In this document: positions 1 to 64,000 of the stretch, one piece after another
How the letters are laid out: the number at the start of each line of letters is the position of its first letter
How positions within the stretch are numbered: the first letter of the stretch is position 1
Assembly: GCA_003165595.1 (NCBI GenBank)
Contig: PLWQ01000025.1
Coordinates: forward strand, 107,832 to 171,831
DNA from: Fibrobacterota bacterium
GTDB lineage: Bacteria; Fibrobacterota; Chitinivibrionia; Chitinivibrionales; FEN-1185
Reading direction: 5' to 3'
Length of the DNA stretch: 64,000 bases
The notes under the pieces: generated by a model
Seen by the model: the letters and a program-made list of their open reading frames with translations, nothing else
Databases searched by the model: none
What the model was told of the DNA's origin: nothing
Made by a program: the position numbers and the translations under genes

Positions 1-2
1 GC

Positions 3-2141
3 ATCACGGGCATCAGTTTTATGCCCGGCCAGAACGACACGAGCCAGGTTCGGGTCACCATTTACATGCCGGGAACGCCCAGGTCCACCAAGCCCATGAT
101 CGGCGGCCGTTTTTCGTTTGAAACCGTTCCGGCGGGCCATTACCAGATGATCTTCGACCCAACCCTCAATTTGTACCATGTCAAGGTCCTCGATGTTACT
201 GTTGCTCCCGGGCAGCTCCTCGATCTCGACACGGTGGTTTTGTACAGCGATTCGATAACCGGCTTGCCCAAGGTTGATGCAGGCAAGGATACAACGATAT
301 CTATGAACGACACCATCCGCCTGCACGGAAAGGCCGCAGACCCATACGGCAGAATTGTCAGAATGGAATGGGACATTGGTGCCACGGGACACTTTATAGC
401 CACGGTCTCCGGTGACACTGCCATTTACCTCGGCGCCATCAAGGATACTGTGTTTCCATGCGTGCTTCGCGCCACCGACAACGATTCCAACAAGGTCTGC
501 GACACGGTGAGGATAAAAATCCTTCAGGATATTCCAATATGCCATGTAACCGCCCGGGACACTATTGCCTATCCGGGCGATACGGATTTTATTTCCGTCG
601 ACTTTGCTGATACCCTTGGCACGGTTACAAAAATTGAATGGGACATCGGCGCCACCGGAACTTTTGTAAAACATTCTTCCTTGATAGTGGGAGATACGGT
701 CATTGTTATACCCCATAGCGCCGGCCGTGTTTACAAATGCGTTTTCCGCGTCACCAACAGTGCCGGGAACACGGCAACCGACACTGCCCGGATCGCGATT
801 GTTACTCCGGTCTTGACGGATTCCATAGTTGAAATAACTCTGCCGGTTACCGTGAACGCACCACTGTTGTTTACGGAATATTCCTCGGCAACTTTTCCCG
901 TCGTGATGTTTAAATGGGATTTTGAAGCCGACGGTATCTGGGACGACAGCAGTTCGAGCTCCTCTGTTATTACCCACACCTTCACCACCATCGGCACAAA
1001 GAAAATCGTTTGTCTGGTGCGGGATACAAGGGGCAATACGGCAATTGATTCCATGATCGTGCACGTGGTCTCCGCCGTTCCTCCCGATACCGGAACCACG
1101 ATTATCCTGCATGAAGCTGACAACCCGCACATCATAAGCTCTGCACTGGTTGTTCCTGCCGGCAAAACCCTGATTGTGGAACCGGGAGCTGTTATCTACT
1201 TGGATTCTGAGGCGACCATTCAGGTTGCCGGGGCGATTTCGGCAAAGGGAACCATCTCAAATAGGATTCTATTTTCGTGGAATCCATCCGGTACCTTCAG
1301 CCAATGGAGCTCGATAAGTATTCAGAATAATTCCAAGGGTACTTTTGAATATTGCGATTTTTCGGAGGCCGACAGGGTGATTGACATAAGTGGTTATCAC
1401 AAGGATACAACGATGGTGCTGCAGTGCAATTTTGGGAATAGTACCAATGCAATCACTGGCGTATGTTGCGGAGCCCCCTGTATAATACGGCACTGCCATT
1501 TTGAAGGAATCGGGTCTCCGCTGTCTTTTAGCGGATCTGACTCCAGCTGTTCAATTATTGCCGACAGCAACATATTCATTGGATTTGGGTTGGTGATGAG
1601 CGATCATGGACATTTGCTTTTTTCAAATAATTCTTTGGATGGTCAAAACTATTCGGAGCAAGGATTATGCGTATCCGGTGTGAGCGCAACAATAATCAAC
1701 AACACGATACAAAACAATGTGGTCTACGGAATTGGAATACAAGCCAGTGCGACACCCGATCATATCGGAATAATTTCCCACAATATGCTCACCAAAAATG
1801 GAGGGAATGATCCAACGAGTCCTTATGGCGGAATCTTTTGCCAAGACAGCCAATACACAATTGAAGAAAACACGGTCTCCGAAAATAAAAATGGTCTCGT
1901 GGTCTCCTGCCCCGTCTTACGATCGTGTACCAACAACAATATCCTCAACAACACCTACTATGATTTCAAGGTTCTCGCTGTTGCTAAAAGCGACATACGC
2001 GCCACCGGCAACTGGTGGGGAACATCTGATACCGCGACGATTCGAACGAGAATATTCGATCATAATAACGACAGCACGCTGGGCAACCTGATCTTCACGC
2101 CGGTCCTTACCTCCCCCGTTCCCGACGCCGGACCGCCGTAG
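3..2141 (+). CDS. secreted repeat protein with PKD/Ig-like repeats and C-terminal right-handed parallel beta-helix; 5' end truncated by window edge
   Basis: The frame is open from nt 3 through the ATG at 21 and no signal peptide follows M21, so the gene probably starts upstream of the window. PKD-like units 'EWDIGATG.F' and 'FKWDFEADGIWD' are repeated. Beta-helix turns include 'NNTIQNNVVYGIGI' and 'ENTVSENKNGLVV'. 'GNWWGTSD' lies near the C-terminus. Confidence 0.75.
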   Translation: MTGISFMPGQNDTSQVRVTIYMPGTPRSTKPMIGGRFSFETVPAGHYQMIFDPTLNLYHVKVLDVTVAPGQLLDLDTVVLYSDSITGLPKVDAGKDTTISMNDTIRLHGKAADPYGRIVRMEWDIGATGHFIATVSGDTAIYLGAIKDTVFPCVLRATDNDSNKVCDTVRIKILQDIPICHVTARDTIAYPGDTDFISVDFADTLGTVTKIEWDIGATGTFVKHSSLIVGDTVIVIPHSAGRVYKCVFRVTNSAGNTATDTARIAIVTPVLTDSIVEITLPVTVNAPLLFTEYSSATFPVVMFKWDFEADGIWDDSSSSSSVITHTFTTIGTKKIVCLVRDTRGNTAIDSMIVHVVSAVPPDTGTTIILHEADNPHIISSALVVPAGKTLIVEPGAVIYLDSEATIQVAGAISAKGTISNRILFSWNPSGTFSQWSSISIQNNSKGTFEYCDFSEADRVIDISGYHKDTTMVLQCNFGNSTNAITGVCCGAPCIIRHCHFEGIGSPLSFSGSDSSCSIIADSNIFIGFGLVMSDHGHLLFSNNSLDGQNYSEQGLCVSGVSATIINNTIQNNVVYGIGIQASATPDHIGIISHNMLTKNGGNDPTSPYGGIFCQDSQYTIEENTVSENKNGLVVSCPVLRSCTNNNILNNTYYDFKVLAVAKSDIRATGNWWGTSDTATIRTRIFDHNNDSTLGNLIFTPVLTSPVPDAGPP

Positions 2142-2266
2142 CAGCCGGGGGATTGGCCCGAAACCGAGTCACCCAAAGACATTCTAAATTGACATACCAG
2201 AATATGGTCCTGCGCGAGCTTTGTCCGGATTTGTTGAAATTGTCCAGAAGGAAAAGGAGGAGTCCA

Positions 2267-2800
2267 ATGAAGATCGTATCTGTTCTTATTCTCATGTATG
2301 CCCTGAGCGCAAGCGCCCAGGACATCGATTCAATTTTCGACGCGATCAAGGCCGACAGCATTGCCAGATGTGCAAGCGCTCGCGCGGAAACTTCAAAGCC
2401 GGCAAGAACCGAGGCCGTCGAACCTTCGGTCGACACCCAGGCCGTCCGAAAGGCTGTGGACAGCCTCATCCGTGTCATTAAAAGGGACAGCGCCGTTCTA
2501 CGGAAGGCAGACCAAAAAATATTCCAGGGCCAGGACATCGGGCACGACAGGAAGCTGTCGGTAGAGACACGCACGGAGTGCATTGCCTTCTTGGTCGTCA
2601 AGAAGCTCCGAAGGGACGAGGATGTCGTGGATTATCTTGAAAAGCTGCTGAGGTACAATCTTGACAAAGTGACCCTGTACCGGATCATGCATCCGATTGT
2701 CCCGTCCGAAGATCAGTATTTGTGCGCGGCATATCTGCGGAAAACAAAAACCGAAAGCGCGAAAATCCAGGCCATTATAGACAGGCTGGTAGTGAAGTGA
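2267..2800 (+). CDS. hypothetical secreted alpha-helical protein
   Basis: ATG 2267 is preceded by AGGAGG (2255-2260). Signal peptide MKIVSVLILMYALSASAQ. The longer 2153 start in the ORF track has no RBS. No domain recognised. Confidence 0.6.
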   Translation: MKIVSVLILMYALSASAQDIDSIFDAIKADSIARCASARAETSKPARTEAVEPSVDTQAVRKAVDSLIRVIKRDSAVLRKADQKIFQGQDIGHDRKLSVETRTECIAFLVVKKLRRDEDVVDYLEKLLRYNLDKVTLYRIMHPIVPSEDQYLCAAYLRKTKTESAKIQAIIDRLVVK

Positions 2801-3013
2801 CTGTCGCTCTTTGCCGATCCGGGGTTCATTATAGATTTGGCGTTAAATTGCGCAATGAATGTTTTAGTTTCCGACTTGTCCTACAGGTTGTATCTTGTAT
2901 CTATCAAGGTCGAATCGTCCGTTGAATTTCGTTTGCTTGCGGCAATTAGTGCATCGAAAATAGGCACCTGTTCGCAATAGAGGTACACGTTTACATTCTA
3001 CCGGAGGCATTTC

Positions 3014-5134
3014 ATGAAAATCATTCCAGTATTTCTATTTGCCCTTCTTGTTTCTGCGAACCTTGCCTTTCCCCAGACCTATCCCCCGACATTCGACGTG
3101 CCGATCACTTTTTTCGACTTTCATTCCGACGGGAGCTGCCCGGATTTCAACCCGGGAACGAGTCCCAACAAATGGCTTGTCAACATGGTGAAGGACTCGC
3201 TGGACAAGGATGGTCTGCCGGTGCGAAGCGACTCTCTATTGTACAGCTACGAAGTCGGCAAATGGTTCCGGCCGTGGAGGCAGGGAAACGATTTCGAAAG
3301 GCCGGTGTATGCAGCAGGTGGAAAATCGCTTCAGAGTTTTGCAACAGTTCCCTACGATACGTCGTACAAAAATGTCGTTATCCAGCAGAATCTGACATTT
3401 ACCTACGTTCCCGGCTCGCAGGGGCAGTACCAATTCCAGAGCGGCATGTTCGTTCCGCTTGACAATTTGGGCTTTGGCGCCGACAGCAATACGCTCAGCT
3501 ACAACGGGACGCCCATCGGTCGGACGATGAACCCTCACAACTACTCCTTCACCATGCATCTGAGAAGGACTTTCAAATATTCCCCCGGCCAGAGCCTTTT
3601 TTTTCAGGGCGATGACGATTGCTGGATATTCCTCAACGGCCGGCTCGTGCTTGACATTGGTGGAATTCACAATGTGACATCGGGACAGTTCGTGTTGAAC
3701 AACGGGATAGCATATGTCTGGTGCGGCATGTTTGGCAGTACTGATACGACCCTTGCGCCGCTGAAGACGGCCTTGAACCTCGGACTTATTTCCGGGGCAA
3801 CCGCAACGATGGACATCTTCTATTGCGAACGTCAAGCCGTGGGTTCCGACATTGGTATTACGTCCGATATTATTTCAGCGCCGGGGGTTTTGCCGCCGCC
3901 GCAGATCACGTTTGCCATGTCGGTAGCTCCTCGCCTCGACACTATTTCCGCCGGCGACTCAATCACCACGACTGTAACGGTTTTCGATGATTCAGGCAAG
4001 ACTCACCCGGAATACGCAAGCCTTGCGGCCTGGAAACTTGCTCCTGCAGGCACCAGAAGTACGTTGAAAGCTCTCACGGGCAGCAGCAACGTGTTTCACG
4101 GGGTCGAGGCCTACAAATGGTATTCCATCGTCGCCACCCTGGCAGATCCTGCGAATCCGGGCCGCCTATTTATAGACACCGTCAAGGTATATGTCGAGCC
4201 TGGTCCTGCCGACCATCTGCTTATAGAAGGGACTTTCGATTCCTCGATCAGCCCCAATGCCGAAAACCGGCTCGGCGGTTTCATTTTCCCGGGAACGGTC
4301 GTTAGGGACACCGTGTATGCAATACTGAGGGACCATTTCGGCAACTTTGTCGGCCATGCCGCGTCTGTAGCCTGGGTCTCCCGGATGGTTTCTGTTGTCA
4401 CCGTGGCTTCTGCCCTGGTCAATCTTGGAGAAGGAGAAATTACACGTGTATCAACAGGCAACGACTCTGCCTATGTTGTTGCGACGCAGGCGGCGATGAA
4501 GGATTCGGTGCAGGTGATACTCAGCAGCGTGACATTTACGAAACTCACGTATTCGCAGGTCCGGATCGGCGTCCTCGGTTCGGATGATATCGACTCTTTG
4601 CAGATACGAGCCGGCCGGGACACCACGCTCTTTGCGCGCGGCCTGCGCAGCGACGGAAGCGGCATCTGGGACACGGTCCCGGCGGGATGGTGGACCGGCG
4701 GCGCCGGACTCTCTTTCGACAATTCACCTCCCGCCAAGGCAACCTCGTGGACTTTGAGTCCCGCGGCGGCTGGAGCGGGGAGAATAATCGTCGGGTTCAA
4801 TTCGGACAACCACCCGCTTTTCGATTCGATAACGGTCGATGTGACCGCGGCAACCGGACTTTCGCCGCATAATGCTCACAGTAGTATTCCCACGTTGTGC
4901 GTCAGGATTCCCAACGCCGGAATTCGTGAGTTCACCCTGCCACCCGATGTTGCAAATGCGAAGCTTTCCTTTGTCCTGTATTCGATGTCCGGTAAAGTAG
5001 TTTGCAAAATAGAAGCTATCAACCCGGAAAAGCCGGTAGATCTAAACTTCTCGCTACAGCCGGGTATATACCTCGTGAATATTCGGGCATCGGTCCGGCA
5101 GATTGTGAAGAGCAGATTTGTGATTGTGAAATAG
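3014..5134 (+). CDS. fibro-slime/PA14-domain secreted protein with Ig-like middle region and T9SS-like C-terminal sorting tail
   Basis: GGAGG (3003-3007) lies 6 nt before ATG 3014. Signal peptide MKIIPVFLFALLVSANLAFPQ. 'PITFFDFHSDG' and 'FFQGDDDCWIFLNGRLVLDIGGIHN' match the fibro-slime/PA14 core. C-terminal tail 'LQPGIYLVNIRASVRQIVKSRFVIVK'. Confidence 0.85.
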   Translation: MKIIPVFLFALLVSANLAFPQTYPPTFDVPITFFDFHSDGSCPDFNPGTSPNKWLVNMVKDSLDKDGLPVRSDSLLYSYEVGKWFRPWRQGNDFERPVYAAGGKSLQSFATVPYDTSYKNVVIQQNLTFTYVPGSQGQYQFQSGMFVPLDNLGFGADSNTLSYNGTPIGRTMNPHNYSFTMHLRRTFKYSPGQSLFFQGDDDCWIFLNGRLVLDIGGIHNVTSGQFVLNNGIAYVWCGMFGSTDTTLAPLKTALNLGLISGATATMDIFYCERQAVGSDIGITSDIISAPGVLPPPQITFAMSVAPRLDTISAGDSITTTVTVFDDSGKTHPEYASLAAWKLAPAGTRSTLKALTGSSNVFHGVEAYKWYSIVATLADPANPGRLFIDTVKVYVEPGPADHLLIEGTFDSSISPNAENRLGGFIFPGTVVRDTVYAILRDHFGNFVGHAASVAWVSRMVSVVTVASALVNLGEGEITRVSTGNDSAYVVATQAAMKDSVQVILSSVTFTKLTYSQVRIGVLGSDDIDSLQIRAGRDTTLFARGLRSDGSGIWDTVPAGWWTGGAGLSFDNSPPAKATSWTLSPAAAGAGRIIVGFNSDNHPLFDSITVDVTAATGLSPHNAHSSIPTLCVRIPNAGIREFTLPPDVANAKLSFVLYSMSGKVVCKIEAINPEKPVDLNFSLQPGIYLVNIRASVRQIVKSRFVIVK

Positions 5135-5223
5135 CACTCGCTGGGAAGAGGGCTACGACTTCTCTGTCTATCCGGTGTTGGAGAGCTGCGCCCCACCCCG
5201 AAATCGCGGAGTATTCGGCGGGG

Positions 5224-6417
5224 CTATGGCGCCTCCGGAGACTCTTCCTTGGCAAGCGGCGCGTTTTCCCGCGCGAGTTGCTCCTCCCGGTTGTGCCGCC
5301 CGAATTCCGATCCGTAAATTTCGATCATTGCCATGAACAGCGCCGCGATCACGGGCCCCACGATGAACCCCATCGCTCCGAACGCACCGATGCCGCCAAT
5401 GGTGGAGAAAAAGACGAGCAGGTCGTGCAGCTTGGCATCCTGGCCCACGACACGCGGGCGAACAAAATTGTCGACGATGGTGACTACCACGACTCCGATA
5501 ATGAGTATGCCCGCGCCCCGCCAGGCGTGGCCCAGAAGAATCTCGATCACTCCCGCGGGAACCAGCACCATCCATGCGCCCAGGAGCGGAAGGATCGACA
5601 TGATGACCATGGCCACGCCCCACACCAGCCAGCTCTTGACGCCGAAGGCAAGCAGCGTGAGGCCGCCGAGCGTTCCCTGGATGAGGCCGACAATGATGGT
5701 ACCCCGCACGGTGGCTCGCGACACGAGCACAAACCTGTTGAAGATCAGGTCTTCGTACCGGTGCGGCAGCGGGCTGATGCGGCGCAGCCTTCCCACGATG
5801 CGCTCGCCGTCGACGAACAGGTAGAACATGATGAATAGCATGCACGCGAGAACAAACACAAACTCGAACATCCCCGCCGACGTGCGCGCAACCACTTTTG
5901 TCATTGTTGCGCCGAGCGAGGCCGCCGAATTGTTGACCGGAGTTCGCCAGTCGATGCCGCCGAGCTGCAGCCGATGGACCATTCTCGCTGCCCGCGGCAT
6001 GCGCAGAACGTCGGTTTTGAATACCGTCACCACGCGGTGCATCTGAGGACGTGCTTCCCGCACAAAATCCAATGCTTCGTTGCCGACAACAACGATCCCG
6101 CCGTACATGGGCGCAAGAATCCCCAGCACGAGCACTGCACAGCAGCACAGAGAGCTGAGCACGCGGTTGCCGCGCAGCAGCCTGCGCATCCAGGTATACA
6201 TCGGATAAAACAACACTGTAAAAGTGGCGGCGAGGATAAGCGGAACGAAGAAGATGCGAATGACGTACAGGAACAGCACGGCAACCGCGATTATCGTTAC
6301 CGCTATCGCGTTCCTGCCGAGCTGGCGGGCATGGCTGTCGTGCCTGCGGTCGGGCGCATCTGCCGTGTTGATAAGGGCGACTGGGGTTCTTTCGCCCGCG
6401 GTTGCGTCGTCGGTCAT
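5224..6417 (-). CDS. AI-2E family transporter (PerM/UPF0118-like permease)
   Basis: Polytopic membrane protein with family-typical 'FFVPLILAATFTVLFYPMYTWMRRLL' and a C-terminal 'VFFSTIGGIGAFGAMGFIVGPVIAALF'. Start trimmed to M67 (ATG at 6417), because the upstream extension is Arg/Gly-rich and overlaps the divergent GNAT gene. Confidence 0.8.
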   Translation of the reverse strand: MTDDATAGERTPVALINTADAPDRRHDSHARQLGRNAIAVTIIAVAVLFLYVIRIFFVPLILAATFTVLFYPMYTWMRRLLRGNRVLSSLCCCAVLVLGILAPMYGGIVVVGNEALDFVREARPQMHRVVTVFKTDVLRMPRAARMVHRLQLGGIDWRTPVNNSAASLGATMTKVVARTSAGMFEFVFVLACMLFIMFYLFVDGERIVGRLRRISPLPHRYEDLIFNRFVLVSRATVRGTIIVGLIQGTLGGLTLLAFGVKSWLVWGVAMVIMSILPLLGAWMVLVPAGVIEILLGHAWRGAGILIIGVVVVTIVDNFVRPRVVGQDAKLHDLLVFFSTIGGIGAFGAMGFIVGPVIAALFMAMIEIYGSEFGRHNREEQLARENAPLAKEESPEAP

Positions 6418-6613
6418 TTTCGTTTGGCCCTCGGGTCGCGGCCGCGATTGTGCGGCCGGTTGTTTAAAATATACATTTTCTGCCGGTGCGCTCCCGGGTA
6501 AAGAACCGCGGCCGCGGCAGCCGGGAACTTTTGCCTTCCGATTGTCGCCGGCACGGACGTTATGTATTTTAACTGTCTTTGTCAACGCACGCATCCAGCA
6601 AAGGATCTCCATC

Positions 6614-7087
6614 ATGCACGATATGCTTGTTAAGCTCTACGATCTTCCCGACGACTGCTCCGTTGTGCAGAAAACCCTGGAACACGACGTTGTTATCCGG
6701 AAACCGATCGGCCCGGAAAAACACCTGATAGTCCAATGGGTGAAGGACAAGTTCAGCAAGGCCTGGTCGAGCGAGACCGACATGGCGTTTTCAAACAGGC
6801 CGGTATCGTGCTTTATCGCGCTTAAAGGCAGGAAGCCGGTTGGTTTTGCCTGCTATGATGCGACCGCTCTGGGTTACTTTGGGCCCACCGGGGTCGAGGG
6901 CGGTTACCGCAATAAAGGAATCGGGACGGCGTTGCTCTTTGCGTGTTTGCAGGACATGAAGCTCAAGGGGTATGGCTACGCGATAGTCGGTGGCGTTGGC
7001 CCGGCGGACTATTACAGAAAGACCGTGAATGCTGTTGACATACAGGAATCCACGCCGGGAATCTGGAAGACGTGGCTTCAGGAATAA
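6614..7087 (+). CDS. GNAT family N-acetyltransferase
   Basis: ATG 6614 with AAGGA upstream. Acetyl-CoA-binding motif 'GYRNKGIGTALLFACLQDMKLKGYGYAIV'. The N-terminal 130 aa of ORF 6224..7087 were rejected as antisense to the transporter. Confidence 0.8.
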   Translation: MHDMLVKLYDLPDDCSVVQKTLEHDVVIRKPIGPEKHLIVQWVKDKFSKAWSSETDMAFSNRPVSCFIALKGRKPVGFACYDATALGYFGPTGVEGGYRNKGIGTALLFACLQDMKLKGYGYAIVGGVGPADYYRKTVNAVDIQESTPGIWKTWLQE

Positions 7088-7097
7088 TAAAACTCAC

Positions 7098-7220
7098 CAC
7101 AGAGACACAGAGGACACCGAGAAGAAACGGATTAAAGATTGAAAATTAAAGATTAGAAATTCTTAATCTTGAATCTCTAATTTTTGACTTCTTCATCTCC
7201 GTGTTCTCCGTGCCTCTGTG
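7098..7220. repeat. long imperfect AT-rich inverted repeat (about 60-nt arms) between convergent genes; probable bidirectional terminator or REP-like element
   Basis: The left arm 'CACAGAGACACAGAGGACACCGAGAAGAA...' is roughly the reverse complement of the right arm '...TTCTTCATCTCCGTGTTCTCCGTGCCTCTGTG'. Each arm is built of about 8-nt units (CACAGAG / CTCYGTG). The AT-rich centre is 'AAAGATTAGAAATTCTTAATCTT'. Confidence 0.7.
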
Positions 7221-7230
7221 AATCTCCTTC

Positions 7231-8652
7231 CTACGGTTTCCCCGAGAACGCCCCTGCCGAGTCGAGCCAGGCAAACGTCCGTGCCAACAGCCCCGTATCC
7301 AGCACGCCCACGCCGTCCACGTACTGCGAGAAGAACTCCGACAAGTCTATGTTCGTCCCCTCCTGGAGACATTCCTTGAACTCTTCGCGTGAGAAAGCGC
7401 CGTGTTCGAAGCGCGTGCACAGCGACCCGGTTCTGGAGAACAGCGTCGCCGAATTGCCGGTGGCGCTCCGGAGCGTCTTGTCGAGGATCATGTTGACTTG
7501 CGCGCCCTTTGTATAAACAAGTACGATGCCGTTGCGCAAGGTGTCCGGGTAGAACAGGTGGTCCCGCACCCAGGGATCCGACAGCGCGTGCGACCGCACG
7601 CCCGGATTGCCCGAGAGATCGAGCACCAAGTGTTGCCTGATGGTGTCTGTCGAAAGCCCGAGACTCCCGCTCAGGACAAGGCCGAGATACGAGGCGGTCG
7701 CCTCCTTCCACCACGGATCGGCCAGGTCGCCGGTGCGGATGCCAACCCACCCGTGAAGCGCCTCGTGCGGCACAACGTAACGGAAGGCGTTCTGGTACCA
7801 GTTGTTCGACCAGTTGAACATGAAGAACGAGAACAGCCCTTCCATGCCCGACCCTGAATCCTGAAGGATGACGGCGCGGGGCTTCTGTATCGCCGGGAAG
7901 ACGCCCGCGCACATGCTGTCGACCTTCACAAGATCGGAACACAACGTCGACACAAAGGCCCCTTCCCCGTCGTGAGACGAAATCACCGCCACCTCGTTGT
8001 TTCCTTCGCCGCACGATGATACGCGGCTGCACACCGCGAACTGCACAAAGAACAGCTCGTACGCGGTAAACGCGTCGAACTCGCCGGAGAGAATACCGTG
8101 GGCCTGCCTGCCCGCAGGAAGATTTATTGACACGTGCGCATCTATTCCCGAGCGCCACAGGCCCGGCTTGTTTTCGGCGAAATCCGGGACGCAAAACAGA
8201 TAGTTTCCCTGATAGTACCAGTCGGCGCCGCCCGAGGCGCCCGGAAGCACGGTTTTCATATATGAGTTCGGCCCGTAGGGAAACGTGACATCGTAGTCGA
8301 TTGTAAAGGACGAGGCCGGCGTGCGTACTACCATTTCCTGGGCCGAATCGCCGGCCCAGGCGCCCTCGGCCAGAGGATCCTCCACGGTGGCGCCCGTTAC
8401 CTTAATGTTGTGTACGTTATTTCCCAGGAACGGGAGACGCGGGTTGTCGGCGTCGAACGGCGGGAAGAGGATTTTCTCCAGGCCGCCGGCGCGGTTTGCG
8501 GCAAGCGTTGCGGACACATGCAGGGAATCGCCGGAGTAAAACGAGACGGTATACGACATTCGGGGCACAAACGGCTGCGGCTGCTGGCTTTCTTTTCCGC
8601 ATGACGCGGCGAGAAGCAGTGCGCAGGCTGCGATTGCGGTAAGAAGCTTCAT
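7231..8652 (-). CDS. lipoprotein, gluzincin (M1/M61-like) zinc metallopeptidase
   Basis: Start at M82 gives MKLLTAIAACALLLAASC, a signal peptide plus Cys lipobox. HEXXH 'HEALHGW' is followed about 17 aa later by 'WWKEATASY' (third ligand Glu). The ATG overlaps the stop of the upstream gene (TGATG at 8650-8654). Confidence 0.75.
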   Translation of the reverse strand: MKLLTAIAACALLLAASCGKESQQPQPFVPRMSYTVSFYSGDSLHVSATLAANRAGGLEKILFPPFDADNPRLPFLGNNVHNIKVTGATVEDPLAEGAWAGDSAQEMVVRTPASSFTIDYDVTFPYGPNSYMKTVLPGASGGADWYYQGNYLFCVPDFAENKPGLWRSGIDAHVSINLPAGRQAHGILSGEFDAFTAYELFFVQFAVCSRVSSCGEGNNEVAVISSHDGEGAFVSTLCSDLVKVDSMCAGVFPAIQKPRAVILQDSGSGMEGLFSFFMFNWSNNWYQNAFRYVVPHEALHGWVGIRTGDLADPWWKEATASYLGLVLSGSLGLSTDTIRQHLVLDLSGNPGVRSHALSDPWVRDHLFYPDTLRNGIVLVYTKGAQVNMILDKTLRSATGNSATLFSRTGSLCTRFEHGAFSREEFKECLQEGTNIDLSEFFSQYVDGVGVLDTGLLARTFAWLDSAGAFSGKP

Positions 8653-9626
8653 CAGAAGATTCTTCGGTAATACGTCTTTCGCTGGCACCCGTTTGCACCC
8701 ATGGATTCCTTGAATTCTATGAGCGACCACGACGGCTCCATGGGGTCGATGCTGAAGGTGTCGGCAGATACGCCGTAGTCGAAATACCGGAATCCCTTCT
8801 GGTTGCTCCAGCGAATCGAGTGCTCGATGAGGTAATTGACCGCGAACAGGTTGTGATAATCGTACAGATGCATGGTATAAAAGTTGAGCACGCACTGTTT
8901 GTTGCAGGCAAACAAAAGCTCTCCGGCGACCGGCGCGTTCTCGTAGTAGGCCATAAACAGCGTCATCATGCCGGGAAGCAGGGATTCGATCTTCTTGATT
9001 TCGTCAAGCGTATGCGTGGGAGTTACGTGGAACTTCTCCTTGTTCTTGAGCAGGATCGGGTAAAACGCGTCGAAGTCTTTGTTTTCCTCCACGCGCACGC
9101 CCTTGTTGATCGCCTTGTTTATCTTGTGCCGGGTGTTGCGCGACAGCTCTTCCTTGCCGTGGATTATGGAAAAGTCAATGACGGACGAAAAAAGGCTCGA
9201 CAGCATGATAAAATGGTTGTAATGCATGGCGTATTCTATGGACTCGTTGAAAGTGGCGTTGTAGATCTGCATGGGCGGCGTGAGGTACACTTCCTTGATG
9301 AGACTGGACGCGCAATAGCGGATGAAAGACTTGACTATTGCATCGGCGTCCTGGAGCCCCAGCCGGGCCCGCACTACGAACCCGCCGAAGCTGGCTCCCA
9401 TGGGGCTCTTGAACATGTCGCCCGACAACCCGCCAGGCAGCAGCGCGACAAGCTCGTCTCCCTTGTAGAACATCAGGTGATGGAAGTCGAACCTGCCCTG
9501 CGGATGGTAATCGAGAAAGGTCTGCGAATGGAACACGGTACCGTTGTTTGACGTCTCGACAAAGGCGTTCCATTCGGCCCTGCGTTCGGGCGCGTAGGCG
9601 ACGATGGTGATGGCGGATTCTGCCAT
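8652..9626 (-). CDS. FemAB-like / BioF2-like GNAT acyltransferase
   Basis: 324 aa. 'ERRAEWNAFVETSNNGTVFHSQTFLDYH' and 'LMFYKGDELVALLPGG' are typical of the FemAB / Acetyltransf_6 family. Translationally coupled to the downstream peptidase. Confidence 0.65.
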   Translation of the reverse strand: MAESAITIVAYAPERRAEWNAFVETSNNGTVFHSQTFLDYHPQGRFDFHHLMFYKGDELVALLPGGLSGDMFKSPMGASFGGFVVRARLGLQDADAIVKSFIRYCASSLIKEVYLTPPMQIYNATFNESIEYAMHYNHFIMLSSLFSSVIDFSIIHGKEELSRNTRHKINKAINKGVRVEENKDFDAFYPILLKNKEKFHVTPTHTLDEIKKIESLLPGMMTLFMAYYENAPVAGELLFACNKQCVLNFYTMHLYDYHNLFAVNYLIEHSIRWSNQKGFRYFDYGVSADTFSIDPMEPSWSLIEFKESMGANGCQRKTYYRRIF

Positions 9627-9833
9627 GGCGATCTTCTCTCCGCTGCTGAGGAAGCGTTGTGCCGCAAGATGCTTCCTTGATAAGATACTTGATGTCTTTG
9701 CAGGGAGGCTTGACGCGCCGCCGCGATCGGCTCTGTCTCTGGCGCCGGCGGGGCGATTTTTGTTCTGGCAATTGTTACAGATTTATTACATAATGTAATC
9801 ATGCGAGGATAAGTGGCAAAGGAGCTCTAGGGC

Positions 9834-10187
9834 ATGACGGTTGAAAAGGTCGACAAGGGAAACTTCATCTACATTACGTACACGCGCCAAGGATTCAAGG
9901 ACGTGGAGCTTTTCAAGGCGACTTTGTCCGGCCTGGGCATCGATAAGGAAGGCACCAAAGACATCATTATCGATTTTCGAGCAACGAAGTACCTGACATC
10001 GCCGGAGCTCGGCGCGCTGGTGCGCCTGGCAAACCAGATTAAAGGCTCCCCGCGCATCGTGCGGGCCATTCCCGGCGACGACCTTTACAAGCAATTCTCT
10101 TCTGTTAATCTCACCATGATCCCGGGACTCACGATCTACAAGAACCGGCAGGATTTTGCCGACCAGTTGAAGGGAACGGTTTCCTGA
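9834..10187 (+). CDS. STAS domain protein (anti-sigma-factor-antagonist-like)
   Basis: AAAGGAG lies 9 nt upstream of ATG 9834. 'IIIDFRATKYLTSPELGALVRLANQIKGSPRIVRAIPGDDLYKQF' fits the STAS fold pattern. Confidence 0.65.
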   Translation: MTVEKVDKGNFIYITYTRQGFKDVELFKATLSGLGIDKEGTKDIIIDFRATKYLTSPELGALVRLANQIKGSPRIVRAIPGDDLYKQFSSVNLTMIPGLTIYKNRQDFADQLKGTVS

Positions 10188-10202
10188 ACCGGGGACGCGC
10201 GC

Positions 10203-10586
10203 ATGTCACTAAAACTTCCGTCGGGCATCATCTTTAGAAAAAACGACCCTGTGCGAGTGGCGTTCGGCGGGTCCGGTTTCGACGGCGTGGTTGCCTACGC
10301 CGGCGAGGGTTTCATGTCGCCGTTTGAAGACATGTTCTACCTGTTGGCCGCACCGCACCATGGCCTGGCCGATCTTTTCAGCGAAGATAACGAGATACGC
10401 GGAGCCTTTGTTCTGGTTGCCATACATTCCTCTGCCGTTCCCTGCTCCCGCTTGCCTGCGCAGGCAGTCTTGCAGTCAAGCAAGAACAACGATCCGTCCG
10501 TTGTTGCACGCGCGCTGGCCATTGTCGGCGGCCCGGAAGGAAAAGACGAGTATCTGATTTATCTGGACGTTTCCATGAAGAAATAG
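10203..10586 (+). CDS. hypothetical protein
   Basis: 127-aa ORF starting 15 nt after the STAS gene on the same strand. No recognisable motif. Confidence 0.45.
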   Translation: MSLKLPSGIIFRKNDPVRVAFGGSGFDGVVAYAGEGFMSPFEDMFYLLAAPHHGLADLFSEDNEIRGAFVLVAIHSSAVPCSRLPAQAVLQSSKNNDPSVVARALAIVGGPEGKDEYLIYLDVSMKK

Positions 10587-10789
10587 GTGGTTGCAATGTT
10601 TGCGCCGAAGGAATGAAAGGCAACACCATTTAAGAATTTAAGAGCCACGCCGCAAGAACGCCGCATTTATGCGGCGAAGAGCAGACAACAGAACTTCATT
10701 GTGCTCACATAGTTATTATCAAGCACGCTCCGCTACGGAATAATTGACCGATCCGCCCCGACACGACCGTGCAATTCGCCGCAATTGAA

Positions 10790-10815
10790 AAACCCCGCCC
10801 CAAGTGGCGGGGTTT
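10790..10815 (-). terminator. rho-independent terminator downstream of the MBL-fold gene
   Basis: 10-bp stem AAACCCCGCC / GGCGGGGTTT with a 6-nt loop. On the minus strand the hairpin runs into a T-tract (…GGCGGGGTTTTTCAA). Confidence 0.65.
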
Positions 10816-10918
10816 GCGCGGGCTGAGGCATTGAAAGACCCCGCAGCAGCTCCGGGGACCGCGATTACAACCGGATGTACACCCCAGTGAGCAGCCTGCA
10901 ATGCGCTCGCGGTGGGAT

Positions 10919-11590
10919 TCAAAAGGTAAATTGAGCCATGGGAAACGGTTTCCCGTGTCCGGGAAATACATTTATGATGCGCATCGCACGGATCTTCTGA
11001 AGACTTTCGGCAAGTGCGGCTTCATTTTCAACGACGTCGGCAACCGTCGGTTTCTTACGGTTGTTGATGGTGTCGCCGGAGAAAAAATCACCGTCGGCGG
11101 TCAGAATACCAATAGAACCCATTGTATGACCGGGAACATGGACGACTGTAGCGTCGAATCCGTATTGACTGAGGTTTTGGCCGTCGGACAGAACAAGGTC
11201 CGGTTCAAACGCTTCAAGCGGAAACTTCTTCATTATCGGTTTCATTATCAGCACAAACATAAGCGGCCAGAGAATTCTTGACAGCAGGGACGCTTTTCTT
11301 TTGCGATTGGAATTCGTTGTGCCGGTTCTGCATAGTTCCGCGTCGTCTTCATGAACCGCGATTTTTAATCCGTATTTTTTCTGAAGATAGGCGCAGTTGC
11401 CGATATGATCGAGATCGGCGTGCGTGATGATGGCCAGTTTGATGTCCGACGGTGCAACGCCTTCCCGGGCAAGCGCCTGTTCCAGTTTCGACCGGCCCAT
11501 CGCAAAGCCGGTGTCGATGAGGAACCACCCGTTTCCGGTTTTTGCCAGATACGCATTTACCATTCCGCGTGCAAGATGTTTGATTTCCAT
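10919..11590 (-). CDS. MBL-fold metallo-hydrolase
   Basis: Metal-binding motif 'ITHADLDHIGN' (HxHxDH-type), 'HVPGHTMGS', and a C-terminal 'FPGHG'. Confidence 0.85.
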   Translation of the reverse strand: MEIKHLARGMVNAYLAKTGNGWFLIDTGFAMGRSKLEQALAREGVAPSDIKLAIITHADLDHIGNCAYLQKKYGLKIAVHEDDAELCRTGTTNSNRKRKASLLSRILWPLMFVLIMKPIMKKFPLEAFEPDLVLSDGQNLSQYGFDATVVHVPGHTMGSIGILTADGDFFSGDTINNRKKPTVADVVENEAALAESLQKIRAMRIINVFPGHGKPFPMAQFTF

Positions 11591-11635
11591 TTACGATTCC
11601 TCTTTCCGGAAATTGTGCCGCCAACCGGATACTGT

Positions 11636-12727
11636 TCAGGTTAAATCAATGGTACTCGACGGTTGCGCCGATTGTTTTCTGGTGATGTGCAGAATTGCTT
11701 TTGTCAAATAGGGCCCTGTGAACAAGATGACTAATGCCCGGAAAATCTGGACGGCAAAGATCAACGATACATCGGCTCCGCATCCAAATGCTATGATGGA
11801 AATTGTATCCCCACCTCCCGGACTTGTTGCCAGGTAGCCGGATAGTGGCGAGGCATCAATGAGTCTCGAAAGAACCAAACCAACAAGAGCACAGAAACCT
11901 ATAAGAACCAAGACGTTGGTTATCAATAACGGCAGAAGCCGTCCAGCTTGATTTAGTGATTTTCGGTCGAAGAGAAGACCTACATAAAAACCCATAATGA
12001 TATAGACAAGTGGTGGAACCCATAGGGGCCAGACCGGATGGAATGGATGAAAGATCGAAATCAAAAGTCCAAGGAGCATTGGCCCAAGAAGCGTTGCCGC
12101 GGGTAGCCGAATTAACCGCCCTATCCAAACACCGGCTACTGCCACGAGCGGCATCAGAGCATAGTCATACCAGCCGTGAATTGCAACTGAAGACACCCTA
12201 GGAACATGCTGCCCAACCGTTGATACATGATATGTCAAAAACTTGGCGACAAGAGATGAGATGAGGACTACCAATATCATTCTTAGATATTGCATAAGAC
12301 CAACTATCCTTGTGTCTGCTTTGGTTCCAATGCTCAGCGCTATCATGGCACTCGCCCCGCCAGGCAGGCTACCCATTGCTGCGGTTTCCCGGTTGAGCGA
12401 ACTTATGCGCGGTAAAACCATTGCGGCCACTAAACAGAATGCAATGGTAAAGGATATAACTCCGATAATTGCTGGAAGGTGGAGAAGCAAAAGGGGGAAG
12501 ATATCCGGACGAACATTGATACCAAGCATGGTTCCGATTACAGCCTGGGCACCCATGAGAACTGGTTTATTGACTTGTGGATGAGCCGGCCGAATAAGTC
12601 CCGTAATTACTGCAATGATCATGGCGGCAACGAACCATGATCCGGGGATTGCAAGCCTCTGAGCGCCAAACCCGAGACCCACTGCCAAAGCTCCAACGAT
12701 CACCCACCACAGAATTTTCGATTTCAT
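11636..12727 (-). CDS. AbrB-family (AbrB-duplication / putative ammonia-monooxygenase-like) membrane protein
   Basis: About 10 TM segments with a duplicated signature, 'GSLPGGASAMIALS' and 'LATSPGGGDTISIIA'. Start trimmed to MKSKILWWVIVG (ATG at 12727). Confidence 0.75.
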   Translation of the reverse strand: MKSKILWWVIVGALAVGLGFGAQRLAIPGSWFVAAMIIAVITGLIRPAHPQVNKPVLMGAQAVIGTMLGINVRPDIFPLLLLHLPAIIGVISFTIAFCLVAAMVLPRISSLNRETAAMGSLPGGASAMIALSIGTKADTRIVGLMQYLRMILVVLISSLVAKFLTYHVSTVGQHVPRVSSVAIHGWYDYALMPLVAVAGVWIGRLIRLPAATLLGPMLLGLLISIFHPFHPVWPLWVPPLVYIIMGFYVGLLFDRKSLNQAGRLLPLLITNVLVLIGFCALVGLVLSRLIDASPLSGYLATSPGGGDTISIIAFGCGADVSLIFAVQIFRALVILFTGPYLTKAILHITRKQSAQPSSTIDLT

Positions 12728-12768
12728 GTGTGCGCCTGTTCGGTCAAGCCGTCGAAAAGAGTAAACAA

Positions 12769-12906
12769 CCACGGCCATAGGCCGTGGCCTTATTACACCC
12801 CTGAAAGGGGTGGAAAAAGAAAGGCCGCGCCATCGCGGCGACGTTTAGCATTGCCCCACGGCCCAAGGCCGTGGTCCCCTGCCGGAAACTCCCGAAGGGG
12901 TTTCCG
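12769..12906. repeat. array of five short GC-rich hairpins (REP/BIME-like)
   Basis: H1 12769-12787 CCACGGCC-ATA-GGCCGTGG. H2 12796-12812 CACCCC-TGAAA-GGGGTG. H3 12824-12839 GCCGCG-CCAT-CGCGGC. H4 12856-12874 CCACGGCC-CAA-GGCCGTGG. H5 12883-12906 CGGAAAC(T)CCC-GAA-GGGGTTTCCG. Confidence 0.7.
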
Positions 12907-13054
12907 CTAATCTTCTACGCGGACCATGAATGGCAATTACATCACTAACAGCCGATGTTCGGTTTTCCCTTTGCCGCGATACATCGAGACCTCGGAGCAT
13001 CTCCATTAACCGGCTAGCTAAGTAAGTTGCAGCGCAGGGATCTTGTGTAAATTG

Positions 13055-16000
13055 CTATTTGAGAAACGAGCTGCCGGCGATGCGCATGGCATCCAGAATC
13101 GCCCTGCCGAGACGGTTATACCCGGTCTGGTTGGGATGAAGATAATCGGAAAAATAGACGGAATCCCACGTTGAGTCCGGCAGTTTCGCCAGACTGTCGA
13201 ATGCGTCAACGAGCCACACGCCGCCCTCGCCTCGGCCCAGCCATGTTTGGCGCCGCGCCGTGACCGCCGTATCGAGCATGTGGTTGAAAGCGGGCAGGTT
13301 GGCCTTGAACATTGAATCGGCGCGCACGTTGAAGTCTCCCATGGTGTCGGGCGGGAAAGGTAAAGAGTTCAGGACGTAAATCTCGCCGTGCGGATTTCTC
13401 GCGTGCATCTCGTCGAGGGTTGCCGGGGCATAGTTGTTCAACCCGTAGGGCCAGTAGTACAGCGGGAACTGATATCCTTCGTTGACGCCGCACATATAAA
13501 CCCATATATCCGCGTATGTTGACGAATGGTTCTCCAATGAGTCGTAGATCTGGGCGCTGGTCTTTCCGTTAACTGCGATGCATGAATCGTCGCTGGACGG
13601 AAGGAGCGCGGTTGTGAAAACGGGGCCCTCGCATTTTATCCTCTCGCCAGGCCCGGCCACGGCGCGCAGCGTGTCCACGACCATCCTGCGGAAGCCTCCG
13701 AGTCCCGCGGTGCCGCCGAACCCGGTGACGATGGAATGCCCCACGAAACAGATTCTTCTCTGGAGCATGATGCGCAAGACAGATCCGGCCGCGGCCGTGT
13801 CGTTATGCGTGTCGATAGCCAGGAACCTCCAGTAGTACACGCCGGTGTCCGGCACAGATAATGTGTATGCGGTGTTTGGTCCCTGGTAGACTTGCGCAAG
13901 CGCTGCGGGCGATGTGCCCAGCCACAGCGAAAAGCTGAACGTGTCCGCGACGCCGTCGAGCCTGCTGGCCCCGAGCGATAGCGGAAAGGAATACGGTTTT
14001 GCGTTCAGGGAATTCATGAGAACCGTGTCCATGGGACGCAGCCCCTGGGCGTTCAGATAGCATGGCTTGGCCAGGAACGTAACCGCAAACGTGTCCGCGG
14101 AGACAAGCCCGTCGTTGTCGCGGACGGCCACCACCACACTCTTTCGCGTGTGGATGCTGCTTGTCAACCTAATCGTATCGTGCGCCGAACTGTCGGTCCA
14201 GGCGCCCGTTCCCGCGGCGTTCCACAGGTATTGGACGATTGTCCCGTTTGTGTCGCTTGCCGCAACCGCAAGCGTCAGCGTATCACCCCAGGAAACGGCG
14301 GTGTCGCGGATGGGCCGGACAACGGGCATGCCCAGGCGCACCAGAACAAAGAACGAATCCGGCCGCGATTGGAGCGTGTCGTTGTCGACGGCCTTCACCC
14401 GTACGGTGTGGCGTCCGGTGTCCTGTTTGCTCCACGCCATGCGCACGGACCCCGAGGCGGTCGTATCGGAGTATTGTCCCTTGTCGAAAGACCACAGGTA
14501 CCGGACGACTTCTCCGTTGGTGTCCGAACCCGCGGCATGCAGGGTGACCGAGTCGTTGATGAAGACCGCCGTATCGCTCATGGCCTTGACAAGCGGCGCG
14601 CCCAGCCGCACCAGAACAAAGAACGAATCCGGCCGCGACTGAAGCGTGTCGTCGTCGACGGCCTTCACCCGTACGGTGTGGCGGCCGGTGTCTTGTTTGC
14701 TCCACGCCATGCGCACGGACCCCGGGGCAGTCGTATCGGAGTATTGTCCCTTGTCGAAAGACCACAGGTACCGGACGACGGTTCCGTTGGTGTCGGAGCC
14801 CGCGGCATGCAGGGTGGCCGAGTCGTTGATGAAGACCGCTGTATCGCTCATCGCCTTGACAAGCGGCGTACCCAGCCGCACCAGCACCACGGTGGACTCG
14901 GCGAGAGACACCATGGTGTCGGTGTCCATGGCCTTTACGCGCACCACGTGCCTGCCGGTATCGGCCCTGGAGAAACGCAAGCTCTTGCGGCCGGTTACGG
15001 TTGTGTCCGAGAAAGCCTGGTTGTCCAGCGCCCACATGAACATCGTTGCCGGACTGACGCCGCCGCCCGGCGCCGCCTGCGCAACGAGAGAAAACGTGTC
15101 GTTGATAAAAACGCTTGTGTCGTGCGCCGGGGTCACCACCGGCAGCGGCTTGAGGTGCAGGGTCACGTGCATCGAGTCGGGGCCGGATGCCAGGGTGTCG
15201 TCGTCGATGGCCTTGACATACACAACGATGTTCTTGCCTGTGTCGGCCCTGCCCCAGACGTGGACGATGCTGTCGCCGAGTGTGGTATCGGAGAAATTCG
15301 CCCCGCCGATTGCCCAGACGTATTTCACGACGCGGCCGTTTGTGTCCAGCCCCCGCGCGCGCAGGAGCACAGGATCGTTGACAACTACGACGGTGTCGTG
15401 CGTGATGGATACCGTGGGCGGGTACAGGTGCACGTACACATGCGTGGAATCGACATTCGACGCCAGTCCGTGACTGTCGAGTGCCTTAACAAAAACGACT
15501 CTTTTGCCCGCCTGGGCCCTGGAGAAACTCACGGGAAGGGAAGCGCCGGATGTCGTATCGGAAAAGACCGTTCCGTTCCTGGCCCACAGCCAGCGAACCG
15601 GGGTGGGAAACGTGTCGAGGCGCGTTGCGTGAAGATCCGTGGTGTCGTTGATGGCCGCTGTGGTATCGCGCTGTGCCGCGATGCGGGGATTGTCGACAAC
15701 CACGCGCACCAAAATTGAGTCCGGCGCGGACAAGATGCTGTCGTTGTCCATGGCCGTAACGAGAATCCGATGGGTAAGCGCCTCGGGAGCAAAGCGCCAG
15801 GCCAGAGTCCCTGTTGCGGTTGTGATCGGCGCAGCGCCGGTGTCCACCTTCCAGAAATAGGCTATCACAGTGCCGTTTGAGTCTGCTCCCTGCGCCAGGA
15901 ACTTCACCGTGTCGCCCGGAAAGACGGCGGTATCTCTTGAAACAACGTGAACCGTTGGCGGATTGAGACGAACCGTGATCAAAACGGATTCCGGTTGGGA

Positions 16001-16360
16001 CACGGTGTTCTGCGCGCCGAACGCCTTGACAATAACGATATGGCGGCCGGTGTCCGGTATGCCGAAAATCAACCTGCACAGGCTGTCTGCGGCGGCAGGG
16101 GCCGGGACTTTGCTGCCGTCCAGCGTCCAGCCGAAGGACGCGGCTCTGCCGCCCGCGGCCTCGGTACGGGCGACCAGGACAAGGGAATCCTTGACCGAAA
16201 CCGTGGTATCGGCAATAATTGACAGTACGGGGTCGTGAGGCCGTTTGTCAACCGGGTTGGAGCACCTAAGCGCGAGCACAACGGCGCCGGCAAGAAAAAT
16301 GGCCGGGACGAGGCGAATCGGAAAGGTACTTCTTTTGGTGCAACGATCGTACATCTTCAT
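13055..16360 (-). CDS. large secreted protein: about 8 tandem PKD/Ig-like repeats plus a C-terminal SGNH/GDSL hydrolase domain
   Basis: N-terminal hydrophobic signal. About 90-aa repeats with 'D.NG.VV.Y.W...G..FSDTT....(F)SR.D.G+..V.VKA.D.D'. C-terminal 'ICFVGHSIVTGFGG' (block I) and 'DYLHPNQTGYNRLG' (block V, DxxH). Confidence 0.85.
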   Translation of the reverse strand: MKMYDRCTKRSTFPIRLVPAIFLAGAVVLALRCSNPVDKRPHDPVLSIIADTTVSVKDSLVLVARTEAAGGRAASFGWTLDGSKVPAPAAADSLCRLIFGIPDTGRHIVIVKAFGAQNTVSQPESVLITVRLNPPTVHVVSRDTAVFPGDTVKFLAQGADSNGTVIAYFWKVDTGAAPITTATGTLAWRFAPEALTHRILVTAMDNDSILSAPDSILVRVVVDNPRIAAQRDTTAAINDTTDLHATRLDTFPTPVRWLWARNGTVFSDTTSGASLPVSFSRAQAGKRVVFVKALDSHGLASNVDSTHVYVHLYPPTVSITHDTVVVVNDPVLLRARGLDTNGRVVKYVWAIGGANFSDTTLGDSIVHVWGRADTGKNIVVYVKAIDDDTLASGPDSMHVTLHLKPLPVVTPAHDTSVFINDTFSLVAQAAPGGGVSPATMFMWALDNQAFSDTTVTGRKSLRFSRADTGRHVVRVKAMDTDTMVSLAESTVVLVRLGTPLVKAMSDTAVFINDSATLHAAGSDTNGTVVRYLWSFDKGQYSDTTAPGSVRMAWSKQDTGRHTVRVKAVDDDTLQSRPDSFFVLVRLGAPLVKAMSDTAVFINDSVTLHAAGSDTNGEVVRYLWSFDKGQYSDTTASGSVRMAWSKQDTGRHTVRVKAVDNDTLQSRPDSFFVLVRLGMPVVRPIRDTAVSWGDTLTLAVAASDTNGTIVQYLWNAAGTGAWTDSSAHDTIRLTSSIHTRKSVVVAVRDNDGLVSADTFAVTFLAKPCYLNAQGLRPMDTVLMNSLNAKPYSFPLSLGASRLDGVADTFSFSLWLGTSPAALAQVYQGPNTAYTLSVPDTGVYYWRFLAIDTHNDTAAAGSVLRIMLQRRICFVGHSIVTGFGGTAGLGGFRRMVVDTLRAVAGPGERIKCEGPVFTTALLPSSDDSCIAVNGKTSAQIYDSLENHSSTYADIWVYMCGVNEGYQFPLYYWPYGLNNYAPATLDEMHARNPHGEIYVLNSLPFPPDTMGDFNVRADSMFKANLPAFNHMLDTAVTARRQTWLGRGEGGVWLVDAFDSLAKLPDSTWDSVYFSDYLHPNQTGYNRLGRAILDAMRIAGSSFLK
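14341..14880. repeat. two nearly identical 270-bp tandem copies inside the PKD-repeat gene
   Basis: 14341-14610 and 14611-14880 align base-for-base with about 17 substitutions by my manual comparison. They encode two 90-aa repeats, 'LVKAMSDTAVFINDS.TLHAAGSDTNG.VVRYLWSFDKGQYSDTTA.GSVRMAWSKQDTGRHTVRVKAVD.DTLQSRPDSFFVLVRLG'. Confidence 0.9.
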
Positions 16361-16550
16361 ACCGTGGTGAAAAATACGTTAAGATTACGGCGGTTGACGG
16401 TCTTTTTGGGTCGGGAAATCGCCGCCTTCGAGCGCGGGATTTTGCAGCAAATTTCACGGCGTTGCGTTGCCGTTGCGCGGCGTGCGTAAGGTATCGTATA
16501 TTGTGTCAAGCTCGTTACCGGCATTTACACCGCTTATTCCGGAGTTGCAC

Positions 16551-17051
16551 ATGAGAATCCTCTGCCTTTCTGTTTTTTCCGTCGTTTTCTTTGCCGTTTT
16601 CCCGGCAAGCGCCGGCGACACCGCATCGGCGGCAACCGTATTCTTTGTCCACGATTTCACGCAGAAACAATCGGCGTTCTATGTGACTGCCGTGGCGGAG
16701 CGGATCAGGAAGTCCGGCCGCGGTTTCAAGGAGGTGTCGGCCCAAGGCGCGGCGAGCCTCGATGCATCACCGTACCAGGTTGTGGTGCTGTACGGCATGG
16801 TGATGGCTTTCAACTTCAAGTCCGAAGTGCGGCATTGGCTCAAGTCGGTTGAAAGTCTCAAGAACAAGCGGGTGTTTGTCCTTGTCACGGCAAACAGGTG
16901 GTTCAAGGGCCATCTGCTTAGGGACCTGGTCGCTCTCTCCGGCGAACGCGGAGCCACCGTGGTGGACGCTGTTTCCATGGCCACAAACAAGATGAGCGAC
17001 GCGGAAAAACTTGCGAAAATAGATTCATGCCTTGCCAAACTTGGGCGGTAG
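16551..17051 (+). CDS. hypothetical secreted protein
   Basis: ATG 16551 with GGAG 7 nt upstream. Signal peptide MRILCLSVFSVVFFAVFPASAGD. The mature part alternates beta and alpha elements ('VVVLYGMVMAFNF', 'RVFVLVTANRW'), which is weakly flavodoxin-like. That resemblance is not firm. Confidence 0.55.
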   Translation: MRILCLSVFSVVFFAVFPASAGDTASAATVFFVHDFTQKQSAFYVTAVAERIRKSGRGFKEVSAQGAASLDASPYQVVVLYGMVMAFNFKSEVRHWLKSVESLKNKRVFVLVTANRWFKGHLLRDLVALSGERGATVVDAVSMATNKMSDAEKLAKIDSCLAKLGR

Positions 17052-17087
17052 GGATATTTTGAACGCCAACCGAAACGGAATTTACCT

Positions 17088-17744
17088 ATGCACATTCTTG
17101 TCGTTGACATCGGCGGCTCGCATGTGAAAGTGCGGGCAACAGGCCATCTGAAACGTGTAAAGATAGTGTCCGGCCCTGCAATGACTGCCGCACGGATGGT
17201 TGCGGCTGTACAACGAGCCGTTGCGGGCTGGGAATACGACGCCGTGACAATTGGATTTCCGGGGCCGGTCCATCGCGGACAAATTCAGCGTGATCCGCAT
17301 AATCTGGGACGGGGCTGGAAGGGTTATGATTTCAGAAAAGCATTTGGCAGGCCCGTCAAGATCATTAATGACGCGGCCATGCAGGCCTTGGGGAGCTATC
17401 AGGGAAAACGAATGCTGTTTCTTGGTTTGGGCACCGGTCTTGGTTCGGCTATGATTATTGACGGTATGCTCGCGCCCATGGAAATTGGTCACCTGCCGTA
17501 TAGAAAGGGCCGCACCTACGAACAGTATATCGGGGAGGCCGGACTCTTGCGGCTTGGAAAAAGGAAATGGCGCCGCTCCGTAAACGACATTGTCGCCAGG
17601 TTCATGGCCGCGCTAGAAGCGGACTATGTGATCCTGGGCGGCGGCAACGCCAGGCTGATCAAGGAGCTGCCGCCAGGCGCCCGCCTTGGCAATAATGCGC
17701 ACGCATTCCGGGGCGGATACAGGTTGTGGAAGAACGCGAAGTAA
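17088..17744 (+). CDS. ROK-family sugar kinase (short polyphosphate/ATP-glucokinase-like form)
   Basis: 'MHILVVDIGGSHVKV' (ASKHA phosphate-1), 'INDAAMQALG', 'LGLGTGLGSAMIIDG', and a C-terminal 'ILGGGNARL'. Confidence 0.75.
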   Translation: MHILVVDIGGSHVKVRATGHLKRVKIVSGPAMTAARMVAAVQRAVAGWEYDAVTIGFPGPVHRGQIQRDPHNLGRGWKGYDFRKAFGRPVKIINDAAMQALGSYQGKRMLFLGLGTGLGSAMIIDGMLAPMEIGHLPYRKGRTYEQYIGEAGLLRLGKRKWRRSVNDIVARFMAALEADYVILGGGNARLIKELPPGARLGNNAHAFRGGYRLWKNAK

Positions 17745-17771
17745 AAGGTGCCCCTCCAGGTTCCTACGGTA

Positions 17772-18683
17772 TCATCTCTTGATAAACGTTAGATTGCATG
17801 TGCGGCTCTCGGTCCGGTACCCCGTGCCTCGCGAGTCGGAAAAGGTTGCGTCTATATGATATGAATAGGGGGTACCTCTCCGGTAGTTGTAGGTATTGTA
17901 CTTTGGATCGCCGGAGAGTCCGCTCGCCAGTATGACTGCGCTACCGTTAGGATTGATTTTCCCGTTGAGCGTGAGGCAGGGCGGTATGCTATCCGTGCCA
18001 TACTGACCATGAAGAACGCCATCCTTCACCGACGAGGTAATCTTGTAAGTGTAGCCAAAGGCACCTTCCTTTGGAAAGCAGTCAAGGATAACATCCCAGA
18101 TTCCGTCGAAGCGTCCAACATCGAGGCTGTCCGGCGCTTTTGGCTTTTTTCCCAATAGCACTTCCACCTCTTTTCTCATCGGGACATTGACGGAAGCAAC
18201 GGCAAACACGGAACCTGTTTCCGTAGCGATCAAGCGTGCATTGATTTTTACGCTGGTATTCAAATCTGCAACCGTGCCCGTCGTCAGCGCGTCGACTCCC
18301 AAAATCCGTCCCAACTTCGAGGCGGTATTTTCGTCTATGAGTCCCGTTGCACTAAGGTTCTGTTCTTCAATTATTCTTCTCATGAGCCGGCGCTCGACAA
18401 TCTGAAATTTGCCGGTTCGAAACAGGCGGGTTGTTAATTCCTCCGCCAAATACTTCCCCAAATCCGGAACCTTCCCGTCAAGGTCGGAGAATTCAATCAC
18501 GGCAATTTTGTTGATTTTCTGAACAGCCAGGCTGTTGATGATCTGCTCTGCAAGGGTGTCTATCTGTCTATCCAAGGCTTTCAAAGAAGCGCGTTGGTCC
18601 GGAAAAGTGGATTGATTTCGATGAGTACATGCTCCGAAAAGGCACAATATTCCAAAGAGCGTGTAACAGATGCTTTTTTTCAT
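17772..18683 (-). CDS. lipoprotein with FlgO/LpoB/CsgG-like N-terminal domain and an uncharacterised beta-rich C-terminal domain
   Basis: GGAGGAGAA lies directly upstream of ATG 18683. MKKSICYTLFGILCLFGAC has a lipobox. 'KIAVIEFSDLDGKV..LGKYLAEELTTRLFRTGKFQIVERRLMRRIIEEQNLSATGLID' is typical of the FlgO/LpoB-type fold. Confidence 0.7.
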   Translation of the reverse strand: MKKSICYTLFGILCLFGACTHRNQSTFPDQRASLKALDRQIDTLAEQIINSLAVQKINKIAVIEFSDLDGKVPDLGKYLAEELTTRLFRTGKFQIVERRLMRRIIEEQNLSATGLIDENTASKLGRILGVDALTTGTVADLNTSVKINARLIATETGSVFAVASVNVPMRKEVEVLLGKKPKAPDSLDVGRFDGIWDVILDCFPKEGAFGYTYKITSSVKDGVLHGQYGTDSIPPCLTLNGKINPNGSAVILASGLSGDPKYNTYNYRRGTPYSYHIDATFSDSRGTGYRTESRTCNLTFIKR

Positions 18684-19016
18684 TTCTCCTCCGTGTGTCA
18701 ATTATCCGGCAAGCATTGCGCTTGGGGCGGCTGCAAGATAAAATACCATGCTGTGAGTGCAATGTTCAACGCTTGGCTAACTCCAGGCAGCGCCGCCATG
18801 CCCCGTAAAAATCTCCGAGACAAGCTTGAGCGTCCTTTACGACAACGCCCTGCACAATCCAACAAGTATATTTTGACATCCTGTTCGGAGATAGACCTGT
18901 CGTACATCGCGAAAACATATTGCTTGCCAACTGGGCGGGTTAATTCCCGGAAGCCATAACACATCAATCAAACCTTTGGGTTGTTTTAGTTTGCCTGAAA
19001 GGACAAAGGATCTATC

Positions 19017-20177
19017 ATGTCAATCGACGCTTACATCACTGCTGTGTCCGCCGTACTCCCCGGAGCGCCGGTGTCCAATGATGCAATGGAGGGTGTGCTT
19101 GGCCAGGTAGCGGGAAAGCCATCTCGCGCCCGCCGCACCATTCTGCGAAGCAACGGCATTACCAATCGCCATTATGTGCTGGACCCGATCACGGGCGAAC
19201 CCACCCGCACCAATGCCCAGTTGGCCGCCGAGGCCATACGCGGCCTTCAAAAGGGTGGCCTGGACCTGGGAGCCATAGATTGTCTGGCTTGCGGTACTTC
19301 CGTCCCCGATCAGGTAATGCCAGGCCACGGGGTTATGGTACACGGTGAGTTGGGCAACCCTCCCAGCGAGGTGGTCAGCACTGCCGGCGTTTGCGTTGCC
19401 GGAATGACTGCAATGAGATACGCCTGGCTCGGCGTGACCGCAGGTGAATTTCAAAATGCAGTTGCCTCTGCTTCGGAAATTTCTTCGGTATTCATGCGGG
19501 CCCGATTTTTCGAGGAGGAAGTAGAAGCAAAGGTACGTGACCTGGAAAAGCGTCCGGAACTCGCCTTTGAAAAGGATTTTCTGCGCTGGATGCTTTCTGA
19601 CGGCGCTGGCGCGGTGCTGATTCAGCCCCGGCCCGCCAAAACCAACCTTTCCCTGAAAATCGAATGGATGATGATTCGCTCCTATGCCAATGAGCAGACG
19701 GCATGCATGATCGCAGCCGCGGAAAAGCAGGACGACGGATCGCTCAAGCCGTGGTATCAGTTTACCGGTAAGGAGTGGCTCGACCGGTCGGTATTCACCG
19801 TTCGTCAAGACGTGAAACAGCTCAACGAATATGTGATGCACTATACGGTTAAATGCGGCCTGGAGGAAGTCAAGCGTGTCCACAAAGACCTCCGGCCCTC
19901 GGATATTGACTATTTTTTACCTCATTATTCGTCGCAGTATTTCCGCGACGAAGTTTTTGAAAAGATGCAGGCCGCTGATTTCGTGATTCCCCATGAGCGC
20001 TGGTTCACTAACCTCACCACAAAAGGGAACACCGGATCAGCTTCCATTTACATTATTCTGGAGGAACTTTTCCATTCCGGAAAGCTCAAGCCGGGGCAAA
20101 AACTGCTATGCTATGTACCTGAAAGCGGCCGCTTTTCCACAGCTTTCATGCTGCTCACCGTCTGCGCACCTTCCTAG
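19017..20177 (+). CDS. beta-ketoacyl-ACP synthase III (FabH)-like condensing enzyme
   Basis: AAAGGA upstream of the start. Active-site Cys context 'VSTAGVCVAGMTAMRYAW'. C-terminal 'HYSSQYF' and 'GNTGSASIYIILEEL' fit the His/Asn of a KAS-III/thiolase fold. Confidence 0.7.
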   Translation: MSIDAYITAVSAVLPGAPVSNDAMEGVLGQVAGKPSRARRTILRSNGITNRHYVLDPITGEPTRTNAQLAAEAIRGLQKGGLDLGAIDCLACGTSVPDQVMPGHGVMVHGELGNPPSEVVSTAGVCVAGMTAMRYAWLGVTAGEFQNAVASASEISSVFMRARFFEEEVEAKVRDLEKRPELAFEKDFLRWMLSDGAGAVLIQPRPAKTNLSLKIEWMMIRSYANEQTACMIAAAEKQDDGSLKPWYQFTGKEWLDRSVFTVRQDVKQLNEYVMHYTVKCGLEEVKRVHKDLRPSDIDYFLPHYSSQYFRDEVFEKMQAADFVIPHERWFTNLTTKGNTGSASIYIILEELFHSGKLKPGQKLLCYVPESGRFSTAFMLLTVCAPS

Positions 20178-20330
20178 CCTGTGCGCTTCATCCTTCCCGT
20201 AGACTAAATGTTGCCCTGGGTTTACTCAGACAGTATTTTGTGAACGATTACTCATTGGTCGAAAATCAAACGCTTCAACAGATCGTAATAGTAGGCAGGG
20301 TCGGCATATCTACCAGGCTGCAAGGTAATT

Positions 20331-20753
20331 ATGGACTACCGCGAAGCACTCATCGAAGCAGTCACCCTATTTAACGAGCGCTACGAGCGGTGCCATATGG
20401 AGCTCTCCTGCGAGATTCCAATCGCCGAGCTCAAGATCAAGCAGTTGCAATATCTCGAAATCATCGCTCGTAAATCGTGCATAACCTTCAGTGAATTTGC
20501 GCAGGAGCTCAGAGTTACCAAGCCCACGGTAACAAGCATCGTGAATCAGCTCATAAAGCTGGAGTGCGTGCGGAAAAGCCAATGCAGTAATGATGGCAGG
20601 AAATACTATATAGAACTCTCGGAAAAGGGGCAGCAGATAGCCATGTTTAACGCCTTGAAACAGAGGCGACTAGCAGAGAAGATACTCATCGCCCTTTCCG
20701 AGGACGAAATATCACTTTTCGTGCGGCTCATCAACAAGGTAGTGAATATTTGA
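20331..20753 (+). CDS. MarR family transcriptional regulator
   Basis: Winged-helix region 'FSEFAQELRVTKPTVTSIVNQLIKLECVRKSQCSNDGRKYYIELSEKG'. Confidence 0.8.
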   Translation: MDYREALIEAVTLFNERYERCHMELSCEIPIAELKIKQLQYLEIIARKSCITFSEFAQELRVTKPTVTSIVNQLIKLECVRKSQCSNDGRKYYIELSEKGQQIAMFNALKQRRLAEKILIALSEDEISLFVRLINKVVNI

Positions 20754-20809
20754 GTCTTTTTGCCGTAATAGTTAGTTCGAGTCTAACAAATTAAAAGTGG
20801 AGGACTATT

Positions 20810-23188
20810 GTGGCCAGCAAGCAGATTCCGAAGGAGTTAATGGTAATCCCGATTTTTGACGGTGTCATAGTCCCATGGATGAAATCGAAGATCGGGGTGG
20901 GTGAAGAGCTGGGGAAGAGTCTTGCAGAAGCGATCACAAATGATGTGCCGTTTGCACTGACCCTCACTTCAAAGGAAAAGGCGGACCCTAAGCCAAATCC
21001 AAAGGGGTTCTACACTATCGGCTCGTTGGTCCAACTGGAATCGATTCAGGACGCCGACAAGGGATATCTCGTCCATCTCAAGTCTGTCAAGCGAATCAGG
21101 GTCGAAAATCTTCGTCTCGACGGCTCATTCCTACGGTCCGGGTACTCGTTCTTCCCGCTGAACCTGGACCTCGACGAATCAGGTCGTGAGTCGGTTATGG
21201 AATTTGTTCGTAAGACGCTCACCGATATCAGTCAAAACTTTCATGGAGCCGATTCATTCCTCAAGCTGATTCTGGAACTTCAAACACTTGAACAAGTGAT
21301 CGGCTTTACCATGCCCTTCATGCAGGGTTCGGTCGCCAGGTTGCAGGAAATTCTTGAGACCGAATCCGAGAAGCTTCTCGGTATACGCTTCATCGATCTG
21401 CTTCTGGAGCACAAAAACTCCATGGAGTTTCAGATAGAGATGACCCGGAATTTCCATGAGAAAGTCAATAAATCCCAGCGCGAGGCGCTGCTGCGGGAGC
21501 AGATGAAAGCCATTCAACAGGAGCTCGGGAAGAACGGTTCGGACAAGAAAGGCAAGAAGGATTATCGTCAACTGATCGAAGAGGCCATGATGCCGGATGA
21601 TATCAAGGCGGTCGCCCTGGAGCAGGTTGACAAGTTGGATACGTTCGGGACCGACCATTACGAATCGGCGGGGGTTCAGAACTATCTGGATCTTCTGGTT
21701 GCGCTCCCCTGGAAGCCGGGTGTCTATAAAGATCTGGATATTGCCGAAGCGCGCAGGATCCTCGATGAGGATCACTCTGGCATCGAGAAGGTCAAGACCA
21801 GAATCATTCAACATCTTGCAGTCATGAAACTCAAGAAAAACAAGAAAGGCTCCATCCTGCTCTTCGTGGGGCCGCCGGGAACAGGAAAAACGAGCCTTGG
21901 CAAAAGTATCGCCCGTGCCATGGGAAGAAGCTATCAGCGGCTGAGTCTCGGCGGCATCCGCGATGAAGCTGAGATCCGCGGTCACCGGCGGACCTATATC
22001 GGAGCGCTGCCTGGCCGGATTATCCAGGGAATGAAAAAGGCGAAAGAAAAGAACCCGGTCTTTGTTCTTGACGAAGTGGACAAGCTCATGGTTGGTTACA
22101 GCGGCGATCCGGCCAGCGCGCTTCTTGAGGTTCTGGACCCCGAACAGAACAACACCTTCACCGATCACTACCTGGAGGTGCCCTATGATCTGTCGGAGGT
22201 CTTCTTCATCGCAACTGCAAACACCACGGCCACGATCCCTGCGCCGCTCCTGGACCGGATGGAGATCATCGAGTTGACAGGATACACACTCAGGGAGAAG
22301 ATGCAGATTGCGACAAAGCACATCATTCCCGCAGTGATTGAGGATGCGGGTCTGACCTTATCACAGGTGAACATTGAGGAGCGCGCGCTCAATGCTCTGA
22401 TTGCCGGGTACACGCGCGAGGCCGGCGTGCGCGGGCTCAAAAAGGAGCTTGCATCAATTGTGCGAGCGGTCTCCGAAAAGATGCTCTCCCGTGATGCGCC
22501 GAATTCCTTTATTGTTAACGAAGCAGCGATCAGAGAGATACTTGGCAAACCCAAAGTAAGACTGGATGATGTCCTGAAAAGCAATGCCCCCGGCGTTGTT
22601 ACCGGCCTGGCCTGGACTCCGGTGGGAGGCGATATTCTCTTCGTCGAAGCCTCGGTAATGCCGGGGCGAGGCGAGCTGATTCTCACCGGTCAACTGGGCG
22701 ACGTGATGAAGGAGTCGGCCCGGATATCCATGAGCTTGATCGAGTCGCGTCTTGCATACTTGATTCCGAAGTTCAAATTCACGCGCAGCAATATTCACAT
22801 CCATGTACCTGCAGGTGCAATTCCCAAGGATGGACCCTCCGCCGGTATCACGCTCTTCACATCACTGGCGTCGCTCTTGACGAACAAGCGTGTTGATCCG
22901 ACGCTCGCGATGACGGGAGAGATCACGCTTCGCGGCTCGGTTCTGCCGGTAGGGGGAATCAAGGAGAAGGTTCTCGCAGCTCAACGCGCCGGAATCAAGA
23001 GGATCATTCTCTCGCGCGAAAACGAAGAGGATCTGAAGGACGTCCCGAAGGAGGTTTCCGAGACGTTGGAGTTCATCCTGGTCGATACGATCGAGGACGT
23101 TGTCAGGAGCGCCCTTAAGATCGAACTTCCTGAACCTATGCTGTGGAACGAGGGAAAAGCCGGGCACAGAAGCATGACTGATAGATAA
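20810..23188 (+). CDS. lon: ATP-dependent Lon protease (LonA, endopeptidase La)
   Basis: GTG start with GTGGAGGA upstream. N-terminal LON substrate-binding domain. Walker A 'GPPGTGKTS' and Walker B 'VFVLDEVDK'. Protease Ser in '[10 protein letters not shown]' with a downstream '[10 protein letters not shown]' Lys. Confidence 0.95.
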
Positions 23189-23472
23189 TCTGATATTTCG
23201 GGAACGGGGTGTTGGATCAAGATGGCTCAAGATAACCTTTCGAGTTCGCCGCTTTCCAGTTTGCCACGTCCATCACCACCTGCTCCGGTTTTTTATAGTT
23301 GACTAATGCGGATGCACAGCGTTGACGCGCATCATGAAACAGAAAGTTATCAAGCTTGCTATCCTCAGGCTCCGCATGAAATGTGCCTGCGATTTGATCG
23401 CCGGGGCGGATGGTAGTTATTACCGTTCCCTTACATAAACGACGATGGCGATGACTGCTTTCCCAATGCAGG

Positions 23473-23889
23473 CTACAGGCGCAGAGCGCTTAACGGGATC
23501 CATTCCGGACATCCCTGGCACCAAATAGGATCGTTCGGTTGGATACGTCCGGTCCGCATCATTTCTTTGATTCGCTCAGGTGTATACGGCCCCCACTGCT
23601 TCTTGTTTTTGTAAACCCATATCTTTGACGTCGAGCGGGGCGGAACAACGGTCCGTTGTGTGGACGGGGATGCAGGCGGCCTGAAGGCGACGGGGGGCCG
23701 CGCATCCGGTTTCTTGCTTGCTGAGAGACCGGGGAAAATTTTGGAGAGGCCGATATACACAAGGACGCTCACAATTGCTATAAGAATTATTCCGCCGATA
23801 ATGTCCAGGAGGTTCACATTTTCGACGTTTACGGTACAACCGAGGAACACGAGGATGGGTATTGTGGTGGAGATCAATTTCTTGTTCAC
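23473..23889 (-). CDS. membrane-anchored GYF-domain (DUF4339-like) protein
   Basis: Two N-terminal hydrophobic segments and a Pro-rich linker. C-terminal 'WVYKNKKQWGPYTPERIKEMMRTGRIQPNDPIWCQGCPEWIPLSAL' matches the GYF_2 pattern. Confidence 0.7.
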   Translation of the reverse strand: MNKKLISTTIPILVFLGCTVNVENVNLLDIIGGIILIAIVSVLVYIGLSKIFPGLSASKKPDARPPVAFRPPASPSTQRTVVPPRSTSKIWVYKNKKQWGPYTPERIKEMMRTGRIQPNDPIWCQGCPEWIPLSALRL

Positions 23890-24141
23890 ACATTTCCCCT
23901 TTCTGCATCAAATTCCGTCTGCGGGGTATGCTAAAGGAACAAAATCAGGACAGGCTGGGTCTCAAGTCCTGGGGTGGGCGGTGCGGAACATCATGATGTT
24001 TTCACGCATGTTTTCACATTTCAGTAGTTCTCAGTAGTCCAACAGAGTGCCGGCAGAAATTTCCAAGCGGCGGAAAATACCTTGAGAGACCTGCCTAGGC
24101 ACGTTTAAAGGTACTACGGGGTATTCGGTAGGACTAAGAAT

Positions 24142-24217
24142 TGGCTGGAGTGGAGGGATTCGAACCCCCGACCCAGTGGTTAACAGCCACTTGCTCTGCC
24201 GACTGAGCTACACTCCA
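24142..24217 (-). tRNA. tRNA-Asn (anticodon GUU), CCA encoded
   Basis: Manual cloverleaf. Acceptor TGGAGTG/CACTCCA. D arm GCTC-AGTCGGCA-GAGC. Anticodon arm AGTGG-CTGTTAA-CCACT (GTT at positions 34-36). T arm GGGGG-TTCGAAT-CCCTC. Discriminator G followed by CCA. Confidence 0.9.
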
Positions 24218-24323
24218 GCAAGCATTTAATTTAACGAGTGATAAAAATATATCGGCTCGGCAGTGATGTCAAAAGCTTTTGGCCCCAGAGGTTACTTGTG
24301 CTTGTTGTATTTTCCATAATACC

Positions 24324-25073
24324 ATGACACCCTATGCCGCAATAGTCACCGTGATGAGTCTTGCGTTGTCAATCCAGAGTGCTGTTCCCCGCGCGACACC
24401 CATTGTCCTTCGCACTCTTCCACACGACACACAAGCCTTCACGCAGGGGTTGTTCTACTGCAAGGGGCTTCTGTACGAAAGCACGGGGCTATACGGTCAG
24501 TCGAGCCTTCGGGTCTTGGACCCCAAGGACGGACGCCTCATCAGGAACATCCCGGTGCCCGACATCTTTGCAGAAGGGTGCGCAAAAATGGATTCAACGG
24601 TGGTGCAGCTTTCGTGGCGAGAAGGCGGCGCACCGATCTATTCCTTCCCGGGACTCTTTCTCAAGGGATCGTTTTCCTACACCGGCGAAGGATGGGGCCT
24701 CACGTCGGATTCCGCCTCGTTCTACATGAGCAACGGAAGCGACACGCTTTACATACGCGACAAACGGTTCGTCGTGAGGAAAAAGGTGGCGGTGACCCTG
24801 GGCAAGGAAAGACTCACCAACATCAACGAGCTGGAATATGTCAAGGGTCTGGTGTACGCAAACGTGTGGTACAATAACAGCATTTACGTAATTCGTCCCT
24901 CAACCGGCGCGGTTGTACGCGTTATCGACTGTACGGCGCTTGTTGAACAGAACGCTGCCCGCAGTGATCAGAATGTGCTCAACGGCATTGCCTACAACAA
25001 CGATACCGGGACGTTCTACCTTACGGGAAAGCGCTGGCAATTCATTTTCGAGGTGCGACTGCCGAGATCCTGA
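24324..25073 (+). CDS. glutaminyl-peptide cyclotransferase (beta-propeller, plant/bacterial type)
   Basis: 'FTQGLFYCKGLLYESTGLYGQSSL', 'GEGWGLTSD', 'LNELEYVKGLVYANVW', 'NGIAYNNDTGTFYLTGKRW'. ATG 24324 gives a signal-like N-terminus, so the TTG at 24279 in the track is less likely. Confidence 0.8.
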   Translation: MTPYAAIVTVMSLALSIQSAVPRATPIVLRTLPHDTQAFTQGLFYCKGLLYESTGLYGQSSLRVLDPKDGRLIRNIPVPDIFAEGCAKMDSTVVQLSWREGGAPIYSFPGLFLKGSFSYTGEGWGLTSDSASFYMSNGSDTLYIRDKRFVVRKKVAVTLGKERLTNINELEYVKGLVYANVWYNNSIYVIRPSTGAVVRVIDCTALVEQNAARSDQNVLNGIAYNNDTGTFYLTGKRWQFIFEVRLPRS

Positions 25074-25114
25074 ACCTCCATGCCGATCGGTCGGCCCTCT
25101 GCCGTGCCATTTGT

Positions 25115-25870
25115 TCATTGCACATTTATCAAGGCGGCCGCATACCCGGCGCCAAACCCGTTGTCGATGTTGACAACCGTGAGACCGGACGCACAGGAGT
25201 TGAGCATGGCAAAAAGCGGCACCAGGCCGCCCAGGTGCGACCCGTAGCCCACGCTTGTGGGTACGGCTATCACGGGGCATGCCACGAGGCCCGCCACCAC
25301 CGACGGCAGCGCGCCTTCCATCCCCGCCACAACGATTATCACCGACGCCTCCAGCAATTCGCTCTTGTGTGCAAACAGCCGGTGAATTCCCGCCACGCCG
25401 ACGTCGTTGAGCACCGTGCACGGATGGCCAAGGACCTCCACGGTGCATTGCGCCTCTTCCACCACGGGCAGGTCCGCGGTGCCGGCGGACGCGATCAGGA
25501 TAGACCCCTTGACCTTGTCCTTTTTCTTCCAGTGCTTCGATTTCTTCCAGAAACACCTGCCCGACCTGCTCAACTCCACGCCCTTGATTTCCTTTTCCAG
25601 CAAGTCAAGTGTTTCCATGGAAGCGCGAGTGCCGAACACGGTTTCATCGTGCGCGATCATGTTTTTCGAAATCTCCATAACCTGCTGCGGGGTTTTGTTC
25701 TGGCAGAAAATGACCTCGGCGTACCCCTTGCGAAGGGCGCGGTGATGGTCGATGCGTGCAAATCCCATATCCTCAAAGGGCAGGTCCGAAAGTTTCTTCA
25801 TTGCCTCTTCAATCGACACCGACTGTCCCGATACTGCCGTCAAGATCTCGCGCAATGAATCGTGCTCCAT
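25115..25870 (-). CDS. larB: nickel-pincer cofactor biosynthesis protein LarB (PurE-like AIR-carboxylase fold)
   Basis: 'ILIASAGTADLPVVEEA', 'VAGMEGALPSVVAGLVACPVIAVPTSVGYG', 'LNSCASGLTVVNIDNGFGAGYAAALI'. Start trimmed to MEHDSLREIL (ATG at 25870). Confidence 0.75.
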   Translation of the reverse strand: MEHDSLREILTAVSGQSVSIEEAMKKLSDLPFEDMGFARIDHHRALRKGYAEVIFCQNKTPQQVMEISKNMIAHDETVFGTRASMETLDLLEKEIKGVELSRSGRCFWKKSKHWKKKDKVKGSILIASAGTADLPVVEEAQCTVEVLGHPCTVLNDVGVAGIHRLFAHKSELLEASVIIVVAGMEGALPSVVAGLVACPVIAVPTSVGYGSHLGGLVPLFAMLNSCASGLTVVNIDNGFGAGYAAALINVQ

Positions 25871-25934
25871 GAGTTTTCCCTTCGTTGATAGGCCGTGGGT
25901 GCGCCCGGTGGATTCGGTCGAAATATATATGATG

Positions 25935-26885
25935 TTACTTTTCCGGCAATAACCGCAACAGCGCAGCTTCGATCTCCGCCGACGTCCTGGCCCCAAAGAT
26001 TGCCGTGCGCATCAATGCCGCCTGCGGCAGCCCTTTCATGTACCACGACGCCTGCTTCTTCATCTCGGCAACGGTCTTTTTCTCTCCGTAAATCTCTTTG
26101 TGCCGTCGGAGGTGTTCGCAAGCCGTTTGAACGCGCTCGGATGCATCGGGTGCGTGCACCGGCCTTCCGGCAATGAGGTCTTTGATGCGCGAGAAGATCC
26201 ATGGGTTTCCCAGTGCGCCCCGGCCGATCATTATGGAGTCGCAGCCGGTGGTATCGAACATGCGGGCCGCATCCTGTTCCGAGAGAATGTCGCCGTTGCC
26301 GATAAGGGGTACGGTGAGGGCTTTCTTAACAATGGCGATTCTGTCCCAATAGGAATGCCCGGAAAACCCCATGGTTTTGGATCGTGGATGCAGGATAACC
26401 GCTGCTGCGCCGCACGCCTGGGCCGCGAGTGCAAACTCGACGTCCACCCACGAATGCATTTCCCAGCCCGATCGAATCTTCACCGTCACGGGCACCGAAA
26501 CCGACTTCACAAGCGCGCCGACCATGTCGGAAAACAACAGGATATCCCTGAGCAGCGACGCGCCGCCGTTCTTTCTCACGACCTTGGGCACGGGACACCC
26601 TGCGTTAAGGTCGATAAAATCCGGCGCCACGGTCTTCTCAACATACTCGGCGGCCCGGCCCAGATGGTCTGGCCGCGCGCCGAACAGCTGGACGCCGAAG
26701 GGACGCTCTGTTTTGTCAAAGTGAAGCAGCGCCGCCGTTGCAGCCGACCCGTAATGCAAGCCTTCGGCGCTCACCATCTCCGACACTACCACGTCCGCGC
26801 CATGTTCCTTGCACATGCGGCGAAACACGGTATCGGAAATGCCGGCCAGAGGCGCCAGGAACAATTTCTTGCCCGTAAAATCCAT
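25935..26885 (-). CDS. dusB: tRNA-dihydrouridine synthase
   Basis: 'LAPLAGISDTVFRRMC', 'IDLNAGCPVPKV', 'VTVKIRSGW', 'LIGNGDI'. Confidence 0.85.
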   Translation of the reverse strand: MDFTGKKLFLAPLAGISDTVFRRMCKEHGADVVVSEMVSAEGLHYGSAATAALLHFDKTERPFGVQLFGARPDHLGRAAEYVEKTVAPDFIDLNAGCPVPKVVRKNGGASLLRDILLFSDMVGALVKSVSVPVTVKIRSGWEMHSWVDVEFALAAQACGAAAVILHPRSKTMGFSGHSYWDRIAIVKKALTVPLIGNGDILSEQDAARMFDTTGCDSIMIGRGALGNPWIFSRIKDLIAGRPVHAPDASERVQTACEHLRRHKEIYGEKKTVAEMKKQASWYMKGLPQAALMRTAIFGARTSAEIEAALLRLLPEK

Positions 26886-27002
26886 GCTTCAAAAATACTC
26901 TATCGTGATGCTCTTGAAGCACCAGGGATAGCTTGCTGCGGGGTTTTTCAATTATTTTACCTGTGCACCACCCTTTCACCACGAACACAGGATTGGCAGC
27001 AT

Positions 27003-27932
27003 ATGAAGGTTCTTCACGAGGTTGCGTTTTCTTCTCCTCCCGTAATGCTTGCGGCATGGCCGGGCATGGGTAATGTGGGCCTTATTGCCATGGATTATCT
27101 TCGCCGCAACCTGGGTGCGGCGCTCTTCGGCGAGATGGACATGAGCCCGTTCTTCATTCCAGATTCCATTATTGTCAAGGAAGGAATCGCCCAGCTTCCC
27201 GAGATTCCGTCAAGCGTTTTCCATTACAGCACCAACCCCGACCTTATCATTTTCGAGAGCAACGCCCAGGTGGGAGGCAAAGAGGGCATTACCATCATCA
27301 AGACCATTCTCGATATTGCCCGCCAGTACAATGTTTCGCGCCTGTTTACCGCTGCGGCCCTGGCGCAGCCCATGAGCTACCAGGCGGTGTCGGACGTGCT
27401 TATCGCCTGTTCGAGCGCCGCGCACCTCGAGTCCATCAAGCAGTTCGGCGTAGTACCCATGCCCGACGGCTATATTGCCGGGCTCAACGGCCTGCTGCTC
27501 GGTGTTGCCGCTTCACGCGGACTCGACGCCGCATGTCTCTTGGCCACTATGCCGTCCTACGCGGCAAATATGCCCTATCCAAAGGCATCGCTCGAGGTTG
27601 TCAAGGTGCTTGCCAAGGTCTTTTCACTCAACCTCGATTTTGGCGAACTGTCGGCAAGCGTTGCCGAAATGGACCAGCAGCTTGCCGCCATCGAGGAGCG
27701 CATCAAGCAGCTTTTTCCCGCCGAGAAGGAACAGGACGAGGAAATGGCCCAGATCGACGAGGAAAAAGTGCCGCATTACATCATGGAAAAGATCGAAAAA
27801 CTTTTCAAGAAGGCGGAACAGGACCGGACCGCGGCGCAGGAGCTCAAGAAGGAGCTTGACAAGTGGAATCTTTTCGAACTGTACGAAGACCGCTTCCTTG
27901 ACCTGTTCGAAGACAACGGCGGCAAATTGTAG
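27003..27932 (+). CDS. PAC2 (proteasome-assembly-chaperone-2-like) family protein with acidic coiled-coil tail
   Basis: ATG 27003 is in frame with ORF 26100..27932, whose upstream part is antisense to dusB. 'VMLAAWPGMGNVGLIAMDYL' is typical of PAC2. The tail is 'EKEQDEEMAQIDEEKVPHYIMEKIEKLFKKAEQD'. Confidence 0.7.
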   Translation: MKVLHEVAFSSPPVMLAAWPGMGNVGLIAMDYLRRNLGAALFGEMDMSPFFIPDSIIVKEGIAQLPEIPSSVFHYSTNPDLIIFESNAQVGGKEGITIIKTILDIARQYNVSRLFTAAALAQPMSYQAVSDVLIACSSAAHLESIKQFGVVPMPDGYIAGLNGLLLGVAASRGLDAACLLATMPSYAANMPYPKASLEVVKVLAKVFSLNLDFGELSASVAEMDQQLAAIEERIKQLFPAEKEQDEEMAQIDEEKVPHYIMEKIEKLFKKAEQDRTAAQELKKELDKWNLFELYEDRFLDLFEDNGGKL

Positions 27933-27994
27933 CGATCGCCTCGCGTGCTCCGCCGGCGCTCCCTGTTTCCCTCCCACGAAAGGCCTGCATTCCC

Positions 27995-29719
27995 GTGACG
28001 CAACCGTCTCCCGAGAAACAGGCGACATGCTGGTGCGGCGGGCTTCCGACGCCTTCGGTCCACCCGCTCTACGGCAACTGCCCCGCCTGCGGCACCCAGG
28101 TGCTTCTGCGCCAGCTTTCGGCCGAGGAGCTCAAGGCCTTTTACACCGAGGGGTACTGGCACGAGTTCGTCCAGAACACCTATAAGCTTCCCTCCATCGA
28201 AGAGCGGGCCGTCAACGATTTCTACGACCGGCTTCCATTTTACTTTCGCATGCTGCTGCGCTATGCGCCGCTTCCCGATTCGCTGCTCGAAATCGGGTGT
28301 TCGCACGGCGGCTTCCTGTATTACTGCCGGCAAAGCGGCGTGCGGCATCTGGACGGCATCGAGGTGGACGCGAACATCTGCGCGTTTGCCAAGAAACGGT
28401 TCAACCTGCCCAGCGTGATACCGGGCTTTTTCCCGGATGTGGTTCTGCCACGCGACCGGTATGATGTCGTCGCCGGCTTCGACGTGCTCGAACACTTCAT
28501 CAACCCCATAGAAGTGATGACCGCGGTCGCGGGCAAACTTGACGAAAAGGGAATATGTTTTTTCCTCACGCCCTGCTACCGGGGCGAAGACCGGACCTGG
28601 GACCGGTTCCGGCCCGACGAGCACACGTTCCTGTATACCGAAGCCGCCATTGGGGAGCTGTACCGCCGGTCCGGTCTGGACGTCATCGATATTGTCCCCG
28701 GACTGTACTCCCAGGACATGTACATTATTGGAAAGAAACATACCGCAACGTCTGCGCCGGCGACGCCTGCGGCCACACCCTCTGCCGCGCCCGTTTCGGT
28801 GGTTATCACCACCTGCAATCAGCCCGGACTTCTCGCGGAGGCACTTGAAAGCTGCAACAGGCAGTCGGCAAAGCCGGCGCACGTTGTTGTGGTGAACCTC
28901 GGCGCGACGGACGTTTCCCCGGTTGTGCGGCGCTTTGAGCCGTCGCTTTCGATAACCGCGGTTTCCTGCCCCGCTGGCAGCACCACCGCAGTTGGGCGGA
29001 ACAAGGGCCTTTCGCTTGCAAACCAGCCTTGGGCGGCGTTCCTGTGCGACGGCGAGTTCCTGTTTCCGAACCATTTCGAAACCCTGCTGCCGTTTCTTGC
29101 CAAAAGTGATTGCATGGCGGTCTATGCCGATTCCTATCGGGCGCTCCAGGTCGTCCGCGGACCGGGCTACTTTACTTTCCGTAACGACCTGGTTTTTTCC
29201 AGCGATTTCGATCCTGTTGCGCTGCGGTTCCACAACCTGTTTCCGCTTGCCTGCGCCGTGGTGCGAAGGTCGTGCTTCGTTTCCGTGGGTTTGTTCGACG
29301 AATCCCTGGCGTGGTGCTCCGACTGGGACTTCTGGATTCGGTTTTCGCGGGCATTTTCGGCCGTGCACGTGCCTCGCATCACCTGCGAATACAAATTCCG
29401 TATCGACGGGTCGCTGCTTGCGCCCGGCAGCAGGGAGGCCTTCGTGCGTGACCAGGCCGCGGTACTCGGCCGGTACGTGGCGCCCGGCGAAGACAGCGAC
29501 ATCCTGCGCGATCCCCAGCGCGGCCGCGTGCCGTGCGAGCGCGACCCGGCCGTTCCCTATCCCAGGATCGACGCCTTCATGACATCCATTGTCAAGCTCG
29601 TGGAGCAGAATCAGGTCGATCTTGCAAAACGGTACTACTCCGCCACCCGCCCGCTCATGCCGCCCTCGCCCGAGCTCGACAAATTCGACACCATCATGGA
29701 GCGGCTGTACAAAAAGTAG
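27995..29719 (+). CDS. fusion protein: Cys4 zinc ribbon + class I SAM methyltransferase + family-2 glycosyltransferase
   Basis: GTG start. 'CWCGG...CPACG' ribbon. SAM motif I 'LLEIGCSHGGFLYYC'. An Ala/Pro/Thr linker is followed by the GT2 signature 'VSVVITTCNQPGLLAEALESCNRQ' and 'FLCDGEFLF'. Confidence 0.8.
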   Translation: MTQPSPEKQATCWCGGLPTPSVHPLYGNCPACGTQVLLRQLSAEELKAFYTEGYWHEFVQNTYKLPSIEERAVNDFYDRLPFYFRMLLRYAPLPDSLLEIGCSHGGFLYYCRQSGVRHLDGIEVDANICAFAKKRFNLPSVIPGFFPDVVLPRDRYDVVAGFDVLEHFINPIEVMTAVAGKLDEKGICFFLTPCYRGEDRTWDRFRPDEHTFLYTEAAIGELYRRSGLDVIDIVPGLYSQDMYIIGKKHTATSAPATPAATPSAAPVSVVITTCNQPGLLAEALESCNRQSAKPAHVVVVNLGATDVSPVVRRFEPSLSITAVSCPAGSTTAVGRNKGLSLANQPWAAFLCDGEFLFPNHFETLLPFLAKSDCMAVYADSYRALQVVRGPGYFTFRNDLVFSSDFDPVALRFHNLFPLACAVVRRSCFVSVGLFDESLAWCSDWDFWIRFSRAFSAVHVPRITCEYKFRIDGSLLAPGSREAFVRDQAAVLGRYVAPGEDSDILRDPQRGRVPCERDPAVPYPRIDAFMTSIVKLVEQNQVDLAKRYYSATRPLMPPSPELDKFDTIMERLYKK

Positions 29720-29895
29720 ATGCATGGATGTGAGAGATGGTTGATGAGTTGATGGGTTGACTTGCCGTCGTGCGGATGCGTACGCTCGGCGCTCTGGAAT
29801 AATTCGTGGCGGACTTTCAATCTCTACCTAGAGGTCTTTGTCCACTACTTGCAACGTTGTCGGTTCTCTTGATTTTTGCGTTAGGGGCGACTGCA

Positions 29896-30034
29896 AGCCC
29901 GCCGGAGCGGGTTGCCGGCCGACCCTCGCCGAAGGCGACCAGGGCGGACCGGCAACGAGGCTTCAGCCGAGCTGGAGCCGGAGCGCCGGAGGCGCGGAGA
30001 CCACCGCCGCAGGCGGCCCGAAGGGCGCGAAGCG
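29896..30034. repeat. array of GC-rich tri/tetraloop mini-hairpins between convergent genes
   Basis: 29896-29913 AGCCCGC-CGGA-GCGGGTT. 29912-29955 is a long imperfect hairpin TTGCCGG...TCGCC-GAA-GGCGA...CCGGCAA. 29959-29979 GGCTTCAGC-CGA-GCTGGAGCC. 29983-29995 GCGCC-GGA-GGCGC. 30004-30016 CCGCC-GCA-GGCGG. 30016-30026 GCCC-GAA-GGGC. Confidence 0.65.
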
Positions 30035-30082
30035 TGAACGAGAACCGACCCGAGCGCAGCGAGGGGAACGCCCATTTTATCT

Positions 30083-31417
30083 TCATGACTTAATCTTCTC
30101 ACTCACCTGCTTCATCAGTTCATCAAACCGCGCGAGCTGCGGAAGTGCGGGGTACAGACTGCGGTATTTTTTGTAAAGCGCCGACGCCTCGCGCTGCTGC
30201 CCTTTCTCCACCATCTGCGTCACGCGCTCGACAAGCTCGTAGAGGTCCGGCACCGCCAGTGCTTCGGGGGACACCGGTTGCGACGAAGAGCGCTGCGCAA
30301 CCACCTGGCCGTATTTTTCCAGGGTGATGTCGGCGCTCTTCTCCCAGGTGAATCCTTGGGCGCGCTCTTGCAGGCCCGCTGGTTTTCCCTTGTCGTACGC
30401 TTCGAGGATCGCGGCGCGGATGGAACGAAAATCGTCAGGTGCGCAGTAGTAGCACGTTTCACCGAGGTAATCCGGTATACAGCCCCACGACGAGGCCACC
30501 ACCGTACAGCCGTAACGGGCGGCCTCTATGGTCACGAGTCCCGGCAGTTCGTACCAGCTCGGGAGGCAATGTACCCGCGCCGACTTGAACGCCGACAGGA
30601 GCAGTTCGTCGCTCAGCCTGCCCGTAAAAATGGTTCTGCCTTTTCTCTTGTACCTGTCGCACAAGGCCCTGTAGGCGGGCATGTACGTGAAGCCGCCGTC
30701 GGCAAACACCACCGGAATGTCGTCGTCTTCCAGGGCCCGTAGCAGCATGAGCTGGTTCTTGCGCATTTCGACCCGCGCCACAAACAGCACAAAGTCCCGT
30801 ACGCCGAAGTGTTTACAAAAGAGATCCTGGTCCGGGTCGAGGTTCTTGATGGTGGAGCCGAACGGCACCGGCGAGATCCGCACGTCCGGATACAGGGTCC
30901 TTATGAACCGCTCCTCGGTGACGCCGCAGGGAAAGATCATGTCGGCGTTCACCACGGTCCAGGGCGCGGTGTACACCGGCGCCGGAGGAACCGATTTCAA
31001 CAGGCCTAGTGCCTGATCAAAGAAATTCTTGTTCTGGCCCGTCTCGAGATACTTCGTGAATATCCGGACTGTTGCGTCGGCCCTGTTGCTGTACAGGGGA
31101 AAATCCTCCTGCAGGGAGGTTACGACAACAGGCACCTTCTGCGCGGCGGCATTGCGCGCGAAAGCATCCGTCACGTGCTGCAGGGTGAGGTTGAACAAAT
31201 GAACAATTTCGTACGAAGAAACATCTACGGCCGGATCGCTCGAAAAATCCACGGTCACGCCGCGGCTGCGCAGCTGCTCCTGCAGCCGGTTCATTACCGT
31301 GGTGTCGCCGCCCGGCATGGTATAGGCGTTGGAGCGGTTCATAAAGAGCACGCGCTTCACGCCCCGGGGCGGCGATTGCGGGCCGGCTGGTCTGTTTTGT
31401 AAAGACTGTGTTTCCAT
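30083..31417 (-). CDS. glycosyltransferase family 4 (GT-B, group 1) with helical C-terminal extension
   Basis: Start at METQSLQ (ATG 31417). 'GRLSDELLLSAFKSARVHCLPSWYELPGLVTIEAARYG' contains the EX7E motif. N-terminal 'RVLFMNRSNAYTMPGGDT'. Confidence 0.8.
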   Translation of the reverse strand: METQSLQNRPAGPQSPPRGVKRVLFMNRSNAYTMPGGDTTVMNRLQEQLRSRGVTVDFSSDPAVDVSSYEIVHLFNLTLQHVTDAFARNAAAQKVPVVVTSLQEDFPLYSNRADATVRIFTKYLETGQNKNFFDQALGLLKSVPPAPVYTAPWTVVNADMIFPCGVTEERFIRTLYPDVRISPVPFGSTIKNLDPDQDLFCKHFGVRDFVLFVARVEMRKNQLMLLRALEDDDIPVVFADGGFTYMPAYRALCDRYKRKGRTIFTGRLSDELLLSAFKSARVHCLPSWYELPGLVTIEAARYGCTVVASSWGCIPDYLGETCYYCAPDDFRSIRAAILEAYDKGKPAGLQERAQGFTWEKSADITLEKYGQVVAQRSSSQPVSPEALAVPDLYELVERVTQMVEKGQQREASALYKKYRSLYPALPQLARFDELMKQVSEKIKS

Positions 31418-31446
31418 GGGTGTGGCCTGTGGGCGCAAAACCGGCC

Positions 31447-32208
31447 CTATGCAATGACGCCCGTCTGGATGTTTCCCCGCAGATCGTAACTCATGCCGCC
31501 CTTGTAGGTTGCCCGGTCGGGGCGGCCGCTCGCGCAGGATGCGGGCAATTCCGCTTTGTACTTGTCGAGGAACTTCTGGCCGAACTCGCGCCACTGGGCG
31601 TTCATGTTGCCGCCGGAGAAATGCTTGAGCATAATGTCCCAGGTAACAACGAGCCGGTGCGTGCGCCGTATCTGCATGCAGATGTCGAGGTCGTAGAAGT
31701 GAAATCCGGGAAACGTGGCGTCGTCGAAACGGACGTGGTCAAACAGGCGCCTGGGGATCGCGAAAAACAGCCCGTCGGCAGCCACCACCTCGGCATCGGC
31801 CTTGTCCCACGAGAATACCGTGAGCACGAAAAGCTGGGCATTGTTTACCTCGTGGATCACCCTGCCCCGGATAAACGGCTGGCCAGCCGAAATCCACGCG
31901 CAGTTGTCCGCGAACAGGTACTGGGTGCCGGCGACTCCCACAAGGCCGAGCCGGTCATCGGCCGAGAATTTCGCGTTGAGCACGTTTCCCCAACCGGGCT
32001 CCATAAAAAAGCAGTCTTCGTGGACAAACACGAGCAGATCGCCGCGCGCCTCGGCAACACCCTTGTTGTAGGCCGCGCAAATGCCGTAGGCGCCCGCCGT
32101 ATTATCGATGCAAACGTACTCGTAATCGCAGCCGATTGTCTTGGCAACGTTGCGGCGGTGGAGGTCCCACGCGGAAGGCTGTCTGGAGCAGACGATAACG
32201 CTTATCAT
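31447..32208 (-). CDS. glycosyltransferase family 2-like protein
   Basis: 'MISVIVCSRQ', 'CIDNTAGAYGICAAYNKGVAEARGDLLVFVHEDCFF' (GT-A fold with an acidic metal motif). Confidence 0.7.
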   Translation of the reverse strand: MISVIVCSRQPSAWDLHRRNVAKTIGCDYEYVCIDNTAGAYGICAAYNKGVAEARGDLLVFVHEDCFFMEPGWGNVLNAKFSADDRLGLVGVAGTQYLFADNCAWISAGQPFIRGRVIHEVNNAQLFVLTVFSWDKADAEVVAADGLFFAIPRRLFDHVRFDDATFPGFHFYDLDICMQIRRTHRLVVTWDIMLKHFSGGNMNAQWREFGQKFLDKYKAELPASCASGRPDRATYKGGMSYDLRGNIQTGVIA

Positions 32209-32281
32209 GCCCTGGCGCCTGGTGAAAGGGGGATACGCCGCCCGGCCCGCCTGCGGCCGTATCTTCGGAGAATAACCGCGA

Positions 32282-33031
32282 CTACTTCTTCTTCATCACC
32301 AGGTAGTCCTGATACGGTTTGGGAAATTGCGGCTGTCCCACATTCCAATTGCCGTATTCAACGAACGTTTTTTCAAACCCGGCTTTCTCGTACAGTTGCA
32401 GAACGTCGTTTTCATTATGCGCGATCATTTTCTCCGGCGTGTCGCGGTTGAACGCAAGGCTCTTCTGTTCCGGGCGCGCCGGCGCATAGGTGATGGGTTG
32501 ACCGCCGATGTTTATCGTCATGTTTTCGCGCAGAAGGAAAAACGTTGCAAAAAGTCTGCCGTCCTTGCGCAGTATGCGGGAAATTTCCCGGAGGTAATTG
32601 TTGACATCAGGCAAGAACATATGCGTAAACAGGGAAACGGCAAGCACAAAAGAAAACTGGTTGTCCGGAAATGGAAACCGGAAGGTATTTGCCTGTATGG
32701 AACCAGCCTTGTTGTATTCACCCGAATAGACGTCCACGTGGAGGAACTTGCACTGAGGGTATTTCCGGGCGATATTCGCGTTGCTCCAGTCAATGAGGGG
32801 TTTCAGGTTGTCGAGCCCCACATACTGTCCGCCCGACAGATACTCGGCAATGTGGATGGCGACCCTGCCGCAGCCGCAGCCGATGTCGAGGACCGAATCG
32901 GCCGGCGTGAGTCCGCCGAGTTTGACAAGCCTGTTGAACTCGTACTGTCCCCACATCACGTAAGATTCCTCTTCGTAGAACGGCCCGACGCCCAGCCGGA
33001 TATCCAGGGGCGGAATGAGACTTGGATCCAT
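32282..33031 (-). CDS. class I SAM-dependent methyltransferase
   Basis: GAGGA upstream of ATG 33031. SAM motif I 'VLDIGCGCGRVAIHIAE'. Post-I 'YVGLD'. Confidence 0.8.
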   Translation of the reverse strand: MDPSLIPPLDIRLGVGPFYEEESYVMWGQYEFNRLVKLGGLTPADSVLDIGCGCGRVAIHIAEYLSGGQYVGLDNLKPLIDWSNANIARKYPQCKFLHVDVYSGEYNKAGSIQANTFRFPFPDNQFSFVLAVSLFTHMFLPDVNNYLREISRILRKDGRLFATFFLLRENMTINIGGQPITYAPARPEQKSLAFNRDTPEKMIAHNENDVLQLYEKAGFEKTFVEYGNWNVGQPQFPKPYQDYLVMKKK

Positions 33032-33190
33032 ATCGGTTCCTCTGAAAAGTGAAGTTGTGTTTCCTCTGCCGGCACCGCACGTGCCGACAACCGTACGTTC
33101 TATGACTCTCGTTCGACGTTGCTTCAAGCTATACCCGGCAGCCGTGATGCACGGCCCGTCCTTTTGCCGAACAGCTCCGGGAAACCGTGT

Positions 33191-34051
33191 TTACGGGAGC
33201 AGAACGAGATTGCACCATCGCACGCCGTCGTAGCGGGCAAACAATTCCGGAAATTGCTCAACCATGTTCTGCTTTGCCGTCCCGTCTTCCTTTAGTTCCA
33301 CGAATGTCGAAAAGTTGCCCTTGACAATTGCCGCAATTTCCTCGCGGGGAATGCCGGACCGATCCAGGCCGTAGGGCCAGAATTCTATCACCCAGGGTAT
33401 GGCGCGTCTGGCGAGCACGTTTTGTGCGCCCTTCAAGACATGACCTTCGCTGCCCTGCGTATCCGACTTGATAAGCGCCACGTTTGAGATGTCGATGGAC
33501 GACTTTTCCACCATTGCGTCAAGCGTGGCGCAGGTAACCGAAATGCGCCTGCGCATTGCCTCGTTGTAGCTGCCCGCGCCCGGGTCTTTGTACCGGACCC
33601 GGTGATCGCCGAAATTATCGGCCGACAGCTCGAATTCGACCTCTCCCTGCCTGCTTCCGAGAGCGAGGTTGAACGGCTTGATGACGTTGCCGAGCTTGTT
33701 GATCTTTACGTTGTAGTCGAGCAGGTGAAAGTTGTTCGGGTCCGGCTCGAACGCGGCGATTGTTGTGAACCTGCCGTCGAGGGCAAGCGGAATGCTCGCG
33801 GTTCCGATGTTCGCGCCGATGTCGACAAAGCCGTGTTTTTGCGGGTCAAGGTGAACGTAGTCAAAGAAGCGCAGCATCTCACGGTATCCGTATTCCCCTT
33901 CGGCAAGCAGCGAATGGCCGATGTCGGTGTCTTTTATGTCAACCATGAAGTCGCCGTGGTTGGTTTCACATACAATGCGTTTCATGCGCAATTCGCCGGC
34001 GGCCTGCGCAATGAGGTTCAGAAGGTGTCTGCGTTGCTGAACATCCAGCAT
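33191..34051 (-). CDS. FkbM family methyltransferase
   Basis: 'GFVDIGANIGTASIPLA', 'AFEPDPNNFHLL', 'IKSDTQGSEGHVLKGA'. Confidence 0.8.
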   Translation of the reverse strand: MLDVQQRRHLLNLIAQAAGELRMKRIVCETNHGDFMVDIKDTDIGHSLLAEGEYGYREMLRFFDYVHLDPQKHGFVDIGANIGTASIPLALDGRFTTIAAFEPDPNNFHLLDYNVKINKLGNVIKPFNLALGSRQGEVEFELSADNFGDHRVRYKDPGAGSYNEAMRRRISVTCATLDAMVEKSSIDISNVALIKSDTQGSEGHVLKGAQNVLARRAIPWVIEFWPYGLDRSGIPREEIAAIVKGNFSTFVELKEDGTAKQNMVEQFPELFARYDGVRWCNLVLLP

Positions 34052-34155
34052 GGTGGTTCCTTACGTTGTAATCGGAACCCCGCTCACCCCAAAAGGGCGC
34101 ACCGGACAATGTGCCCCGTGGCGCTCCCTTAGGGAGATGGAGGGGAAAGTACTGT

Positions 34156-35112
34156 CTATGTCGTGACGTTCTCCGCAAGAGCCTGGCGCACCGTGACGTT
34201 TGCGCCGGTGGAGAGGTCGATCACCGGCATGTCGCCTATAACGGTTTTCCGTTCCGGAAAGGAAAGATAGGTAAGCCTGCCCGCCGGATCGACCGATTCG
34301 CGGAATTTGGCCCGCACATAACCCTGTTCCGCAGAAAGGACGGGTAATCTACCCACCTTGTCTTTGCGAACGAAATAGGCGTTGTTGCCCTGGCTGTTCG
34401 ACCCGACAAACGCATAGCCCTTCTTCTCCGCAAGCATGCAGAACGCGGCGATCGAGCAGCCGAAATACACCCCGGAATAATGCGCCTTGTGCCGCACGAA
34501 CCGCGGATCGTAAGGAATGGTGAGCGCCTTTTTCCAGCCCAGGGTGCTGTTGTATTCGGTGATGACGATAATCGGGTTCACGGCGGTAATGGCGTCCCAG
34601 ATCCAGTAATCGTTGCCGTCCACGTCAATCGAGAGTATGCCGATTTCGTCCTTGTAGCCATTCTCCGAAATCAAGCTATTGATATTGTCCCGGTCGATAA
34701 AAGCGCAGACCGCGTTGAGTTCGTGGCGCCACCGAAGCACGTCCTGCTGGATAAACTGGACGTTCTCCCTGCTGCCGTCCATCACGAGTCCCGACCAGTT
34801 GTCGTTATATAAGAGGAACCGCGTGTTGGATTCGACATAGTTCTCCACGCCGAATTCCACGAAGGTCCGCCGCGACGGTGGAATGTCAATGGCGTGAATC
34901 AGGTACTGGATTATGCCATCGTCGCCGAACTGGGAATAGACCTTGAACTCGGCATCGCGGATGTCGTTGTATATGCCCTGCTGCCGTATCTGGTTGATAA
35001 GGGCTTTTGCGGAGAGGTGGAGGCCTGCGTCAACCTTGTTCTGGGCCTGGTTGAGCCGGATGAGAAGGTAAATGATCTGGTCGAGTTTGTTGTCCAGCGC
35101 AGGATCGCCCAT
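34156..35112 (-). CDS. hypothetical protein of the glycan locus (possible methyltransferase-fold enzyme)
   Basis: ATG 35112 with AAGGA upstream is preferred over the GTG at 35187. 'TFVEFGVENYVESNTRFLLYNDNWSGLVMDG' loosely resembles a nucleotide-binding beta-alpha start. No firm family assignment. Confidence 0.55.
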   Translation of the reverse strand: MGDPALDNKLDQIIYLLIRLNQAQNKVDAGLHLSAKALINQIRQQGIYNDIRDAEFKVYSQFGDDGIIQYLIHAIDIPPSRRTFVEFGVENYVESNTRFLLYNDNWSGLVMDGSRENVQFIQQDVLRWRHELNAVCAFIDRDNINSLISENGYKDEIGILSIDVDGNDYWIWDAITAVNPIIVITEYNSTLGWKKALTIPYDPRFVRHKAHYSGVYFGCSIAAFCMLAEKKGYAFVGSNSQGNNAYFVRKDKVGRLPVLSAEQGYVRAKFRESVDPAGRLTYLSFPERKTVIGDMPVIDLSTGANVTVRQALAENVTT

Positions 35113-35384
35113 GAATGGTCCTTGGTTGCGGAATTGTGCGGATATACCGGATGGCGCATCGGCGCCCGCCGTTCGCTTCTGAAACACGCACCTATTATTA
35201 TATGTATCGGATATGCAAAAAAAAACATTAAAATGCCGCGCGTTGCCGGAGGTTGCGGCGTCGTACTCGTGGTCTGCTCGTTGGAGAAAATAGTATACTT
35301 GAGGTGCGCGCCCGGCTTTGGCGGCAAGCGCTTTCGACGCCGATTGCGTGTTTGCCCGACTTGATTTATGAGCTACGGCTCCTT

Positions 35385-43664: not shown

Positions 43665-45770
43665 GTGGGATTCATCGTGGATGACTCGCAATTGTCACAA
43701 CACAAAACGGCCGTTCGCGGGCGATTTCACGATGTGCGGCCCGGCCTCTTTGCGCGCGCGGGAAATCGGATCGATCGCCTTTGCAGGCATGTCAATGAAG
43801 ACCATTTGATTGTTTTTGACAAAAGAAGCGTCTTGTTCATAACGGCGCTCTTAGCCCTTTTCGCTGCTGCAGTTGTTTCCAAAATCCATTATTCCTCCAT
43901 TCCCGTCTGGGACAGCATTCTCTCCGAGCGTGCTTCCGGCGCAACCGCGTCACGCGTGCTGTGGGGAACGCCCAAGGTCATACGGATAGACGAATGGCGC
44001 GGCGATACCCCGTTTATCCTTTCGCAGGCTGCACGGCATTTTCCAACGATAAATTATTCTCTTGGTCCAGAAAAGATTCCAGTGCTCATGGGGCTGCCAT
44101 CCAAGCATTTTTCGGCGTTGTTTCAGCCGCAAAACTGGGGCTTTTTCGTTTTGGGCCTCGAAAGAGGGTTTTCCTTTTTCTGGAATTACGGCGTGGCCTC
44201 AATCCTGCTGAGCTCGTTTCTGCTGTTCATGCTCGTGTCGAGAAACAGGTTCTGGTTGTCGGTCTTCGGAACGTTGTTCCTGTTCTTTTCGAGTTTTGTC
44301 CAGTGGTGGTTCTTTGCTTCAACGGGAGCCATGTTCGCGGCATTCAATGTCATCACAATCGCATTCGTCTATCTGGCATCATCAAAAAGACGATTAACGA
44401 TCATGTGCGGCGCAGGAGTCCTGTTCTTCTTTGCCGTGGCATTCGCCCTGTCGCTGTATCCGCCGTTTGTGATACCGCTGGGATTGCTTTCGGCTGCCTG
44501 TTGCATCGGCTACCTGTTGCAGTACTGCGCGTGGAACGATGTGAAGAAGAATCTGGTGATGCGCGCAGTTGCAGGCGTTTGTTGCCTGGTGTGCTTAGCC
44601 GTTTTTGCAATCGTGTTCTACCGTGATCTGCAATCGTCTATTTCGCTTACCATGAATTCCGTGTATCCGGGAAAAAGAATTTCCACGGGCGGAGACTTCG
44701 GCGTTGCCCGGCTGTTTTCCGGGTTCTACGGACTATTCTTTACCGAGAAACGTTTCTTGTGGGGAAACATTTGCGAAAGCAGCAGTTTTGTGATGCTCTA
44801 TCCCTTTGTCGTTGCGGCGGTATTGTGGCGCGCCGTAAAGGGAAAACCGCAACCGCTGCAAATTGCGCTGTCGATATACCTGCTGATTCTTTCTGTTTTT
44901 GTCCTGTTTGGATTCCCCGCGTTTTTATCACGATATACGCTCATGAGTTTTGTTCCCTCGTATCGTGCCATTATCGGGCTGGGTGTGGGGAATATTCTCC
45001 TTGTCGTTGTTTACCTGAGCTCGGCAGGCGAGAAGCCGAAGTTTGCCCCGGCGCGGTCGATGGCGCTGTTTGTGGTGCTGCTTGCGTGCTTGCTTGCGCA
45101 TGGGCTGTATCTTGGTTTTGTGTCAAATCACTTTTTCCAGCCATGGCAAATCTCTGCGGTTTGCGTCTTTTTCTCCTTCGCGGTGTGGTTGCTGTTGAGC
45201 GGAAGGAAAACCGTCTTCTGTTTCATGATACTGGCCGTCGTACTGCCTTCAACGTATTCCGTGCTTCCCGTGTCAAGGGGGTTGGGTTTTATAGTTGACA
45301 AAAAGCTCTATCGCTCCGTCAAGGAAGTCGTTGCAGGAGATCCGCAGGGGAAATGGCTGGTTTTCGGCAGCGGCGTACTCGGGGAATTGGTAACCGCTAC
45401 CGGCGCGCTTGTCGTCAATGGAACAAAATATTGCCCGGACTTTTCCGCGATGCACATCCTTGATCCTTCCGGCCACGGTAACGCAATATACAATAGATTT
45501 GCTCATATCTACGTTGTGCCCTGCAGAGACACGACGATCGTGGATTTCAGGTTGGTGTATGAAGATGCTTATGAGATTGTAATGAGCCCTCTGTCGGGTA
45601 AGGTAAGGGATTTGCATGTAAAGTATCTGCTTGTGCCGAACGATTCAACGTGTTACAATGTTGAAGAAGGAAAAAGCAAAGGCGTTATTCCTCGTGTAGA
45701 CAGGCCGATAGATAATTTCTGGATATTGGAAATTACGGATAAAGCCACGGCCAAACGTCCGGCTTCCTGA
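43665..45770 (+). CDS. uncharacterised polytopic membrane protein with soluble C-terminal domain (GT-C candidate)
   Basis: About 14 hydrophobic segments. 'KVIRIDEWRGDTPFIL' acidic loop after TM1. The start is uncertain: GTG 43665 as in the track, or in-frame TTG 43806 just before TM1. Confidence 0.6.
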   Translation: MGFIVDDSQLSQHKTAVRGRFHDVRPGLFARAGNRIDRLCRHVNEDHLIVFDKRSVLFITALLALFAAAVVSKIHYSSIPVWDSILSERASGATASRVLWGTPKVIRIDEWRGDTPFILSQAARHFPTINYSLGPEKIPVLMGLPSKHFSALFQPQNWGFFVLGLERGFSFFWNYGVASILLSSFLLFMLVSRNRFWLSVFGTLFLFFSSFVQWWFFASTGAMFAAFNVITIAFVYLASSKRRLTIMCGAGVLFFFAVAFALSLYPPFVIPLGLLSAACCIGYLLQYCAWNDVKKNLVMRAVAGVCCLVCLAVFAIVFYRDLQSSISLTMNSVYPGKRISTGGDFGVARLFSGFYGLFFTEKRFLWGNICESSSFVMLYPFVVAAVLWRAVKGKPQPLQIALSIYLLILSVFVLFGFPAFLSRYTLMSFVPSYRAIIGLGVGNILLVVVYLSSAGEKPKFAPARSMALFVVLLACLLAHGLYLGFVSNHFFQPWQISAVCVFFSFAVWLLLSGRKTVFCFMILAVVLPSTYSVLPVSRGLGFIVDKKLYRSVKEVVAGDPQGKWLVFGSGVLGELVTATGALVVNGTKYCPDFSAMHILDPSGHGNAIYNRFAHIYVVPCRDTTIVDFRLVYEDAYEIVMSPLSGKVRDLHVKYLLVPNDSTCYNVEEGKSKGVIPRVDRPIDNFWILEITDKATAKRPAS

Positions 45771-45773
45771 CGA

Positions 45774-47252
45774 TTGGCTCTGATTGCGGAGTGTGGTGTG
45801 GATTCCATCGTTCTCGTAAATCCGCCCATGAGTCTAACCGAGCGATACGGCCGGCTGGCGGCTGCCGGGAGCACAATGCCCCCGCTGGCGCTTTGCTCGC
45901 TTGCCGCCGTGTGCCGCAACAACGGGTTTGCTGTTTCAATCATTGACGCGGCCTGCGGCGAGCTATCGCACGAACAGGTTGTCGACGCGCTGGTTTCCCG
46001 CAAGCCCCGGTATGTCGGCATAACTGCCATGACCTGCGGGATACACAGCGCGGCCAGAATTGCCAATTTGATAAAACGGAAACGTCCGGATATTCTGACC
46101 CTCATCGGCGGCCCCCATGTGACCGCGTTGCCGGCGGAAACGATGAGGATTTTTCCCGAGTTCGATGTGGGATGCATCGGAGAGGGGGAAGAAACGCTTG
46201 TCGATTATATGCGGGCCATGCAAGCCGGCTCTTCTGGTGACAATGTCTCTGGCCTTGTGCATAGAAAGGGCGGCGCAATTTGCCTGTCCGGCGCAAGGCC
46301 GTTTATTGAAGACTTGAATTCTCTTCCGTTCCCAGCCTGGGATCTCCTTGAAGGATTTCCCGACAGATATGTTCCTGCCGCAATTCGATGCAGGAGATTG
46401 CCTGCAAGCCACCTGGTCACGTCGCGCGGCTGTCCCATGAAATGCACGTTCTGCGATCGCTCGGTATTCGGGAACCGGTACCGGCTTTTCAGTGTTGAAT
46501 ATACGTTTGAAATGATAAAGACCTTGGTGAATACGTACAATGTGCGGGACATACTTTTCGAAGACGATAGTTTTACGCTTCACAAAGAAAGGGTGCTTGC
46601 TCTCTGCGAATTGATAGGAAAGAACAATCTGCGGTTCTCTTGGTCGTGCCTCGGACGCGTCGATTCAATAGATGCGACTCTCTTAAAGATCATGAGGCGG
46701 GCGGGTTGCTGGCAAATCGGATTCGGCATCGAAAGCGGAAACGCGGGGATTCTTGACAGTGTGCATAAAAGCATCGATCTCGATCGCATCCGTGAAGCGC
46801 TTGCGGTTACCAGGCGGGCTCGCATACTCACCAAGGGGTTCTTTGTGCTCGGGCTGCCGCACGAAACTCCCGACAGCATAAGGGAAACGATACGATTTGC
46901 CAAAACGGTGGCTCTCAACGACATCAGCGTGTCCTTCTGCACGCCATTTCCCGGCACTGTTCTGGGCGAACACGCGCGTGAGTCGGGCGATGTCGACCCG
47001 GACTGGAACAAGATGAATCTGATGAATGCCGTGTTTGTGCCCAAGGGCTTCACGAAAAAGCAACTGGAAGAATTTCATGCCGCGTTTTTTAGGCAGTTCT
47101 ATTTCCGGCCGGGGATCATTCTGGATTACGTGTTCAGGTGCATTCGGAATCCAGGGTTGCTGTGGCGAATCCTTTGGATTCTGCCGTCGTTCTTCCACCC
47201 GGCATTCCGTAAGGCTGCTCGCTCCCGACCTCTCGTATCCACGCACCGTTAA
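45774..47252 (+). CDS. B12-binding-domain radical SAM enzyme
   Basis: N-terminal cobalamin-binding-like Rossmann region ('YVGITAMTCGIHSAARIANLIKRKRPDILTLIGGPHVTALP'). 'SRGCPMKCTFCD' is a CX3CX2C cluster. TTG start in the track; GTG 45798 is an alternative. Confidence 0.8.
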   Translation: MALIAECGVDSIVLVNPPMSLTERYGRLAAAGSTMPPLALCSLAAVCRNNGFAVSIIDAACGELSHEQVVDALVSRKPRYVGITAMTCGIHSAARIANLIKRKRPDILTLIGGPHVTALPAETMRIFPEFDVGCIGEGEETLVDYMRAMQAGSSGDNVSGLVHRKGGAICLSGARPFIEDLNSLPFPAWDLLEGFPDRYVPAAIRCRRLPASHLVTSRGCPMKCTFCDRSVFGNRYRLFSVEYTFEMIKTLVNTYNVRDILFEDDSFTLHKERVLALCELIGKNNLRFSWSCLGRVDSIDATLLKIMRRAGCWQIGFGIESGNAGILDSVHKSIDLDRIREALAVTRRARILTKGFFVLGLPHETPDSIRETIRFAKTVALNDISVSFCTPFPGTVLGEHARESGDVDPDWNKMNLMNAVFVPKGFTKKQLEEFHAAFFRQFYFRPGIILDYVFRCIRNPGLLWRILWILPSFFHPAFRKAARSRPLVSTHR

Positions 47253-47692
47253 CGAGGCCGGGCCTCTTTTCCGTCGCTCGTTTCTGCTGCGCCGAATACC
47301 GCAGCTTTCATGGCTGCGTAGTTTATGGCGGCAGCCACGGCAGCCACAATAATATTCATGACAAAATAGTGGACATGGAGTTTCTGGACGCCGGTAAACA
47401 ACAGCGCATTTGCAATGGCCAGGATTGCCACCTGCAAAATGATGTAGCGTATGCCTTGTTTGACATGAGCCGTTGTGTAATTCTTGAAAACCAGATATTT
47501 GTTAATGGCATAGGAATACACGTAGGCCACTCCGCCCGCGATGTTGGAAGCGATCAGGTAGTTTACTTTAAATAATTCAACCAGGGCCAGCAACACGCCC
47601 CAGCACAGCACGGCGGTTGAGCAGCCGCCGATTCCGTATCGGACGATTTCCGGCATCGTTTTTTTGAAAGAAAAGTGTTTCGGCAACCGCAT
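47249..47692 (-). CDS. GtrA family membrane protein
   Basis: Four TM segments. 'RYGIGGCSTAVLCWGVLLALVE' and 'IAGGVAYVYSYAINKYLVFKN'. Lies 9 nt downstream of the GT2 gene. Confidence 0.8.
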   Translation of the reverse strand: MRLPKHFSFKKTMPEIVRYGIGGCSTAVLCWGVLLALVELFKVNYLIASNIAGGVAYVYSYAINKYLVFKNYTTAHVKQGIRYIILQVAILAIANALLFTGVQKLHVHYFVMNIIVAAVAAAINYAAMKAAVFGAAETSDGKEARPR

Positions 47693-47701
47693 TACAAGGC
47701 C

Positions 47702-48472
47702 CTATTTTAGGAGTCGGTTGAGAATGGAATATGCTACAAGTAGTTTGAGGTAATTGCAGTAGTGGACGGCAAAAGCAAGCGGGTGCGAACCTCGGTACTT
47801 TTTAGCGGCCAGTAGAGCGCGCGTTGCGGGAAAATTGCGAAAGGAACCGGTCATGGAGCCGCGGCTTACCCGGAAAGAGGCCAGGTATTCCTTGACAACA
47901 TACAGTTTGTGTTGCGATGCGATGCTTAACCATATCGCATACTCGGTCGTTGCATAGATGTCGAAGGGCCCCAGCTCCGACATAAGTGATGTCTTGAAGA
48001 AGACCGCCATGGCGCTTAAATAGCATTCAGTCAAGAGAAGATTGAAGCTGTGATGCCTAAGCAGAAAATTTTTGTACAAGGTAATCCATCGTCGTATTTC
48101 GTTGCCATCGTCATTGATAATCCCGCAATAGCCGGCAACCCAAGCGCAATCGACATGTTCCGAAAATGTCTTGAAGACCTGTTCAAATGCCCCGGGTTTG
48201 AAGCAGTCGTCCGCCGGCAGCATGACAATAATGTCGCCGGTGGCCATCCGACAACCTTTGTTGAAAGCGTCGCCCGTTCCTTTGTCCGGCTCGGAAATCC
48301 ATTTGAGATGCGGGTAGGATTTTAGAATCGAAACGGTGGCGTCAGTGGAGCCGCCATCAACCACGATATGTTCGTACGGTACATTGCCTTGAGCAAGAAC
48401 GCTTTCGATCGCCGTTCGAATATGTTTTTCCCCATTGAGGACAGGCGTAATTATGTTTATTTTATGTGTCAT
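47702..48472 (-). CDS. glycosyltransferase family 2
   Basis: 'INIITPVLNGEKHIRTAIESVLAQ', 'HIVVDGGSTDATVSIL', 'DIIVMLPADDCF'. Confidence 0.85.
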   Translation of the reverse strand: MTHKINIITPVLNGEKHIRTAIESVLAQGNVPYEHIVVDGGSTDATVSILKSYPHLKWISEPDKGTGDAFNKGCRMATGDIIVMLPADDCFKPGAFEQVFKTFSEHVDCAWVAGYCGIINDDGNEIRRWITLYKNFLLRHHSFNLLLTECYLSAMAVFFKTSLMSELGPFDIYATTEYAIWLSIASQHKLYVVKEYLASFRVSRGSMTGSFRNFPATRALLAAKKYRGSHPLAFAVHYCNYLKLLVAYSILNRLLK

Positions 48473-48621
48473 GGGATGATTGTAAATTAAGCTGTGCGCA
48501 CCGGAATACGAATCGGCGATTTTGCATTTGCGAAAAACCTCGCTTTACTCTGCCGGGCAGAAGCGCGTATCCTTGACTTTTCCAGATATAATTGTAGAAT
48601 ACGGGTGAAGGATTTTGGCAC

Positions 48622-49383
48622 ATGAAGAATCTGAGAGAAGCAATAGTAGTAGCTGCTGCAAGCGCTGGAGAGGGCCATATTCCGAGCGCCCTTTCCATTC
48701 TGGATATTTTATGGGTTCTGTACGACAAGGTTTTGAAGATAGATCCTTTGCATCCGACCAAACCGGATCGCGACAGGTTCGTACTCAGCAAGGGGCAGGG
48801 CGCTCTCGGGTTATATGTCGTTCTTGCCGCAAAAGGATTCTTCCAACACAAAGATCTGGACACCTTTGCGACTTTTAACAGCATCCTGGGCGGACATCCG
48901 GATCGGAACAAAATTCCCGGTGTTGAGGCTTCGACCGGTTCGCTGGGCCACGGCTTTCCGATTGCGGTCGGCATGGCTATGGGTTTGCGTGTGCAGCGGT
49001 CTTCCTCCCGCGTGTTTACGCTGATCGGTGACGGGGAGGCGAATGAAGGCAGCGTTTGGGAATCGGCGTTGCTGGCCGCGCACCATAAACTTTCAAATCT
49101 TTGCTGCATTATCGATTACAATCATTCGACGGATCGCGCGTTACTCGTTGGAAACATTGCCGCAAAGTTTGGCGCGTTTGATTGGGAATGCATTTCGGTA
49201 AACGGTCACGATCAAAACGAGTTGCTTGCGGCCTTGACCCGCGAGAGAACGAATCGACCTCTGGCGATTGTTGCCCGTACGGTAAAGGGATTCGGGTGCG
49301 CACGCATGGAAAACAATCCGGAATGGCATCACAAAGCGCCAACCCCAGAACAGCTACCGGCCCTTCTGGAGTCTCTTCGATGA
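48622..49383 (+). CDS. transketolase, N-terminal (ThDP pyrophosphate-binding) subunit
   Basis: 'GHIPSALSILDILWVLY', 'GSLGHGFPIAVGMA', 'IGDGEANEGSVWESALLAAHHKLSNLCCIIDYN'. Confidence 0.85.
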   Translation: MKNLREAIVVAAASAGEGHIPSALSILDILWVLYDKVLKIDPLHPTKPDRDRFVLSKGQGALGLYVVLAAKGFFQHKDLDTFATFNSILGGHPDRNKIPGVEASTGSLGHGFPIAVGMAMGLRVQRSSSRVFTLIGDGEANEGSVWESALLAAHHKLSNLCCIIDYNHSTDRALLVGNIAAKFGAFDWECISVNGHDQNELLAALTRERTNRPLAIVARTVKGFGCARMENNPEWHHKAPTPEQLPALLESLR

Positions 49384-50264
49384 ACATGCGCCAACAGATG
49401 GTATCAACGGTTGAAGGCGTTCTCCGGAGCGATGTCCGCACCATGCTTTTGCTGGGAGACATCGGTGTCTTTGGGTTCAGGAATGCGTTTGAGGCATTTC
49501 CCGAACGCGTGCTCAACATCGGCATTCTCGAACAGGCGACCATCGGCGTTGCGGCAGGGTTATCATTGTGCAACATGATTCCCATTGTTCATAGCATTGC
49601 TCCATTTCTCGTTGAACGCGCTTTCGAACAATTGAAAATTGACTTTGGCTATCAGAAGACCGGCGGCAACTTTATCAGCGTTGGAGCCTCGTACGATTAC
49701 GCAGCATTGGGGTGCACGCATCATTGTCCCGGGGATGTCGGCATTTTAAAAAATTGCCCGGGCATGGAAATTGTTGTTCCGGGCACCGCGTCGGAGTTCG
49801 ATACGCTGTTTCGACGGACGTACGCAAACGGATCGCCCACCTACTATCGCTTGAGCGAACGATCCAATGCAATGAGTTGCGATGTTTCCTTTGGAAAGGC
49901 CACGGTCATACGCAAAGGCGAGGGACTCACCGTTGTTGCGGTTGGACCCCTGCTCGATACGGTTCTTGAAGCCGGTAAGGATCTTGACATAACCATACTC
50001 TATTACACAACAGTAGCGCCCTTTGACGCCCAGACGCTCAAGGATAATGCGGGCTCATCTAAACTATTGTTGTGTGAACCATATTATAGCGGCGTATCGG
50101 CAGCCGACATACAAGCGGCGCTCTTTCCCGCTCCGGTCTCGATTGATTTCGCAGGAATTCCTTTCCGCTTTTTAACGCAATACGGCAGCTGCGCAGAGCA
50201 TGACGAGGCCCTCGGGCTAACGGCCGGCCGAATACGGTCACGCATGCAAAGGATGATGGCATGA
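49380..50264 (+). CDS. transketolase, C-terminal (pyrimidine-binding) subunit
   Basis: ATG 49380 overlaps the previous stop (ATGA). 'LLGDIGVFGF', 'NIGILEQATIGVAAGLSL', 'HCPGDVGILKNCPGMEIVVPG'. Confidence 0.85.
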   Translation: MNMRQQMVSTVEGVLRSDVRTMLLLGDIGVFGFRNAFEAFPERVLNIGILEQATIGVAAGLSLCNMIPIVHSIAPFLVERAFEQLKIDFGYQKTGGNFISVGASYDYAALGCTHHCPGDVGILKNCPGMEIVVPGTASEFDTLFRRTYANGSPTYYRLSERSNAMSCDVSFGKATVIRKGEGLTVVAVGPLLDTVLEAGKDLDITILYYTTVAPFDAQTLKDNAGSSKLLLCEPYYSGVSAADIQAALFPAPVSIDFAGIPFRFLTQYGSCAEHDEALGLTAGRIRSRMQRMMA

Positions 50265-51295
50265 ACCCGCTTCTCGACGCCATTGCCGCTGACGCCCGGG
50301 ACATTGTGTCAAAAATCGATTGTACCGGTTTACGCGGGAAGACCGTGCTCATAACCGGCGCCTCGGGACTAATCGGCGTCAATGTTCTTGCCTGTCTTCG
50401 CGAGTTGGCGCAGACGTTCCGAAACGAATGTTCCGTTGTGGCGACGATGCAAAGCGCGCCAGCCGATTTCATTGAGGCACTGTGCGATTTTCCCGCATGC
50501 ACCGTGATACGGGGAGATTTGACCGATCAATCGTTCTATGAATCCCTGCCTCGTGCGCATATCATCATCCATGCCGCAGGATACGGACAGCCCGCTTTGT
50601 TCACGCAGAATCCGGTTAAGACCCTGCAACTCAACACACAGTCGACATTCGCCCTGTTTTCGAAATTGCTCCCGTCCGGAAGATTCCTGTTTCTAAGCAC
50701 CAGCGAACTGTACAGTGGCTGCACGTCGCCACCGTTCGTCGAATCCCAAATCGGATCAACGGATGTTTCACATCCACGCGCCTGCTATATTGAGGGGAAA
50801 CGGTGCGGAGAGGCTATTGTCAATGCGTACCGGTCGCAAGGCGTAGCGGCAAAATCCGCGCGGCTGTGCCTGGCTTATGGTCCCGGAACTCGACCGGGAG
50901 ACAAACGAGTGCTTAACTCATTTATTCAAAGAGCGCTCGCGGGGCAAATTGACATGCTGGACAGCGGATCGGCCAGGCGAACCTATTGTTACGTAGCTGA
51001 CGCGGTTGAATTGCTTTGGAAAATTCTTCTGTTCGGAACCGATTGCGTCTACAACGTCGGGGGTGAATCCGACGTTACGATTTTGGAACTTGCCCGGAAA
51101 ATCGGCGGCTACCTGCACGTGCCGGTGAATGCGCCGCCAACGCCTCCGTTTTTGACCGATGCCCCACAGGACGTTCGCTTGGACATGTCCAAAACGAACC
51201 GGGAATTCGGAAAAACAGCCGGTGTGCCGTTCGATGTGGGCCTGGCCAGGACAATCGAATGGCAAAAAATATTGTACGGCGAGACTCTGCCATAA
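50261..51295 (+). CDS. NAD-dependent epimerase/dehydratase (UDP-glucuronate-decarboxylase-like extended SDR)
   Basis: ATGA overlap with the previous gene. 'VLITGASGLIGVNV' Rossmann motif. 'RACYIEGKRCGE' (YxxxK). 'KRVLNSFIQRALAG'. Confidence 0.8.
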   Translation: MNPLLDAIAADARDIVSKIDCTGLRGKTVLITGASGLIGVNVLACLRELAQTFRNECSVVATMQSAPADFIEALCDFPACTVIRGDLTDQSFYESLPRAHIIIHAAGYGQPALFTQNPVKTLQLNTQSTFALFSKLLPSGRFLFLSTSELYSGCTSPPFVESQIGSTDVSHPRACYIEGKRCGEAIVNAYRSQGVAAKSARLCLAYGPGTRPGDKRVLNSFIQRALAGQIDMLDSGSARRTYCYVADAVELLWKILLFGTDCVYNVGGESDVTILELARKIGGYLHVPVNAPPTPPFLTDAPQDVRLDMSKTNREFGKTAGVPFDVGLARTIEWQKILYGETLP

Positions 51296-51307
51296 GGGGA
51301 AGAGAAT

Positions 51308-52228
51308 ATGGGAATCACCATGGTTACCGGAGCGAACGGTCTCGTGGGTTATGCGTTGCGGCAAATGCACGAGCCGGATCTCGCCTATGTCTCTCGCGCC
51401 GACGCCGATCTTACGGATTTCAATCAGACGAAGGCGCTGTTCAACCGCGTTCAACCGGACCGCGTCATTCATTGCGCCGCCGAGGTGGGCGGCATCGGCG
51501 GGAATATGATTCATTCCGGCGAATACTTCCGGAATAATATCATGATTAATTTAAACGTTCTCGAATGCGCTCGGTTGGCGGGAGTAAAGAAGCTCATTTC
51601 CTTTATGTCAACATGCGTGTTCCCGGATTCATGCACGTATCCCCTTAATGAAAGGGACTTGCATAACGGACCGCCACATCCTTCAAATTTCGGTTATGCA
51701 TACGCAAAGCGGATGCTTGAAGTGCAGAGCAGTGCCTATAGAAAAGAATGGCAATGCGATTTTATCGTGGCGATTCCGACAAATATCTACGGCCCCAACG
51801 ACAATTGGAGCCTGCACGACGGTCACGTAATTCCCTCGCTTGTTCATCGGTGCTACCTTGCGAAGAAGAACGGCGAAGATCTTACGGTATGGGGCAGTGG
51901 AACTCCTCTGCGCGAATTCGTTTTTGCAAACGATATCGCTCAACTCGCTGCTTGGGCGCTCAACCGATACAGCGAGGATTCTCCTATAATCTTTACGTCG
52001 GGTATCGAAATTTCGATACGGGACGTGGTTGAAAATATCGCAGGCGCGCTTAACTTCAAAGGTTCGCTCATTTTTGATCCGTCAAAGCCCGACGGCCAGT
52101 TCCGCAAGCCCTCCGATCCGACCAAGCTTAAGAAATACCTTCCCGATTTTGAATTCACCGGCATTGAAAAGGGCATAACGAATACCGTTGAGTGGTTTGA
52201 AGCACATTACCCGAACGTGCGGATGTAA
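51308..52228 (+). CDS. fcl: GDP-L-fucose synthase-like 3,5-epimerase/4-reductase
   Basis: 'MVTGANGLVG', 'VIHCAAEVGGI', 'PSNFGYAYAKRMLEVQSSAY' (YxxxK), 'IPTNIYGPNDNW', 'VWGSGTPLREF', 'SKPDGQFRK'. Confidence 0.8.
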   Translation: MGITMVTGANGLVGYALRQMHEPDLAYVSRADADLTDFNQTKALFNRVQPDRVIHCAAEVGGIGGNMIHSGEYFRNNIMINLNVLECARLAGVKKLISFMSTCVFPDSCTYPLNERDLHNGPPHPSNFGYAYAKRMLEVQSSAYRKEWQCDFIVAIPTNIYGPNDNWSLHDGHVIPSLVHRCYLAKKNGEDLTVWGSGTPLREFVFANDIAQLAAWALNRYSEDSPIIFTSGIEISIRDVVENIAGALNFKGSLIFDPSKPDGQFRKPSDPTKLKKYLPDFEFTGIEKGITNTVEWFEAHYPNVRM

Positions 52229-52229
52229 A

Positions 52230-53195
52230 ATGCTGCCGAACGGGAAATTCGAAGACGGCGTGATCAAATCGCTAATCGCGGATGATTTTGAGGTACTTTT
52301 TAGGACCTCCTTGTCGGAATGTATACGAAGAAGAGTGTCCGAATTTGCATTAATGTATCGTGAAGTAACGGATGAGGAATACGAATCCTGTCTGCTGACC
52401 ATACTCCGGGCCATACACGACCCGGCTATTCCAAAAGCCGGTGCGCATCGCCAGGATAATTGGGAAAAGGGGTGGTTGGAAAATTTTCATGCTTGGGAGG
52501 CCACGGCAGGAGGCAAAGGTGCAAAAATTAATGCCATCCTTCCCCGTTATTTCGGCAAATACGGTTTCCTGAGAATCAACAGAACGCTTATCCGGCCCTT
52601 ATCCGATAACTTCGAATACTTTTCCCTGTGCCTCATTACCGATTGGCTCTTTGACGTTTATATGCGAAAAGCCGGATCGATTTACGAATTCGGCTGCGGA
52701 ACGGGATATCATCTGGTCCGCTTGAGAAACTACAATCCCACGGCGTCGCTTTTCGGTCTGGATTGGGCCCCGGCATCGCAAAAAATCATTTCGAGCCTGG
52801 CTTCGCAGGGATATGTGACGAATATGCAAGGACTGCGTTTCGACTATTTCAATCCGGATCAGAACATCCGTCTTGCGGCAGACTCAATTGTCTATACGGT
52901 AGCGTCGCTGGAGCAGTTGGGAAGAGATTTCAACCCGTTCCTGGCATATCTGTTGCGGAACAGACCGAGCCTCTGCGTGCATGTCGAGCCCATAGCGGAG
53001 TTACTTGACAAAAGCAACATCTTGGATTTTTTATCCATTGAATATTTCCAAAAACGTAATTATTTGACGGGATTTCTGGATCGATTGCATGCGCTAAAAG
53101 CGGAAGGGAAAATCGATATTGTCCTGGAACAACGCTCCTTTATCGGCAGTCTTCTCATAGACGGATACTCCATTGTTGTCTGGAAGCCTGTTTAA
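52230..53195 (+). CDS. class I SAM-dependent methyltransferase
   Basis: ATG 52230 lies 1 nt after the fcl stop. SAM motif I 'IYEFGCGTGYHLVRL'. 'LFGLDWA'. Confidence 0.75.
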   Translation: MLPNGKFEDGVIKSLIADDFEVLFRTSLSECIRRRVSEFALMYREVTDEEYESCLLTILRAIHDPAIPKAGAHRQDNWEKGWLENFHAWEATAGGKGAKINAILPRYFGKYGFLRINRTLIRPLSDNFEYFSLCLITDWLFDVYMRKAGSIYEFGCGTGYHLVRLRNYNPTASLFGLDWAPASQKIISSLASQGYVTNMQGLRFDYFNPDQNIRLAADSIVYTVASLEQLGRDFNPFLAYLLRNRPSLCVHVEPIAELLDKSNILDFLSIEYFQKRNYLTGFLDRLHALKAEGKIDIVLEQRSFIGSLLIDGYSIVVWKPV

Positions 53196-53321
53196 GCCGT
53201 AATCCTCGCTATTCTTGCCATTCGCTTTTATCTCTGCCGGCATAACGGTTTGCGCGACGAACATCCTTACAAGTCCAAAGGAAATTCCGAGTTCACTGTT
53301 AACGTTCGAAGCCTCCCCACG

Positions 53322-53981
53322 TTACGTTTTGGCAACCAGACATTGCGTGTCCCAAAGCTCAAGAATTTGCTCAGGTTTGTCGGCAAAAAAGTCGGCAAAC
53401 GCCTTTCTTACTCCCAAAAGGGTGCGGTAGTCGTGAGACAAGATGAACCCACCGCGAGTCATCCTTGGGTAGAAGAACCGAAGACAATCGAGCGTGCTCT
53501 TATAGATATCAACGTCAATATGCACCATCGAAAATGTACAATTCAGCACAGCATTTGCGGTTTCCGGGAAACACCCTTTATGGTAATAAACATTCTGGAA
53601 ACCCGAAAGAAACGCTTGAACCGCTTCGATGGAAGTATCGGCAAAATCTCCTTGACGATGTCTGTCAACGCGTTTGTCTACCATCGGCATGCCGGCAAAA
53701 GTATCGAAGAGATGCAGGTTCCTTTGCCCCTTAAACTCACAAATGATCCTTGCGCTTCCTCCTCTATAGACACCTACTTCCGCGAGGTCCCCCCTCAGCT
53801 TGCCTGATTGTTCTACCAATTTGTAGACGTTATGCATTTCCCGCATGGTCAAGGTCTTCCTGTTTCGAAGGCGGCGGTCTCCGAAACAAGCCAGAAACGC
53901 CTTGTCTTCACGTATAATGTGTTTGGAGACAATGGTATCAATTGATGTTCTCACCCTGTTTAGACATCTTCCAATGATCAT
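53322..53981 (-). CDS. TylF/MycF-family (macrocin-type) O-methyltransferase
   Basis: 'GDLAEVGVYRGGSARIICE', 'LFDTFAGMP', 'FSMVHIDVDIYKSTLDCLRFFYPRMTRGGFILSHDY'. Confidence 0.8.
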   Translation of the reverse strand: MIIGRCLNRVRTSIDTIVSKHIIREDKAFLACFGDRRLRNRKTLTMREMHNVYKLVEQSGKLRGDLAEVGVYRGGSARIICEFKGQRNLHLFDTFAGMPMVDKRVDRHRQGDFADTSIEAVQAFLSGFQNVYYHKGCFPETANAVLNCTFSMVHIDVDIYKSTLDCLRFFYPRMTRGGFILSHDYRTLLGVRKAFADFFADKPEQILELWDTQCLVAKT

Positions 53982-54115
53982 AAGAATCTTCCTTAGTAGT
54001 AAACGTCATGTGTTTGTTTGCGGGCATAACCCGCGAGGTTAATCAATAGGTGGAATCTTTTGCCCCACGGAAATTACTGCTCAACAGGCCTTGCAGGCAA
54101 TCGGCCGTTGCCTCG

Positions 54116-55732
54116 TCATTGTGTCGGCTTATTTGGAATGATTCGGTAAATCGAAAACGGCGGCACGGGAAATTCATTTGGGTGATTATAGTATTGCTGG
54201 TCCTTTTTTACCAAGACAAGCCTGAAGGCGCTTTCAAGTTTCGTTTGATAGGCATACGATCCTTCAATGCCCCGGTAATCGCAAAAGAACACCGCCTTGT
54301 TCTGCGTCAGCAGAAATGACAACTTATCAATAATTGTCGAGGTGGTATCATCCAGCCTTGACGGGGGAAAAAAGCAGGAATTTGAGTAATAATCAAGAGG
54401 AAAACACAGAAAGGCGTCGCACAGGACCACGGATTTCGGGGGAATGACCGATTCAATATCGTTCACAAGCCGATGTACCTGCGGCAGCCTGAAGTGGGCC
54501 GGCCTTGCACAGGGAACCGAACGGGTAATCTTCACAGCGAAAAAGGGAAGGAGAAAAACCGAAGCGAGTATCCACAATAGAACTGGACGATGTTGTATAG
54601 TCTCAACAAGAGTGTAGAGCCCGCAAACGAAAAGGAAAACCACTAACGGATAGACGGGCGCCAGGTAAATGTTATAGGTATAGGCAAAATCGAGGCACGG
54701 AATAAACCAGCAAACATAAAAGGAATATTCCAAGAGTAGGAATGGCGTCACCCACCACCGGACAAAGGCTGTTCTTCTTTGGTTCCACATTCCAATCGCT
54801 GCTATGGCAAGAAATGGCAGGGCCCACCACGCGGGGAACCCCTTGGGACTGTATATTATCGCCTGGGCCTTGCAGATAGCCACGAACGACGCCAAGGTAT
54901 TCCTGAAAAGATCGATATTCTTCCATTCGTAGGGCGGCTGCGCCGGAAGATACCAATGCCCGCTGCTGACATGATTCTGGATGAGAAACGGAGTGAAGAT
55001 AAGCATGGCGATTGCAATGCCGGCTATCCCGTTGGTGATGGCTGGCCTAACCCGCATATCCCTCAGATGGTGGCTATTAACGAAGAGTAAGATCATTGGC
55101 AAAAACAGAATTGCCTGAGGTATCTTCACCGTGGCTGTCAGGCATAAGAGACCAAAGGCCGCAAGCCAGTACACCTTGCGCTTCTTCTGGGAAGCGAGGA
55201 GTGCGAACAACGACGCAAGGGTCGTCAGGGCCGCGCAGGCAATGTCTCGCCGAAACGTCAACCGAAAGTTGATCACGGTCCCGTACGCCGCTATTGCCAG
55301 TACCGCGAGTATCCAGGCACTGCGCCGATCGCGGTCCTTAAAGAATACTCGCGTAGTGAAAAACAAACCGGTAATGATGCAAATGTCCCAAACAATCCGG
55401 GCAATCCATATTGCATTTTCACCGAACAGAGCAAGGAGCGGCGCCAGCAGCATTGCTATGCCTATTGATACAACGGAGACCTGTTGTCCTGCCGGATTCA
55501 AGACAAAAGGCGACAGGGTGTGTTTCATGTCGGGAAAATGCGACTTGAGAAGATCGTATACCGGATTGTCAATAATCATCTTCCCGTGGAGGAGCGCCTG
55601 CGCCGACCTGAGATAGATAACCATGTCGTCAACCATCGACGCATCGTAATTCAGGTAGGCGTTGACTGAGTAAACGCAGAGAAAGAGCAGGAGGAGGCCG
55701 AGGCAAATGAGGCGCGTCTTGTCTTTTACCAT
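54116..55732 (-). CDS. uncharacterised polytopic membrane protein (GT-C candidate)
   Basis: Start at MVKDKTRLICLG (ATG 55732). 'YDASMVDDMVIYLRSA' acidic loop after TM1. About 11 TM segments plus a soluble C-terminal domain. Confidence 0.6.
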   Translation of the reverse strand: MVKDKTRLICLGLLLLFLCVYSVNAYLNYDASMVDDMVIYLRSAQALLHGKMIIDNPVYDLLKSHFPDMKHTLSPFVLNPAGQQVSVVSIGIAMLLAPLLALFGENAIWIARIVWDICIITGLFFTTRVFFKDRDRRSAWILAVLAIAAYGTVINFRLTFRRDIACAALTTLASLFALLASQKKRKVYWLAAFGLLCLTATVKIPQAILFLPMILLFVNSHHLRDMRVRPAITNGIAGIAIAMLIFTPFLIQNHVSSGHWYLPAQPPYEWKNIDLFRNTLASFVAICKAQAIIYSPKGFPAWWALPFLAIAAIGMWNQRRTAFVRWWVTPFLLLEYSFYVCWFIPCLDFAYTYNIYLAPVYPLVVFLFVCGLYTLVETIQHRPVLLWILASVFLLPFFAVKITRSVPCARPAHFRLPQVHRLVNDIESVIPPKSVVLCDAFLCFPLDYYSNSCFFPPSRLDDTTSTIIDKLSFLLTQNKAVFFCDYRGIEGSYAYQTKLESAFRLVLVKKDQQYYNHPNEFPVPPFSIYRIIPNKPTQ

Positions 55733-55969
55733 GTCGCTTTGAGTTTCCTGGCGCTCACAATATGTATGCACCGTGAAGAATCTGGAGCCGGCGCGGAGCC
55801 GCGTGCCGCATCATTAAAATAAGTATATGACTCTTTTTACGCTGAGTCAATTACCCTGTCTTTATTATGGGCCCGTTGATTGTTTTGCTATTATGCGGCC
55901 GAAAAGATATTATTTAAGTTGGTAAACGACATGCCCTAAGAGCTCAAGAAGGGACCGCTCCCCAATACC

Positions 55970-56680
55970 ATGAATTCGCTCGTCCTTATTCCGGCATTCA
56001 ATGAGGAAAAAAACCTGCCTTCGGTTATTGCCGAGGTAAGGGCCAGCCTGCCGGATTTCGATATCGTTGTCGTAAACGACGGCTCCAGAGACCGAACCGA
56101 AGAACTTGCTCGTACCGCCGGAAGTGTGGTTATTTCTCATCCTGTCAATGTTGGATATGGGGCGGCGGTCCAGACGGGATTCAAATACGCCTGCAAAAAG
56201 GGCTATGCCGTTGTCGTGCTCATGGACGCCGATGGGCAGCACGATGCAAAGGATGCGCAACAGCTTGTAACTGTGCTTAAAGATCATTCATTGGACATGG
56301 TCATTGGCTCCAGGTTTGCGATAAAGACCGGCTATAAGACGACGTTCGCCAGGATAGTCGGCAGAAACCTTTTTTCGCTCATAACCTATTTGATAACCCA
56401 TAAGAGATTTCTGGACATCTCCTCGGGCTTTCGGGCGATCAATGGACGGGCGGTCGCATTTCTTTCAAGAAATTATCCTGTTGATTTTCCGGACGCCGAG
56501 GTACTCGTCATGATGCTCCTGAATGGATTCAAGATCGCAGAGGTCCCGGCGACTTTTAGATCGCGCACAACAGGCCAATCGATGTTTTCGCTGCCGAAGA
56601 AAATCTATTATCCGTTCAAAGGCCTGCTGGCAATCGTCATCGTCGTAATGCGGGAGATCTTCAAAGAGAAGGAGAAATAG
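55970..56680 (+). CDS. glycosyltransferase family 2, polyprenyl-phosphate glycosyltransferase type (GtrB/ArnC/DPM1-like)
   Basis: 'LVLIPAFNEEKNLPSVIAEV', 'VVVNDGSRDRTEELA', 'VVLMDADGQHD', and a C-terminal TM/amphipathic segment. Confidence 0.85.
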   Translation: MNSLVLIPAFNEEKNLPSVIAEVRASLPDFDIVVVNDGSRDRTEELARTAGSVVISHPVNVGYGAAVQTGFKYACKKGYAVVVLMDADGQHDAKDAQQLVTVLKDHSLDMVIGSRFAIKTGYKTTFARIVGRNLFSLITYLITHKRFLDISSGFRAINGRAVAFLSRNYPVDFPDAEVLVMMLLNGFKIAEVPATFRSRTTGQSMFSLPKKIYYPFKGLLAIVIVVMREIFKEKEK

Positions 56681-56681
56681 C

Positions 56682-57041
56682 ATGTCACTCAGGGGCCAAG
56701 CATTTGTCCTAATGATTTCCATTCTGGTAATTCTCTTTGTGCTTAATGCCCTGCGAAAAAGGAGAATTAACGAAGAATATTGCCTGTGGTGGATTTTTAT
56801 CATGATTGCAACGGATGTCCTCGTCTTGAACCAGCGCCTGCTTTCAAGAATCACGCATCTAATTGGAGCGCTCGTTCCCATATCAACGCTCACGCTTTTT
56901 GCGCTTATTCTCATGCTTGCGATTCTGATATATTTCTCGATGAAGATCTCCGTTCTCACAAACCAGGTAAGGGAACTCATTCAATTTGCTGCGCTGCAGA
57001 AAAAGGACATTGAGGAGTTGCGTCCAAAGGCTCACCTATAG
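56682..57041 (+). CDS. DUF2304-family small membrane protein
   Basis: AAGGAGAAA upstream of ATG 56682. Three TM segments. 'LRKRRINEEYCLWWIFIM'. Classic position directly after a GtrB-like GT2. Confidence 0.7.
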   Translation: MSLRGQAFVLMISILVILFVLNALRKRRINEEYCLWWIFIMIATDVLVLNQRLLSRITHLIGALVPISTLTLFALILMLAILIYFSMKISVLTNQVRELIQFAALQKKDIEELRPKAHL

Positions 57042-57069
57042 GCAACGTAGCGTCATACCCGGCCATCTT

Positions 57070-58683
57070 ATGAACACATCTGCTTTCAAACCATATCGCC
57101 CGGTGCTCTTCTTCCTTATCGTTCTCGCCATCGCCTGCGCCATTCGCATCCACCTTCTCCCCGTGCCGCTGGAACGGGACGAAGGAGAATATGCCTACTC
57201 CGGTCAACTGATTCTTCAGGGAATTCCTCCGTTTTCACAGTCCTATAACATGAAGATGCCGGGGATTTATGTTGCCTATGCGGCTATCCTCACCTGTTTC
57301 GGCCAAACTACAACCGGAATACATTTCGGTCTTCTTCTTATTAACATTTTGTCTTCGCTTGCCATGTTCCTGCTTGGACGCCGCCTGTACAATCCGCTTG
57401 TTGGTTGTGCTTCGGGTTCGGCTTTTGCCGTCATGACGCTTTGCTCGTCGGTCCTCGGGCTATCGGCAAATGCGGAACATTTTGTGGTCCTTTTTGTTCT
57501 GCTGGGATGCCTTTCGCTTCTCGAAACTCTCGATAAAGAACGTAGTCTTTTCGCTTTTTTGGCCGGTTTGTCATTTGGCGCCTGTGTCCTGATGAAACAG
57601 CATGGTGCGGCCTTTGCGCTTTTTGGATTTCTGTGTGTTCTGGCGGGGACATTTTCCGCGCACCGCGGCCGGATCAAGAAGCCGGCAATGTTCGCCTTGG
57701 TCTATTGCGCCGGGGTGCTTGTGCCGTTTTTCGTGGTTTGCCTGTGGCTGTGGTGTGCCGGCGTCTTTGGCAGTTTCTGGTTCTGGACGTTTACGTATGC
57801 CCGCGCCTATGTTACACAGATCCCGCTGTGGGTTGGCGCACATATCTTTTACGACCAAATGGGGCACATCACGGCATCGTCCCCGGCGTTGTGGTTGCTT
57901 GCGATGTTGGGTCTTGTGTCGTTGCTCTTCGATAGAAACTCAAAATGGAAAACCGGCGGCGTCTTGTTATTCCTGCTACTGTCGTTTGTTTCCATATGCC
58001 CGGGTTTTTACTTCCGGGAGCACTATTTCATTCTGGTGCTGCCCGTGGTTTCGCTGCTGTGCGGGAAAGGGGTTGCGTTTGCCCTTTCGCCTTTTGTAAA
58101 ACGTCCGGCATTGCTTTTTTCTCTCTTCTGCCTTGTTGTCGGCGGTGCGGTTGCGATTCCTCTTTTCGCGGAAAAGGCCATTCTTTTCGAGTCTGCGCCC
58201 ATGCGCGTTTCCAGGCTCATTTACGGACCCAATCCATTCCCCGAATCGTGCGTCATCGCGGATTCACTGAGGGCGTGGACATCTCCTGCAGACAAAATCG
58301 GAATCCTGGGTTCGGAGCCGCAGATTTTCTTCTATGCTCACCGGCGGTCTGCAAGCGGCTACATCTATACCTATGCCCTTATGGAAAAGCAGCCCTTCGC
58401 TTTGCATATGCAGGACGAAATGATACGGCAAATCGAAGCGGCCGCACCTCGCTATCTCGTATATGTTAATGTTGATGTGTCGTGGCTTGTGCGGCCGGAT
58501 TCTTACACCAGAATCTTTCAATGGTTCAACCAATATCAGCGGAGCATGTACGAAGTTGCCGGCGTTGCCGACATTGTCTCGGATCGCAAAACAGTGTTCG
58601 TGTGGGGGAATGAGGTTAAGAAATACGCCCCACAGTCATCAGCCTGGATTGCCGTCTTCAAGAGAAGAGTGGCTGGTCAATAG
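57070..58683 (+). CDS. ArnT-like GT-C glycosyltransferase
   Basis: ATG 57070. 'LLPVPLERDEGEYAYSGQLIL' acidic first loop. About 11 TM segments and a soluble C-terminal domain. Confidence 0.7.
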   Translation: MNTSAFKPYRPVLFFLIVLAIACAIRIHLLPVPLERDEGEYAYSGQLILQGIPPFSQSYNMKMPGIYVAYAAILTCFGQTTTGIHFGLLLINILSSLAMFLLGRRLYNPLVGCASGSAFAVMTLCSSVLGLSANAEHFVVLFVLLGCLSLLETLDKERSLFAFLAGLSFGACVLMKQHGAAFALFGFLCVLAGTFSAHRGRIKKPAMFALVYCAGVLVPFFVVCLWLWCAGVFGSFWFWTFTYARAYVTQIPLWVGAHIFYDQMGHITASSPALWLLAMLGLVSLLFDRNSKWKTGGVLLFLLLSFVSICPGFYFREHYFILVLPVVSLLCGKGVAFALSPFVKRPALLFSLFCLVVGGAVAIPLFAEKAILFESAPMRVSRLIYGPNPFPESCVIADSLRAWTSPADKIGILGSEPQIFFYAHRRSASGYIYTYALMEKQPFALHMQDEMIRQIEAAAPRYLVYVNVDVSWLVRPDSYTRIFQWFNQYQRSMYEVAGVADIVSDRKTVFVWGNEVKKYAPQSSAWIAVFKRRVAGQ

Positions 58684-58713
58684 GAAACAGGGATGTTTGA
58701 AAAGTTACATTCG

Positions 58714-59415
58714 CTACTGCGCTTTTGTGAATGCCTGCAATTTCCCCTGGACATAACGTTTCACTTCCGGGTTTTCGCTCGTTGCGTATACAAAAGAAAG
58801 AAATTCGAGGCCTTCCTCGGGCGCGCCCGCTTTCCTAAACATCGCCGCCGCTACGCCCGCAAGCCGGAAACCCGGAGCGTCGGGTTGTGTCACCGCGCGC
58901 GCCAGACAGGCCGCCGCATCCTTCTTGTTGTCGTAGTATCTATAGTAAATCATTCCCAGATAGAACCATAGTTTCCACTTGTTGGCCACACTGGAAGAAA
59001 CGCCCCGTTCGAGGATAACCCTCGCGGCGTCGGGGTCGTTGCAGACGTCCGGAATCATCAGGCCGGCAAATTCATATGCCGGATAAAAATCGGGATTGAG
59101 CCTGGTAACAAGATCAACCATACGGACCAGCCACGTGTATTGACCCCCGGAGAGATATTCCGAGCCAAAGTAAAGCGTGGTTCGTATCCACAGGTAGTCG
59201 GCATAGGCTGTGTGGAACCCAAGGAGATACGGTTTGATTTTGTCGCTCTGCGGAACAAACGCCATTGAAGGCGGCGCCCGGTGTGTCGACCTTATCGACG
59301 TGAGACTGTTTTGCGCCGCAAAAATCAGCGCCCCTATCGCGGCGAAAGAGACCGCAAACGCCAGGATTTTGCGCGGGGGTTTCACTAGAGGTCCTTTGCG
59401 TCGAACAACACGCAC
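58714..59415 (-). CDS. membrane-anchored TPR-like helical-repeat protein
   Basis: N-terminal TM 'ILAFAVSFAAIGALIFAA', then helical repeats ('NPDFYPAYEFAGLMI', 'WFYLGMIYYRYYDNKKDAAACLARAV'). GTG start at 59415; an alternative GTG at 59385 overlaps the upstream stop by 1 nt. Confidence 0.55.
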   Translation of the reverse strand: MRVVRRKGPLVKPPRKILAFAVSFAAIGALIFAAQNSLTSIRSTHRAPPSMAFVPQSDKIKPYLLGFHTAYADYLWIRTTLYFGSEYLSGGQYTWLVRMVDLVTRLNPDFYPAYEFAGLMIPDVCNDPDAARVILERGVSSSVANKWKLWFYLGMIYYRYYDNKKDAAACLARAVTQPDAPGFRLAGVAAAMFRKAGAPEEGLEFLSFVYATSENPEVKRYVQGKLQAFTKAQ

Positions 59416-60164
59416 GAAAGCGCAAGAAACAAGGCTGAGTACAGAATGCCATAGACAAGCGCGAGTACATAGTATGCCGGCGGGAGCACGATTCCGTAGA
59501 CGATGTTGTCCCGAACATTAAAATGCTCAAGGTTCGGCAGCACATAATATATCGCGGTGAGGAGCCGGGGATAGAGTGAACCTCGCGCCGCAACCAGCTT
59601 GATGGAAAGCAGATCGTTGAGGTGGCCGGCAACATAGAATGCAAGAGAGAAAAAGGACGCGAGCATGGGTGAGGTTAGCGTCGAAAAAAAAATGGAGGCG
59701 GAGATAACCACCGACATCTCGGCCCAGATGAGGAGCACGGCACACAAGAGCGAAAGTTTTATGGTTCCGCCCAGATATACAAGCGTGCAGAGGAACATTG
59801 TCGACATGGCCGCATAGGTAAGCAAGAGCGTGGTAAGCAGCCCTGCGTACTTGCCGCATACGAATTGCGCTCGAGATATCGGCTTGGTGATAACTTGATA
59901 CAGCGTCTTCTGACTCACCTCTCTTCCGAGCATGCCTACGCCGATAAATACCGCCAACAGCAGCCCGGCAAGAGACATGGTGGCAAGGCCGAAATCCTGC
60001 ATCACCTGAATCCTGGCGAATACCGACCAATCCGCAACAAACACCGACAGCACGATGAGCGCCACGACAAAGAAGAGAACAATGTACAGAACGTTGTTCC
60101 GTATCGTTTCCTTGAACGTGTTGACCGCAATCTGAAATATCGCCCGCATCCGCAGACCCTTCAT
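59385..60164 (-). CDS. ABC-2 type transporter permease
   Basis: The ATG at 60164 overlaps the ATPase stop (ATGA). Six TM segments. 'FQIAVNTFKETIRNNVLYIVLFF' is a typical NosY/ABC-2 N-terminus. The 100-aa upstream extension in the track was rejected. Confidence 0.75.
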   Translation of the reverse strand: MKGLRMRAIFQIAVNTFKETIRNNVLYIVLFFVVALIVLSVFVADWSVFARIQVMQDFGLATMSLAGLLLAVFIGVGMLGREVSQKTLYQVITKPISRAQFVCGKYAGLLTTLLLTYAAMSTMFLCTLVYLGGTIKLSLLCAVLLIWAEMSVVISASIFFSTLTSPMLASFFSLAFYVAGHLNDLLSIKLVAARGSLYPRLLTAIYYVLPNLEHFNVRDNIVYGIVLPPAYYVLALVYGILYSALFLALSCVLFDAKDL

Positions 60165-61084
60165 TGCCTTTTGTAAATTATATCTTCGAGTGAAGCGGAC
60201 CGCTTCGACACCGACTCGCAGAATATTCCCTTTTCGCACAGGTATCGCTGGCACTCCACGGCATCCTTGCCGGCAGGAATGGAAATGACATCGCCGGCGT
60301 TGGCGTTTCTTGTCACCGTGTACCCTTTTGCCGTAAGAAGATCCCGGTCCGCTTCGGAAAGCCCCGCCACTTCGCACTCCACTACGCGCACCCCTTCCGC
60401 CAACAGATCGGCAAGCGGTCCCTGGTAGGCGAGGCGCCCCGCGGATACAACGACGACGTGACTGCACAACGATTCCACATCGTCAAGTATGTGGGAGCTA
60501 AAGAATATTGTTTTCCCTTCTTTTCCCAACGTAAGCAGTATGTGTCGAAAAAGCCGCCGGCCAAGGGGATCGAGACCGCTCATGGGTTCGTCCAGAACAA
60601 AGAGGTCCGGGTCGCACAGCAGTGCCTGAGCCATGGAAAGACGCTGTTGCATTCCTTTGGACAAGTCTTTCACTTTGGTTGAAAGGGACGCGGACAGTTC
60701 CACCAGCTCCAAAACCCGCCGGATGTCCGGTTCTCCGGATTTCACGTGCCCCGCGGTGAGCCCGTAAGAAAAGCAGAGCGTTTCCCAAACGGTAAGATGG
60801 TCGTAGAAATAGGGGCGCTCGCTCAGGAACGAAAGCGCTGTGCGCGAGCGCGGAATCCGGGGATCGTTGCCGTTGACAAGCACCGTTCCGGAGGTGGGCC
60901 GGACAAGACCGAGGAGCATCTTGATGCTGGTTGTCTTGCCCGCGCCGTTGGGACCCACAAAACCGGTAATGGTGCCCCTCTCCACGGCAAACGAGCAATC
61001 GACGACAGCCGGCACTTTCCTTTCCCAGAAGTGCCTCCGGTATTCCTTGTAGACATGTGAGAACTCGATGCTGGGACTTGCCAC
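60161..61084 (-). CDS. ABC transporter ATP-binding protein
   Basis: Walker A 'GPNGAGKTT'. Signature 'LSKGMQQRLSMA'. Walker B 'LFVLDEPMSGLD'. Confidence 0.9.
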   Translation of the reverse strand: MASPSIEFSHVYKEYRRHFWERKVPAVVDCSFAVERGTITGFVGPNGAGKTTSIKMLLGLVRPTSGTVLVNGNDPRIPRSRTALSFLSERPYFYDHLTVWETLCFSYGLTAGHVKSGEPDIRRVLELVELSASLSTKVKDLSKGMQQRLSMAQALLCDPDLFVLDEPMSGLDPLGRRLFRHILLTLGKEGKTIFFSSHILDDVESLCSHVVVVSAGRLAYQGPLADLLAEGVRVVECEVAGLSEADRDLLTAKGYTVTRNANAGDVISIPAGKDAVECQRYLCEKGIFCESVSKRSASLEDIIYKRQ

Positions 61085-61258
61085 AATCGTTTCTCTTTGG
61101 GGGAGTGAGCGTGCAACCTAAAGATACTAAGGGTGTTTCGTCGTGTCAATGGCAAACACACTCGTTGCCCCGTGGCGGTTCGCCGTTTCTCGACGGCCAG
61201 TTTAATCCAGCGGTTATTTGTAATTTCATCGCGCCGGCGACCTTGTATTTTATTTCGT

Positions 61259-62527
61259 ATGCCTGCTCAAAAGAAGGGAACGGTGCATCATTGCCACGTG
61301 CACCCCAAGGCCTTTGCCGTCGGACGGTGTTCCGTCTGCAAATCGTGGGTGTGCGGGGAATGTTCGGTAAAAGTTTCTCATCAGGTGTACTGTTCTCGCT
61401 GTCTTGCTAAAAGGGACTCGCAGGCGCGAGCGGCCGAAGTAACTCCCGTTTCCGAACAACCGACGCAACCGCCGGTTCGCAACCCGCCGCTAAGCTATTA
61501 CCGGCTTATGGTTCTATCCGCCGTGACGCTTGCTTTGTGCGGCATTGTTTTCGGCGTGTTGAACGTGAGGCAGGCGCGCGATTTGTCGGCGCAGAATACC
61601 TCGCTCAAGGAAAAGAGAATCGGGCTTCTGGGACAGATCAGGGAGCGAAACCGGGAAATTTTAGAGCTTCGCGCCCGATTGGATTCTCTCTCCGGCCGCG
61701 CCGCCGGTGCGCCCGTAGTCCGGAAAAGCGTCTTTGTCTTCCGTTCGGATCTCAATGTTCCTCCGGAAACCGAAGGAATTCCAATCTCTTTTGACAATGG
61801 GACTACGCAAAAGCGGCTTCTGTGCCTCACCTTCGACGGCGGCGACCAGGCGAATGCCGCGGCCGAGATTCTCGATACCCTCAAATCGCGCAACGTCAAG
61901 GCAACCATGTTTCTCACTGGCCGGTTTGTCAAGCGTTACCCCGCTGTCGTGAGCCGCATCATTTCCGAGGGGCACGAAATCGGAAGCCATACGTTTTCGC
62001 ACCCGCATCTGACCTCTTTTGTGCAGGATCACACGCAGACGGTCTTGCCCACCGTTACCGAGGCCTATCTACGCCACGAGCTTGTTGAAACAGACTCTTT
62101 GTTCCAGTCCCTGTTCGGCGCACGGCTTGCCCCTTTGTGGCGCGCCCCCTACGGGGAATACAATCGCACAATTTGCCTATGGGCCCAGCACGCGGGTTTT
62201 CTTCATGTGGGGTGGCGGCAGGGGAGAACGTGGAAGCTGGGTCTGGACAGCAACGATTGGACTCCCGACGAAGAGACTCCGGGCTACCACACGCCTCAGG
62301 AGGTCTTCGACAAAATTGTCGGCCTTGCTCAGAGTCCTGGTACGGGAATCAACGGCGGCATTATCCTTATGCATTTAAACACCGCCCGCCAGCAGAAGGA
62401 CCGGCAAGTCCATTCCATTCTTGGCAAGCTGATTGATTCTCTTGAGTCCGGCGGCTACCGGTTTGTTACGGTGGGTGAAATGCTCAAAGAGTCCGGGGTT
62501 GACATAACACGGCTAAAACGTCTCTAA
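61259..62527 (+). CDS. membrane-anchored polysaccharide deacetylase (NodB domain) with N-terminal zinc-ribbon and coiled coil
   Basis: ATG 61259. 'HCHVHPKAFAVGRCSVCKSWVCGECS..YCSRC'. TM 'LMVLSAVTLALCGIVFGVL'. Coiled coil. NodB motifs 'LTFDGG' and 'HEIGSHTFSHPHL'. Confidence 0.8.
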   Translation: MPAQKKGTVHHCHVHPKAFAVGRCSVCKSWVCGECSVKVSHQVYCSRCLAKRDSQARAAEVTPVSEQPTQPPVRNPPLSYYRLMVLSAVTLALCGIVFGVLNVRQARDLSAQNTSLKEKRIGLLGQIRERNREILELRARLDSLSGRAAGAPVVRKSVFVFRSDLNVPPETEGIPISFDNGTTQKRLLCLTFDGGDQANAAAEILDTLKSRNVKATMFLTGRFVKRYPAVVSRIISEGHEIGSHTFSHPHLTSFVQDHTQTVLPTVTEAYLRHELVETDSLFQSLFGARLAPLWRAPYGEYNRTICLWAQHAGFLHVGWRQGRTWKLGLDSNDWTPDEETPGYHTPQEVFDKIVGLAQSPGTGINGGIILMHLNTARQQKDRQVHSILGKLIDSLESGGYRFVTVGEMLKESGVDITRLKRL

Positions 62528-62579
62528 AGTGATGCGCTAGAAAGTATTTTCTCATTGTCCACCTAGCATCTGGAGAACA

Positions 62580-63239
62580 ATGCCCGATATACAATCCCTT
62601 GTTCAGAATCTACTGGTTCGCGCTCCCGGTATCCTGGTAGGGCTCACGATTCACGAATATGCGCACGGGATGGTCGCCTTATGGAGAGGTGATGAGACTG
62701 CAAAACGGGCCGGACGTTTGTCATTCAATCCTGTGGCGCATCTAGACTTGTTTGGAACTCTCATGTTGTGCTTTGGTCCATTCGGTTGGGCAAAGCCGGT
62801 CCCGGTTGATTATCGCAATCTTCGCAATCCAAGGCGCGACGCCGCATTGGTGAGCGTTGCCGGACCCTTGTCCAACATTGTTTGCGCCGGACTGATTGGC
62901 ATTATCCTTCAGCTGCTCATACTGAATTCAGTCAACATCTCCTACAGCTCATATCTATTCCCAATTCTCTCTATTGCTTATCAGGTTAACATAGGGCTGT
63001 CCTTTTTCAATCTGTTGCCGATCCCGCCGTTGGACGGATCAAATATTCTTTTGAGTTTTCTTCCAAGGTCAAAAGTGGAGCCGTATTTCAAACTAATGCG
63101 AAACGTACCAATTGTCTTTTTTGTTCTTATTTTCATTGAGTGGGCAACACCAATCAAGGCTCTCTCACTCATTCTCAATCCTCTCTACATACCGTATGCT
63201 TCTTTCTGGCATTTTGTCATTTTCGGAAGAAGGATGTAG
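62580..63239 (+). CDS. site-2 protease family (M50) membrane metalloprotease
   Basis: 'HEYAHGMVA' HEXXH within TM1/2. 'FNLLPIPPLDGSNIL' second motif. Confidence 0.85.
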   Translation: MPDIQSLVQNLLVRAPGILVGLTIHEYAHGMVALWRGDETAKRAGRLSFNPVAHLDLFGTLMLCFGPFGWAKPVPVDYRNLRNPRRDAALVSVAGPLSNIVCAGLIGIILQLLILNSVNISYSSYLFPILSIAYQVNIGLSFFNLLPIPPLDGSNILLSFLPRSKVEPYFKLMRNVPIVFFVLIFIEWATPIKALSLILNPLYIPYASFWHFVIFGRRM

Positions 63240-63241
63240 CC

Positions 63242-64000
63242 ATGCCCTTGCCGCGGATATCTCCTGTACGCCTCAACCAGATTGTTAATGGCTTTTCGAA
63301 GTCTTCCATCATGGTCGTCGGCGACACAATGCTCGACGAATACGTGTGGGGAGATGTCCTCCGAATCTCTCCCGAGGCTCCTGTGCCGGTGGTGCAGGTG
63401 CAGTCGCGCTCGCACCGGCTTGGCGGAGCGGCAAACGTGGTTCAGAACCTTAAATCGCTCGGCGTCACGCCATACCTGGTATCTTTGTGCGGTGATGATG
63501 TGACCGGAAAGAATCTCAGGGAGAAGCTTGCGCAATCGGGATGTTCCCCGAGCGGCATGGTTGTGTCGCCGCGCCGGACAACAACGATAAAGACCAGAAT
63601 CATGGCGCGGCACCAGCAGATCGTGCGGGTGGACAGCGAAACGGTTGGCGACTTGACAATGGAGGAGGCGGATGCACTGTGGTCCCGGTTTTCTTCCCAC
63701 CTTTCCCAAGTGGACGGCGTGATTATTTCCGACTATTCCAAGGGCGTCGTCTCCAAGCCCTTCCTTGCGAAGATTCTTGCGGCCTGCAAGCGGCGCCGGA
63801 TGTTTGTTGCAATAGACCCCAAAGAGCGCCACTTCGATCTTTACAAAGGGGTAAGCGTGATTACCCCGAACCTGAAGGAAGCCCATGCGGCTCTCGGCTT
63901 GCCTTATTCACGGATCGACGACCGAGACATCGAGACGCTTGGGTGGTCCATCGTTCGGAAACTCAATCTTCCCTTTCTCCTCATAACTCTCAGCGAGCGC
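63242..64000 (+). CDS. hldE: D-glycero-beta-D-manno-heptose-7-phosphate kinase domain (RfaE/HldE domain I), 3' end cut by window edge
   Basis: Absent from the ORF track because it has no stop in the window. I translated it manually from ATG 63242. 'IMVVGDTMLDEYVWGDVLRISPEAPVPVVQV', 'RLGGAANVVQNLKSLG', 'TTTIKTRIMARHQQIVRVD', 'ITPNLKEA'. Confidence 0.85.
   Translation, partial: MPLPRISPVRLNQIVNGFSKSSIMVVGDTMLDEYVWGDVLRISPEAPVPVVQVQSRSHRLGGAANVVQNLKSLGVTPYLVSLCGDDVTGKNLREKLAQSGCSPSGMVVSPRRTTTIKTRIMARHQQIVRVDSETVGDLTMEEADALWSRFSSHLSQVDGVIISDYSKGVVSKPFLAKILAACKRRRMFVAIDPKERHFDLYKGVSVITPNLKEAHAALGLPYSRIDDRDIETLGWSIVRKLNLPFLLITLSER

Follow-up and report, generated by a model that had tools for sequence, protein, structure and literature searches.

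The spacer at 12728–13054 (327 nt) holds five hairpins at 12769–12906, which raises the question of whether these are small repeats gathered in one place or the parts of a single unit. The spacer lies in a 64,000-nt stretch of a Fibrobacterota genome, referred to below as the window. It is bordered by the stop codon of a PKD/SGNH (PKD/GDSL-lipase) gene at 13055–16360 (minus strand, 1101 aa) and by the start of an AbrB-family membrane gene. Homologues of the AbrB-family protein were all 363 aa long, so the ATG at 12727 is most likely its true start. The public gene call of 380 aa starts at an ATG inside hairpin 1, the right-end hairpin of the element described below, and is an example of the spurious start codons that copies of this element create. 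Among named homologues of the AbrB-family protein the nearest, at 73 % identity, came from a metagenome-assembled genome labelled Chitinivibrionales. Several metagenome contigs were 100 % identical to the window.

Hairpin distribution in the window

The five hairpins had the coordinates and sequences given in the original prediction. The pattern CCACGSCC-N3-GGSCGTGG had exactly four matches in the window (12769, 12856, 42883 and 43036) and none in 100 dinucleotide-preserving shuffles, in line with the claim that the 19-nt unit recurs about 30 kb away, at 42883 and 43036. The pattern had no additional copy in another 16 kb of this genome. All four copies (4/4) were intergenic, and perfect stems of at least 8 bp were found about once per kb in non-coding DNA vs about 0.03 per kb in coding DNA (about 35 times denser), which bears out the expected intergenic enrichment. 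The hairpin had no solitary occurrence in the window, each one lying within an element of 169–236 nt.

Plain local alignment of the two spacers gave only 32 nt in common, and their relationship emerged through other members of the family. A larger duplicated segment common to both spacers was rejected on the same 32-nt alignment. A DNA-uptake or Chi-like oligomer was also rejected, the 8-mer CCACGGCC/GGCCGTGG having only five solitary occurrences outside hairpins and not being among the over-represented 8-mers. Three candidates were dropped on anatomy alone: a CRISPR array (irregular spacing, differing hairpins), integron attC sites (no R''/R' core sites) and a riboswitch or leader of the AbrB-family gene (element absent in relatives).

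A dispersed family in metagenomes

Metagenomes were searched with a pattern comprising hairpin and tail (CCACGGCCNNNGGCCGTGGTTNTTNAC). This recovered 67 stretches with 69 pattern matches, most from one sample series, and the contigs carrying copies spanned 39–62 % G+C. Only L185 and part of L175 were orthologous to the window; for the other matches among the 67 stretches, similarity was confined to the element. The flanks of the copies were unrelated and diverged right at the element boundaries, directly after an 8-nt tail, TT[C/G]TTYAC. Two subfamilies were distinguished, matching the two loci of the window: type 1 corresponds to 12761–12929 and the long form of type 2 to 42875–43110. Type 2 occurs in two sizes, short (about 172 nt) and long (about 238 nt), and minimal forms of the family are 87 nt with a single hairpin. 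Copies are common to unrelated genomes, which suggests that the family has spread horizontally and has not been inherited in a strictly vertical manner.

A covariance model, R1, was built from an RNAalifold alignment of 16 short type-2 metagenomic copies and included no window sequence. It matched both loci over the full model length, at 12760–12931(-) with 82.9 bits (E = 5e-19) and at 42874–43112(-) with 177.6 bits (E = 6.6e-43). Because the matches are full length, the five hairpins are one element of 169 nt and the distant pair of hairpins are the two ends of another of 236 nt, and the predicted clustering of 19-nt REPs into a BIME was not upheld. In 158 kb R1 found beyond these two elements only weak opposite-strand shadows of them, and it had no match elsewhere in the window, in its extensions or in L004–L007. 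In 462 kb of metagenome contigs it gave 86 matches at E ≤ 1e-3, a count in which some loci appear twice, once on each strand. The Rfam search that had been proposed gave no match; the covariance model proposed with it recovered both elements.

The hairpins that the original prediction had listed in other spacers are present, and yet they do not belong to this family, as R1 had no match there. Three of the listed spacers contain other dispersed repeats common to the same metagenome contigs (10830–10916, 29873–30074 and 43576–43674), so that more than one small repeat family is present in this genome. Copies of the family matched by R1 fall at contig breaks in several assemblies, and R1 is usable to mask or annotate them.

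Anatomy of the two elements

Element 1 occupies 12761–12929 on the minus strand (169 nt, 5'-TCATGGTCC...GGCCGTGGTTGTTTAC-3') and was annotated as a type-1 miniature element, very probably of the IS200/IS605 family. Its exact ends were set by the empty sites in L004 and L005, where ATTGCCAT is joined directly to TCTTTTCG. Read on the minus strand, the element is directly preceded on its 5' side by the target pentanucleotide GCCAT (12930–12934), as seen by empty-site comparison with L004 and L005. The left end (12922–12929) begins with a T at 12929, followed by CATGGTC, the 5' strand of a long-range helix, P1. This pairs, with one mismatch and one wobble in element 1, with the 3' strand GGCAATG at 12849–12855 (pairing with 12922–12928). 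Between the two strands lie hairpin 5 and hairpin 4. Hairpin 5 is the 5'-domain hairpin (12883–12906; minus strand CGGAAAC-CCCTTCGGGA-GTTTCCG, plus strand CGGAAAC-TCCCGAAGGG-GTTTCCG) and is kept in the type-1 copies L151, L171, L196 and L199. Hairpin 4 is the left-end hairpin, P2 (12856–12874; minus strand CCACGGCC-TTG-GGCCGTGG, plus strand CCACGGCC-CAA-GGCCGTGG).

The 3' part of element 1 comprises two internal hairpins, the right-end hairpin and a tail. Hairpin 3 is the internal hairpin P3 (12824–12839; minus strand GCCGCG-ATGG-CGCGGC, plus strand GCCGCG-CCAT-CGCGGC), and hairpin 2 is the internal hairpin P4 (12796–12812; minus strand CACCCCT-TTC-AGGGGTG, plus strand CACCCCT-GAA-AGGGGTG). 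Hairpin 1, P5, is the right-end subterminal hairpin (12769–12787; minus strand CCACGGCC-TAT-GGCCGTGG, plus strand CCACGGCC-ATA-GGCCGTGG). The right-end tail, TTGTTTAC, lies at 12761–12768 on the minus strand, with the right boundary after its C. Among copies the tail is conserved as TT[C/G]TTTAC, partly by construction, the retrieval pattern having required TTNTTNAC; the placement of the boundary relies on the empty sites. As single-stranded DNA the element folded far better than shuffled sequence (z-score of -5.9). It splits a tetR remnant, of which the window keeps only the last ~35 codons. It lies 33 nt upstream of the AbrB-family start codon and may therefore be polar on that gene or alter its expression.

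Element 2 is the long form of type 2 and occupies 42875–43110 on the minus strand (236 nt, 5'-TTTGTGCAGCG...GGCCGTGGTTCTTCAC-3'; z-score of -4.5 as single-stranded DNA, likewise far better than shuffled sequence). Its boundaries were set by L175, which is empty at that site, and by the pair L162/L156. It follows the target pentanucleotide TTCAT (43111–43115, minus strand), two bases after the stop codon of a DUF4177-like gene (43118–43390, minus strand). The left end (43103–43110, minus strand) has a T at 43110 and then the P1 5' strand TTGTGCA, which pairs with 43029–43035. The minus strand then reads the left-end hairpin P2 at 43036–43054, which is the compensatory variant (CCACGCCC-TTT-GGGCGTGG), and the internal hairpin P3 at 43002–43019 (AAAGCAC-TTAC-GTGCTTT), which covaries with AAGCGC/GCGCTT in other copies. 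In the P4 domain (42902–43000, minus strand) a CTTTGAT/ATCAAAG stem surrounds GGGG...CCCC, and its loop holds an extra module of about 69 nt, a 69-nt insertion relative to R1, that defines the long form. The right-end hairpin (42883–42901, minus strand, CCACGGCC-GAT-GGCCGTGG) and the tail TTCTTCAC (42875–42882, minus strand) complete the element.

Secondary structure and covariation

The general layout of the element on the minus strand is a 5' domain, a left-end hairpin, two internal hairpins, a right-end hairpin of the same stem as the left and the 8-nt tail. The left-end hairpin CCACGSCC-N3-GGSCGTGG stacks on the long-range helix that closes the 5' domain. For the 16 short type-2 copies, RNAalifold predicted this long-range helix (TTGTGCA/TGCACAA), a small GCC/GGC helix, the left hairpin, an AAGCAC/GTGCTT hairpin, a CTTTGAT/ATCAAAG stem enclosing GGGG/CCCC, and the right hairpin. 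Unpaired linkers were highly conserved across copies.

Covariation was assessed on 47 copies aligned to the model, in which there are seven helices. The fraction of paired cells was 97.5 % vs 86.8 % in shuffled data, and 25 of the 44 pairs had changes on both sides. Double-change cells numbered 162 vs 31 in shuffles (0 of 500 reached the observed value) and 17–27 in slid controls; these counts are subject to the alignment having been fitted to R1 and to the copies being mutually related. Covariation was found in every helix except the right hairpin, which was fixed by the search pattern. P1 (helix 1) reads TTGTGCA/TGCACAA in type 2, CATTGCC/GGCAATG in type 1 and CTGTGC/GCACAG in L189. In the helix corresponding to P3 of element 1 (family helix 4) changes on both sides were seen in 5 of 7 pairs, and in that corresponding to P4 (family helix 6) compensatory change was seen in 4 of 4. 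The single-position variant at 43036 (columns 67/80) proved to be a true compensatory state, being C-G in 35 copies, G-C in 11 and unpaired in none of the 47. The base pairing of the family is thus under selection and has been kept by compensatory change, as the original prediction had argued from this variant. G.T pairs (23) were not more frequent than A.C pairs (17), and therefore give no indication of which strand folds, nor of RNA rather than DNA.

The structure of the family, with its seven helices and conserved linkers, is more elaborate than known TnpA recognition needs, an observation that counts against a transposon reading.

Insertion sites and target motif

The joined flanks of each copy were compared with all collected sequence, which identified three empty sites. 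At element 1 the window reads ATTGCCAT, then the element (TCATGG...TTGTTTAC), then TCTTTTCG. L004 and L005, with AbrB orthologues of 91 % and 85 % identity, read GATGTAATTGCCAT followed directly by TCTTTTCGACGGCTTGAC. In these two relatives the empty site forms the 3' end of a tetR gene, which runs over the start of the AbrB-family gene. No synteny with the window was seen for the AbrB-family genes of L004–L007; L004 and L005 nonetheless hold the empty site.

The second comparison was between L162, which is filled (CTGTGAT, the copy TTTGTGC...TTCTTTAC, then CCGGCTC), and L156, which is empty (CTGTGAT followed by CCGGCTC), in flanks of 95 % identity; it was unambiguous, with no target duplication. 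The third site was that of element 2, where L175 is uninterrupted (CCTTCAT followed by TGCCTCC). L175 has its own copy 52 nt beyond this point; that copy follows TTTTCAT, for which the window has TTTTCAC. These neighbouring TTCAT sites holding independent insertions in related genomes point to recent activity.

Filled against empty, the three sites show that the family inserts exactly 3' of a pentanucleotide of the TTBAT type (TTCAT, GTGAT, GCCAT) and does not duplicate its target. The flank logo of 43 copies was T-T-B-A-T, with T at -5 in 29/43 and at -4 in 34/43, A rare at -3 (3/43) and A-T nearly invariant at -2/-1. In L153 one element was inserted in a TTCAT formed at the left junction of another. 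Orientation with respect to neighbouring ORFs was about even on crude ORF maps, as expected for a mobile insertion.

Autonomous relatives and proposed mobilization

Among the matches listed in a hairpin scan of species-representative genomes, most were chance single ones in GC-rich taxa, and several from unrelated phyla had flanks as well as the hairpin in common. Small genes for Y1 transposases adjoined the hairpin in L010, L016, L072 and L084 (the last three by phmmer), and the L010 protein matched Pfam Y1_Tnp at E = 1.4e-36. L072 contains a complete tnpA-only element with taaaa-CCACGGCC-tct-GGCCGTGG at both ends in direct orientation, in the order end hairpin, tnpA, two GGCCCC/GGGGCC hairpins, end hairpin. 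In two of the 67 metagenomic stretches, L167 and L173, tnpA is directly followed by one or two hairpins, after which comes CCACGGCC-TWT-GGCCGTGG-TTGTTTAC; that they have the terminal 27 nt in common with the family is partly by construction, these being required by the search pattern. All four Y1 proteins tested (L010, L072, L167 and L173) scored 119–148 bits against NCBIfam NF033573 transpos_IS200, with a cut-off of 55. Against NF047646 REP_Tyr_transpos, with a cut-off of 80, three of them scored 22–31 bits and that of L167 had no match. Full-length IS200-like elements elsewhere thus carry the same end hairpins around a TnpA gene.

The correspondence extends to both ends of element 1. P5 and the tail are identical to the ends of the IS200-like elements just 3' of tnpA in L167 and L173, and P2 is also the left end of those in L072, L008 and L167. 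On the minus strand, hairpins 3, 2 and 1 have the order and spacing of the three right-end hairpins of IS200-like elements, P4 lines up with H2, a hairpin of IS200 right ends, and the tail that follows hairpin 1 agrees with their pattern T-Y-S-N-T-N-A-N-T. A profile based on sequence alone, made from the inner right-end hairpins of IS200 copies in planctomycetes and acidobacteria with the end hairpin left out, gave no significant match to the window, so homology of the inner part to distant IS200 copies rests on architecture. The 5' domain of the family (~55–70 nt ahead of the left-end hairpin) had no counterpart in any autonomous element recovered, and in L072 and L167 the left end precedes the hairpin by only ~16–20 nt.

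The elements of 169 and 236 nt are without a protein-coding gene, and only chance ORFs overlap them. Both loci are very probably copies of a non-autonomous miniature transposon, IS200-type within the IS200/IS605 family and of the kind known as palindrome-associated transposable elements (PATEs). By analogy with IS608 and ISDra2, a Y1 HUH TnpA from another locus of the genome, acting on single-stranded DNA, would bind both subterminal hairpins and would cut at the junction of target and left end and after the right-end tail. This 'peel and paste' reaction would free a single-stranded circle and insert it 3' of a further target pentanucleotide. The cognate tnpA element would be expected to have a left end TTTGTGC or TCATTGCC and a right end CCACGGCC-N3-GGCCGTGG with the tail. 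In agreement with the predicted absence of a RAYT/TnpA-REP gene from the window, phmmer found no Y1 transposase ORF in the window and its 16 kb of flanks (80 kb), a point against the transposon reading, and current mobility in this genome is therefore putative.

Alternative explanations

The elements could represent a structured non-coding RNA family, either an omega-RNA-like guide scaffold for TnpB or IscB in trans or a regulatory sRNA, and such a role would be compatible with mobility. Covariation in the seven-helix model, including a long-range helix, together with the highly conserved unpaired linkers, occurrence in contigs of 39–62 % G+C and an end in a hairpin and T-rich tail resembling an intrinsic terminator are all in keeping with an RNA gene. 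PATEs elsewhere often carry omega-RNAs (PMC10055086), which also speaks for it. In the tnpA-only IS200 group such a guide RNA is not known. The autonomous relatives found here carry tnpA only. No Rfam match was found at gathering thresholds or at meaningful or permissive E-values, and the near parity of G.T and A.C pairs gives no sign of an RNA fold. In the 462 kb around copies, a TnpB-type C-terminal zinc ribbon was found in none of 121 ORFs of 300–560 aa. The best 25 of 189 matched Pfam families, which take in every family with at least two matching ORFs, had no TnpB or IscB among them, and those with at least two were housekeeping families; a single TnpB match lower in the ranking, or use in trans, is still conceivable. 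As the flanks diverge at the boundary, there is also no conserved promoter upstream of the elements. A non-coding RNA family is therefore considered unlikely. It is equally doubtful that the seven-helix architecture and 5' domain specify a functional RNA tied to tnpA-only IS200 elements and spread between distant bacteria by the transposon.

The REP/BIME explanation takes each 19-nt hairpin as an independent REP, clustered, multiplied by a single-copy RAYT and serving as mRNA stabilizer, terminator or protein-binding site. Part of it stands: this is a dispersed intergenic family whose mechanism appears Y1/HUH-related, its hairpins are short, GC-rich, strictly intergenic and recurrent, RAYTs (REP-associated tyrosine transposases) are Y1 HUH enzymes related to IS200 TnpA, and the RAYT model gave weak, sub-threshold matches to three of the four Y1 proteins. 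The identity as a REP/BIME family does not. In REP classes the palindrome is headed by a conserved tetranucleotide, GTAG/CTAC, and no GTAG/CTAC was found in the flanks of the four hairpins. A BIME is a mosaic of palindromic units in alternating orientation with defined linker motifs between them, and the five hairpins here comprise four distinct sequences whose order is fixed and is repeated, as a single unit, by other copies. Within each element the pair of hairpins is in direct orientation, as loops, tails and model alignment all read on one strand, and differs in this from the inverted pair of REPINs (PMC3337134). Moreover, a hairpin in the window is never alone but always in a 169–236-nt element with defined ends, hairpins bracket transposase genes in IS-like fashion (L072), and the partner transposases score above the IS200 cut-off and below the RAYT cut-off, with no RAYT in the 80 kb. 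Site-specific insertion 3' of a pentanucleotide, free of duplication, is a further point against it. A REP/BIME identity is thus very unlikely.

The least credible explanation, tandem intrinsic terminators or protective 3'-end hairpins evolved in place 3' of the PKD/SGNH and DUF4177-like genes, fits the position of both loci downstream of minus-strand genes and the terminator-like hairpins with T-tracts at 12789–12767, 12839–12824 and 43019–43002 on the minus strand, but is refuted as an origin by relatives with the same flanks without the element (L004, L005, L175), by the same 170–240-nt sequence in dozens of unrelated contexts in both orientations to neighbouring genes, and by element 1 interrupting a tetR remnant rather than following an intact gene. 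A terminator consensus scan listed 12789–12767(-) and 12839–12824(-), with eight sites in the whole region vs 9.7 expected from shuffles. Read on the same strand as the flanking genes, the right-end hairpin and its T-rich tail resemble an intrinsic terminator, and a secondary terminator effect, as a side effect on the host, is possible.

Comparison with known systems

On the preferred reading, that of a miniature transposon, the conspicuous hairpin cluster is explained as a single mobile insertion, with exact ends, a target motif and a structure model. The family, a miniature one of IS200 type in a Fibrobacterota-like lineage that is uncultured, had not been described before. It is a known kind of mobile DNA, and the finding opens no new class of system.

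Compared with REP, REPIN and BIME elements (PMC3116915, PMC3337134), the family is similar in comprising short GC-rich intergenic palindromes that are non-autonomous, with a Y1 HUH enzyme acting on hairpins. A REPIN consists of two inverted REPs mobilized by a RAYT (PMC3337134, PMC3116915), whereas the window family is a long structured unit with direct hairpin pairs and no GTAG head. Its partner enzyme is classed as an IS200 TnpA rather than a RAYT, and its copies are common to unrelated genomes.

The IS200 group has tnpA only and includes Salmonella IS200 and Yersinia IS1541. The likeness lies in CCACGSCC-N3-GGSCGTGG, which ends the IS200-like elements in L072, L010, L167 and L173. The pentanucleotide of the window family resembles TTGAT, the target of ISDra2, and its right boundary 8 nt after the hairpin is similar to the right-end cut of IS608, about 10 nt after the hairpin. 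Unlike members of this group, the window copies are without a transposase gene, and the left end of the family lies 55–70 nt upstream of the hairpin vs ~20 nt.

The closest resemblance is to PATEs, which are ends-only IS200/IS605 derivatives moved in trans (PMC7290912, PMC10055086) and have been described in Haloquadratum (PMC3119063), Halanaerobium (PMC7290912) and Geobacillus (PMC10055086). The differences are that the parent here is IS200-type (tnpA-only) rather than IS605 or IS1341 with tnpB, that the family has its own 5' domain closed by a long-range helix, that no omega-RNA or TnpB link was found here, and that the host is an uncultured Chitinivibrionales-like bacterium, with copies in contigs of widely differing G+C. 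In common with PATEs, the window elements have no ORF, a length of 169–236 nt and subterminal hairpins instead of terminal inverted repeats. They likewise have a right end common to tnpA-bearing elements, many dispersed copies and precise insertion 3' of a short motif without duplication, with mobilization presumed to occur in trans.

Gene remnants and start-codon annotation around the type-1 element

The type-1 miniature IS200/IS605-family element on the minus strand (12761–12929, element 1) lies in the spacer at 12728–13054, and the remainder of this spacer was found to be a 5'-truncated tetR pseudogene, also on the minus strand, in two parts at 12930–13032 and 12728–12760. Its translation (...ATYLASRLMEMLRGLDVSRQRENRTSAVSDVIA) matches the TetR C-terminus in L004 and L005, the relatives without element 1, in which the TetR gene overlaps the AbrB-family gene; relative to these, the rest of tetR has been replaced in the window by the PKD/SGNH gene. 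The public gene call for the AbrB-family protein (11636–12778, minus strand, 380 aa) starts at an ATG at 12776–12778, within the loop of the right-end hairpin of element 1. The homologues are 363 aa in all cases, a length consistent with a start at the ATG at 12727, and the start-codon call was probably misled by the transposon insertion.

Variant forms of the miniature element

The long form is distinguished by an extra module of approximately 69 nt (…GTAAGGGTTTGGCAGTGGTGC…ATTATGTCGTTTGCCCTTT), located at approximately 42912–42990 inside element 2, the type-2 copy. Some type-1 copies (L146, L194, L201, L171 and L199) also carry this module, in their case within the 5' domain. It appears to be a movable sub-module occupying two different positions within the element. 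Minimal forms of 87 nt, made up of a 5' domain, a single hairpin and a right-end tail, were present in L152, L154, L172 (171–304) and L198 (9702–9774). These look as if recombination had deleted the stretch that separates the two identical hairpins.

Other repeats in the window

The convergent spacer at 29873–30074 is densely filled with short GC-rich hairpins, about seven in all, and many of them have G-N-A triloops on the plus strand (cGAAg, cGGAg and cGCAg, with GCGAAGC among them). Its core, TTGCCGGCCGACCC...GGGCGGACCGGCAACGAGG, recurs at 74–84 % identity in L201, L159, L174, L163, L190, L162 and L156; this repeat is a dispersed family of its own, different from the miniature IS200-type elements. 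Two further dispersed repeats, at 10830–10916 and 43576–43674, also occur on the same metagenome contigs. Each contains a CCCCG-loop-CGGGG hairpin and they have the 3' end GCGCTCGCnGTGGGATTCA in common; in L151, repeats of both kinds adjoin each other beside a type-1 element.

Many assembly contigs have an end that falls inside one of these repeats or a few bases away. The contig ends of L003 and L137 correspond to window positions 12862, 10881, 42907 and 30045, and L145, L149, L166, L168, L182, L183 and L202 also start or end in or near repeats. This suggests that these repeats break short-read assemblies, which implies high copy number or strain heterogeneity.

The most over-represented 8-mer of the whole window was CTTGACAA/TTGTCAAG (n=17, approximately 10 times the composition expectation), which contains TTGACA and may represent a promoter -35 context. 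Within the PKD/SGNH gene, two overlapping 297-nt segments at 14318–14884, offset by 270 nt and 92.6 % identical, reflect recently duplicated PKD-like domains. The spacers at 39480–39584 and 40017–40374, which flank N_methyl (pilin-like) genes, have a 34-nt stretch in common at 94 % identity.

The hairpin core and IS200-like copies in other sequences

In the Planctomycetaceae MAG stretch L031 (1491–7601), there are four irregularly spaced copies of a 35-nt unit, CTTCAATGCGG-CCACGGCC-tcg-GGCCGTGG-AGAAC, which apparently fall within extended open frames. The unit shares the hairpin core but looks like a separate repeat family. In L084 (472–590), a group II intron domain adjoins the IS200 copy, and in L050 (6879–7243) a group I intron is located approximately 200 nt away from copies of the hairpin. 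The tnpA-bearing IS200-like element of L167 (3600–4290) is bracketed on both sides by an identical 19-nt sequence, TCCAACGCCGATAAATACT, a flanking repeat that is unexpected in a family whose insertions leave no target duplication.

What the first reader, a model, noticed from the sequence alone, without database searches (positions are those of the whole stretch)
47249..58683. Low-GC island of about 11 kb carrying the sugar-precursor operon and two lipid-carrier glycosylation modules
My hand counts of single 60-nt lines gave these values. Inside the island: 43% GC (51541-51600), 45% (53521-53580) and 37% (56701-56760). Outside it: 67% (28861-28920) and 62% (45001-45060). The low-GC stretch covers GtrA, GT2, the split transketolase, the SDR, fcl, two methyltransferases, a GT-C candidate, and the GT2-DUF2304-ArnT-like set. 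This suggests that this part of the glycan locus was acquired horizontally and grafted onto a higher-GC resident locus. The boundaries are only approximate.
Basis: seen in the sequence. Interest (0 to 1): 0.55.

Follow-up and report, generated by a model that had tools for sequence, protein, structure and literature searches.

The report
Variable surface-glycan cassette, weak GC dip
The "low-GC island" is only a shallow 4-point GC dip, but comparison with related uncultured Fibrobacterota shows it overlaps a real swap-in/swap-out sugar-decoration gene cassette whose true edges differ from those proposed, an ordinary pattern for surface-glycan loci.

Summary
The stretch 47,249-58,683 is 50.4% GC against 54.8% outside. 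GC-only segmentation puts no break at either boundary. Tetranucleotide signature and codon usage are host-like, and GC3 does not differ from the adjacent genes. All gene identifications hold except the "second methyltransferase", which has no significant match.

Comparative data show real mosaicism, with different edges:
- Against a sister population (~93% nt identity in the conserved frame), homology stops at ~43,390 and resumes at ~57,070. The 13.7 kb between is replaced by other glycan genes.
- Against more distant relatives, DUF7657-rSAM-GT2b-DUF2304 is collinear and as diverged as the frame, so it looks resident. The 8.7-kb block 47,253-55,969 (GtrA to GT-C) lies between rSAM and GT2b only in the window.
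- GT-C2 (57,070-58,683) is conserved frame. GT2b-DUF2304, the lowest-GC part, is resident.

So 47,249 is a real junction and 58,683 is not. GC does not track ancestry here. There are no mobility genes, tRNA or flanking repeats, and no close donor (best outside hits are 62-69%). This is an O-antigen-like variable cassette encoding two polyprenyl-phosphate/GT-C glycosylation modules and a split-transketolase sugar operon. It is a new member of a known kind, of modest interest.

The parts
43386..57067 (.). Replaceable glycan cassette, defined against the sister population (13.7 kb, 50.8% GC)
   Evidence: By blastn the sister aligns with 40,565-43,385 at 87.6% and with 57,068-64,000 at 93.3%. Between them only 54,141-55,914 (71%) and 48,045-48,453 (66%) align. 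Junction alignments are, GC.
43665..45770 (+). DUF7657/DUF7654 large membrane protein (backbone gene; the sister has DUF2142 at this position)
   Evidence: Pfam E = 1.9e-106. It is 70% identical to L146 and 63% to L147/L148, in the same position after PMT_2 and the DUF4177-like gene. The sister has no homologue.
45828..47252 (+). B12-binding radical SAM enzyme (backbone gene). Its stop codon overlaps the GtrA stop by 4 bp.
   Evidence: Pfam. NCBIfam gives class-B rSAM hits, all below cut-off. It is 63-71% identical to L146, L147, L015 and L116. Homology runs to within a few codons of the stop.
47253..55969 (.). Lineage-specific 8.7-kb block (nine genes, 50.4% GC) lying between rSAM and GT2b. 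It is an indel relative to L147, L148, L015 and L116.
   Evidence: rSAM is immediately followed by GT2b-DUF2304 in L015, L116, L147 and L148. Homology resumes at the GT2b ATG.
47249..47692 (-). GtrA/DPMS-type small membrane protein
   Evidence: Pfam PF04138, E = 1.6e-17. In haplotype L134 this domain is fused to GT2. It is 52% identical to the sister's copy.
47702..48472 (-). GT2 glycosyltransferase, probable polyprenyl-phosphate sugar synthase acting with GtrA
   Evidence: Pfam PF00535. Weak match to PHROG GtrB-like, 2.6e-9. GT2-GtrA fusion in L134. It is 57% identical to the sister's copy.
48622..53195 (+). Five-gene sugar-precursor operon: TK_N (48,622-49,383), TK_C (49,380-50,264), SDR (50,261-51,295), fcl-like SDR (51,308-52,228) and an unknown 321-aa protein (52,230-53,195)
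   Evidence: Pfam. PDB 6yak, the N-terminal chain of a split transketolase, matches at E = 6e-68. The GDP-L-fucose synthase model scores 230 bits against a 500-bit cut-off. The same five genes occur in the same order in L141/142, L143/144 and L145 at 44-76%. The 321-aa protein has only sub-threshold methyltransferase-like PDB hits.
53322..53981 (-). TylF-type O-methyltransferase
   Evidence: Pfam PF05711, E = 5e-23.
54116..55732 (-). GT-C glycosyltransferase (PMT_2), partner of the GtrA/GT2 pair
   Evidence: Pfam PF13231. It is 72% aa and 71% nt identical to the sister's copy.
55970..57041 (+). GT2b (55,970-56,680; GacI/PpgS-like) and DUF2304 (56,682-57,041; GacJ/Rv3632-like). Resident backbone, and the lowest-GC genes.
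   Evidence: Pfam. The PpgS model scores 125 bits against a 370-bit cut-off. PHROG GtrB-like, 1.6e-25. These genes are 65-78% identical to L015, L116 and L147, but GT2b is only 32% identical to the sister's copy. DUF2304 is 43-48% GC in all lineages.
57070..58683 (+). GT-C2 (PMT_2/ArnT-like), part of the conserved frame and not of any acquired unit
   Evidence: It is 93-94% identical to the sister and 57-62% to L015, L054, L057, L058 and L116. The convergent junction with hyp233/ABC2/ABC is conserved. Identity to the sister jumps to 0.95 within the first ~50 nt of the gene.
51501..58810 (.). The actual GC trough (about 48-50%). It matches neither evolutionary unit.
   Evidence: The four-letter segmentation gives 51,501-57,090 at 48.3%. 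The best GC splits fall at 51,500 and 58,810.
40670..43390 (-). Conserved left frame next to the cassette: PMT_2 (41,104-42,750) and a DUF4177-like gene (43,118-43,390)
   Evidence: These are 92% and 98% aa identical to the sister, and 66-71% and 91-93% to L146/L147.
35190..40670 (.). Second diverged patch: GT-C-TPR, TPR protein and two prepilin-type genes
   Evidence: Only 39-72% aa identical to the sister, between frame blocks at 92-98%.

Best explanation
The region is the variable core of a surface-glycan (glycosylation) locus of an uncultured Fibrobacterota bacterium. It is organised like an O-antigen or capsule locus.

Layout. Conserved frame genes bracket a cassette that differs between related lineages. 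The frame is GT1 to hyp343, PMT_2 and the DUF4177-like gene on the left, and GT-C2, hyp233, ABC2, ABC-ATPase, a polysaccharide deacetylase and M50 on the right. Two layers are visible.
1. Against a sister population at ~93% nt identity, everything from ~43,390 to ~57,070 has been exchanged, with breakpoints sharp to tens of bases.
2. Within the window's cassette, DUF7657-rSAM and GT2b-DUF2304 form an old, vertically inherited backbone. An 8.7-kb block (47,253-55,969) sits between rSAM and GT2b. This position also carries other gene sets in other relatives.

Composition. The GC dip of about 4 points belongs to the whole variable region. It recurs in other haplotypes and includes resident genes. 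Part of it reflects amino-acid composition (GC1 and GC2, membrane proteins). It is not a marker of which genes were acquired.

Function (inferred).
- The split transketolase, the two SDRs, the unknown 321-aa protein and the TylF methyltransferase modify a common nucleotide sugar. A plausible route is a 4-keto-6-deoxy intermediate that receives a ThDP-dependent two-carbon transfer, then epimerisation/reduction and methylation.
- GT2 with GtrA loads a sugar onto polyprenyl phosphate, and GT-C transfers it to an acceptor outside the cytoplasmic membrane.
- GT2b with DUF2304 and GT-C2 form a second module of the same logic, like GacI-GacJ-GacL.

Shown: composition statistics, gene families, synteny, identity discontinuities and junctions. 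Inferred: polarity of the 8.7-kb indel, the chemistry, the acceptor, and diversifying selection as the driver.
For: Composition.

Mosaic against the sister population:
- nucleotide blocks of 90.5, 87.6 and 93.3% identity with unalignable DNA between them
- frame proteins 92-98% identical, cassette proteins absent or 27-72%
- sharp junctions with no decay of identity toward them
- sister cassette content is DUF2142, NTP-transferase, GHMP kinase, SDRs, an isomerase, aldo-keto reductases, a TK pair, an E1 alpha/beta pair, GtrA', GT2', FkbM, GT-C', GT2b' and DUF2304'
- a third haplotype, L134

Resident backbone: L147/L148 are collinear from GT-C-TPR to DUF2304, with every gene at 52-91% identity (backbone genes 63-75%), like the frame genes. 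L015 and L116 have rSAM-GT2b-DUF2304 beside GT-C2.

Indel junctions.

Cassette GC below frame GC: also seen in the sister, L134, L015 and L054.

Not an assembly artefact: independent assemblies L006 and L007 match at 99.995-100% across 37,249-57,692, and 15 contigs carry the same left junction.

Functional analogies: DUF2304 = GacJ/Rv3632, which stimulates GacI/PpgS, with the GT-C enzymes GacL/Rv3779 as transferases (bioRxiv 10.1101/180810; PMC9671496). GT2-GtrA fusion. Low GC is typical of O-antigen clusters (PMC3715488).
Against: - Polarity of the 8.7-kb indel is unresolved. The relatives with the tight rSAM-GT2b junction (L147, L015, L116) form one clade, so a single loss there is as parsimonious as a single gain here.
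- Genome-wide composition is unknown. Only 64 kb plus fragments were available, so the 'host baseline' is estimated.
- No Wzx/Wzy/Wzz-type processing genes lie in the cassette, so the analogy with O-antigen loci concerns architecture and not mechanism.
- The acceptor and the sugar are unknown.
- The promoter-like scan shows no enrichment (16 sites against 15.5 expected).
- Assignment to Fibrobacterota rests on the record title of the best GTDB hit at 62-80% aa identity.
Confidence: 0.75

Rival explanations
1. One reading: one discrete 11.4-kb low-GC island (47,249-58,683), recently acquired from a lower-GC donor and grafted onto a higher-GC resident locus.
For: - It is the lowest-GC 11.4-kb stretch of the window.
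- A weak GC step lies near 58.8 kb.
- 47,249 is a real synteny junction.
- The closest outside copies of the transketolase operon sit in genomes of 39-45% GC.
Against: - There is no GC step at 47,249 and no 99% segmentation break at either edge.
- Tetranucleotide signature and codon usage are host-like.
- GT-C2 and GT2b-DUF2304, a quarter of the claimed island and its lowest-GC part, are resident or conserved.
- The adjacent resident genes are equally low in GC.
- The best outside homologues are only 62-69% identical.
- There are no integrase, transposase, tRNA or flanking repeats.
Confidence: 0.08
2. No transfer at all: the locus is vertically inherited, and the GC dip and low identity to relatives reflect fast divergence of surface genes plus membrane-protein amino-acid composition.
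For: - The GC deficit against the right frame is largest at GC1 (-4.5 points), with -2.7 at GC3.
- DUF2304 is low-GC in every lineage.
- Signature and codon usage are host-like.
- GT-C, GT2 and GtrA do have diverged homologues in the sister (72, 57 and 52%).
Against: - Gene content is not homologous. The sister has DUF2142, NTP-transferase, GHMP kinase, aldo-keto reductases and E1 alpha/beta where the window has DUF7657, rSAM, hyp321 and TylF.
- Identity changes from about 0.4 to 0.95 within ~50 nt, which indicates recombination breakpoints and not rate variation.
- GT2b is 65-66% identical to distant relatives but only 32% to the near sister.
- The five-gene operon is shared as a unit with other phyla.
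Confidence: 0.08
3. A prophage- or mobile-element-borne serotype-conversion cassette, like the gtrABC genes of enterobacterial temperate phages.
For: The GtrA + GT2 + GT-C logic is the same, and GT2b matches the PHROG 'GtrB-like O-antigen conversion' family at 1.6e-25.
Against: - No phage structural, integrase, recombinase or transposase genes were found among the ~55 window genes scanned with Pfam.
- No attachment-site-like repeats or tRNA lie at the edges.
- GtrA, GT-C, DUF7657, rSAM and GT-C2 have no PHROG match.
- The PHROG-matching gene GT2b belongs to the resident backbone.
Confidence: 0.03
4. An assembly or binning chimera that joins contigs of two organisms.
For: The source is a metagenome-assembled sequence, and two related populations co-occur in the same sample series (L054, L055 and L138 come from one metagenome).
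Against: Independent JGI, Logan and ENA assemblies reproduce the window across 37,249-57,692 at 99.995-100% identity, and 15 contigs carry the same left junction. Proteins on both sides of 57,068 lie on the same contigs of 195,985 and 201,637 bp.
Confidence: 0.02

Closest known systems
O-antigen / capsule-type variable polysaccharide gene clusters (e.g. the Salmonella enterica rfb region)
   Same: Conserved flanking genes bracket a central block of sugar-precursor, glycosyltransferase and methyltransferase genes that differs between close relatives. The recombination breakpoints are sharp, GC is lower than in the surroundings, and the cluster is a mosaic of segments with different histories (PMC3715488).
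   Different: - The GC depression is about 4 points here. In Salmonella the clusters are 28-37% against a genome of 51-52% (PMC3715488).
- No Wzx/Wzy/Wzz or initiating phosphoglycosyltransferase lies in the cassette.
- The transferases are GT-C enzymes that use polyprenyl-monophosphate sugars.
- The acceptor is unknown, and the organism is an uncultured Fibrobacterota.
GacI-GacJ-GacL (Streptococcus pyogenes group A carbohydrate) and PpgS-Rv3632-Rv3779 (mycobacterial arabinogalactan GalN modification)
   Same: A GT2 polyprenyl-phosphate sugar synthase is immediately followed by a DUF2304 small membrane protein, with a GT-C transferase alongside: GT2b-DUF2304-GT-C2 at 55,970-58,683. In the characterised systems DUF2304 is the GacJ/Rv3632 family, which binds and stimulates the synthase (10.1101/180810; PMC9671496).
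   Different: The match to the PpgS NCBIfam model is far below its cut-off (125 against 370 bits), so the sugar specificity is unknown. The host is diderm. No dedicated flippase was identified for this module. No biochemistry exists.
GtrABC O-antigen glucosylation systems, and DPMS-type synthases with a GtrA-like membrane domain
   Same: GtrA-family protein + GT2 + polytopic transferase (47,249-48,472 with 54,116-55,732). A GT2-GtrA fusion in haplotype L134 mirrors the fused DPMS architecture that gives Pfam PF04138 its name.
   Different: There is no phage context. The GT2 matches GtrB-like models only weakly (2.6e-9). The transferase is PMT_2-type GT-C and not a GtrC family member.
Classical genomic islands (tRNA-associated, integrase-bearing, compositionally deviant)
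   Same: Patchy presence among relatives, and accessory (surface-modification) gene content.
   Different: No integrase, transposase, tRNA, direct repeats or deviant oligonucleotide signature.

Membership tests
Horizontally acquired genomic island, compositional definition | Base composition significantly different from the host, with breaks at the boundaries | tested here: not met
   No 99% GC-only segmentation break at 47,249 or 58,683. No step at 47,249, and only a marginal step at 58,810. GC3 does not differ from the adjacent genes.
Horizontally acquired genomic island, compositional definition | Deviant oligonucleotide signature or codon usage | tested here: not met
   Tetranucleotide r = 0.85-0.94 against a mean of 0.86. 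Scaled chi-square p = 0.85 against the frame. Only 64 kb of host sequence was available as reference.
Horizontally acquired genomic island, compositional definition | Mobility hallmarks: integrase or transposase, tRNA target, flanking direct repeats | tested here: not met
   Pfam on the window genes. The only tRNA is tRNA-Asn at 24,142-24,217. Only chance-level short repeats were found.
Horizontally acquired genomic island, compositional definition | Presence/absence polymorphism among relatives at a conserved site | tested here: met
O-antigen/capsule-like hypervariable glycan locus | Conserved flanks with a non-homologous or highly diverged central region between close relatives | tested here: met
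   Frame genes are 92-98% aa identical, cassette genes absent or 27-72%. Three haplotypes were seen: the window, L139/L135 and L134.
O-antigen/capsule-like hypervariable glycan locus | The central region encodes nucleotide-sugar synthesis and glycosyltransferases | tested here: met
O-antigen/capsule-like hypervariable glycan locus | Wzx/Wzy- or ABC-dependent processing genes and an initiating transferase | tested here: inconclusive
   No Wzx, Wzy, Wzz or phosphoglycosyltransferase was found in 43-59 kb. An ABC-2 transporter pair lies next to the cassette at 59,385-61,084, but its substrate is unknown.
O-antigen/capsule-like hypervariable glycan locus | GC lower than the genome | tested here: met
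   The effect is weak: 50.8% against 53-58% in the frames. It recurs in the sister, L134, L015 and L054, but not in L057.
GacI-GacJ-GacL / PpgS-Rv3632-Rv3779 type side-chain glycosylation module | GT2 polyprenyl-phosphate sugar synthase | tested here: inconclusive
   Pfam GT2 match. The best NCBIfam hit is PpgS, but at 125 bits against a 370-bit cut-off. PHROG GtrB-like, 1.6e-25.
GacI-GacJ-GacL / PpgS-Rv3632-Rv3779 type side-chain glycosylation module | DUF2304 (GacJ-family) gene immediately downstream of the GT2 gene | tested here: met
   PF10066, E = 1.6e-18. The gene starts 2 nt after the GT2b stop. The pair is conserved in L015, L116, L147 and L148.
GacI-GacJ-GacL / PpgS-Rv3632-Rv3779 type side-chain glycosylation module | GT-C fold transferase in the same locus | tested here: met
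   GT-C2 matches PMT_2 at E = 2.6e-9. The fold was not modelled.
GacI-GacJ-GacL / PpgS-Rv3632-Rv3779 type side-chain glycosylation module | Formation of a sugar-P-polyprenol and its transfer to a polymer | not testable with these tools
   This needs biochemistry.
GtrABC serotype-conversion system | GtrA flippase-family protein with a GtrB-type GT2 | tested here: inconclusive
   GtrA is met. The GT2 matches GtrB-like models only weakly. The fusion in L134 supports a functional pair.
GtrABC serotype-conversion system | Carried by a temperate phage or prophage | tested here: not met
   No phage genes were found in the window.

The most novel reading that the evidence does not exclude
The conserved five-gene unit (split transketolase, two SDRs and an unknown ~320-aa protein), which recurs intact across phyla, would encode an undescribed ThDP-dependent pathway to a branched or chain-extended, methylated nucleotide sugar. 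In these Fibrobacterota the product would be delivered through a polyprenyl-phosphate carrier and GT-C enzymes onto the neighbouring, co-diversifying pilin-like proteins. The locus would then be a species-level 'glycotype switch' for a surface filament.
Probability: 0.15. Interest if true: 0.6.

Novelty: new member of a known kind. Interest (0 to 1): 0.3.

Why it matters
Method. A modest GC dip read from a few 60-nt lines neither delimits nor proves an acquired segment. Here the lowest-GC genes are resident, and a conserved frame gene was counted as foreign.

Biology. The locus is a clear example, in an uncultured Fibrobacterota lineage from peat/soil-type metagenomes, of cassette exchange at a surface-glycosylation locus. 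At least three haplotypes exist within ~93% nucleotide identity. This implies diversifying pressure on the cell surface, for example from phage or predators.

It also flags an uncharacterised sugar operon that is conserved across phyla, and two polyprenyl-phosphate/GT-C modules, as experimental targets.

Tried and rejected
- GC-only entropy segmentation, block-shuffle tests, tetranucleotide usage deviation, scaled chi-square codon distance and GC1/2/3 comparisons. None supports a discrete compositional island at the stated edges.
- Searches for tRNA, flanking direct or inverted repeats and mobility genes found nothing relevant.
- Extending the sister contig leftwards through its TK_N protein reached only a third haplotype, L134, which ends after about 2 kb.
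- The lookup of cluster member P0136 found no gene on record. P0123 and P0136 proved to be the window's own population, at 99.7-99.9% identity.
- The donor search with TK_N gave a flat plateau of 62-69% identity across phyla and no donor.
- The literature search for transketolase in nucleotide-sugar or O-antigen pathways found nothing specific.
- The promoter-like scan was not enriched above shuffles. Fibrobacterota promoters may not be sigma-70-like.
- Parsimony on the polarity of the 8.7-kb indel is uninformative, because the three lineages with the tight rSAM-GT2b junction form one clade.
- The reading of the gene at 52,230-53,195 as a methyltransferase was rejected as unsupported. It has no Pfam or NCBIfam hit, and its PDB hits have E = 0.08-0.27.
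- Structure prediction and the exhaustive representative-protein search were not used. They would not bear on the island question.

Full report
OBSERVATION

The five hand counts are exact: 43.3, 45.0, 36.7, 66.7 and 61.7%. They are single 60-nt lines from a distribution with an SD of 8 points. As a whole, 47,249-58,683 is 50.4% GC against 54.8% for the rest of the window. It is the lowest 11.4-kb stretch (rank 0.6%), but other segments are about as low. 1-3,410 is 49.9%. 17,841-25,130 is 51.9% and holds Lon, KASIII and MarR. The lowest 5-kb window (52,001-57,000, 48.4%) is only z = -2.1.

Jensen-Shannon segmentation on the GC/AT alphabet at 99% places no boundary at 47,249 or 58,683. It treats 38,001-64,000 as one 51.9% segment. 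The four-letter version isolates 51,501-57,090 at 48.3%. There is no step at 47,249 (52.5% against 51.0% in 3-kb flanks). A weak step lies at 58,810, with P = 0.037 against 60-nt-block shuffles and P = 0.23 against 1-kb-block shuffles.

GENES

- GtrA (47,249-47,692, minus strand)
- GT2 (47,702-48,472, minus strand)
- split transketolase (48,622-49,383 and 49,380-50,264; PDB 6yak, E = 6e-68)
- SDR (50,261-51,295)
- an fcl-like SDR (51,308-52,228; 230 bits against a 500-bit cut-off)
- TylF methyltransferase (53,322-53,981, minus strand)
- GT-C/PMT_2 (54,116-55,732, minus strand)
- GT2b (55,970-56,680)
- DUF2304 (56,682-57,041)
- GT-C2 (57,070-58,683)

The supposed second methyltransferase (52,230-53,195) has no Pfam or NCBIfam hit and only sub-threshold PDB similarity.

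Glycosylation genes extend well beyond the island, from 27,995 to 58,683. They include MT+GT2, GT1, GT2_5, two methyltransferases, GT-C-TPR, a TPR protein, PMT_2, DUF7657 and a B12-radical SAM enzyme.

CODON-LEVEL COMPOSITION

GC2 does differ (0.397 vs 0.453, p = 0.014). With corrected boundaries, cassette GC1/GC2/GC3 is 0.534/0.410/0.582. The right frame is 0.579/0.423/0.609 and the left frame 0.590/0.408/0.743. So the two conserved frames differ from each other far more than the cassette differs from its right-hand neighbour.

Codon-usage distance is not elevated (p = 0.85). Tetranucleotide usage of the island windows correlates with the rest of the window at r = 0.85-0.94, against a mean of 0.86. 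The only outlier is 18-26 kb. No tRNA, repeats or mobility genes mark the edges. rSAM and GtrA are convergent, and their stop codons overlap by 4 bp.

SOURCE AND RELATIVES

The sequence recurs in several environmental assemblies at 99.995-100% identity, so it is not a chimera. The closest species-representative genome is an uncultured Fibrobacterota MAG (L015), with frame proteins 62-80% identical.

A metagenome scan and cluster lookups recovered a sister population: L055/L139/L140 on the right side, L135-L138 on the left, and L134 as a further haplotype.

LAYER 1: REPLACEMENT AGAINST THE SISTER

By blastn the sister aligns with 30,690-35,990 at 90.5%, with 40,565-43,385 at 87.6% and with 57,068-64,000 at 93.3%. 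Between 43,385 and 57,068 only GT-C (71%) and a fragment of GT2 (66%) align.

Frame proteins are 92-98% identical. Among the cassette proteins, DUF7657, rSAM, hyp321, TylF and DUF2304 find no match in the sister loci. The others are 27-72% identical, with GT2b at only 32%. Pfam does find a DUF2304-family gene after the sister's GT2b'.

Identity jumps from about 0.4 to 0.95 within the first ~50 nt of GT-C2. On the left it ends at the start codon of the DUF4177-like gene (~43,390). It does not decay toward either junction.

In place of the window's cassette the sister carries DUF2142, an NTP-transferase, a GHMP kinase, SDRs, an isomerase, aldo-keto reductases, a TK pair, an E1 alpha/beta pair, GtrA', GT2', FkbM, GT-C', GT2b' and DUF2304'.

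A second diverged patch (35,190-40,670) holds GT-C-TPR, a TPR protein and two prepilin-type genes.

LAYER 2: AN 8.7-KB INDEL INSIDE A RESIDENT BACKBONE

In L147/L148 the order is GT-C-TPR, TPR, PMT_2, DUF4177-like, DUF7657, rSAM, GT2b, DUF2304. Every gene is 52-91% identical to the window's copy. The backbone genes DUF7657, rSAM, GT2b and DUF2304 are at 63-75%, like the frame genes GT-C-TPR and PMT_2 at 67-71%. L015 and L116 have rSAM-GT2b-DUF2304 at 65-78%, next to GT-C2.

So DUF7657-rSAM and GT2b-DUF2304 are an old backbone. The window alone has 47,253-55,969 (GtrA to GT-C) between rSAM and GT2b. rSAM homology runs to within a few codons of its stop. Homology resumes exactly at the GT2b ATG.

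L146 carries yet another gene set after rSAM, so this position is an indel hotspot. Polarity is not settled. L147, L015 and L116 form one clade, so a single gain here and a single loss there are equally parsimonious. I favour gain. The block has its own divergent intergenic regions and opposite-strand genes, and it interrupts an otherwise tightly spaced operon.

ORIGIN

TK_N has no homologue closer than 69% outside its own population, and the hits plateau at 62-69% across many phyla. The five-gene operon travels as a unit, with the same order and gene sizes, in three places. It lies beside a Wzx gene in L141/L142, beside pilin and T2SS genes in L143/L144, and beside flagellar genes in L145, a Pseudomonadota MAG. 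Identity is 44-76%, and all three hosts are 39-45% GC.

This shows ancient horizontal spread of the module. It does not identify a recent donor.

DUF7657 shows a graded series of lineage relatives at 81, 70, 63, 56 and 54%.

GC AGAINST ANCESTRY

The cassette is lower in GC than its frame in the window (50.8% against 52.9-58.0%), the sister (49.0-50.6% against 52.7-56.4%), L134, L015 and L054, but not in L057. DUF2304 is 43-48% GC in every lineage.

The GC trough (~51.5-58.8 kb) includes resident GT2b-DUF2304 and frame gene GT-C2, and it excludes the GtrA-SDR1 part of the indel. GC therefore does not track history here. For scale, Salmonella O-antigen clusters are 28-37% GC in genomes of 51-52% (PMC3715488).

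MECHANISM (INFERRED)

GT2b-DUF2304-GT-C2 matches the logic of GacI-GacJ-GacL and PpgS-Rv3632-Rv3779. In those systems a GT2 synthase makes a sugar-P-polyprenol, a DUF2304 partner stimulates the synthase, and a GT-C enzyme transfers the sugar outside the membrane (10.1101/180810; PMC9671496).

GT2+GtrA+GT-C is a second module of this kind. A GT2-GtrA fusion in L134 supports the idea that the two proteins act together.

The transketolase/SDR/methyltransferase genes probably tailor the donor sugar. The acceptor is unknown. The adjacent, co-diversifying pilin-like proteins are a speculative candidate.

VERDICT

A real exchangeable cassette and a real junction at 47,249 exist. The right boundary is wrong, a quarter of the 'island' is resident or frame, the neighbouring resident genes are not higher in GC, and composition gives no evidence of a foreign donor.

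This is a new member of a known kind, an O-antigen-like variable glycan cassette. Interest is modest.

Noticed in passing
window 35,190-40,670: A second hypervariable patch: GT-C-TPR, a 726-aa TPR protein and two prepilin-type (N_methyl) genes. These are only 39-72% identical to the sister population, although the genes on both sides are 92-98% identical. Pilin-like genes embedded among GT-C glycosyltransferases could be the glycosylation substrates.
   Followed up: partly
window 48,622-53,195; L141 340-4,921; L144 8,001-12,639; L145 8,001-13,355: A five-gene unit (TK_N, TK_C, SDR, fcl-like SDR, unknown ~320-aa protein) is conserved in order and gene size in unrelated genomic contexts and phyla at 44-76% identity. 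It looks like an uncharacterised nucleotide-sugar pathway.
   Followed up: partly
L134 5,050-6,264: A third haplotype encodes GT2 fused to a GtrA/DPMS transmembrane domain (404 aa). This Rosetta-stone fusion suggests that the separate GT2 (47,702-48,472) and GtrA (47,249-47,692) of the window act as one polyprenyl-phosphate sugar synthase.
   Followed up: no
window 18,000-26,000: This is the only tetranucleotide-signature outlier of the window (r = 0.69-0.77 against a mean of 0.86). It covers KASIII, MarR, Lon, a GYF-domain gene and tRNA-Asn (24,142-24,217). No cause was determined.
   Followed up: no
window 25,131-32,260 and ~38,000: The largest composition steps of the window are here and not at the island. 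A block at 59% GC (GC3 0.72-0.79) holds AIRC, Dus, PAC2, MT+GT2, GT1 and GT2_5, and the best overall GC split is at ~38,000.
   Followed up: partly
L135 1-9,270 and L139 1-9,903: The sister cassette has DUF2142 where the window has DUF7657. It carries both a split transketolase pair and an E1 alpha/beta pair, plus an NTP-transferase, a GHMP kinase and aldo-keto reductases. It probably makes a different and larger sugar.
   Followed up: partly
window 47,254-47,266: A GC-rich hairpin followed by a T-run (GAGGCCGGGCCTC TTTTCC) lies immediately after the rSAM stop codon, inside the 3' end of the convergent GtrA gene, exactly at the indel junction.
   Followed up: no
window 43,430-43,440 and L135 (reverse complement) ~9,400: A short motif (ACTATACAAT) is conserved with the sister inside otherwise unalignable DNA, just beyond the left breakpoint and upstream of the DUF4177-like gene. 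It may be a promoter element for that gene.
   Followed up: no
window 27,776-29,725 (minus) against 27,995-29,719 (plus): The longest ORF here (649 aa, minus strand, no Pfam hit) is a shadow ORF. The gene called in independent assemblies is the plus-strand 574-aa methyltransferase+GT2 fusion.
   Followed up: yes

What the first reader, a model, noticed from the sequence alone, without database searches (positions are those of the whole stretch)
48622..53195. Five-gene operon (split transketolase, UXS-like SDR, FX-like epimerase/reductase, methyltransferase) predicting an unusual chain-extended or branched, methylated sugar
The genes are packed tightly: ATGA overlaps at 49380 and 50261, a 12-nt gap before fcl, and a 1-nt gap before the methyltransferase. 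ThDP-dependent two-carbon transfer onto a keto-sugar nucleotide has precedent in YerE (yersiniose biosynthesis). Split transketolase-like pairs do occur in polysaccharide loci, but as far as I know no chemistry has been assigned to them. A plausible scheme has four steps. The UXS-like SDR would generate a 4-keto intermediate. The transketolase pair would add a C2 unit. The FX-like enzyme would epimerise and reduce. The methyltransferase would cap the product. No GDP-mannose 4,6-dehydratase (gmd) is present in the window, so the fcl homologue may not be making GDP-fucose at all.
Basis: inference. Interest (0 to 1): 0.6.

Follow-up and report, generated by a model that had tools for sequence, protein, structure and literature searches.

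The report
Transketolase-based sugar-tailoring gene cassette
The five genes are real and form a cassette conserved across many bacterial phyla, in which a remodelled two-piece transketolase, two sugar-nucleotide redox enzymes and a methyltransferase probably build an unknown, carbon-extended, methylated cell-surface sugar whose chemistry nobody has worked out.

Summary
Five tightly packed + strand genes (48622-53195) encode a split transketolase (TK-N, TK-C), a UXS-like SDR (SDR-A), an FX-type GDP-fucose-synthase homologue (SDR-B) and a class I SAM methyltransferase (P5).

The new result is that this is a conserved, horizontally spread module. Of 65 evaluable relatives of TK-C:
- 64 have TK-N adjacent;
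- 54 have SDR-A directly downstream;
- 37 have P5 and 23 have SDR-B;
- 19 have all five genes in the same order.

These relatives come from Patescibacteria, Omnitrophota, Verrucomicrobiota, Proteobacteria, Bacteroidota and others, always inside glycan loci.

The TK keeps every cofactor and donor-side residue. It has lost the canonical phosphate and acceptor residues (E. coli H461->G, D469->L, R520->E, nearly invariant). It is therefore not a pentose-phosphate enzyme.

The context in related loci is GDP-mannose chemistry, not UDP-GlcA: Gmd in 18 loci, E. coli-type Fcl in 21, GT10/GT11 in about 23, Ugd in about 1.

Best reading: ThDP-dependent C2 transfer onto a nucleotide-activated keto-sugar, followed by SDR redox or epimerisation and methylation. 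The order of steps, the nucleotide and the product are unresolved. Interest is moderately high: an uncharacterised, widespread pathway with a cultured carrier (Methylomonas sp. AM2-LC).

The parts
48573..48600 (+). sigma-70-like promoter candidate (TTGACT-16-TAGAAT) in the 149-bp divergent intergenic region upstream of TK-N
   Evidence: It matches 10 of 12 consensus positions, but the number of such sites in the region is not above shuffles, so position is the only argument.
48622..49383 (+). TK-N: thiamine-diphosphate (PP) half of a split transketolase-like enzyme, 253 aa
   Evidence: PF00456, E=4e-39. 48% identical to the N chain of the C. hydrogenoformans split TK, 6yak. GDG/N185 and His26/His100/His261 equivalents are invariant in 79 relatives. 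The window has Gln59 where 76 of 79 have His (E. coli His66).
49380..50264 (+). TK-C: pyrimidine-binding plus C-terminal half, 294 aa, with a remodelled acceptor site
   Evidence: PF02779, E=2e-17. Only 28% identical to the functional split TK C chain. Glu411 and His473 equivalents are kept. H461->G in 82/82, D469->L in 80/82, R520->E in 80/82. Invariant motif LGCTHHCP.
50261..51295 (+). SDR-A: extended SDR of the UDP-xylose-synthase / hexuronate-decarboxylase type, 344 aa, with an N-terminal extra helix
   Evidence: Best sequence match is hUXS1, 100 bits. Best fold matches are 2b69 (UXS1), 8vr2 (Pcryo_0617 oxidoreductase/decarboxylase) and EvdS6, with 8v4g (CDP-glucitol synthase) among the top matches. 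[S/T]-S-E, Y-I-E-G-K-R and Arg are conserved in 65 relatives. N176->L in 65/65; the beta2 Asp->Ala in 52/65. AF2 pLDDT 88.6, helix at residues 3-18.
51308..52228 (+). SDR-B: FX/GMER-type GDP-4-keto-6-deoxyhexose 3,5-epimerase/4-reductase homologue, 306 aa
   Evidence: 330 bits and about 57% identity to human GDP-L-fucose synthase, 4e5y. S-T-C, Y-x-x-x-K and G-H are conserved in 26 orthologues. NCBIfam Fcl score is 230, below the cutoff of 500.
52230..53195 (+). P5: class I SAM-dependent methyltransferase with a conserved ~145-aa N-terminal substrate domain, 321 aa
   Evidence: Motif I YEFGCGTG. Only weak Pfam hits. AF2 pLDDT 91.5. Foldseek probability 1.0 to small-molecule O- and C-methyltransferases, but TM <= 0.48. 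814 homologues, none with a Pfam family.
47702..48472 (-). divergently transcribed GT2 glycosyltransferase (context)
   Evidence: PF00535; weak TuaG/WcaE-like NCBIfam hits
47249..47692 (-). GtrA-family small membrane protein (context: polyprenyl-phosphate-sugar handling)
   Evidence: PF04138
45774..47252 (+). B12-binding radical SAM enzyme (context; possible C-methylase)
   Evidence: PF02310 + PF04055; HpnJ/BchE/P-methylase-like. B12-rSAM genes lie next to the TK pair in 9 other loci.
53322..53981 (-). TylF-family methyltransferase, convergent with the cassette (context)
   Evidence: PF05711. Homologues (36-49% id) flank the cassette in 13 loci.
54116..58683 (.). PMT_2 GT-C (54116-55732, -), polyprenyl-phosphate-sugar-synthase-like GT2 (55970-56680, +), DUF2304 (56682-57041, +), second PMT_2 GT-C (57070-58683, +): probable delivery machinery
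   Evidence: GT2b: PpgS, AglJ and ArnC-like hits
41104..42750 (-). third PMT_2 / ArnT-like GT-C glycosyltransferase (context)
   Evidence: PF13231; ArnT model 71 bits

Best explanation
The five genes are one copy of a widespread, laterally transferred sugar-nucleotide tailoring cassette.

Its core is a neofunctionalised split transketolase. This enzyme still forms a ThDP-bound two-carbon (glycolaldehyde-type) carbanion, but it no longer binds sugar phosphates. I infer that it adds the C2 unit to the carbonyl of a nucleotide-activated keto-sugar, giving a C-branched (or otherwise carbon-extended) sugar.

SDR-A is a relative of NDP-hexuronate 4-oxidase/decarboxylases. It either supplies that keto-sugar or reduces the new side-chain ketone. 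The FX-like SDR-B epimerises and/or reduces the intermediate to an L-fucose-like configuration. P5 methylates the product.

In this window the product is then probably loaded on polyprenyl phosphate by a GT2, flipped with GtrA/DUF2304-type helpers, and transferred by PMT_2/ArnT-like GT-C enzymes to a periplasmic or surface acceptor.

Shown: the gene structure, the family assignments, the conserved synteny, the active-site remodelling and the genomic context. Inferred: the acceptor, the donor, the nucleotide (GDP is favoured by context, UDP by SDR-A's relatives), the order of steps and the product.
For: 1. Synteny. TK-N is adjacent in 64/65 evaluable TK-C copies, SDR-A is directly downstream in 54/65, P5 occurs in 37/65, SDR-B in 23/65, and all five are in order in 19/65, across many phyla. 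The same order was seen independently in Falkowbacteria, Omnitrophota and an unnamed contig.
2. TK active site. Cofactor and donor residues are invariant, while H461->G, D469->L and R520->E. The functional split TK of C. hydrogenoformans keeps H/D/R. The N half is 48% identical to that enzyme and the C half only 28%.
3. Relatives at 42-43% identity share the loss of these residues. They sit in a Streptomyces clavuligerus biosynthetic cluster and in a Desulfobaculum plasmid glycan locus.
4. Neighbours are always glycan genes: DegT in 20 loci, Wzm/Wzt in 19, TylF in 13, GT10 in 12, GT11 in 11, Gmd in 18, Fcl in 21.
5. The gene after the TK pair is nearly always a reductase-type enzyme: SDR-A, a classical SDR in 4 loci, or SDR-B in 3. 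This is what a ketol-forming TK reaction requires.
6. Precedents exist: YerE; EvdS6/AviE2 with AviB1/B2; and the split TKs proposed for miharamycin and amipurimycin (PMC12247030, PMC10338323).
7. SDR-A's nearest structures are decarboxylases that release 4-keto-pentoses.
8. P5 has a methyltransferase fold.
9. GT2, GtrA and three GT-C genes surround the cassette in the window.
Against: - No enzyme of this clade has been assayed, and no TK is known to accept a nucleotide sugar.
- SDR-B retains the complete 3,5-epimerase/4-reductase catalytic set. That set needs a ring 4-ketone with hydrogens at C3 and C5, and such a ketone would be consumed by 1,2-addition at C4.
- The nucleotide evidence conflicts. 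SDR-A resembles UDP-hexuronate decarboxylases, but Ugd is almost never nearby. SDR-B, Gmd, Fcl and GT10/GT11 indicate GDP.
- SDR-A has an NADP-type cofactor site and Asn176->Leu. Its second-best solved sequence relative is an NADPH reductase of an open-chain CDP-ketose (PMC10918830). Its role as keto-sugar generator is therefore uncertain.
- SDR-A has been lost in two CPR loci whose TK is closest to that of a full cassette.
- No keto-sugar source other than SDR-A is present in the 64-kb window.
Confidence: 0.45

Rival explanations
1. Chain extension rather than branching. SDR-A acts as a 4,6-dehydratase-like enzyme. The TK carbanion adds in a Stetter-type 1,4 fashion to the 4-keto-5,6-ene intermediate (or to another electrophile), so the ring 4-ketone is preserved. 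SDR-B can then carry out its normal 3,5-epimerisation and 4-reduction, giving a GDP-6-deoxy-L-galacto-type octose or heptose that P5 methylates.
For: It explains why SDR-B keeps the Ser/Cys/His/Tyr/Lys set and 57% identity to human FX. It explains why GT10/GT11 fucosyltransferase-family enzymes follow the cassette even without Gmd nearby. It fits the absence of gmd from the window. SDR-A's best NCBIfam hit is dTDP-glucose 4,6-dehydratase, and its cofactor site looks NADP-type, as in Gmd.
Against: No transketolase-family enzyme is known to perform a Stetter addition. SDR-A's closest sequence and structure relatives are decarboxylases, not dehydratases. The two CPR loci with an ordinary Gmd and no SDR-A cannot supply a free 5,6-ene. 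This reading is pure inference.
Confidence: 0.15
2. The TK does not touch a nucleotide sugar. It makes an unusual non-canonical ketose (or ketose phosphate, or a nucleotide-linked open-chain ketose). SDR-A reduces this to an alditol or modified sugar, as in CDP-6-D-glucitol or CDP-ribitol formation. SDR-B and P5 separately provide methylated L-fucose for the same glycan.
For: SDR-A's second-best solved sequence relative is the C. jejuni CDP-6-D-glucitol synthase. That enzyme is an NADPH reductase of an open-chain CDP-ketose with a unique N-terminal helix, and SDR-A has a confident N-terminal helix too (PMC10918830). Four loci have TK plus a classical ketoreductase, and two of them also have a small cytidylyltransferase-like gene and NUDIX. 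In Methylomonas, SDR-B-P5 lies 3.7 kb away from TK-SDR-A.
Against: The cassette itself never carries a kinase or nucleotidyltransferase. The phosphate-binding residues of TK are lost. SDR-B/P5 co-occur with the TK far more regularly than an independent fucose module would, and canonical Fcl is often present as well.
Confidence: 0.15
3. Ordinary metabolism. The pair is a housekeeping split transketolase of the pentose-phosphate pathway that happens to lie beside genes making plain GDP-L-fucose and UDP-xylose, with a methyltransferase acting on the finished glycan.
For: TK-N is 48% identical to a bona fide split TK and keeps all cofactor and donor residues. SDR-B is 57% identical to a true GDP-fucose synthase, and SDR-A is UXS-like. 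Annotators call them transketolase, GDP-L-fucose synthase and UDP-glucuronate decarboxylase.
Against: H461, D469 and R520 are essential for sugar-phosphate binding and stereocontrol in transketolases (established knowledge), and they are replaced in 80-82 of 82 relatives. The pair is always in glycan loci and fused in order with SDR-A. It is duplicated within one locus. It occurs in only about 231 of 185,579 species genomes (pattern-limited scan) with a patchy phyletic spread. Carriers include a methanotroph, which must have a canonical TK for the RuMP cycle (knowledge, not tested).
Confidence: 0.03
4. The TK pair generates an activated glycolyl or other acyl unit (dihydroxyethyl-ThDP oxidised or transferred) that decorates a sugar as an O- or N-acyl substituent rather than forming a C-C bond. 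This would resemble the split TK-like enzymes that feed glycolyl units into quinocarcin-type assembly lines.
For: The donor side is intact and the acceptor side is remodelled. DegT aminotransferases are frequent neighbours (20 loci) and could provide an amino-sugar acceptor. Related TKs occur in natural-product clusters.
Against: No lipoyl/E2, ACP or acyltransferase partner is conserved next to the pair. The conserved partner is an extended SDR. The precedent is recalled from memory and was not checked here.
Confidence: 0.07

Closest known systems
Eurekanate pathway of avilamycin/everninomicin: UXS-like decarboxylase AviE2/EvdS6 plus two-subunit ThDP enzyme AviB1/AviB2
   Same: It pairs a two-subunit ThDP enzyme with an SDR of the NDP-glucuronate 4-oxidase/decarboxylase class that can release a 4-keto-pentose. 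A C2 unit is proposed to be added at C4, and methylation occurs in the same pathway (PMC10338323). EvdS6 is among SDR-A's structural neighbours.
   Different: AviB1/B2 are pyruvate-dehydrogenase E1 alpha/beta homologues that transfer an acetyl-type unit. Here the enzyme is transketolase-type with intact glycolaldehyde-donor histidines. The context here is primary surface-glycan loci of diverse uncultured bacteria with GDP-mannose-pathway genes, not an actinomycete antibiotic cluster. SDR-A has Asn176->Leu and an NADP-like site.
YerE/YerF (yersiniose A) and YerE-like enzymes of LPS branched sugars
   Same: ThDP-dependent addition of an activated C2 (or longer) unit to the 4-keto group of a nucleotide-activated 6-deoxyhexose in an O-antigen locus, followed by ketoreduction (PMC12247030).
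   Different: YerE is a single-chain enzyme of the decarboxylase (acetolactate-synthase-like) superfamily that uses pyruvate and a CDP-sugar. The window enzyme belongs to the transketolase superfamily, is split, and shows no match to that architecture beyond a sub-threshold 35-residue TPP_enzyme_C hit.
Split-gene transketolases proposed for the hydroxyacetyl branch of miharamycin/amipurimycin and 13 Streptomyces clusters
   Same: They are split TKs predicted to transfer a hydroxyacetyl unit onto a keto-sugar, and they are still uncharacterised in vitro (PMC12247030). A Streptomyces cluster TK at 42% identity shares the loss of H461/D469/R520.
   Different: Those are confined to streptomycete secondary metabolism and act on nucleoside-antibiotic intermediates. 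This clade (53-68% identical to the window TK-C among the genome-scan relatives) is fused in order to SDR-A and lies in cell-surface glycan loci of many phyla. I could not retrieve the miharamycin enzymes themselves for direct comparison.
Canonical (including split) transketolase, EC 2.2.1.1
   Same: The fold, ThDP/Mg binding motifs, activating Glu and donor-site histidines are shared. TK-N is 48% identical to the C. hydrogenoformans split TK.
   Different: The acceptor and phosphate-binding residues are replaced. The C half is only 28% identical. There is no pentose-phosphate context.
GDP-L-fucose synthase (FX/GMER/Fcl) with Gmd
   Same: SDR-B has 57% identity to human FX and all catalytic residues. 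Related loci often contain Gmd and fucosyltransferase-family GTs.
   Different: No gmd is in the window. In relatives, SDR-B coexists with a separate E. coli-type Fcl (46-55% identical to E. coli Fcl), and it is positioned after TK/SDR-A and before P5. This implies a substrate other than, or in addition to, GDP-4-keto-6-deoxy-mannose.

Membership tests
Transketolase (EC 2.2.1.1, pentose-phosphate enzyme) | ThDP/Mg2+ binding motif (GDG...N), activating Glu (E. coli E411) and catalytic His473 | tested here: met
   G154-D155-G156, N185, E411 and H473 equivalents are invariant or nearly so in 79-82 relatives, including the window
Transketolase (EC 2.2.1.1, pentose-phosphate enzyme) | Donor-site histidines (E. 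coli H26, H66, H100, H261) | tested here: met
   H26, H100 and H261 in 79/79; H66 in 76/79. The window itself has Gln59 at H66.
Transketolase (EC 2.2.1.1, pentose-phosphate enzyme) | Sugar-phosphate binding residues (R358, S385, H461, R520) and the acceptor C2-OH-binding D469 | tested here: not met
   H461->G in 82/82, D469->L in 80/82, R520->E in 80/82, and the S385 segment is deleted. Only R358 is possibly kept (R4). The functional split TK 6yak keeps H, D and R.
Transketolase (EC 2.2.1.1, pentose-phosphate enzyme) | Catalysis of Xu5P + R5P <-> S7P + G3P; sole or central TK of the organism | not testable with these tools
   No assay is possible, and the whole genome of the source is not available through the tools.
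YerE-type sugar-branching ThDP enzymes (decarboxylase superfamily) | Single chain with TPP_enzyme_N/M/C architecture | tested here: not met
   Pfam gives Transketolase_N / Transket_pyr. There is only a sub-threshold 35-residue TPP_enzyme_C hit.
NDP-hexuronate 4-oxidase/6-decarboxylase (UXS, ArnA, EvdS6, Pcryo_0617) - SDR-A | Extended SDR with [S/T]-S-E, Y-x-x-x-K and the conserved Arg of the G-x-x-x-R-x-(F/Y) loop | tested here: met
   T/S 65/65, S 64/65, E 65/65, Y 64/65, K 65/65, R 65/65. The Arg is common to many extended SDRs, so it is weak evidence.
NDP-hexuronate 4-oxidase/6-decarboxylase (UXS, ArnA, EvdS6, Pcryo_0617) - SDR-A | Closest sequence and fold relatives are decarboxylases | tested here: met
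   hUXS1 100 bits. Foldseek top hits are 2b69, 8vr2, 4gll and EvdS6. However, TM-scores of dehydratases, epimerases and a reductase are similar.
NDP-hexuronate 4-oxidase/6-decarboxylase (UXS, ArnA, EvdS6, Pcryo_0617) - SDR-A | NAD+ site with acidic residue at the end of beta2; Asn176 (hUXS1) / N179 (EvdS6) | tested here: not met
   Asp->Ala in 52/65; Asn->Leu in 65/65. In EvdS6 the N179A mutant loses the reductive half-reaction (PMC10338323).
NDP-hexuronate 4-oxidase/6-decarboxylase (UXS, ArnA, EvdS6, Pcryo_0617) - SDR-A | Curated model score / supply of UDP-GlcA (Ugd) in context | tested here: not met
   NCBIfam PRK11908 scores 43 bits against a cutoff of 294. Ugd homologues occur in at most 3 of 81 related loci and not in the window.
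GDP-L-fucose synthase (FX/GMER) - SDR-B | Catalytic Ser-x-Cys, Tyr-x-x-x-Lys and His of the epimerase/reductase | tested here: met
   STC, YAYAK and GH are aligned to human FX and conserved in 26 orthologues
GDP-L-fucose synthase (FX/GMER) - SDR-B | Curated equivalog score | tested here: not met
   NF047922 scores 230 bits against a cutoff of 500. The model is built on bacterial Fcl, and SDR-B is closer to eukaryotic FX (330 bits to 4e5y).
GDP-L-fucose synthase (FX/GMER) - SDR-B | Partnered with GDP-mannose 4,6-dehydratase | tested here: not met
   No Gmd in the 64-kb window. Gmd lies within 10 kb in 18 of 81 related loci, usually with its own Fcl.
Class I SAM-dependent methyltransferase - P5 | Rossmann-like MT fold with motif I (E/D-x-G-x-G-x-G) | tested here: met
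   YEFGCGTG is invariant. The AF2 model has pLDDT 91.5, with Foldseek probability 1.0 to many SAM MTs. Pfam hits are below gathering thresholds.

The most novel reading that the evidence does not exclude
This clade would be the first transketolase-family enzyme that works on a nucleotide-activated sugar. The TK-N/TK-C/SDR-A(/SDR-B/P5) cassette would make a previously undescribed GDP-linked, C2-branched or chain-extended, methylated L-fucose-like monosaccharide. That sugar would decorate the envelopes of Patescibacteria, Omnitrophota, Verrucomicrobiota, methanotrophs and others.
Probability: 0.4. Interest if true: 0.8.

Novelty: new variant of a known kind. Interest (0 to 1): 0.66.

Why it matters
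ThDP-dependent branching of sugar nucleotides is known from only a handful of enzymes, and transketolase-type versions have never been shown to work. Here the TK-type version turns out to be a sharply defined, highly conserved clade:
- about 213 clusters at 50% identity;
- thousands of sequences;
- a diagnostic active-site signature (G/L/E at H461/D469/R520, motif LGCTHHCP);
- a fixed SDR partner.

The clade is spread through the surface-glycan loci of many poorly known phyla.

Assigning its chemistry would add a new monosaccharide, or a family of them, to bacterial glycobiology. It would give a new carboligase scaffold for tertiary-alcohol or chain-extended sugar synthesis. It would also correct the routine mis-annotation of these genes as 'transketolase', 'UDP-glucuronate decarboxylase' and 'GDP-L-fucose synthase' in metabolic reconstructions. 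That matters most for CPR bacteria, where a false transketolase call affects inferences about the pentose-phosphate pathway.

A cultured carrier, Methylomonas sp. AM2-LC, makes the question directly testable.

Tried and rejected
- Six literature searches for a characterised transketolase in O-antigen, capsule or GDP-keto-sugar pathways found none; the search for the miharamycin split transketolases returned only the review already in hand. They returned only the review stating that split TKs are untested (PMC12247030) and one Actinoplanes EPS cluster in which the domains are merely listed (PMC13390465).
- One exact-protein look-up elsewhere in the window failed, and another showed nothing relevant. 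A Pfam scan of ten other window ORFs found no nucleotide-sugar precursor genes.
- A Gmd/SDR-A 'either-or' pattern was considered as proof that SDR-A replaces Gmd, and was rejected as proof. Gmd and SDR-A co-occur in about 15 loci. One of the three SDR-A-less loci (L045a) is a tandem duplicate with an identical TK-C. The other two are close relatives of a full cassette.
- The conserved Arg of SDR-A was considered as a decarboxylase marker and rejected, because the same R-x-(F/W/Y) motif occurs in Gmd and other extended SDRs.
- P5's fold search gave no specific neighbour that would distinguish O- from C-methylation.
- The plasmid collection gave only distant relatives at <=43% identity.
- Intramolecular retro-acyloin epimerisation and alpha-ketol ring-expansion schemes were considered on paper and set aside as unsupported.

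Full report
**Observation**

The region 48622-53195 holds five + strand ORFs of 253, 294, 344, 306 and 321 codons. ATGA overlaps lie at 49380 and 50261. A 12-nt spacer carrying GGGGAAGAG precedes the fourth gene, and a single base separates the fourth and fifth genes. A TTGACT-16-TAGAAT element sits at 48573-48600 in the 149-bp divergent intergenic region. Such sites are no more frequent here than in shuffled sequence.

Pfam and NCBIfam give the following assignments:
- Transketolase_N for gene 1.
- Transket_pyr plus a weak Transketolase_C for gene 2.
- The NAD-dependent epimerase/dehydratase family for genes 3 and 4.
- Only sub-threshold methyltransferase hits for gene 5.

Exactly the same proteins occur on 14 public metagenome contigs. 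The long antisense ORFs in the region (48462-49109 and 50918-51514, - strand) have no support and are taken as spurious.

**The window context**

The cassette sits in a glycosylation island. Upstream lie:
- a divergent GT2 (47702-48472);
- GtrA (47249-47692);
- a B12-binding radical SAM enzyme (45774-47252);
- a DUF7657/DUF7654 protein;
- an ArnT-like PMT_2 GT-C (41104-42750).

Downstream lie:
- a convergent TylF-type methyltransferase (53322-53981);
- a second PMT_2;
- a GT2 resembling polyprenyl-phosphate sugar synthases (55970-56680);
- DUF2304;
- a third PMT_2.

There is no Gmd, DegT, Ugd, ManC or RmlB homologue anywhere in the 64 kb. Ten other large ORFs of the window are unrelated housekeeping or envelope genes.

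**The cassette is conserved**

TK-C has more than 4,700 homologues in the 90%-clustered protein collection. The top 120 are all 60-71% identical (apart from one 98%-identical near-copy) and 288-314 residues long, nearly all 291-298. In the 50%-clustered library, 213 representatives score E<=1e-30.

Three independent look-ups showed the same order: TK-N, TK-C, an SDR of about 340-350 aa, an SDR of about 306-340 aa, and a protein of about 311-316 aa with no Pfam family. These came from an unnamed contig, a Falkowbacteria MAG and an Omnitrophota MAG.

A scan of one genome per species found 231 relatives and returned 79 loci. Nearly all are MAGs, from Patescibacteria, Omnitrophota, Verrucomicrobiota, Alpha-, Beta-, Gamma- and Deltaproteobacteria, Bacteroidota, Acidobacteriota, Chloroflexota and others.

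tblastn of the window proteins against these loci gave the following, for 65 TK-C copies with enough flanking DNA:

| Feature | Count |
|---|---|
| TK-N adjacent | 64 |
| SDR-A directly downstream | 54 |
| P5 present | 37 |
| SDR-B present | 23 |
| All five in the window's order | 19 |

Median identities to the window proteins are 60% (TK-N), 58% (TK-C), 52% (SDR-A), 68% (SDR-B) and 45% (P5).

The fourth position is variable. It holds the FX-like SDR-B, or one of two other extended SDR types (9 and 7 loci), or nothing. Four loci have a classical short-chain reductase after TK-C, followed by a B12 radical SAM enzyme.

Two CPR loci have TK-N/TK-C followed directly by SDR-B, with Gmd-Fcl-Wzm-Wzt immediately upstream. 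Their TK-C is closest to that of a full cassette, so they are SDR-A-loss derivatives. A third apparent case, in L045, is a tandem duplication with an identical TK-C.

A cultured organism, Methylomonas sp. AM2-LC (CP157005.1), carries an Fcl-like gene, TK-N/TK-C/SDR-A and, 3.7 kb further on, SDR-B/P5. A Wzx flippase and a GT11 are also present.

**What surrounds the cassette elsewhere**

Clustering of about 1,230 ORFs from the loci shows these recurrent neighbours:

| Neighbour | Loci |
|---|---|
| E. coli-type Fcl (46-55% id) | 21 |
| DegT aminotransferases | 20 |
| Wzm/Wzt O-antigen ABC transporters | 19 |
| True Gmd (TIGR01472, 533 bits; 47-61% to E. coli Gmd) | 18 |
| TylF methyltransferases | 13 |
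| GT10 | 12 |
| GT11 | 11 |
| B12 radical SAM | 9 |
| Ugd | at most 3 |
| RmlB | 2 |
| ManC | 1 |

GT10 and GT11 are the fucosyltransferase families. They occur mostly without a Gmd within 10 kb, and in some loci directly after P5. The prevailing nucleotide-sugar background of this cassette is therefore the GDP-mannose/GDP-fucose branch, not UDP-glucuronate.

**The transketolase**

TK-N is 48% identical to the N chain of the functional split transketolase of Carboxydothermus hydrogenoformans. TK-C is only 28% identical to its C chain.

I aligned 79-82 family members with E. coli TktA (fetched) and the C. hydrogenoformans chains. The cofactor motif, the activating Glu411, His473 and the donor-side His26, His66, His100 and His261 are conserved. 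The window has Gln at His66, a minority state found in 3 of 79.

By contrast, His461 is Gly in 82/82, Asp469 is Leu in 80/82 and Arg520 is Glu in 80/82. The Ser385 segment is deleted. The C. hydrogenoformans enzyme keeps His, Asp and Arg. From established transketolase structure-function work (my knowledge), these are the residues that hold the substrate phosphate and read the acceptor's C2 hydroxyl. A new invariant motif, LGCTHHCP, occupies this site.

More distant relatives (42-43% identity) have also lost these residues. One sits in a Streptomyces clavuligerus megaplasmid biosynthetic cluster and another in a Desulfobaculum plasmid glycan locus.

I conclude with high confidence that the pair is a neofunctionalised carboligase. 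It still makes a TK-type (dihydroxyethyl) ThDP intermediate but binds a non-canonical acceptor. That the acceptor is a nucleotide-linked keto-sugar is an inference from synteny and precedent.

**SDR-A**

Its best solved sequence relative is human UDP-xylose synthase (100 bits). Next come the C. jejuni CDP-6-D-glucitol synthase (71 bits), the Pcryo_0617 oxidoreductase/decarboxylase, ArnA and EvdS6. The AlphaFold model (pLDDT 88.6) finds the same set, with decarboxylases on top but with similar TM-scores for dehydratases, epimerases and the reductase.

In 65 orthologues the [S/T]-S-E triad, Y-I-E-G-K-R and the loop Arg are conserved. hUXS1 Asn176 is always Leu, and the NAD-specifying Asp at the end of beta2 is Ala in 52. 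In EvdS6, the N179A mutant gives almost only the 4-keto product (PMC10338323). This fits an enzyme that releases a keto-sugar.

On the other hand, the NADP-like site and the confident N-terminal helix resemble the CDP-glucitol synthase, a plain NADPH ketoreductase (PMC10918830). Both roles, keto-sugar generator or ketoreductase of the TK product, remain open.

**SDR-B**

It is about 57% identical to human FX over its whole length. The Ser-x-Cys, Tyr-x-x-x-Lys and His residues of the 3,5-epimerase/4-reductase are intact, both in the window and in 26 orthologues. It is only 34-38% identical to the E. coli-type Fcl paralogues that accompany Gmd in the related loci. Several loci have both. This argues that SDR-B handles a different GDP-4-keto-6-deoxyhexose-like substrate. 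That requirement is the main difficulty for a simple C4-branching scheme, and it is the main argument for the chain-extension rival.

**P5**

P5 has 814 homologues, none with a Pfam family. Motif I and a long conserved N-terminal region are invariant. The model (pLDDT 91.5) is a class I SAM methyltransferase. Its closest folds are small-molecule O- and C-methyltransferases at TM<=0.48. Whether it methylates O or C, and whether it acts on the nucleotide sugar or on the glycan, is unknown.

**Mechanism**

My best account has three stages:
1. A keto-sugar nucleotide is made, either by SDR-A from a hexuronate or by Gmd where present.
2. It receives a C2 unit from the remodelled TK.
3. SDR steps (SDR-A and/or SDR-B, or their replacements) reduce or epimerise the product, and P5 methylates it.

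In this window, GT2/GtrA/GT-C enzymes then deliver it outside the cytoplasmic membrane.

| Reading | Probability |
|---|---|
| General scheme above | about 0.45 |
| A variant that preserves the ring ketone (Stetter-type extension) | 0.15 |
| Ketose/alditol route that does not involve a C1-linked nucleotide sugar | 0.15 |
| Acyl (glycolyl) transfer | 0.07 |
| Housekeeping TK plus plain GDP-fucose/UDP-xylose | 0.03 |

**Comparison with the known**

The closest systems are:
- the eurekanate pathway (UXS-like EvdS6/AviE2 plus E1-type AviB1/B2);
- YerE/YerF;
- the still-untested split transketolases of miharamycin and amipurimycin (PMC10338323, PMC12247030).

The cassette works like these. It is not a member of the YerE or E1 families, because the architecture test was not met. 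It also fails the substrate-site test for canonical transketolase. I rate it a new variant of a known kind.

**Verdict**

It is weaker in its specific chemistry, because the UDP-GlcA entry and the step order are not supported. Interest 0.66.

Noticed in passing
window 45774-47252 (+); also L009 5532-7199, L031, L033, L042, L049, L055, L063, L065: A B12-binding radical SAM enzyme lies next to the cassette in the window, and similar enzymes (22-34% identical) lie next to the TK pair in 9 other loci. In four loci the order is TK-N/TK-C/classical SDR/.../B12-rSAM. It may be a C-methylase of the same sugar.
   Followed up: partly
window 41104-42750 (-), 54116-55732 (-), 57070-58683 (+), with GT2 55970-56680, DUF2304 56682-57041, GtrA 47249-47692: Three PMT_2/ArnT-like GT-C glycosyltransferases, two GT2s and two small membrane helpers are packed around the cassette. 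This looks like a polyprenyl-phosphate-sugar glycosylation island. The arrangement is specific to this organism and is not part of the conserved cassette.
   Followed up: partly
window 48796-48798 (TK-N residue 59): The window's TK-N has Gln where 76 of 79 relatives and all canonical transketolases have the donor-site His (E. coli His66). Only 3 family members share this state.
   Followed up: partly
window 53322-53981 (-): A TylF-family methyltransferase is convergent with the cassette. Homologues (36-49% identical) flank the cassette in 13 other loci, so the product may carry more than one methyl group.
   Followed up: partly
window 43665-45770 (+): A large protein with DUF7657 and DUF7654 and no NCBIfam match sits between a GT-C and the radical SAM gene. 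Its function is unknown.
   Followed up: no
L045 (OY762209.1 Syntrophorhabdaceae chromosome) 9201-10882 and 13621-15302: There are two TK-N/TK-C pairs 3.6 kb apart with identical TK-C sequences. The first is followed by SDR-B only and the second by the full SDR-A/SDR-B/P5 set. This is a recent tandem duplication or an assembly repeat.
   Followed up: partly
L033 11692-12857 (-), L063 11813-12984 (-): In the TK + classical-SDR variant, a small CTP_transf_like nucleotidyltransferase and a NUDIX hydrolase sit between the reductase and the radical SAM gene. This hints at a CDP- or ADP-activated open-chain product in that variant.
   Followed up: no
L094 (Methylomonas sp. AM2-LC, CP157005.1 228560-249507): A cultured methanotroph carries the cassette split into TK-N/TK-C/SDR-A and SDR-B/P5 sub-modules. 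Two extra methyltransferases, a Wzx flippase, a GT11 and flanking integrase/IS66 genes are present, which suggests a mobile O-antigen island.
   Followed up: partly
plasmid hits H20/H21 (Rhodococcus fascians D188 pFiD188, about 79.4-80.3 kb): TK-C has 36% identity to a 'transketolase' gene on the R. fascians virulence plasmid. The position may correspond to the fas cytokinin locus, but the annotation was not fetched. This would be another non-metabolic use of a split TK-like enzyme.
   Followed up: no
window 39585-40016 (-) and 40375-40878 (-): Two small proteins with the prepilin-type N-terminal methylation motif (N_methyl) lie just upstream of the glycosylation island. They are possible glycosylation targets, and they hint at a Verrucomicrobiota/Planctomycetota-like host.
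   Followed up: no
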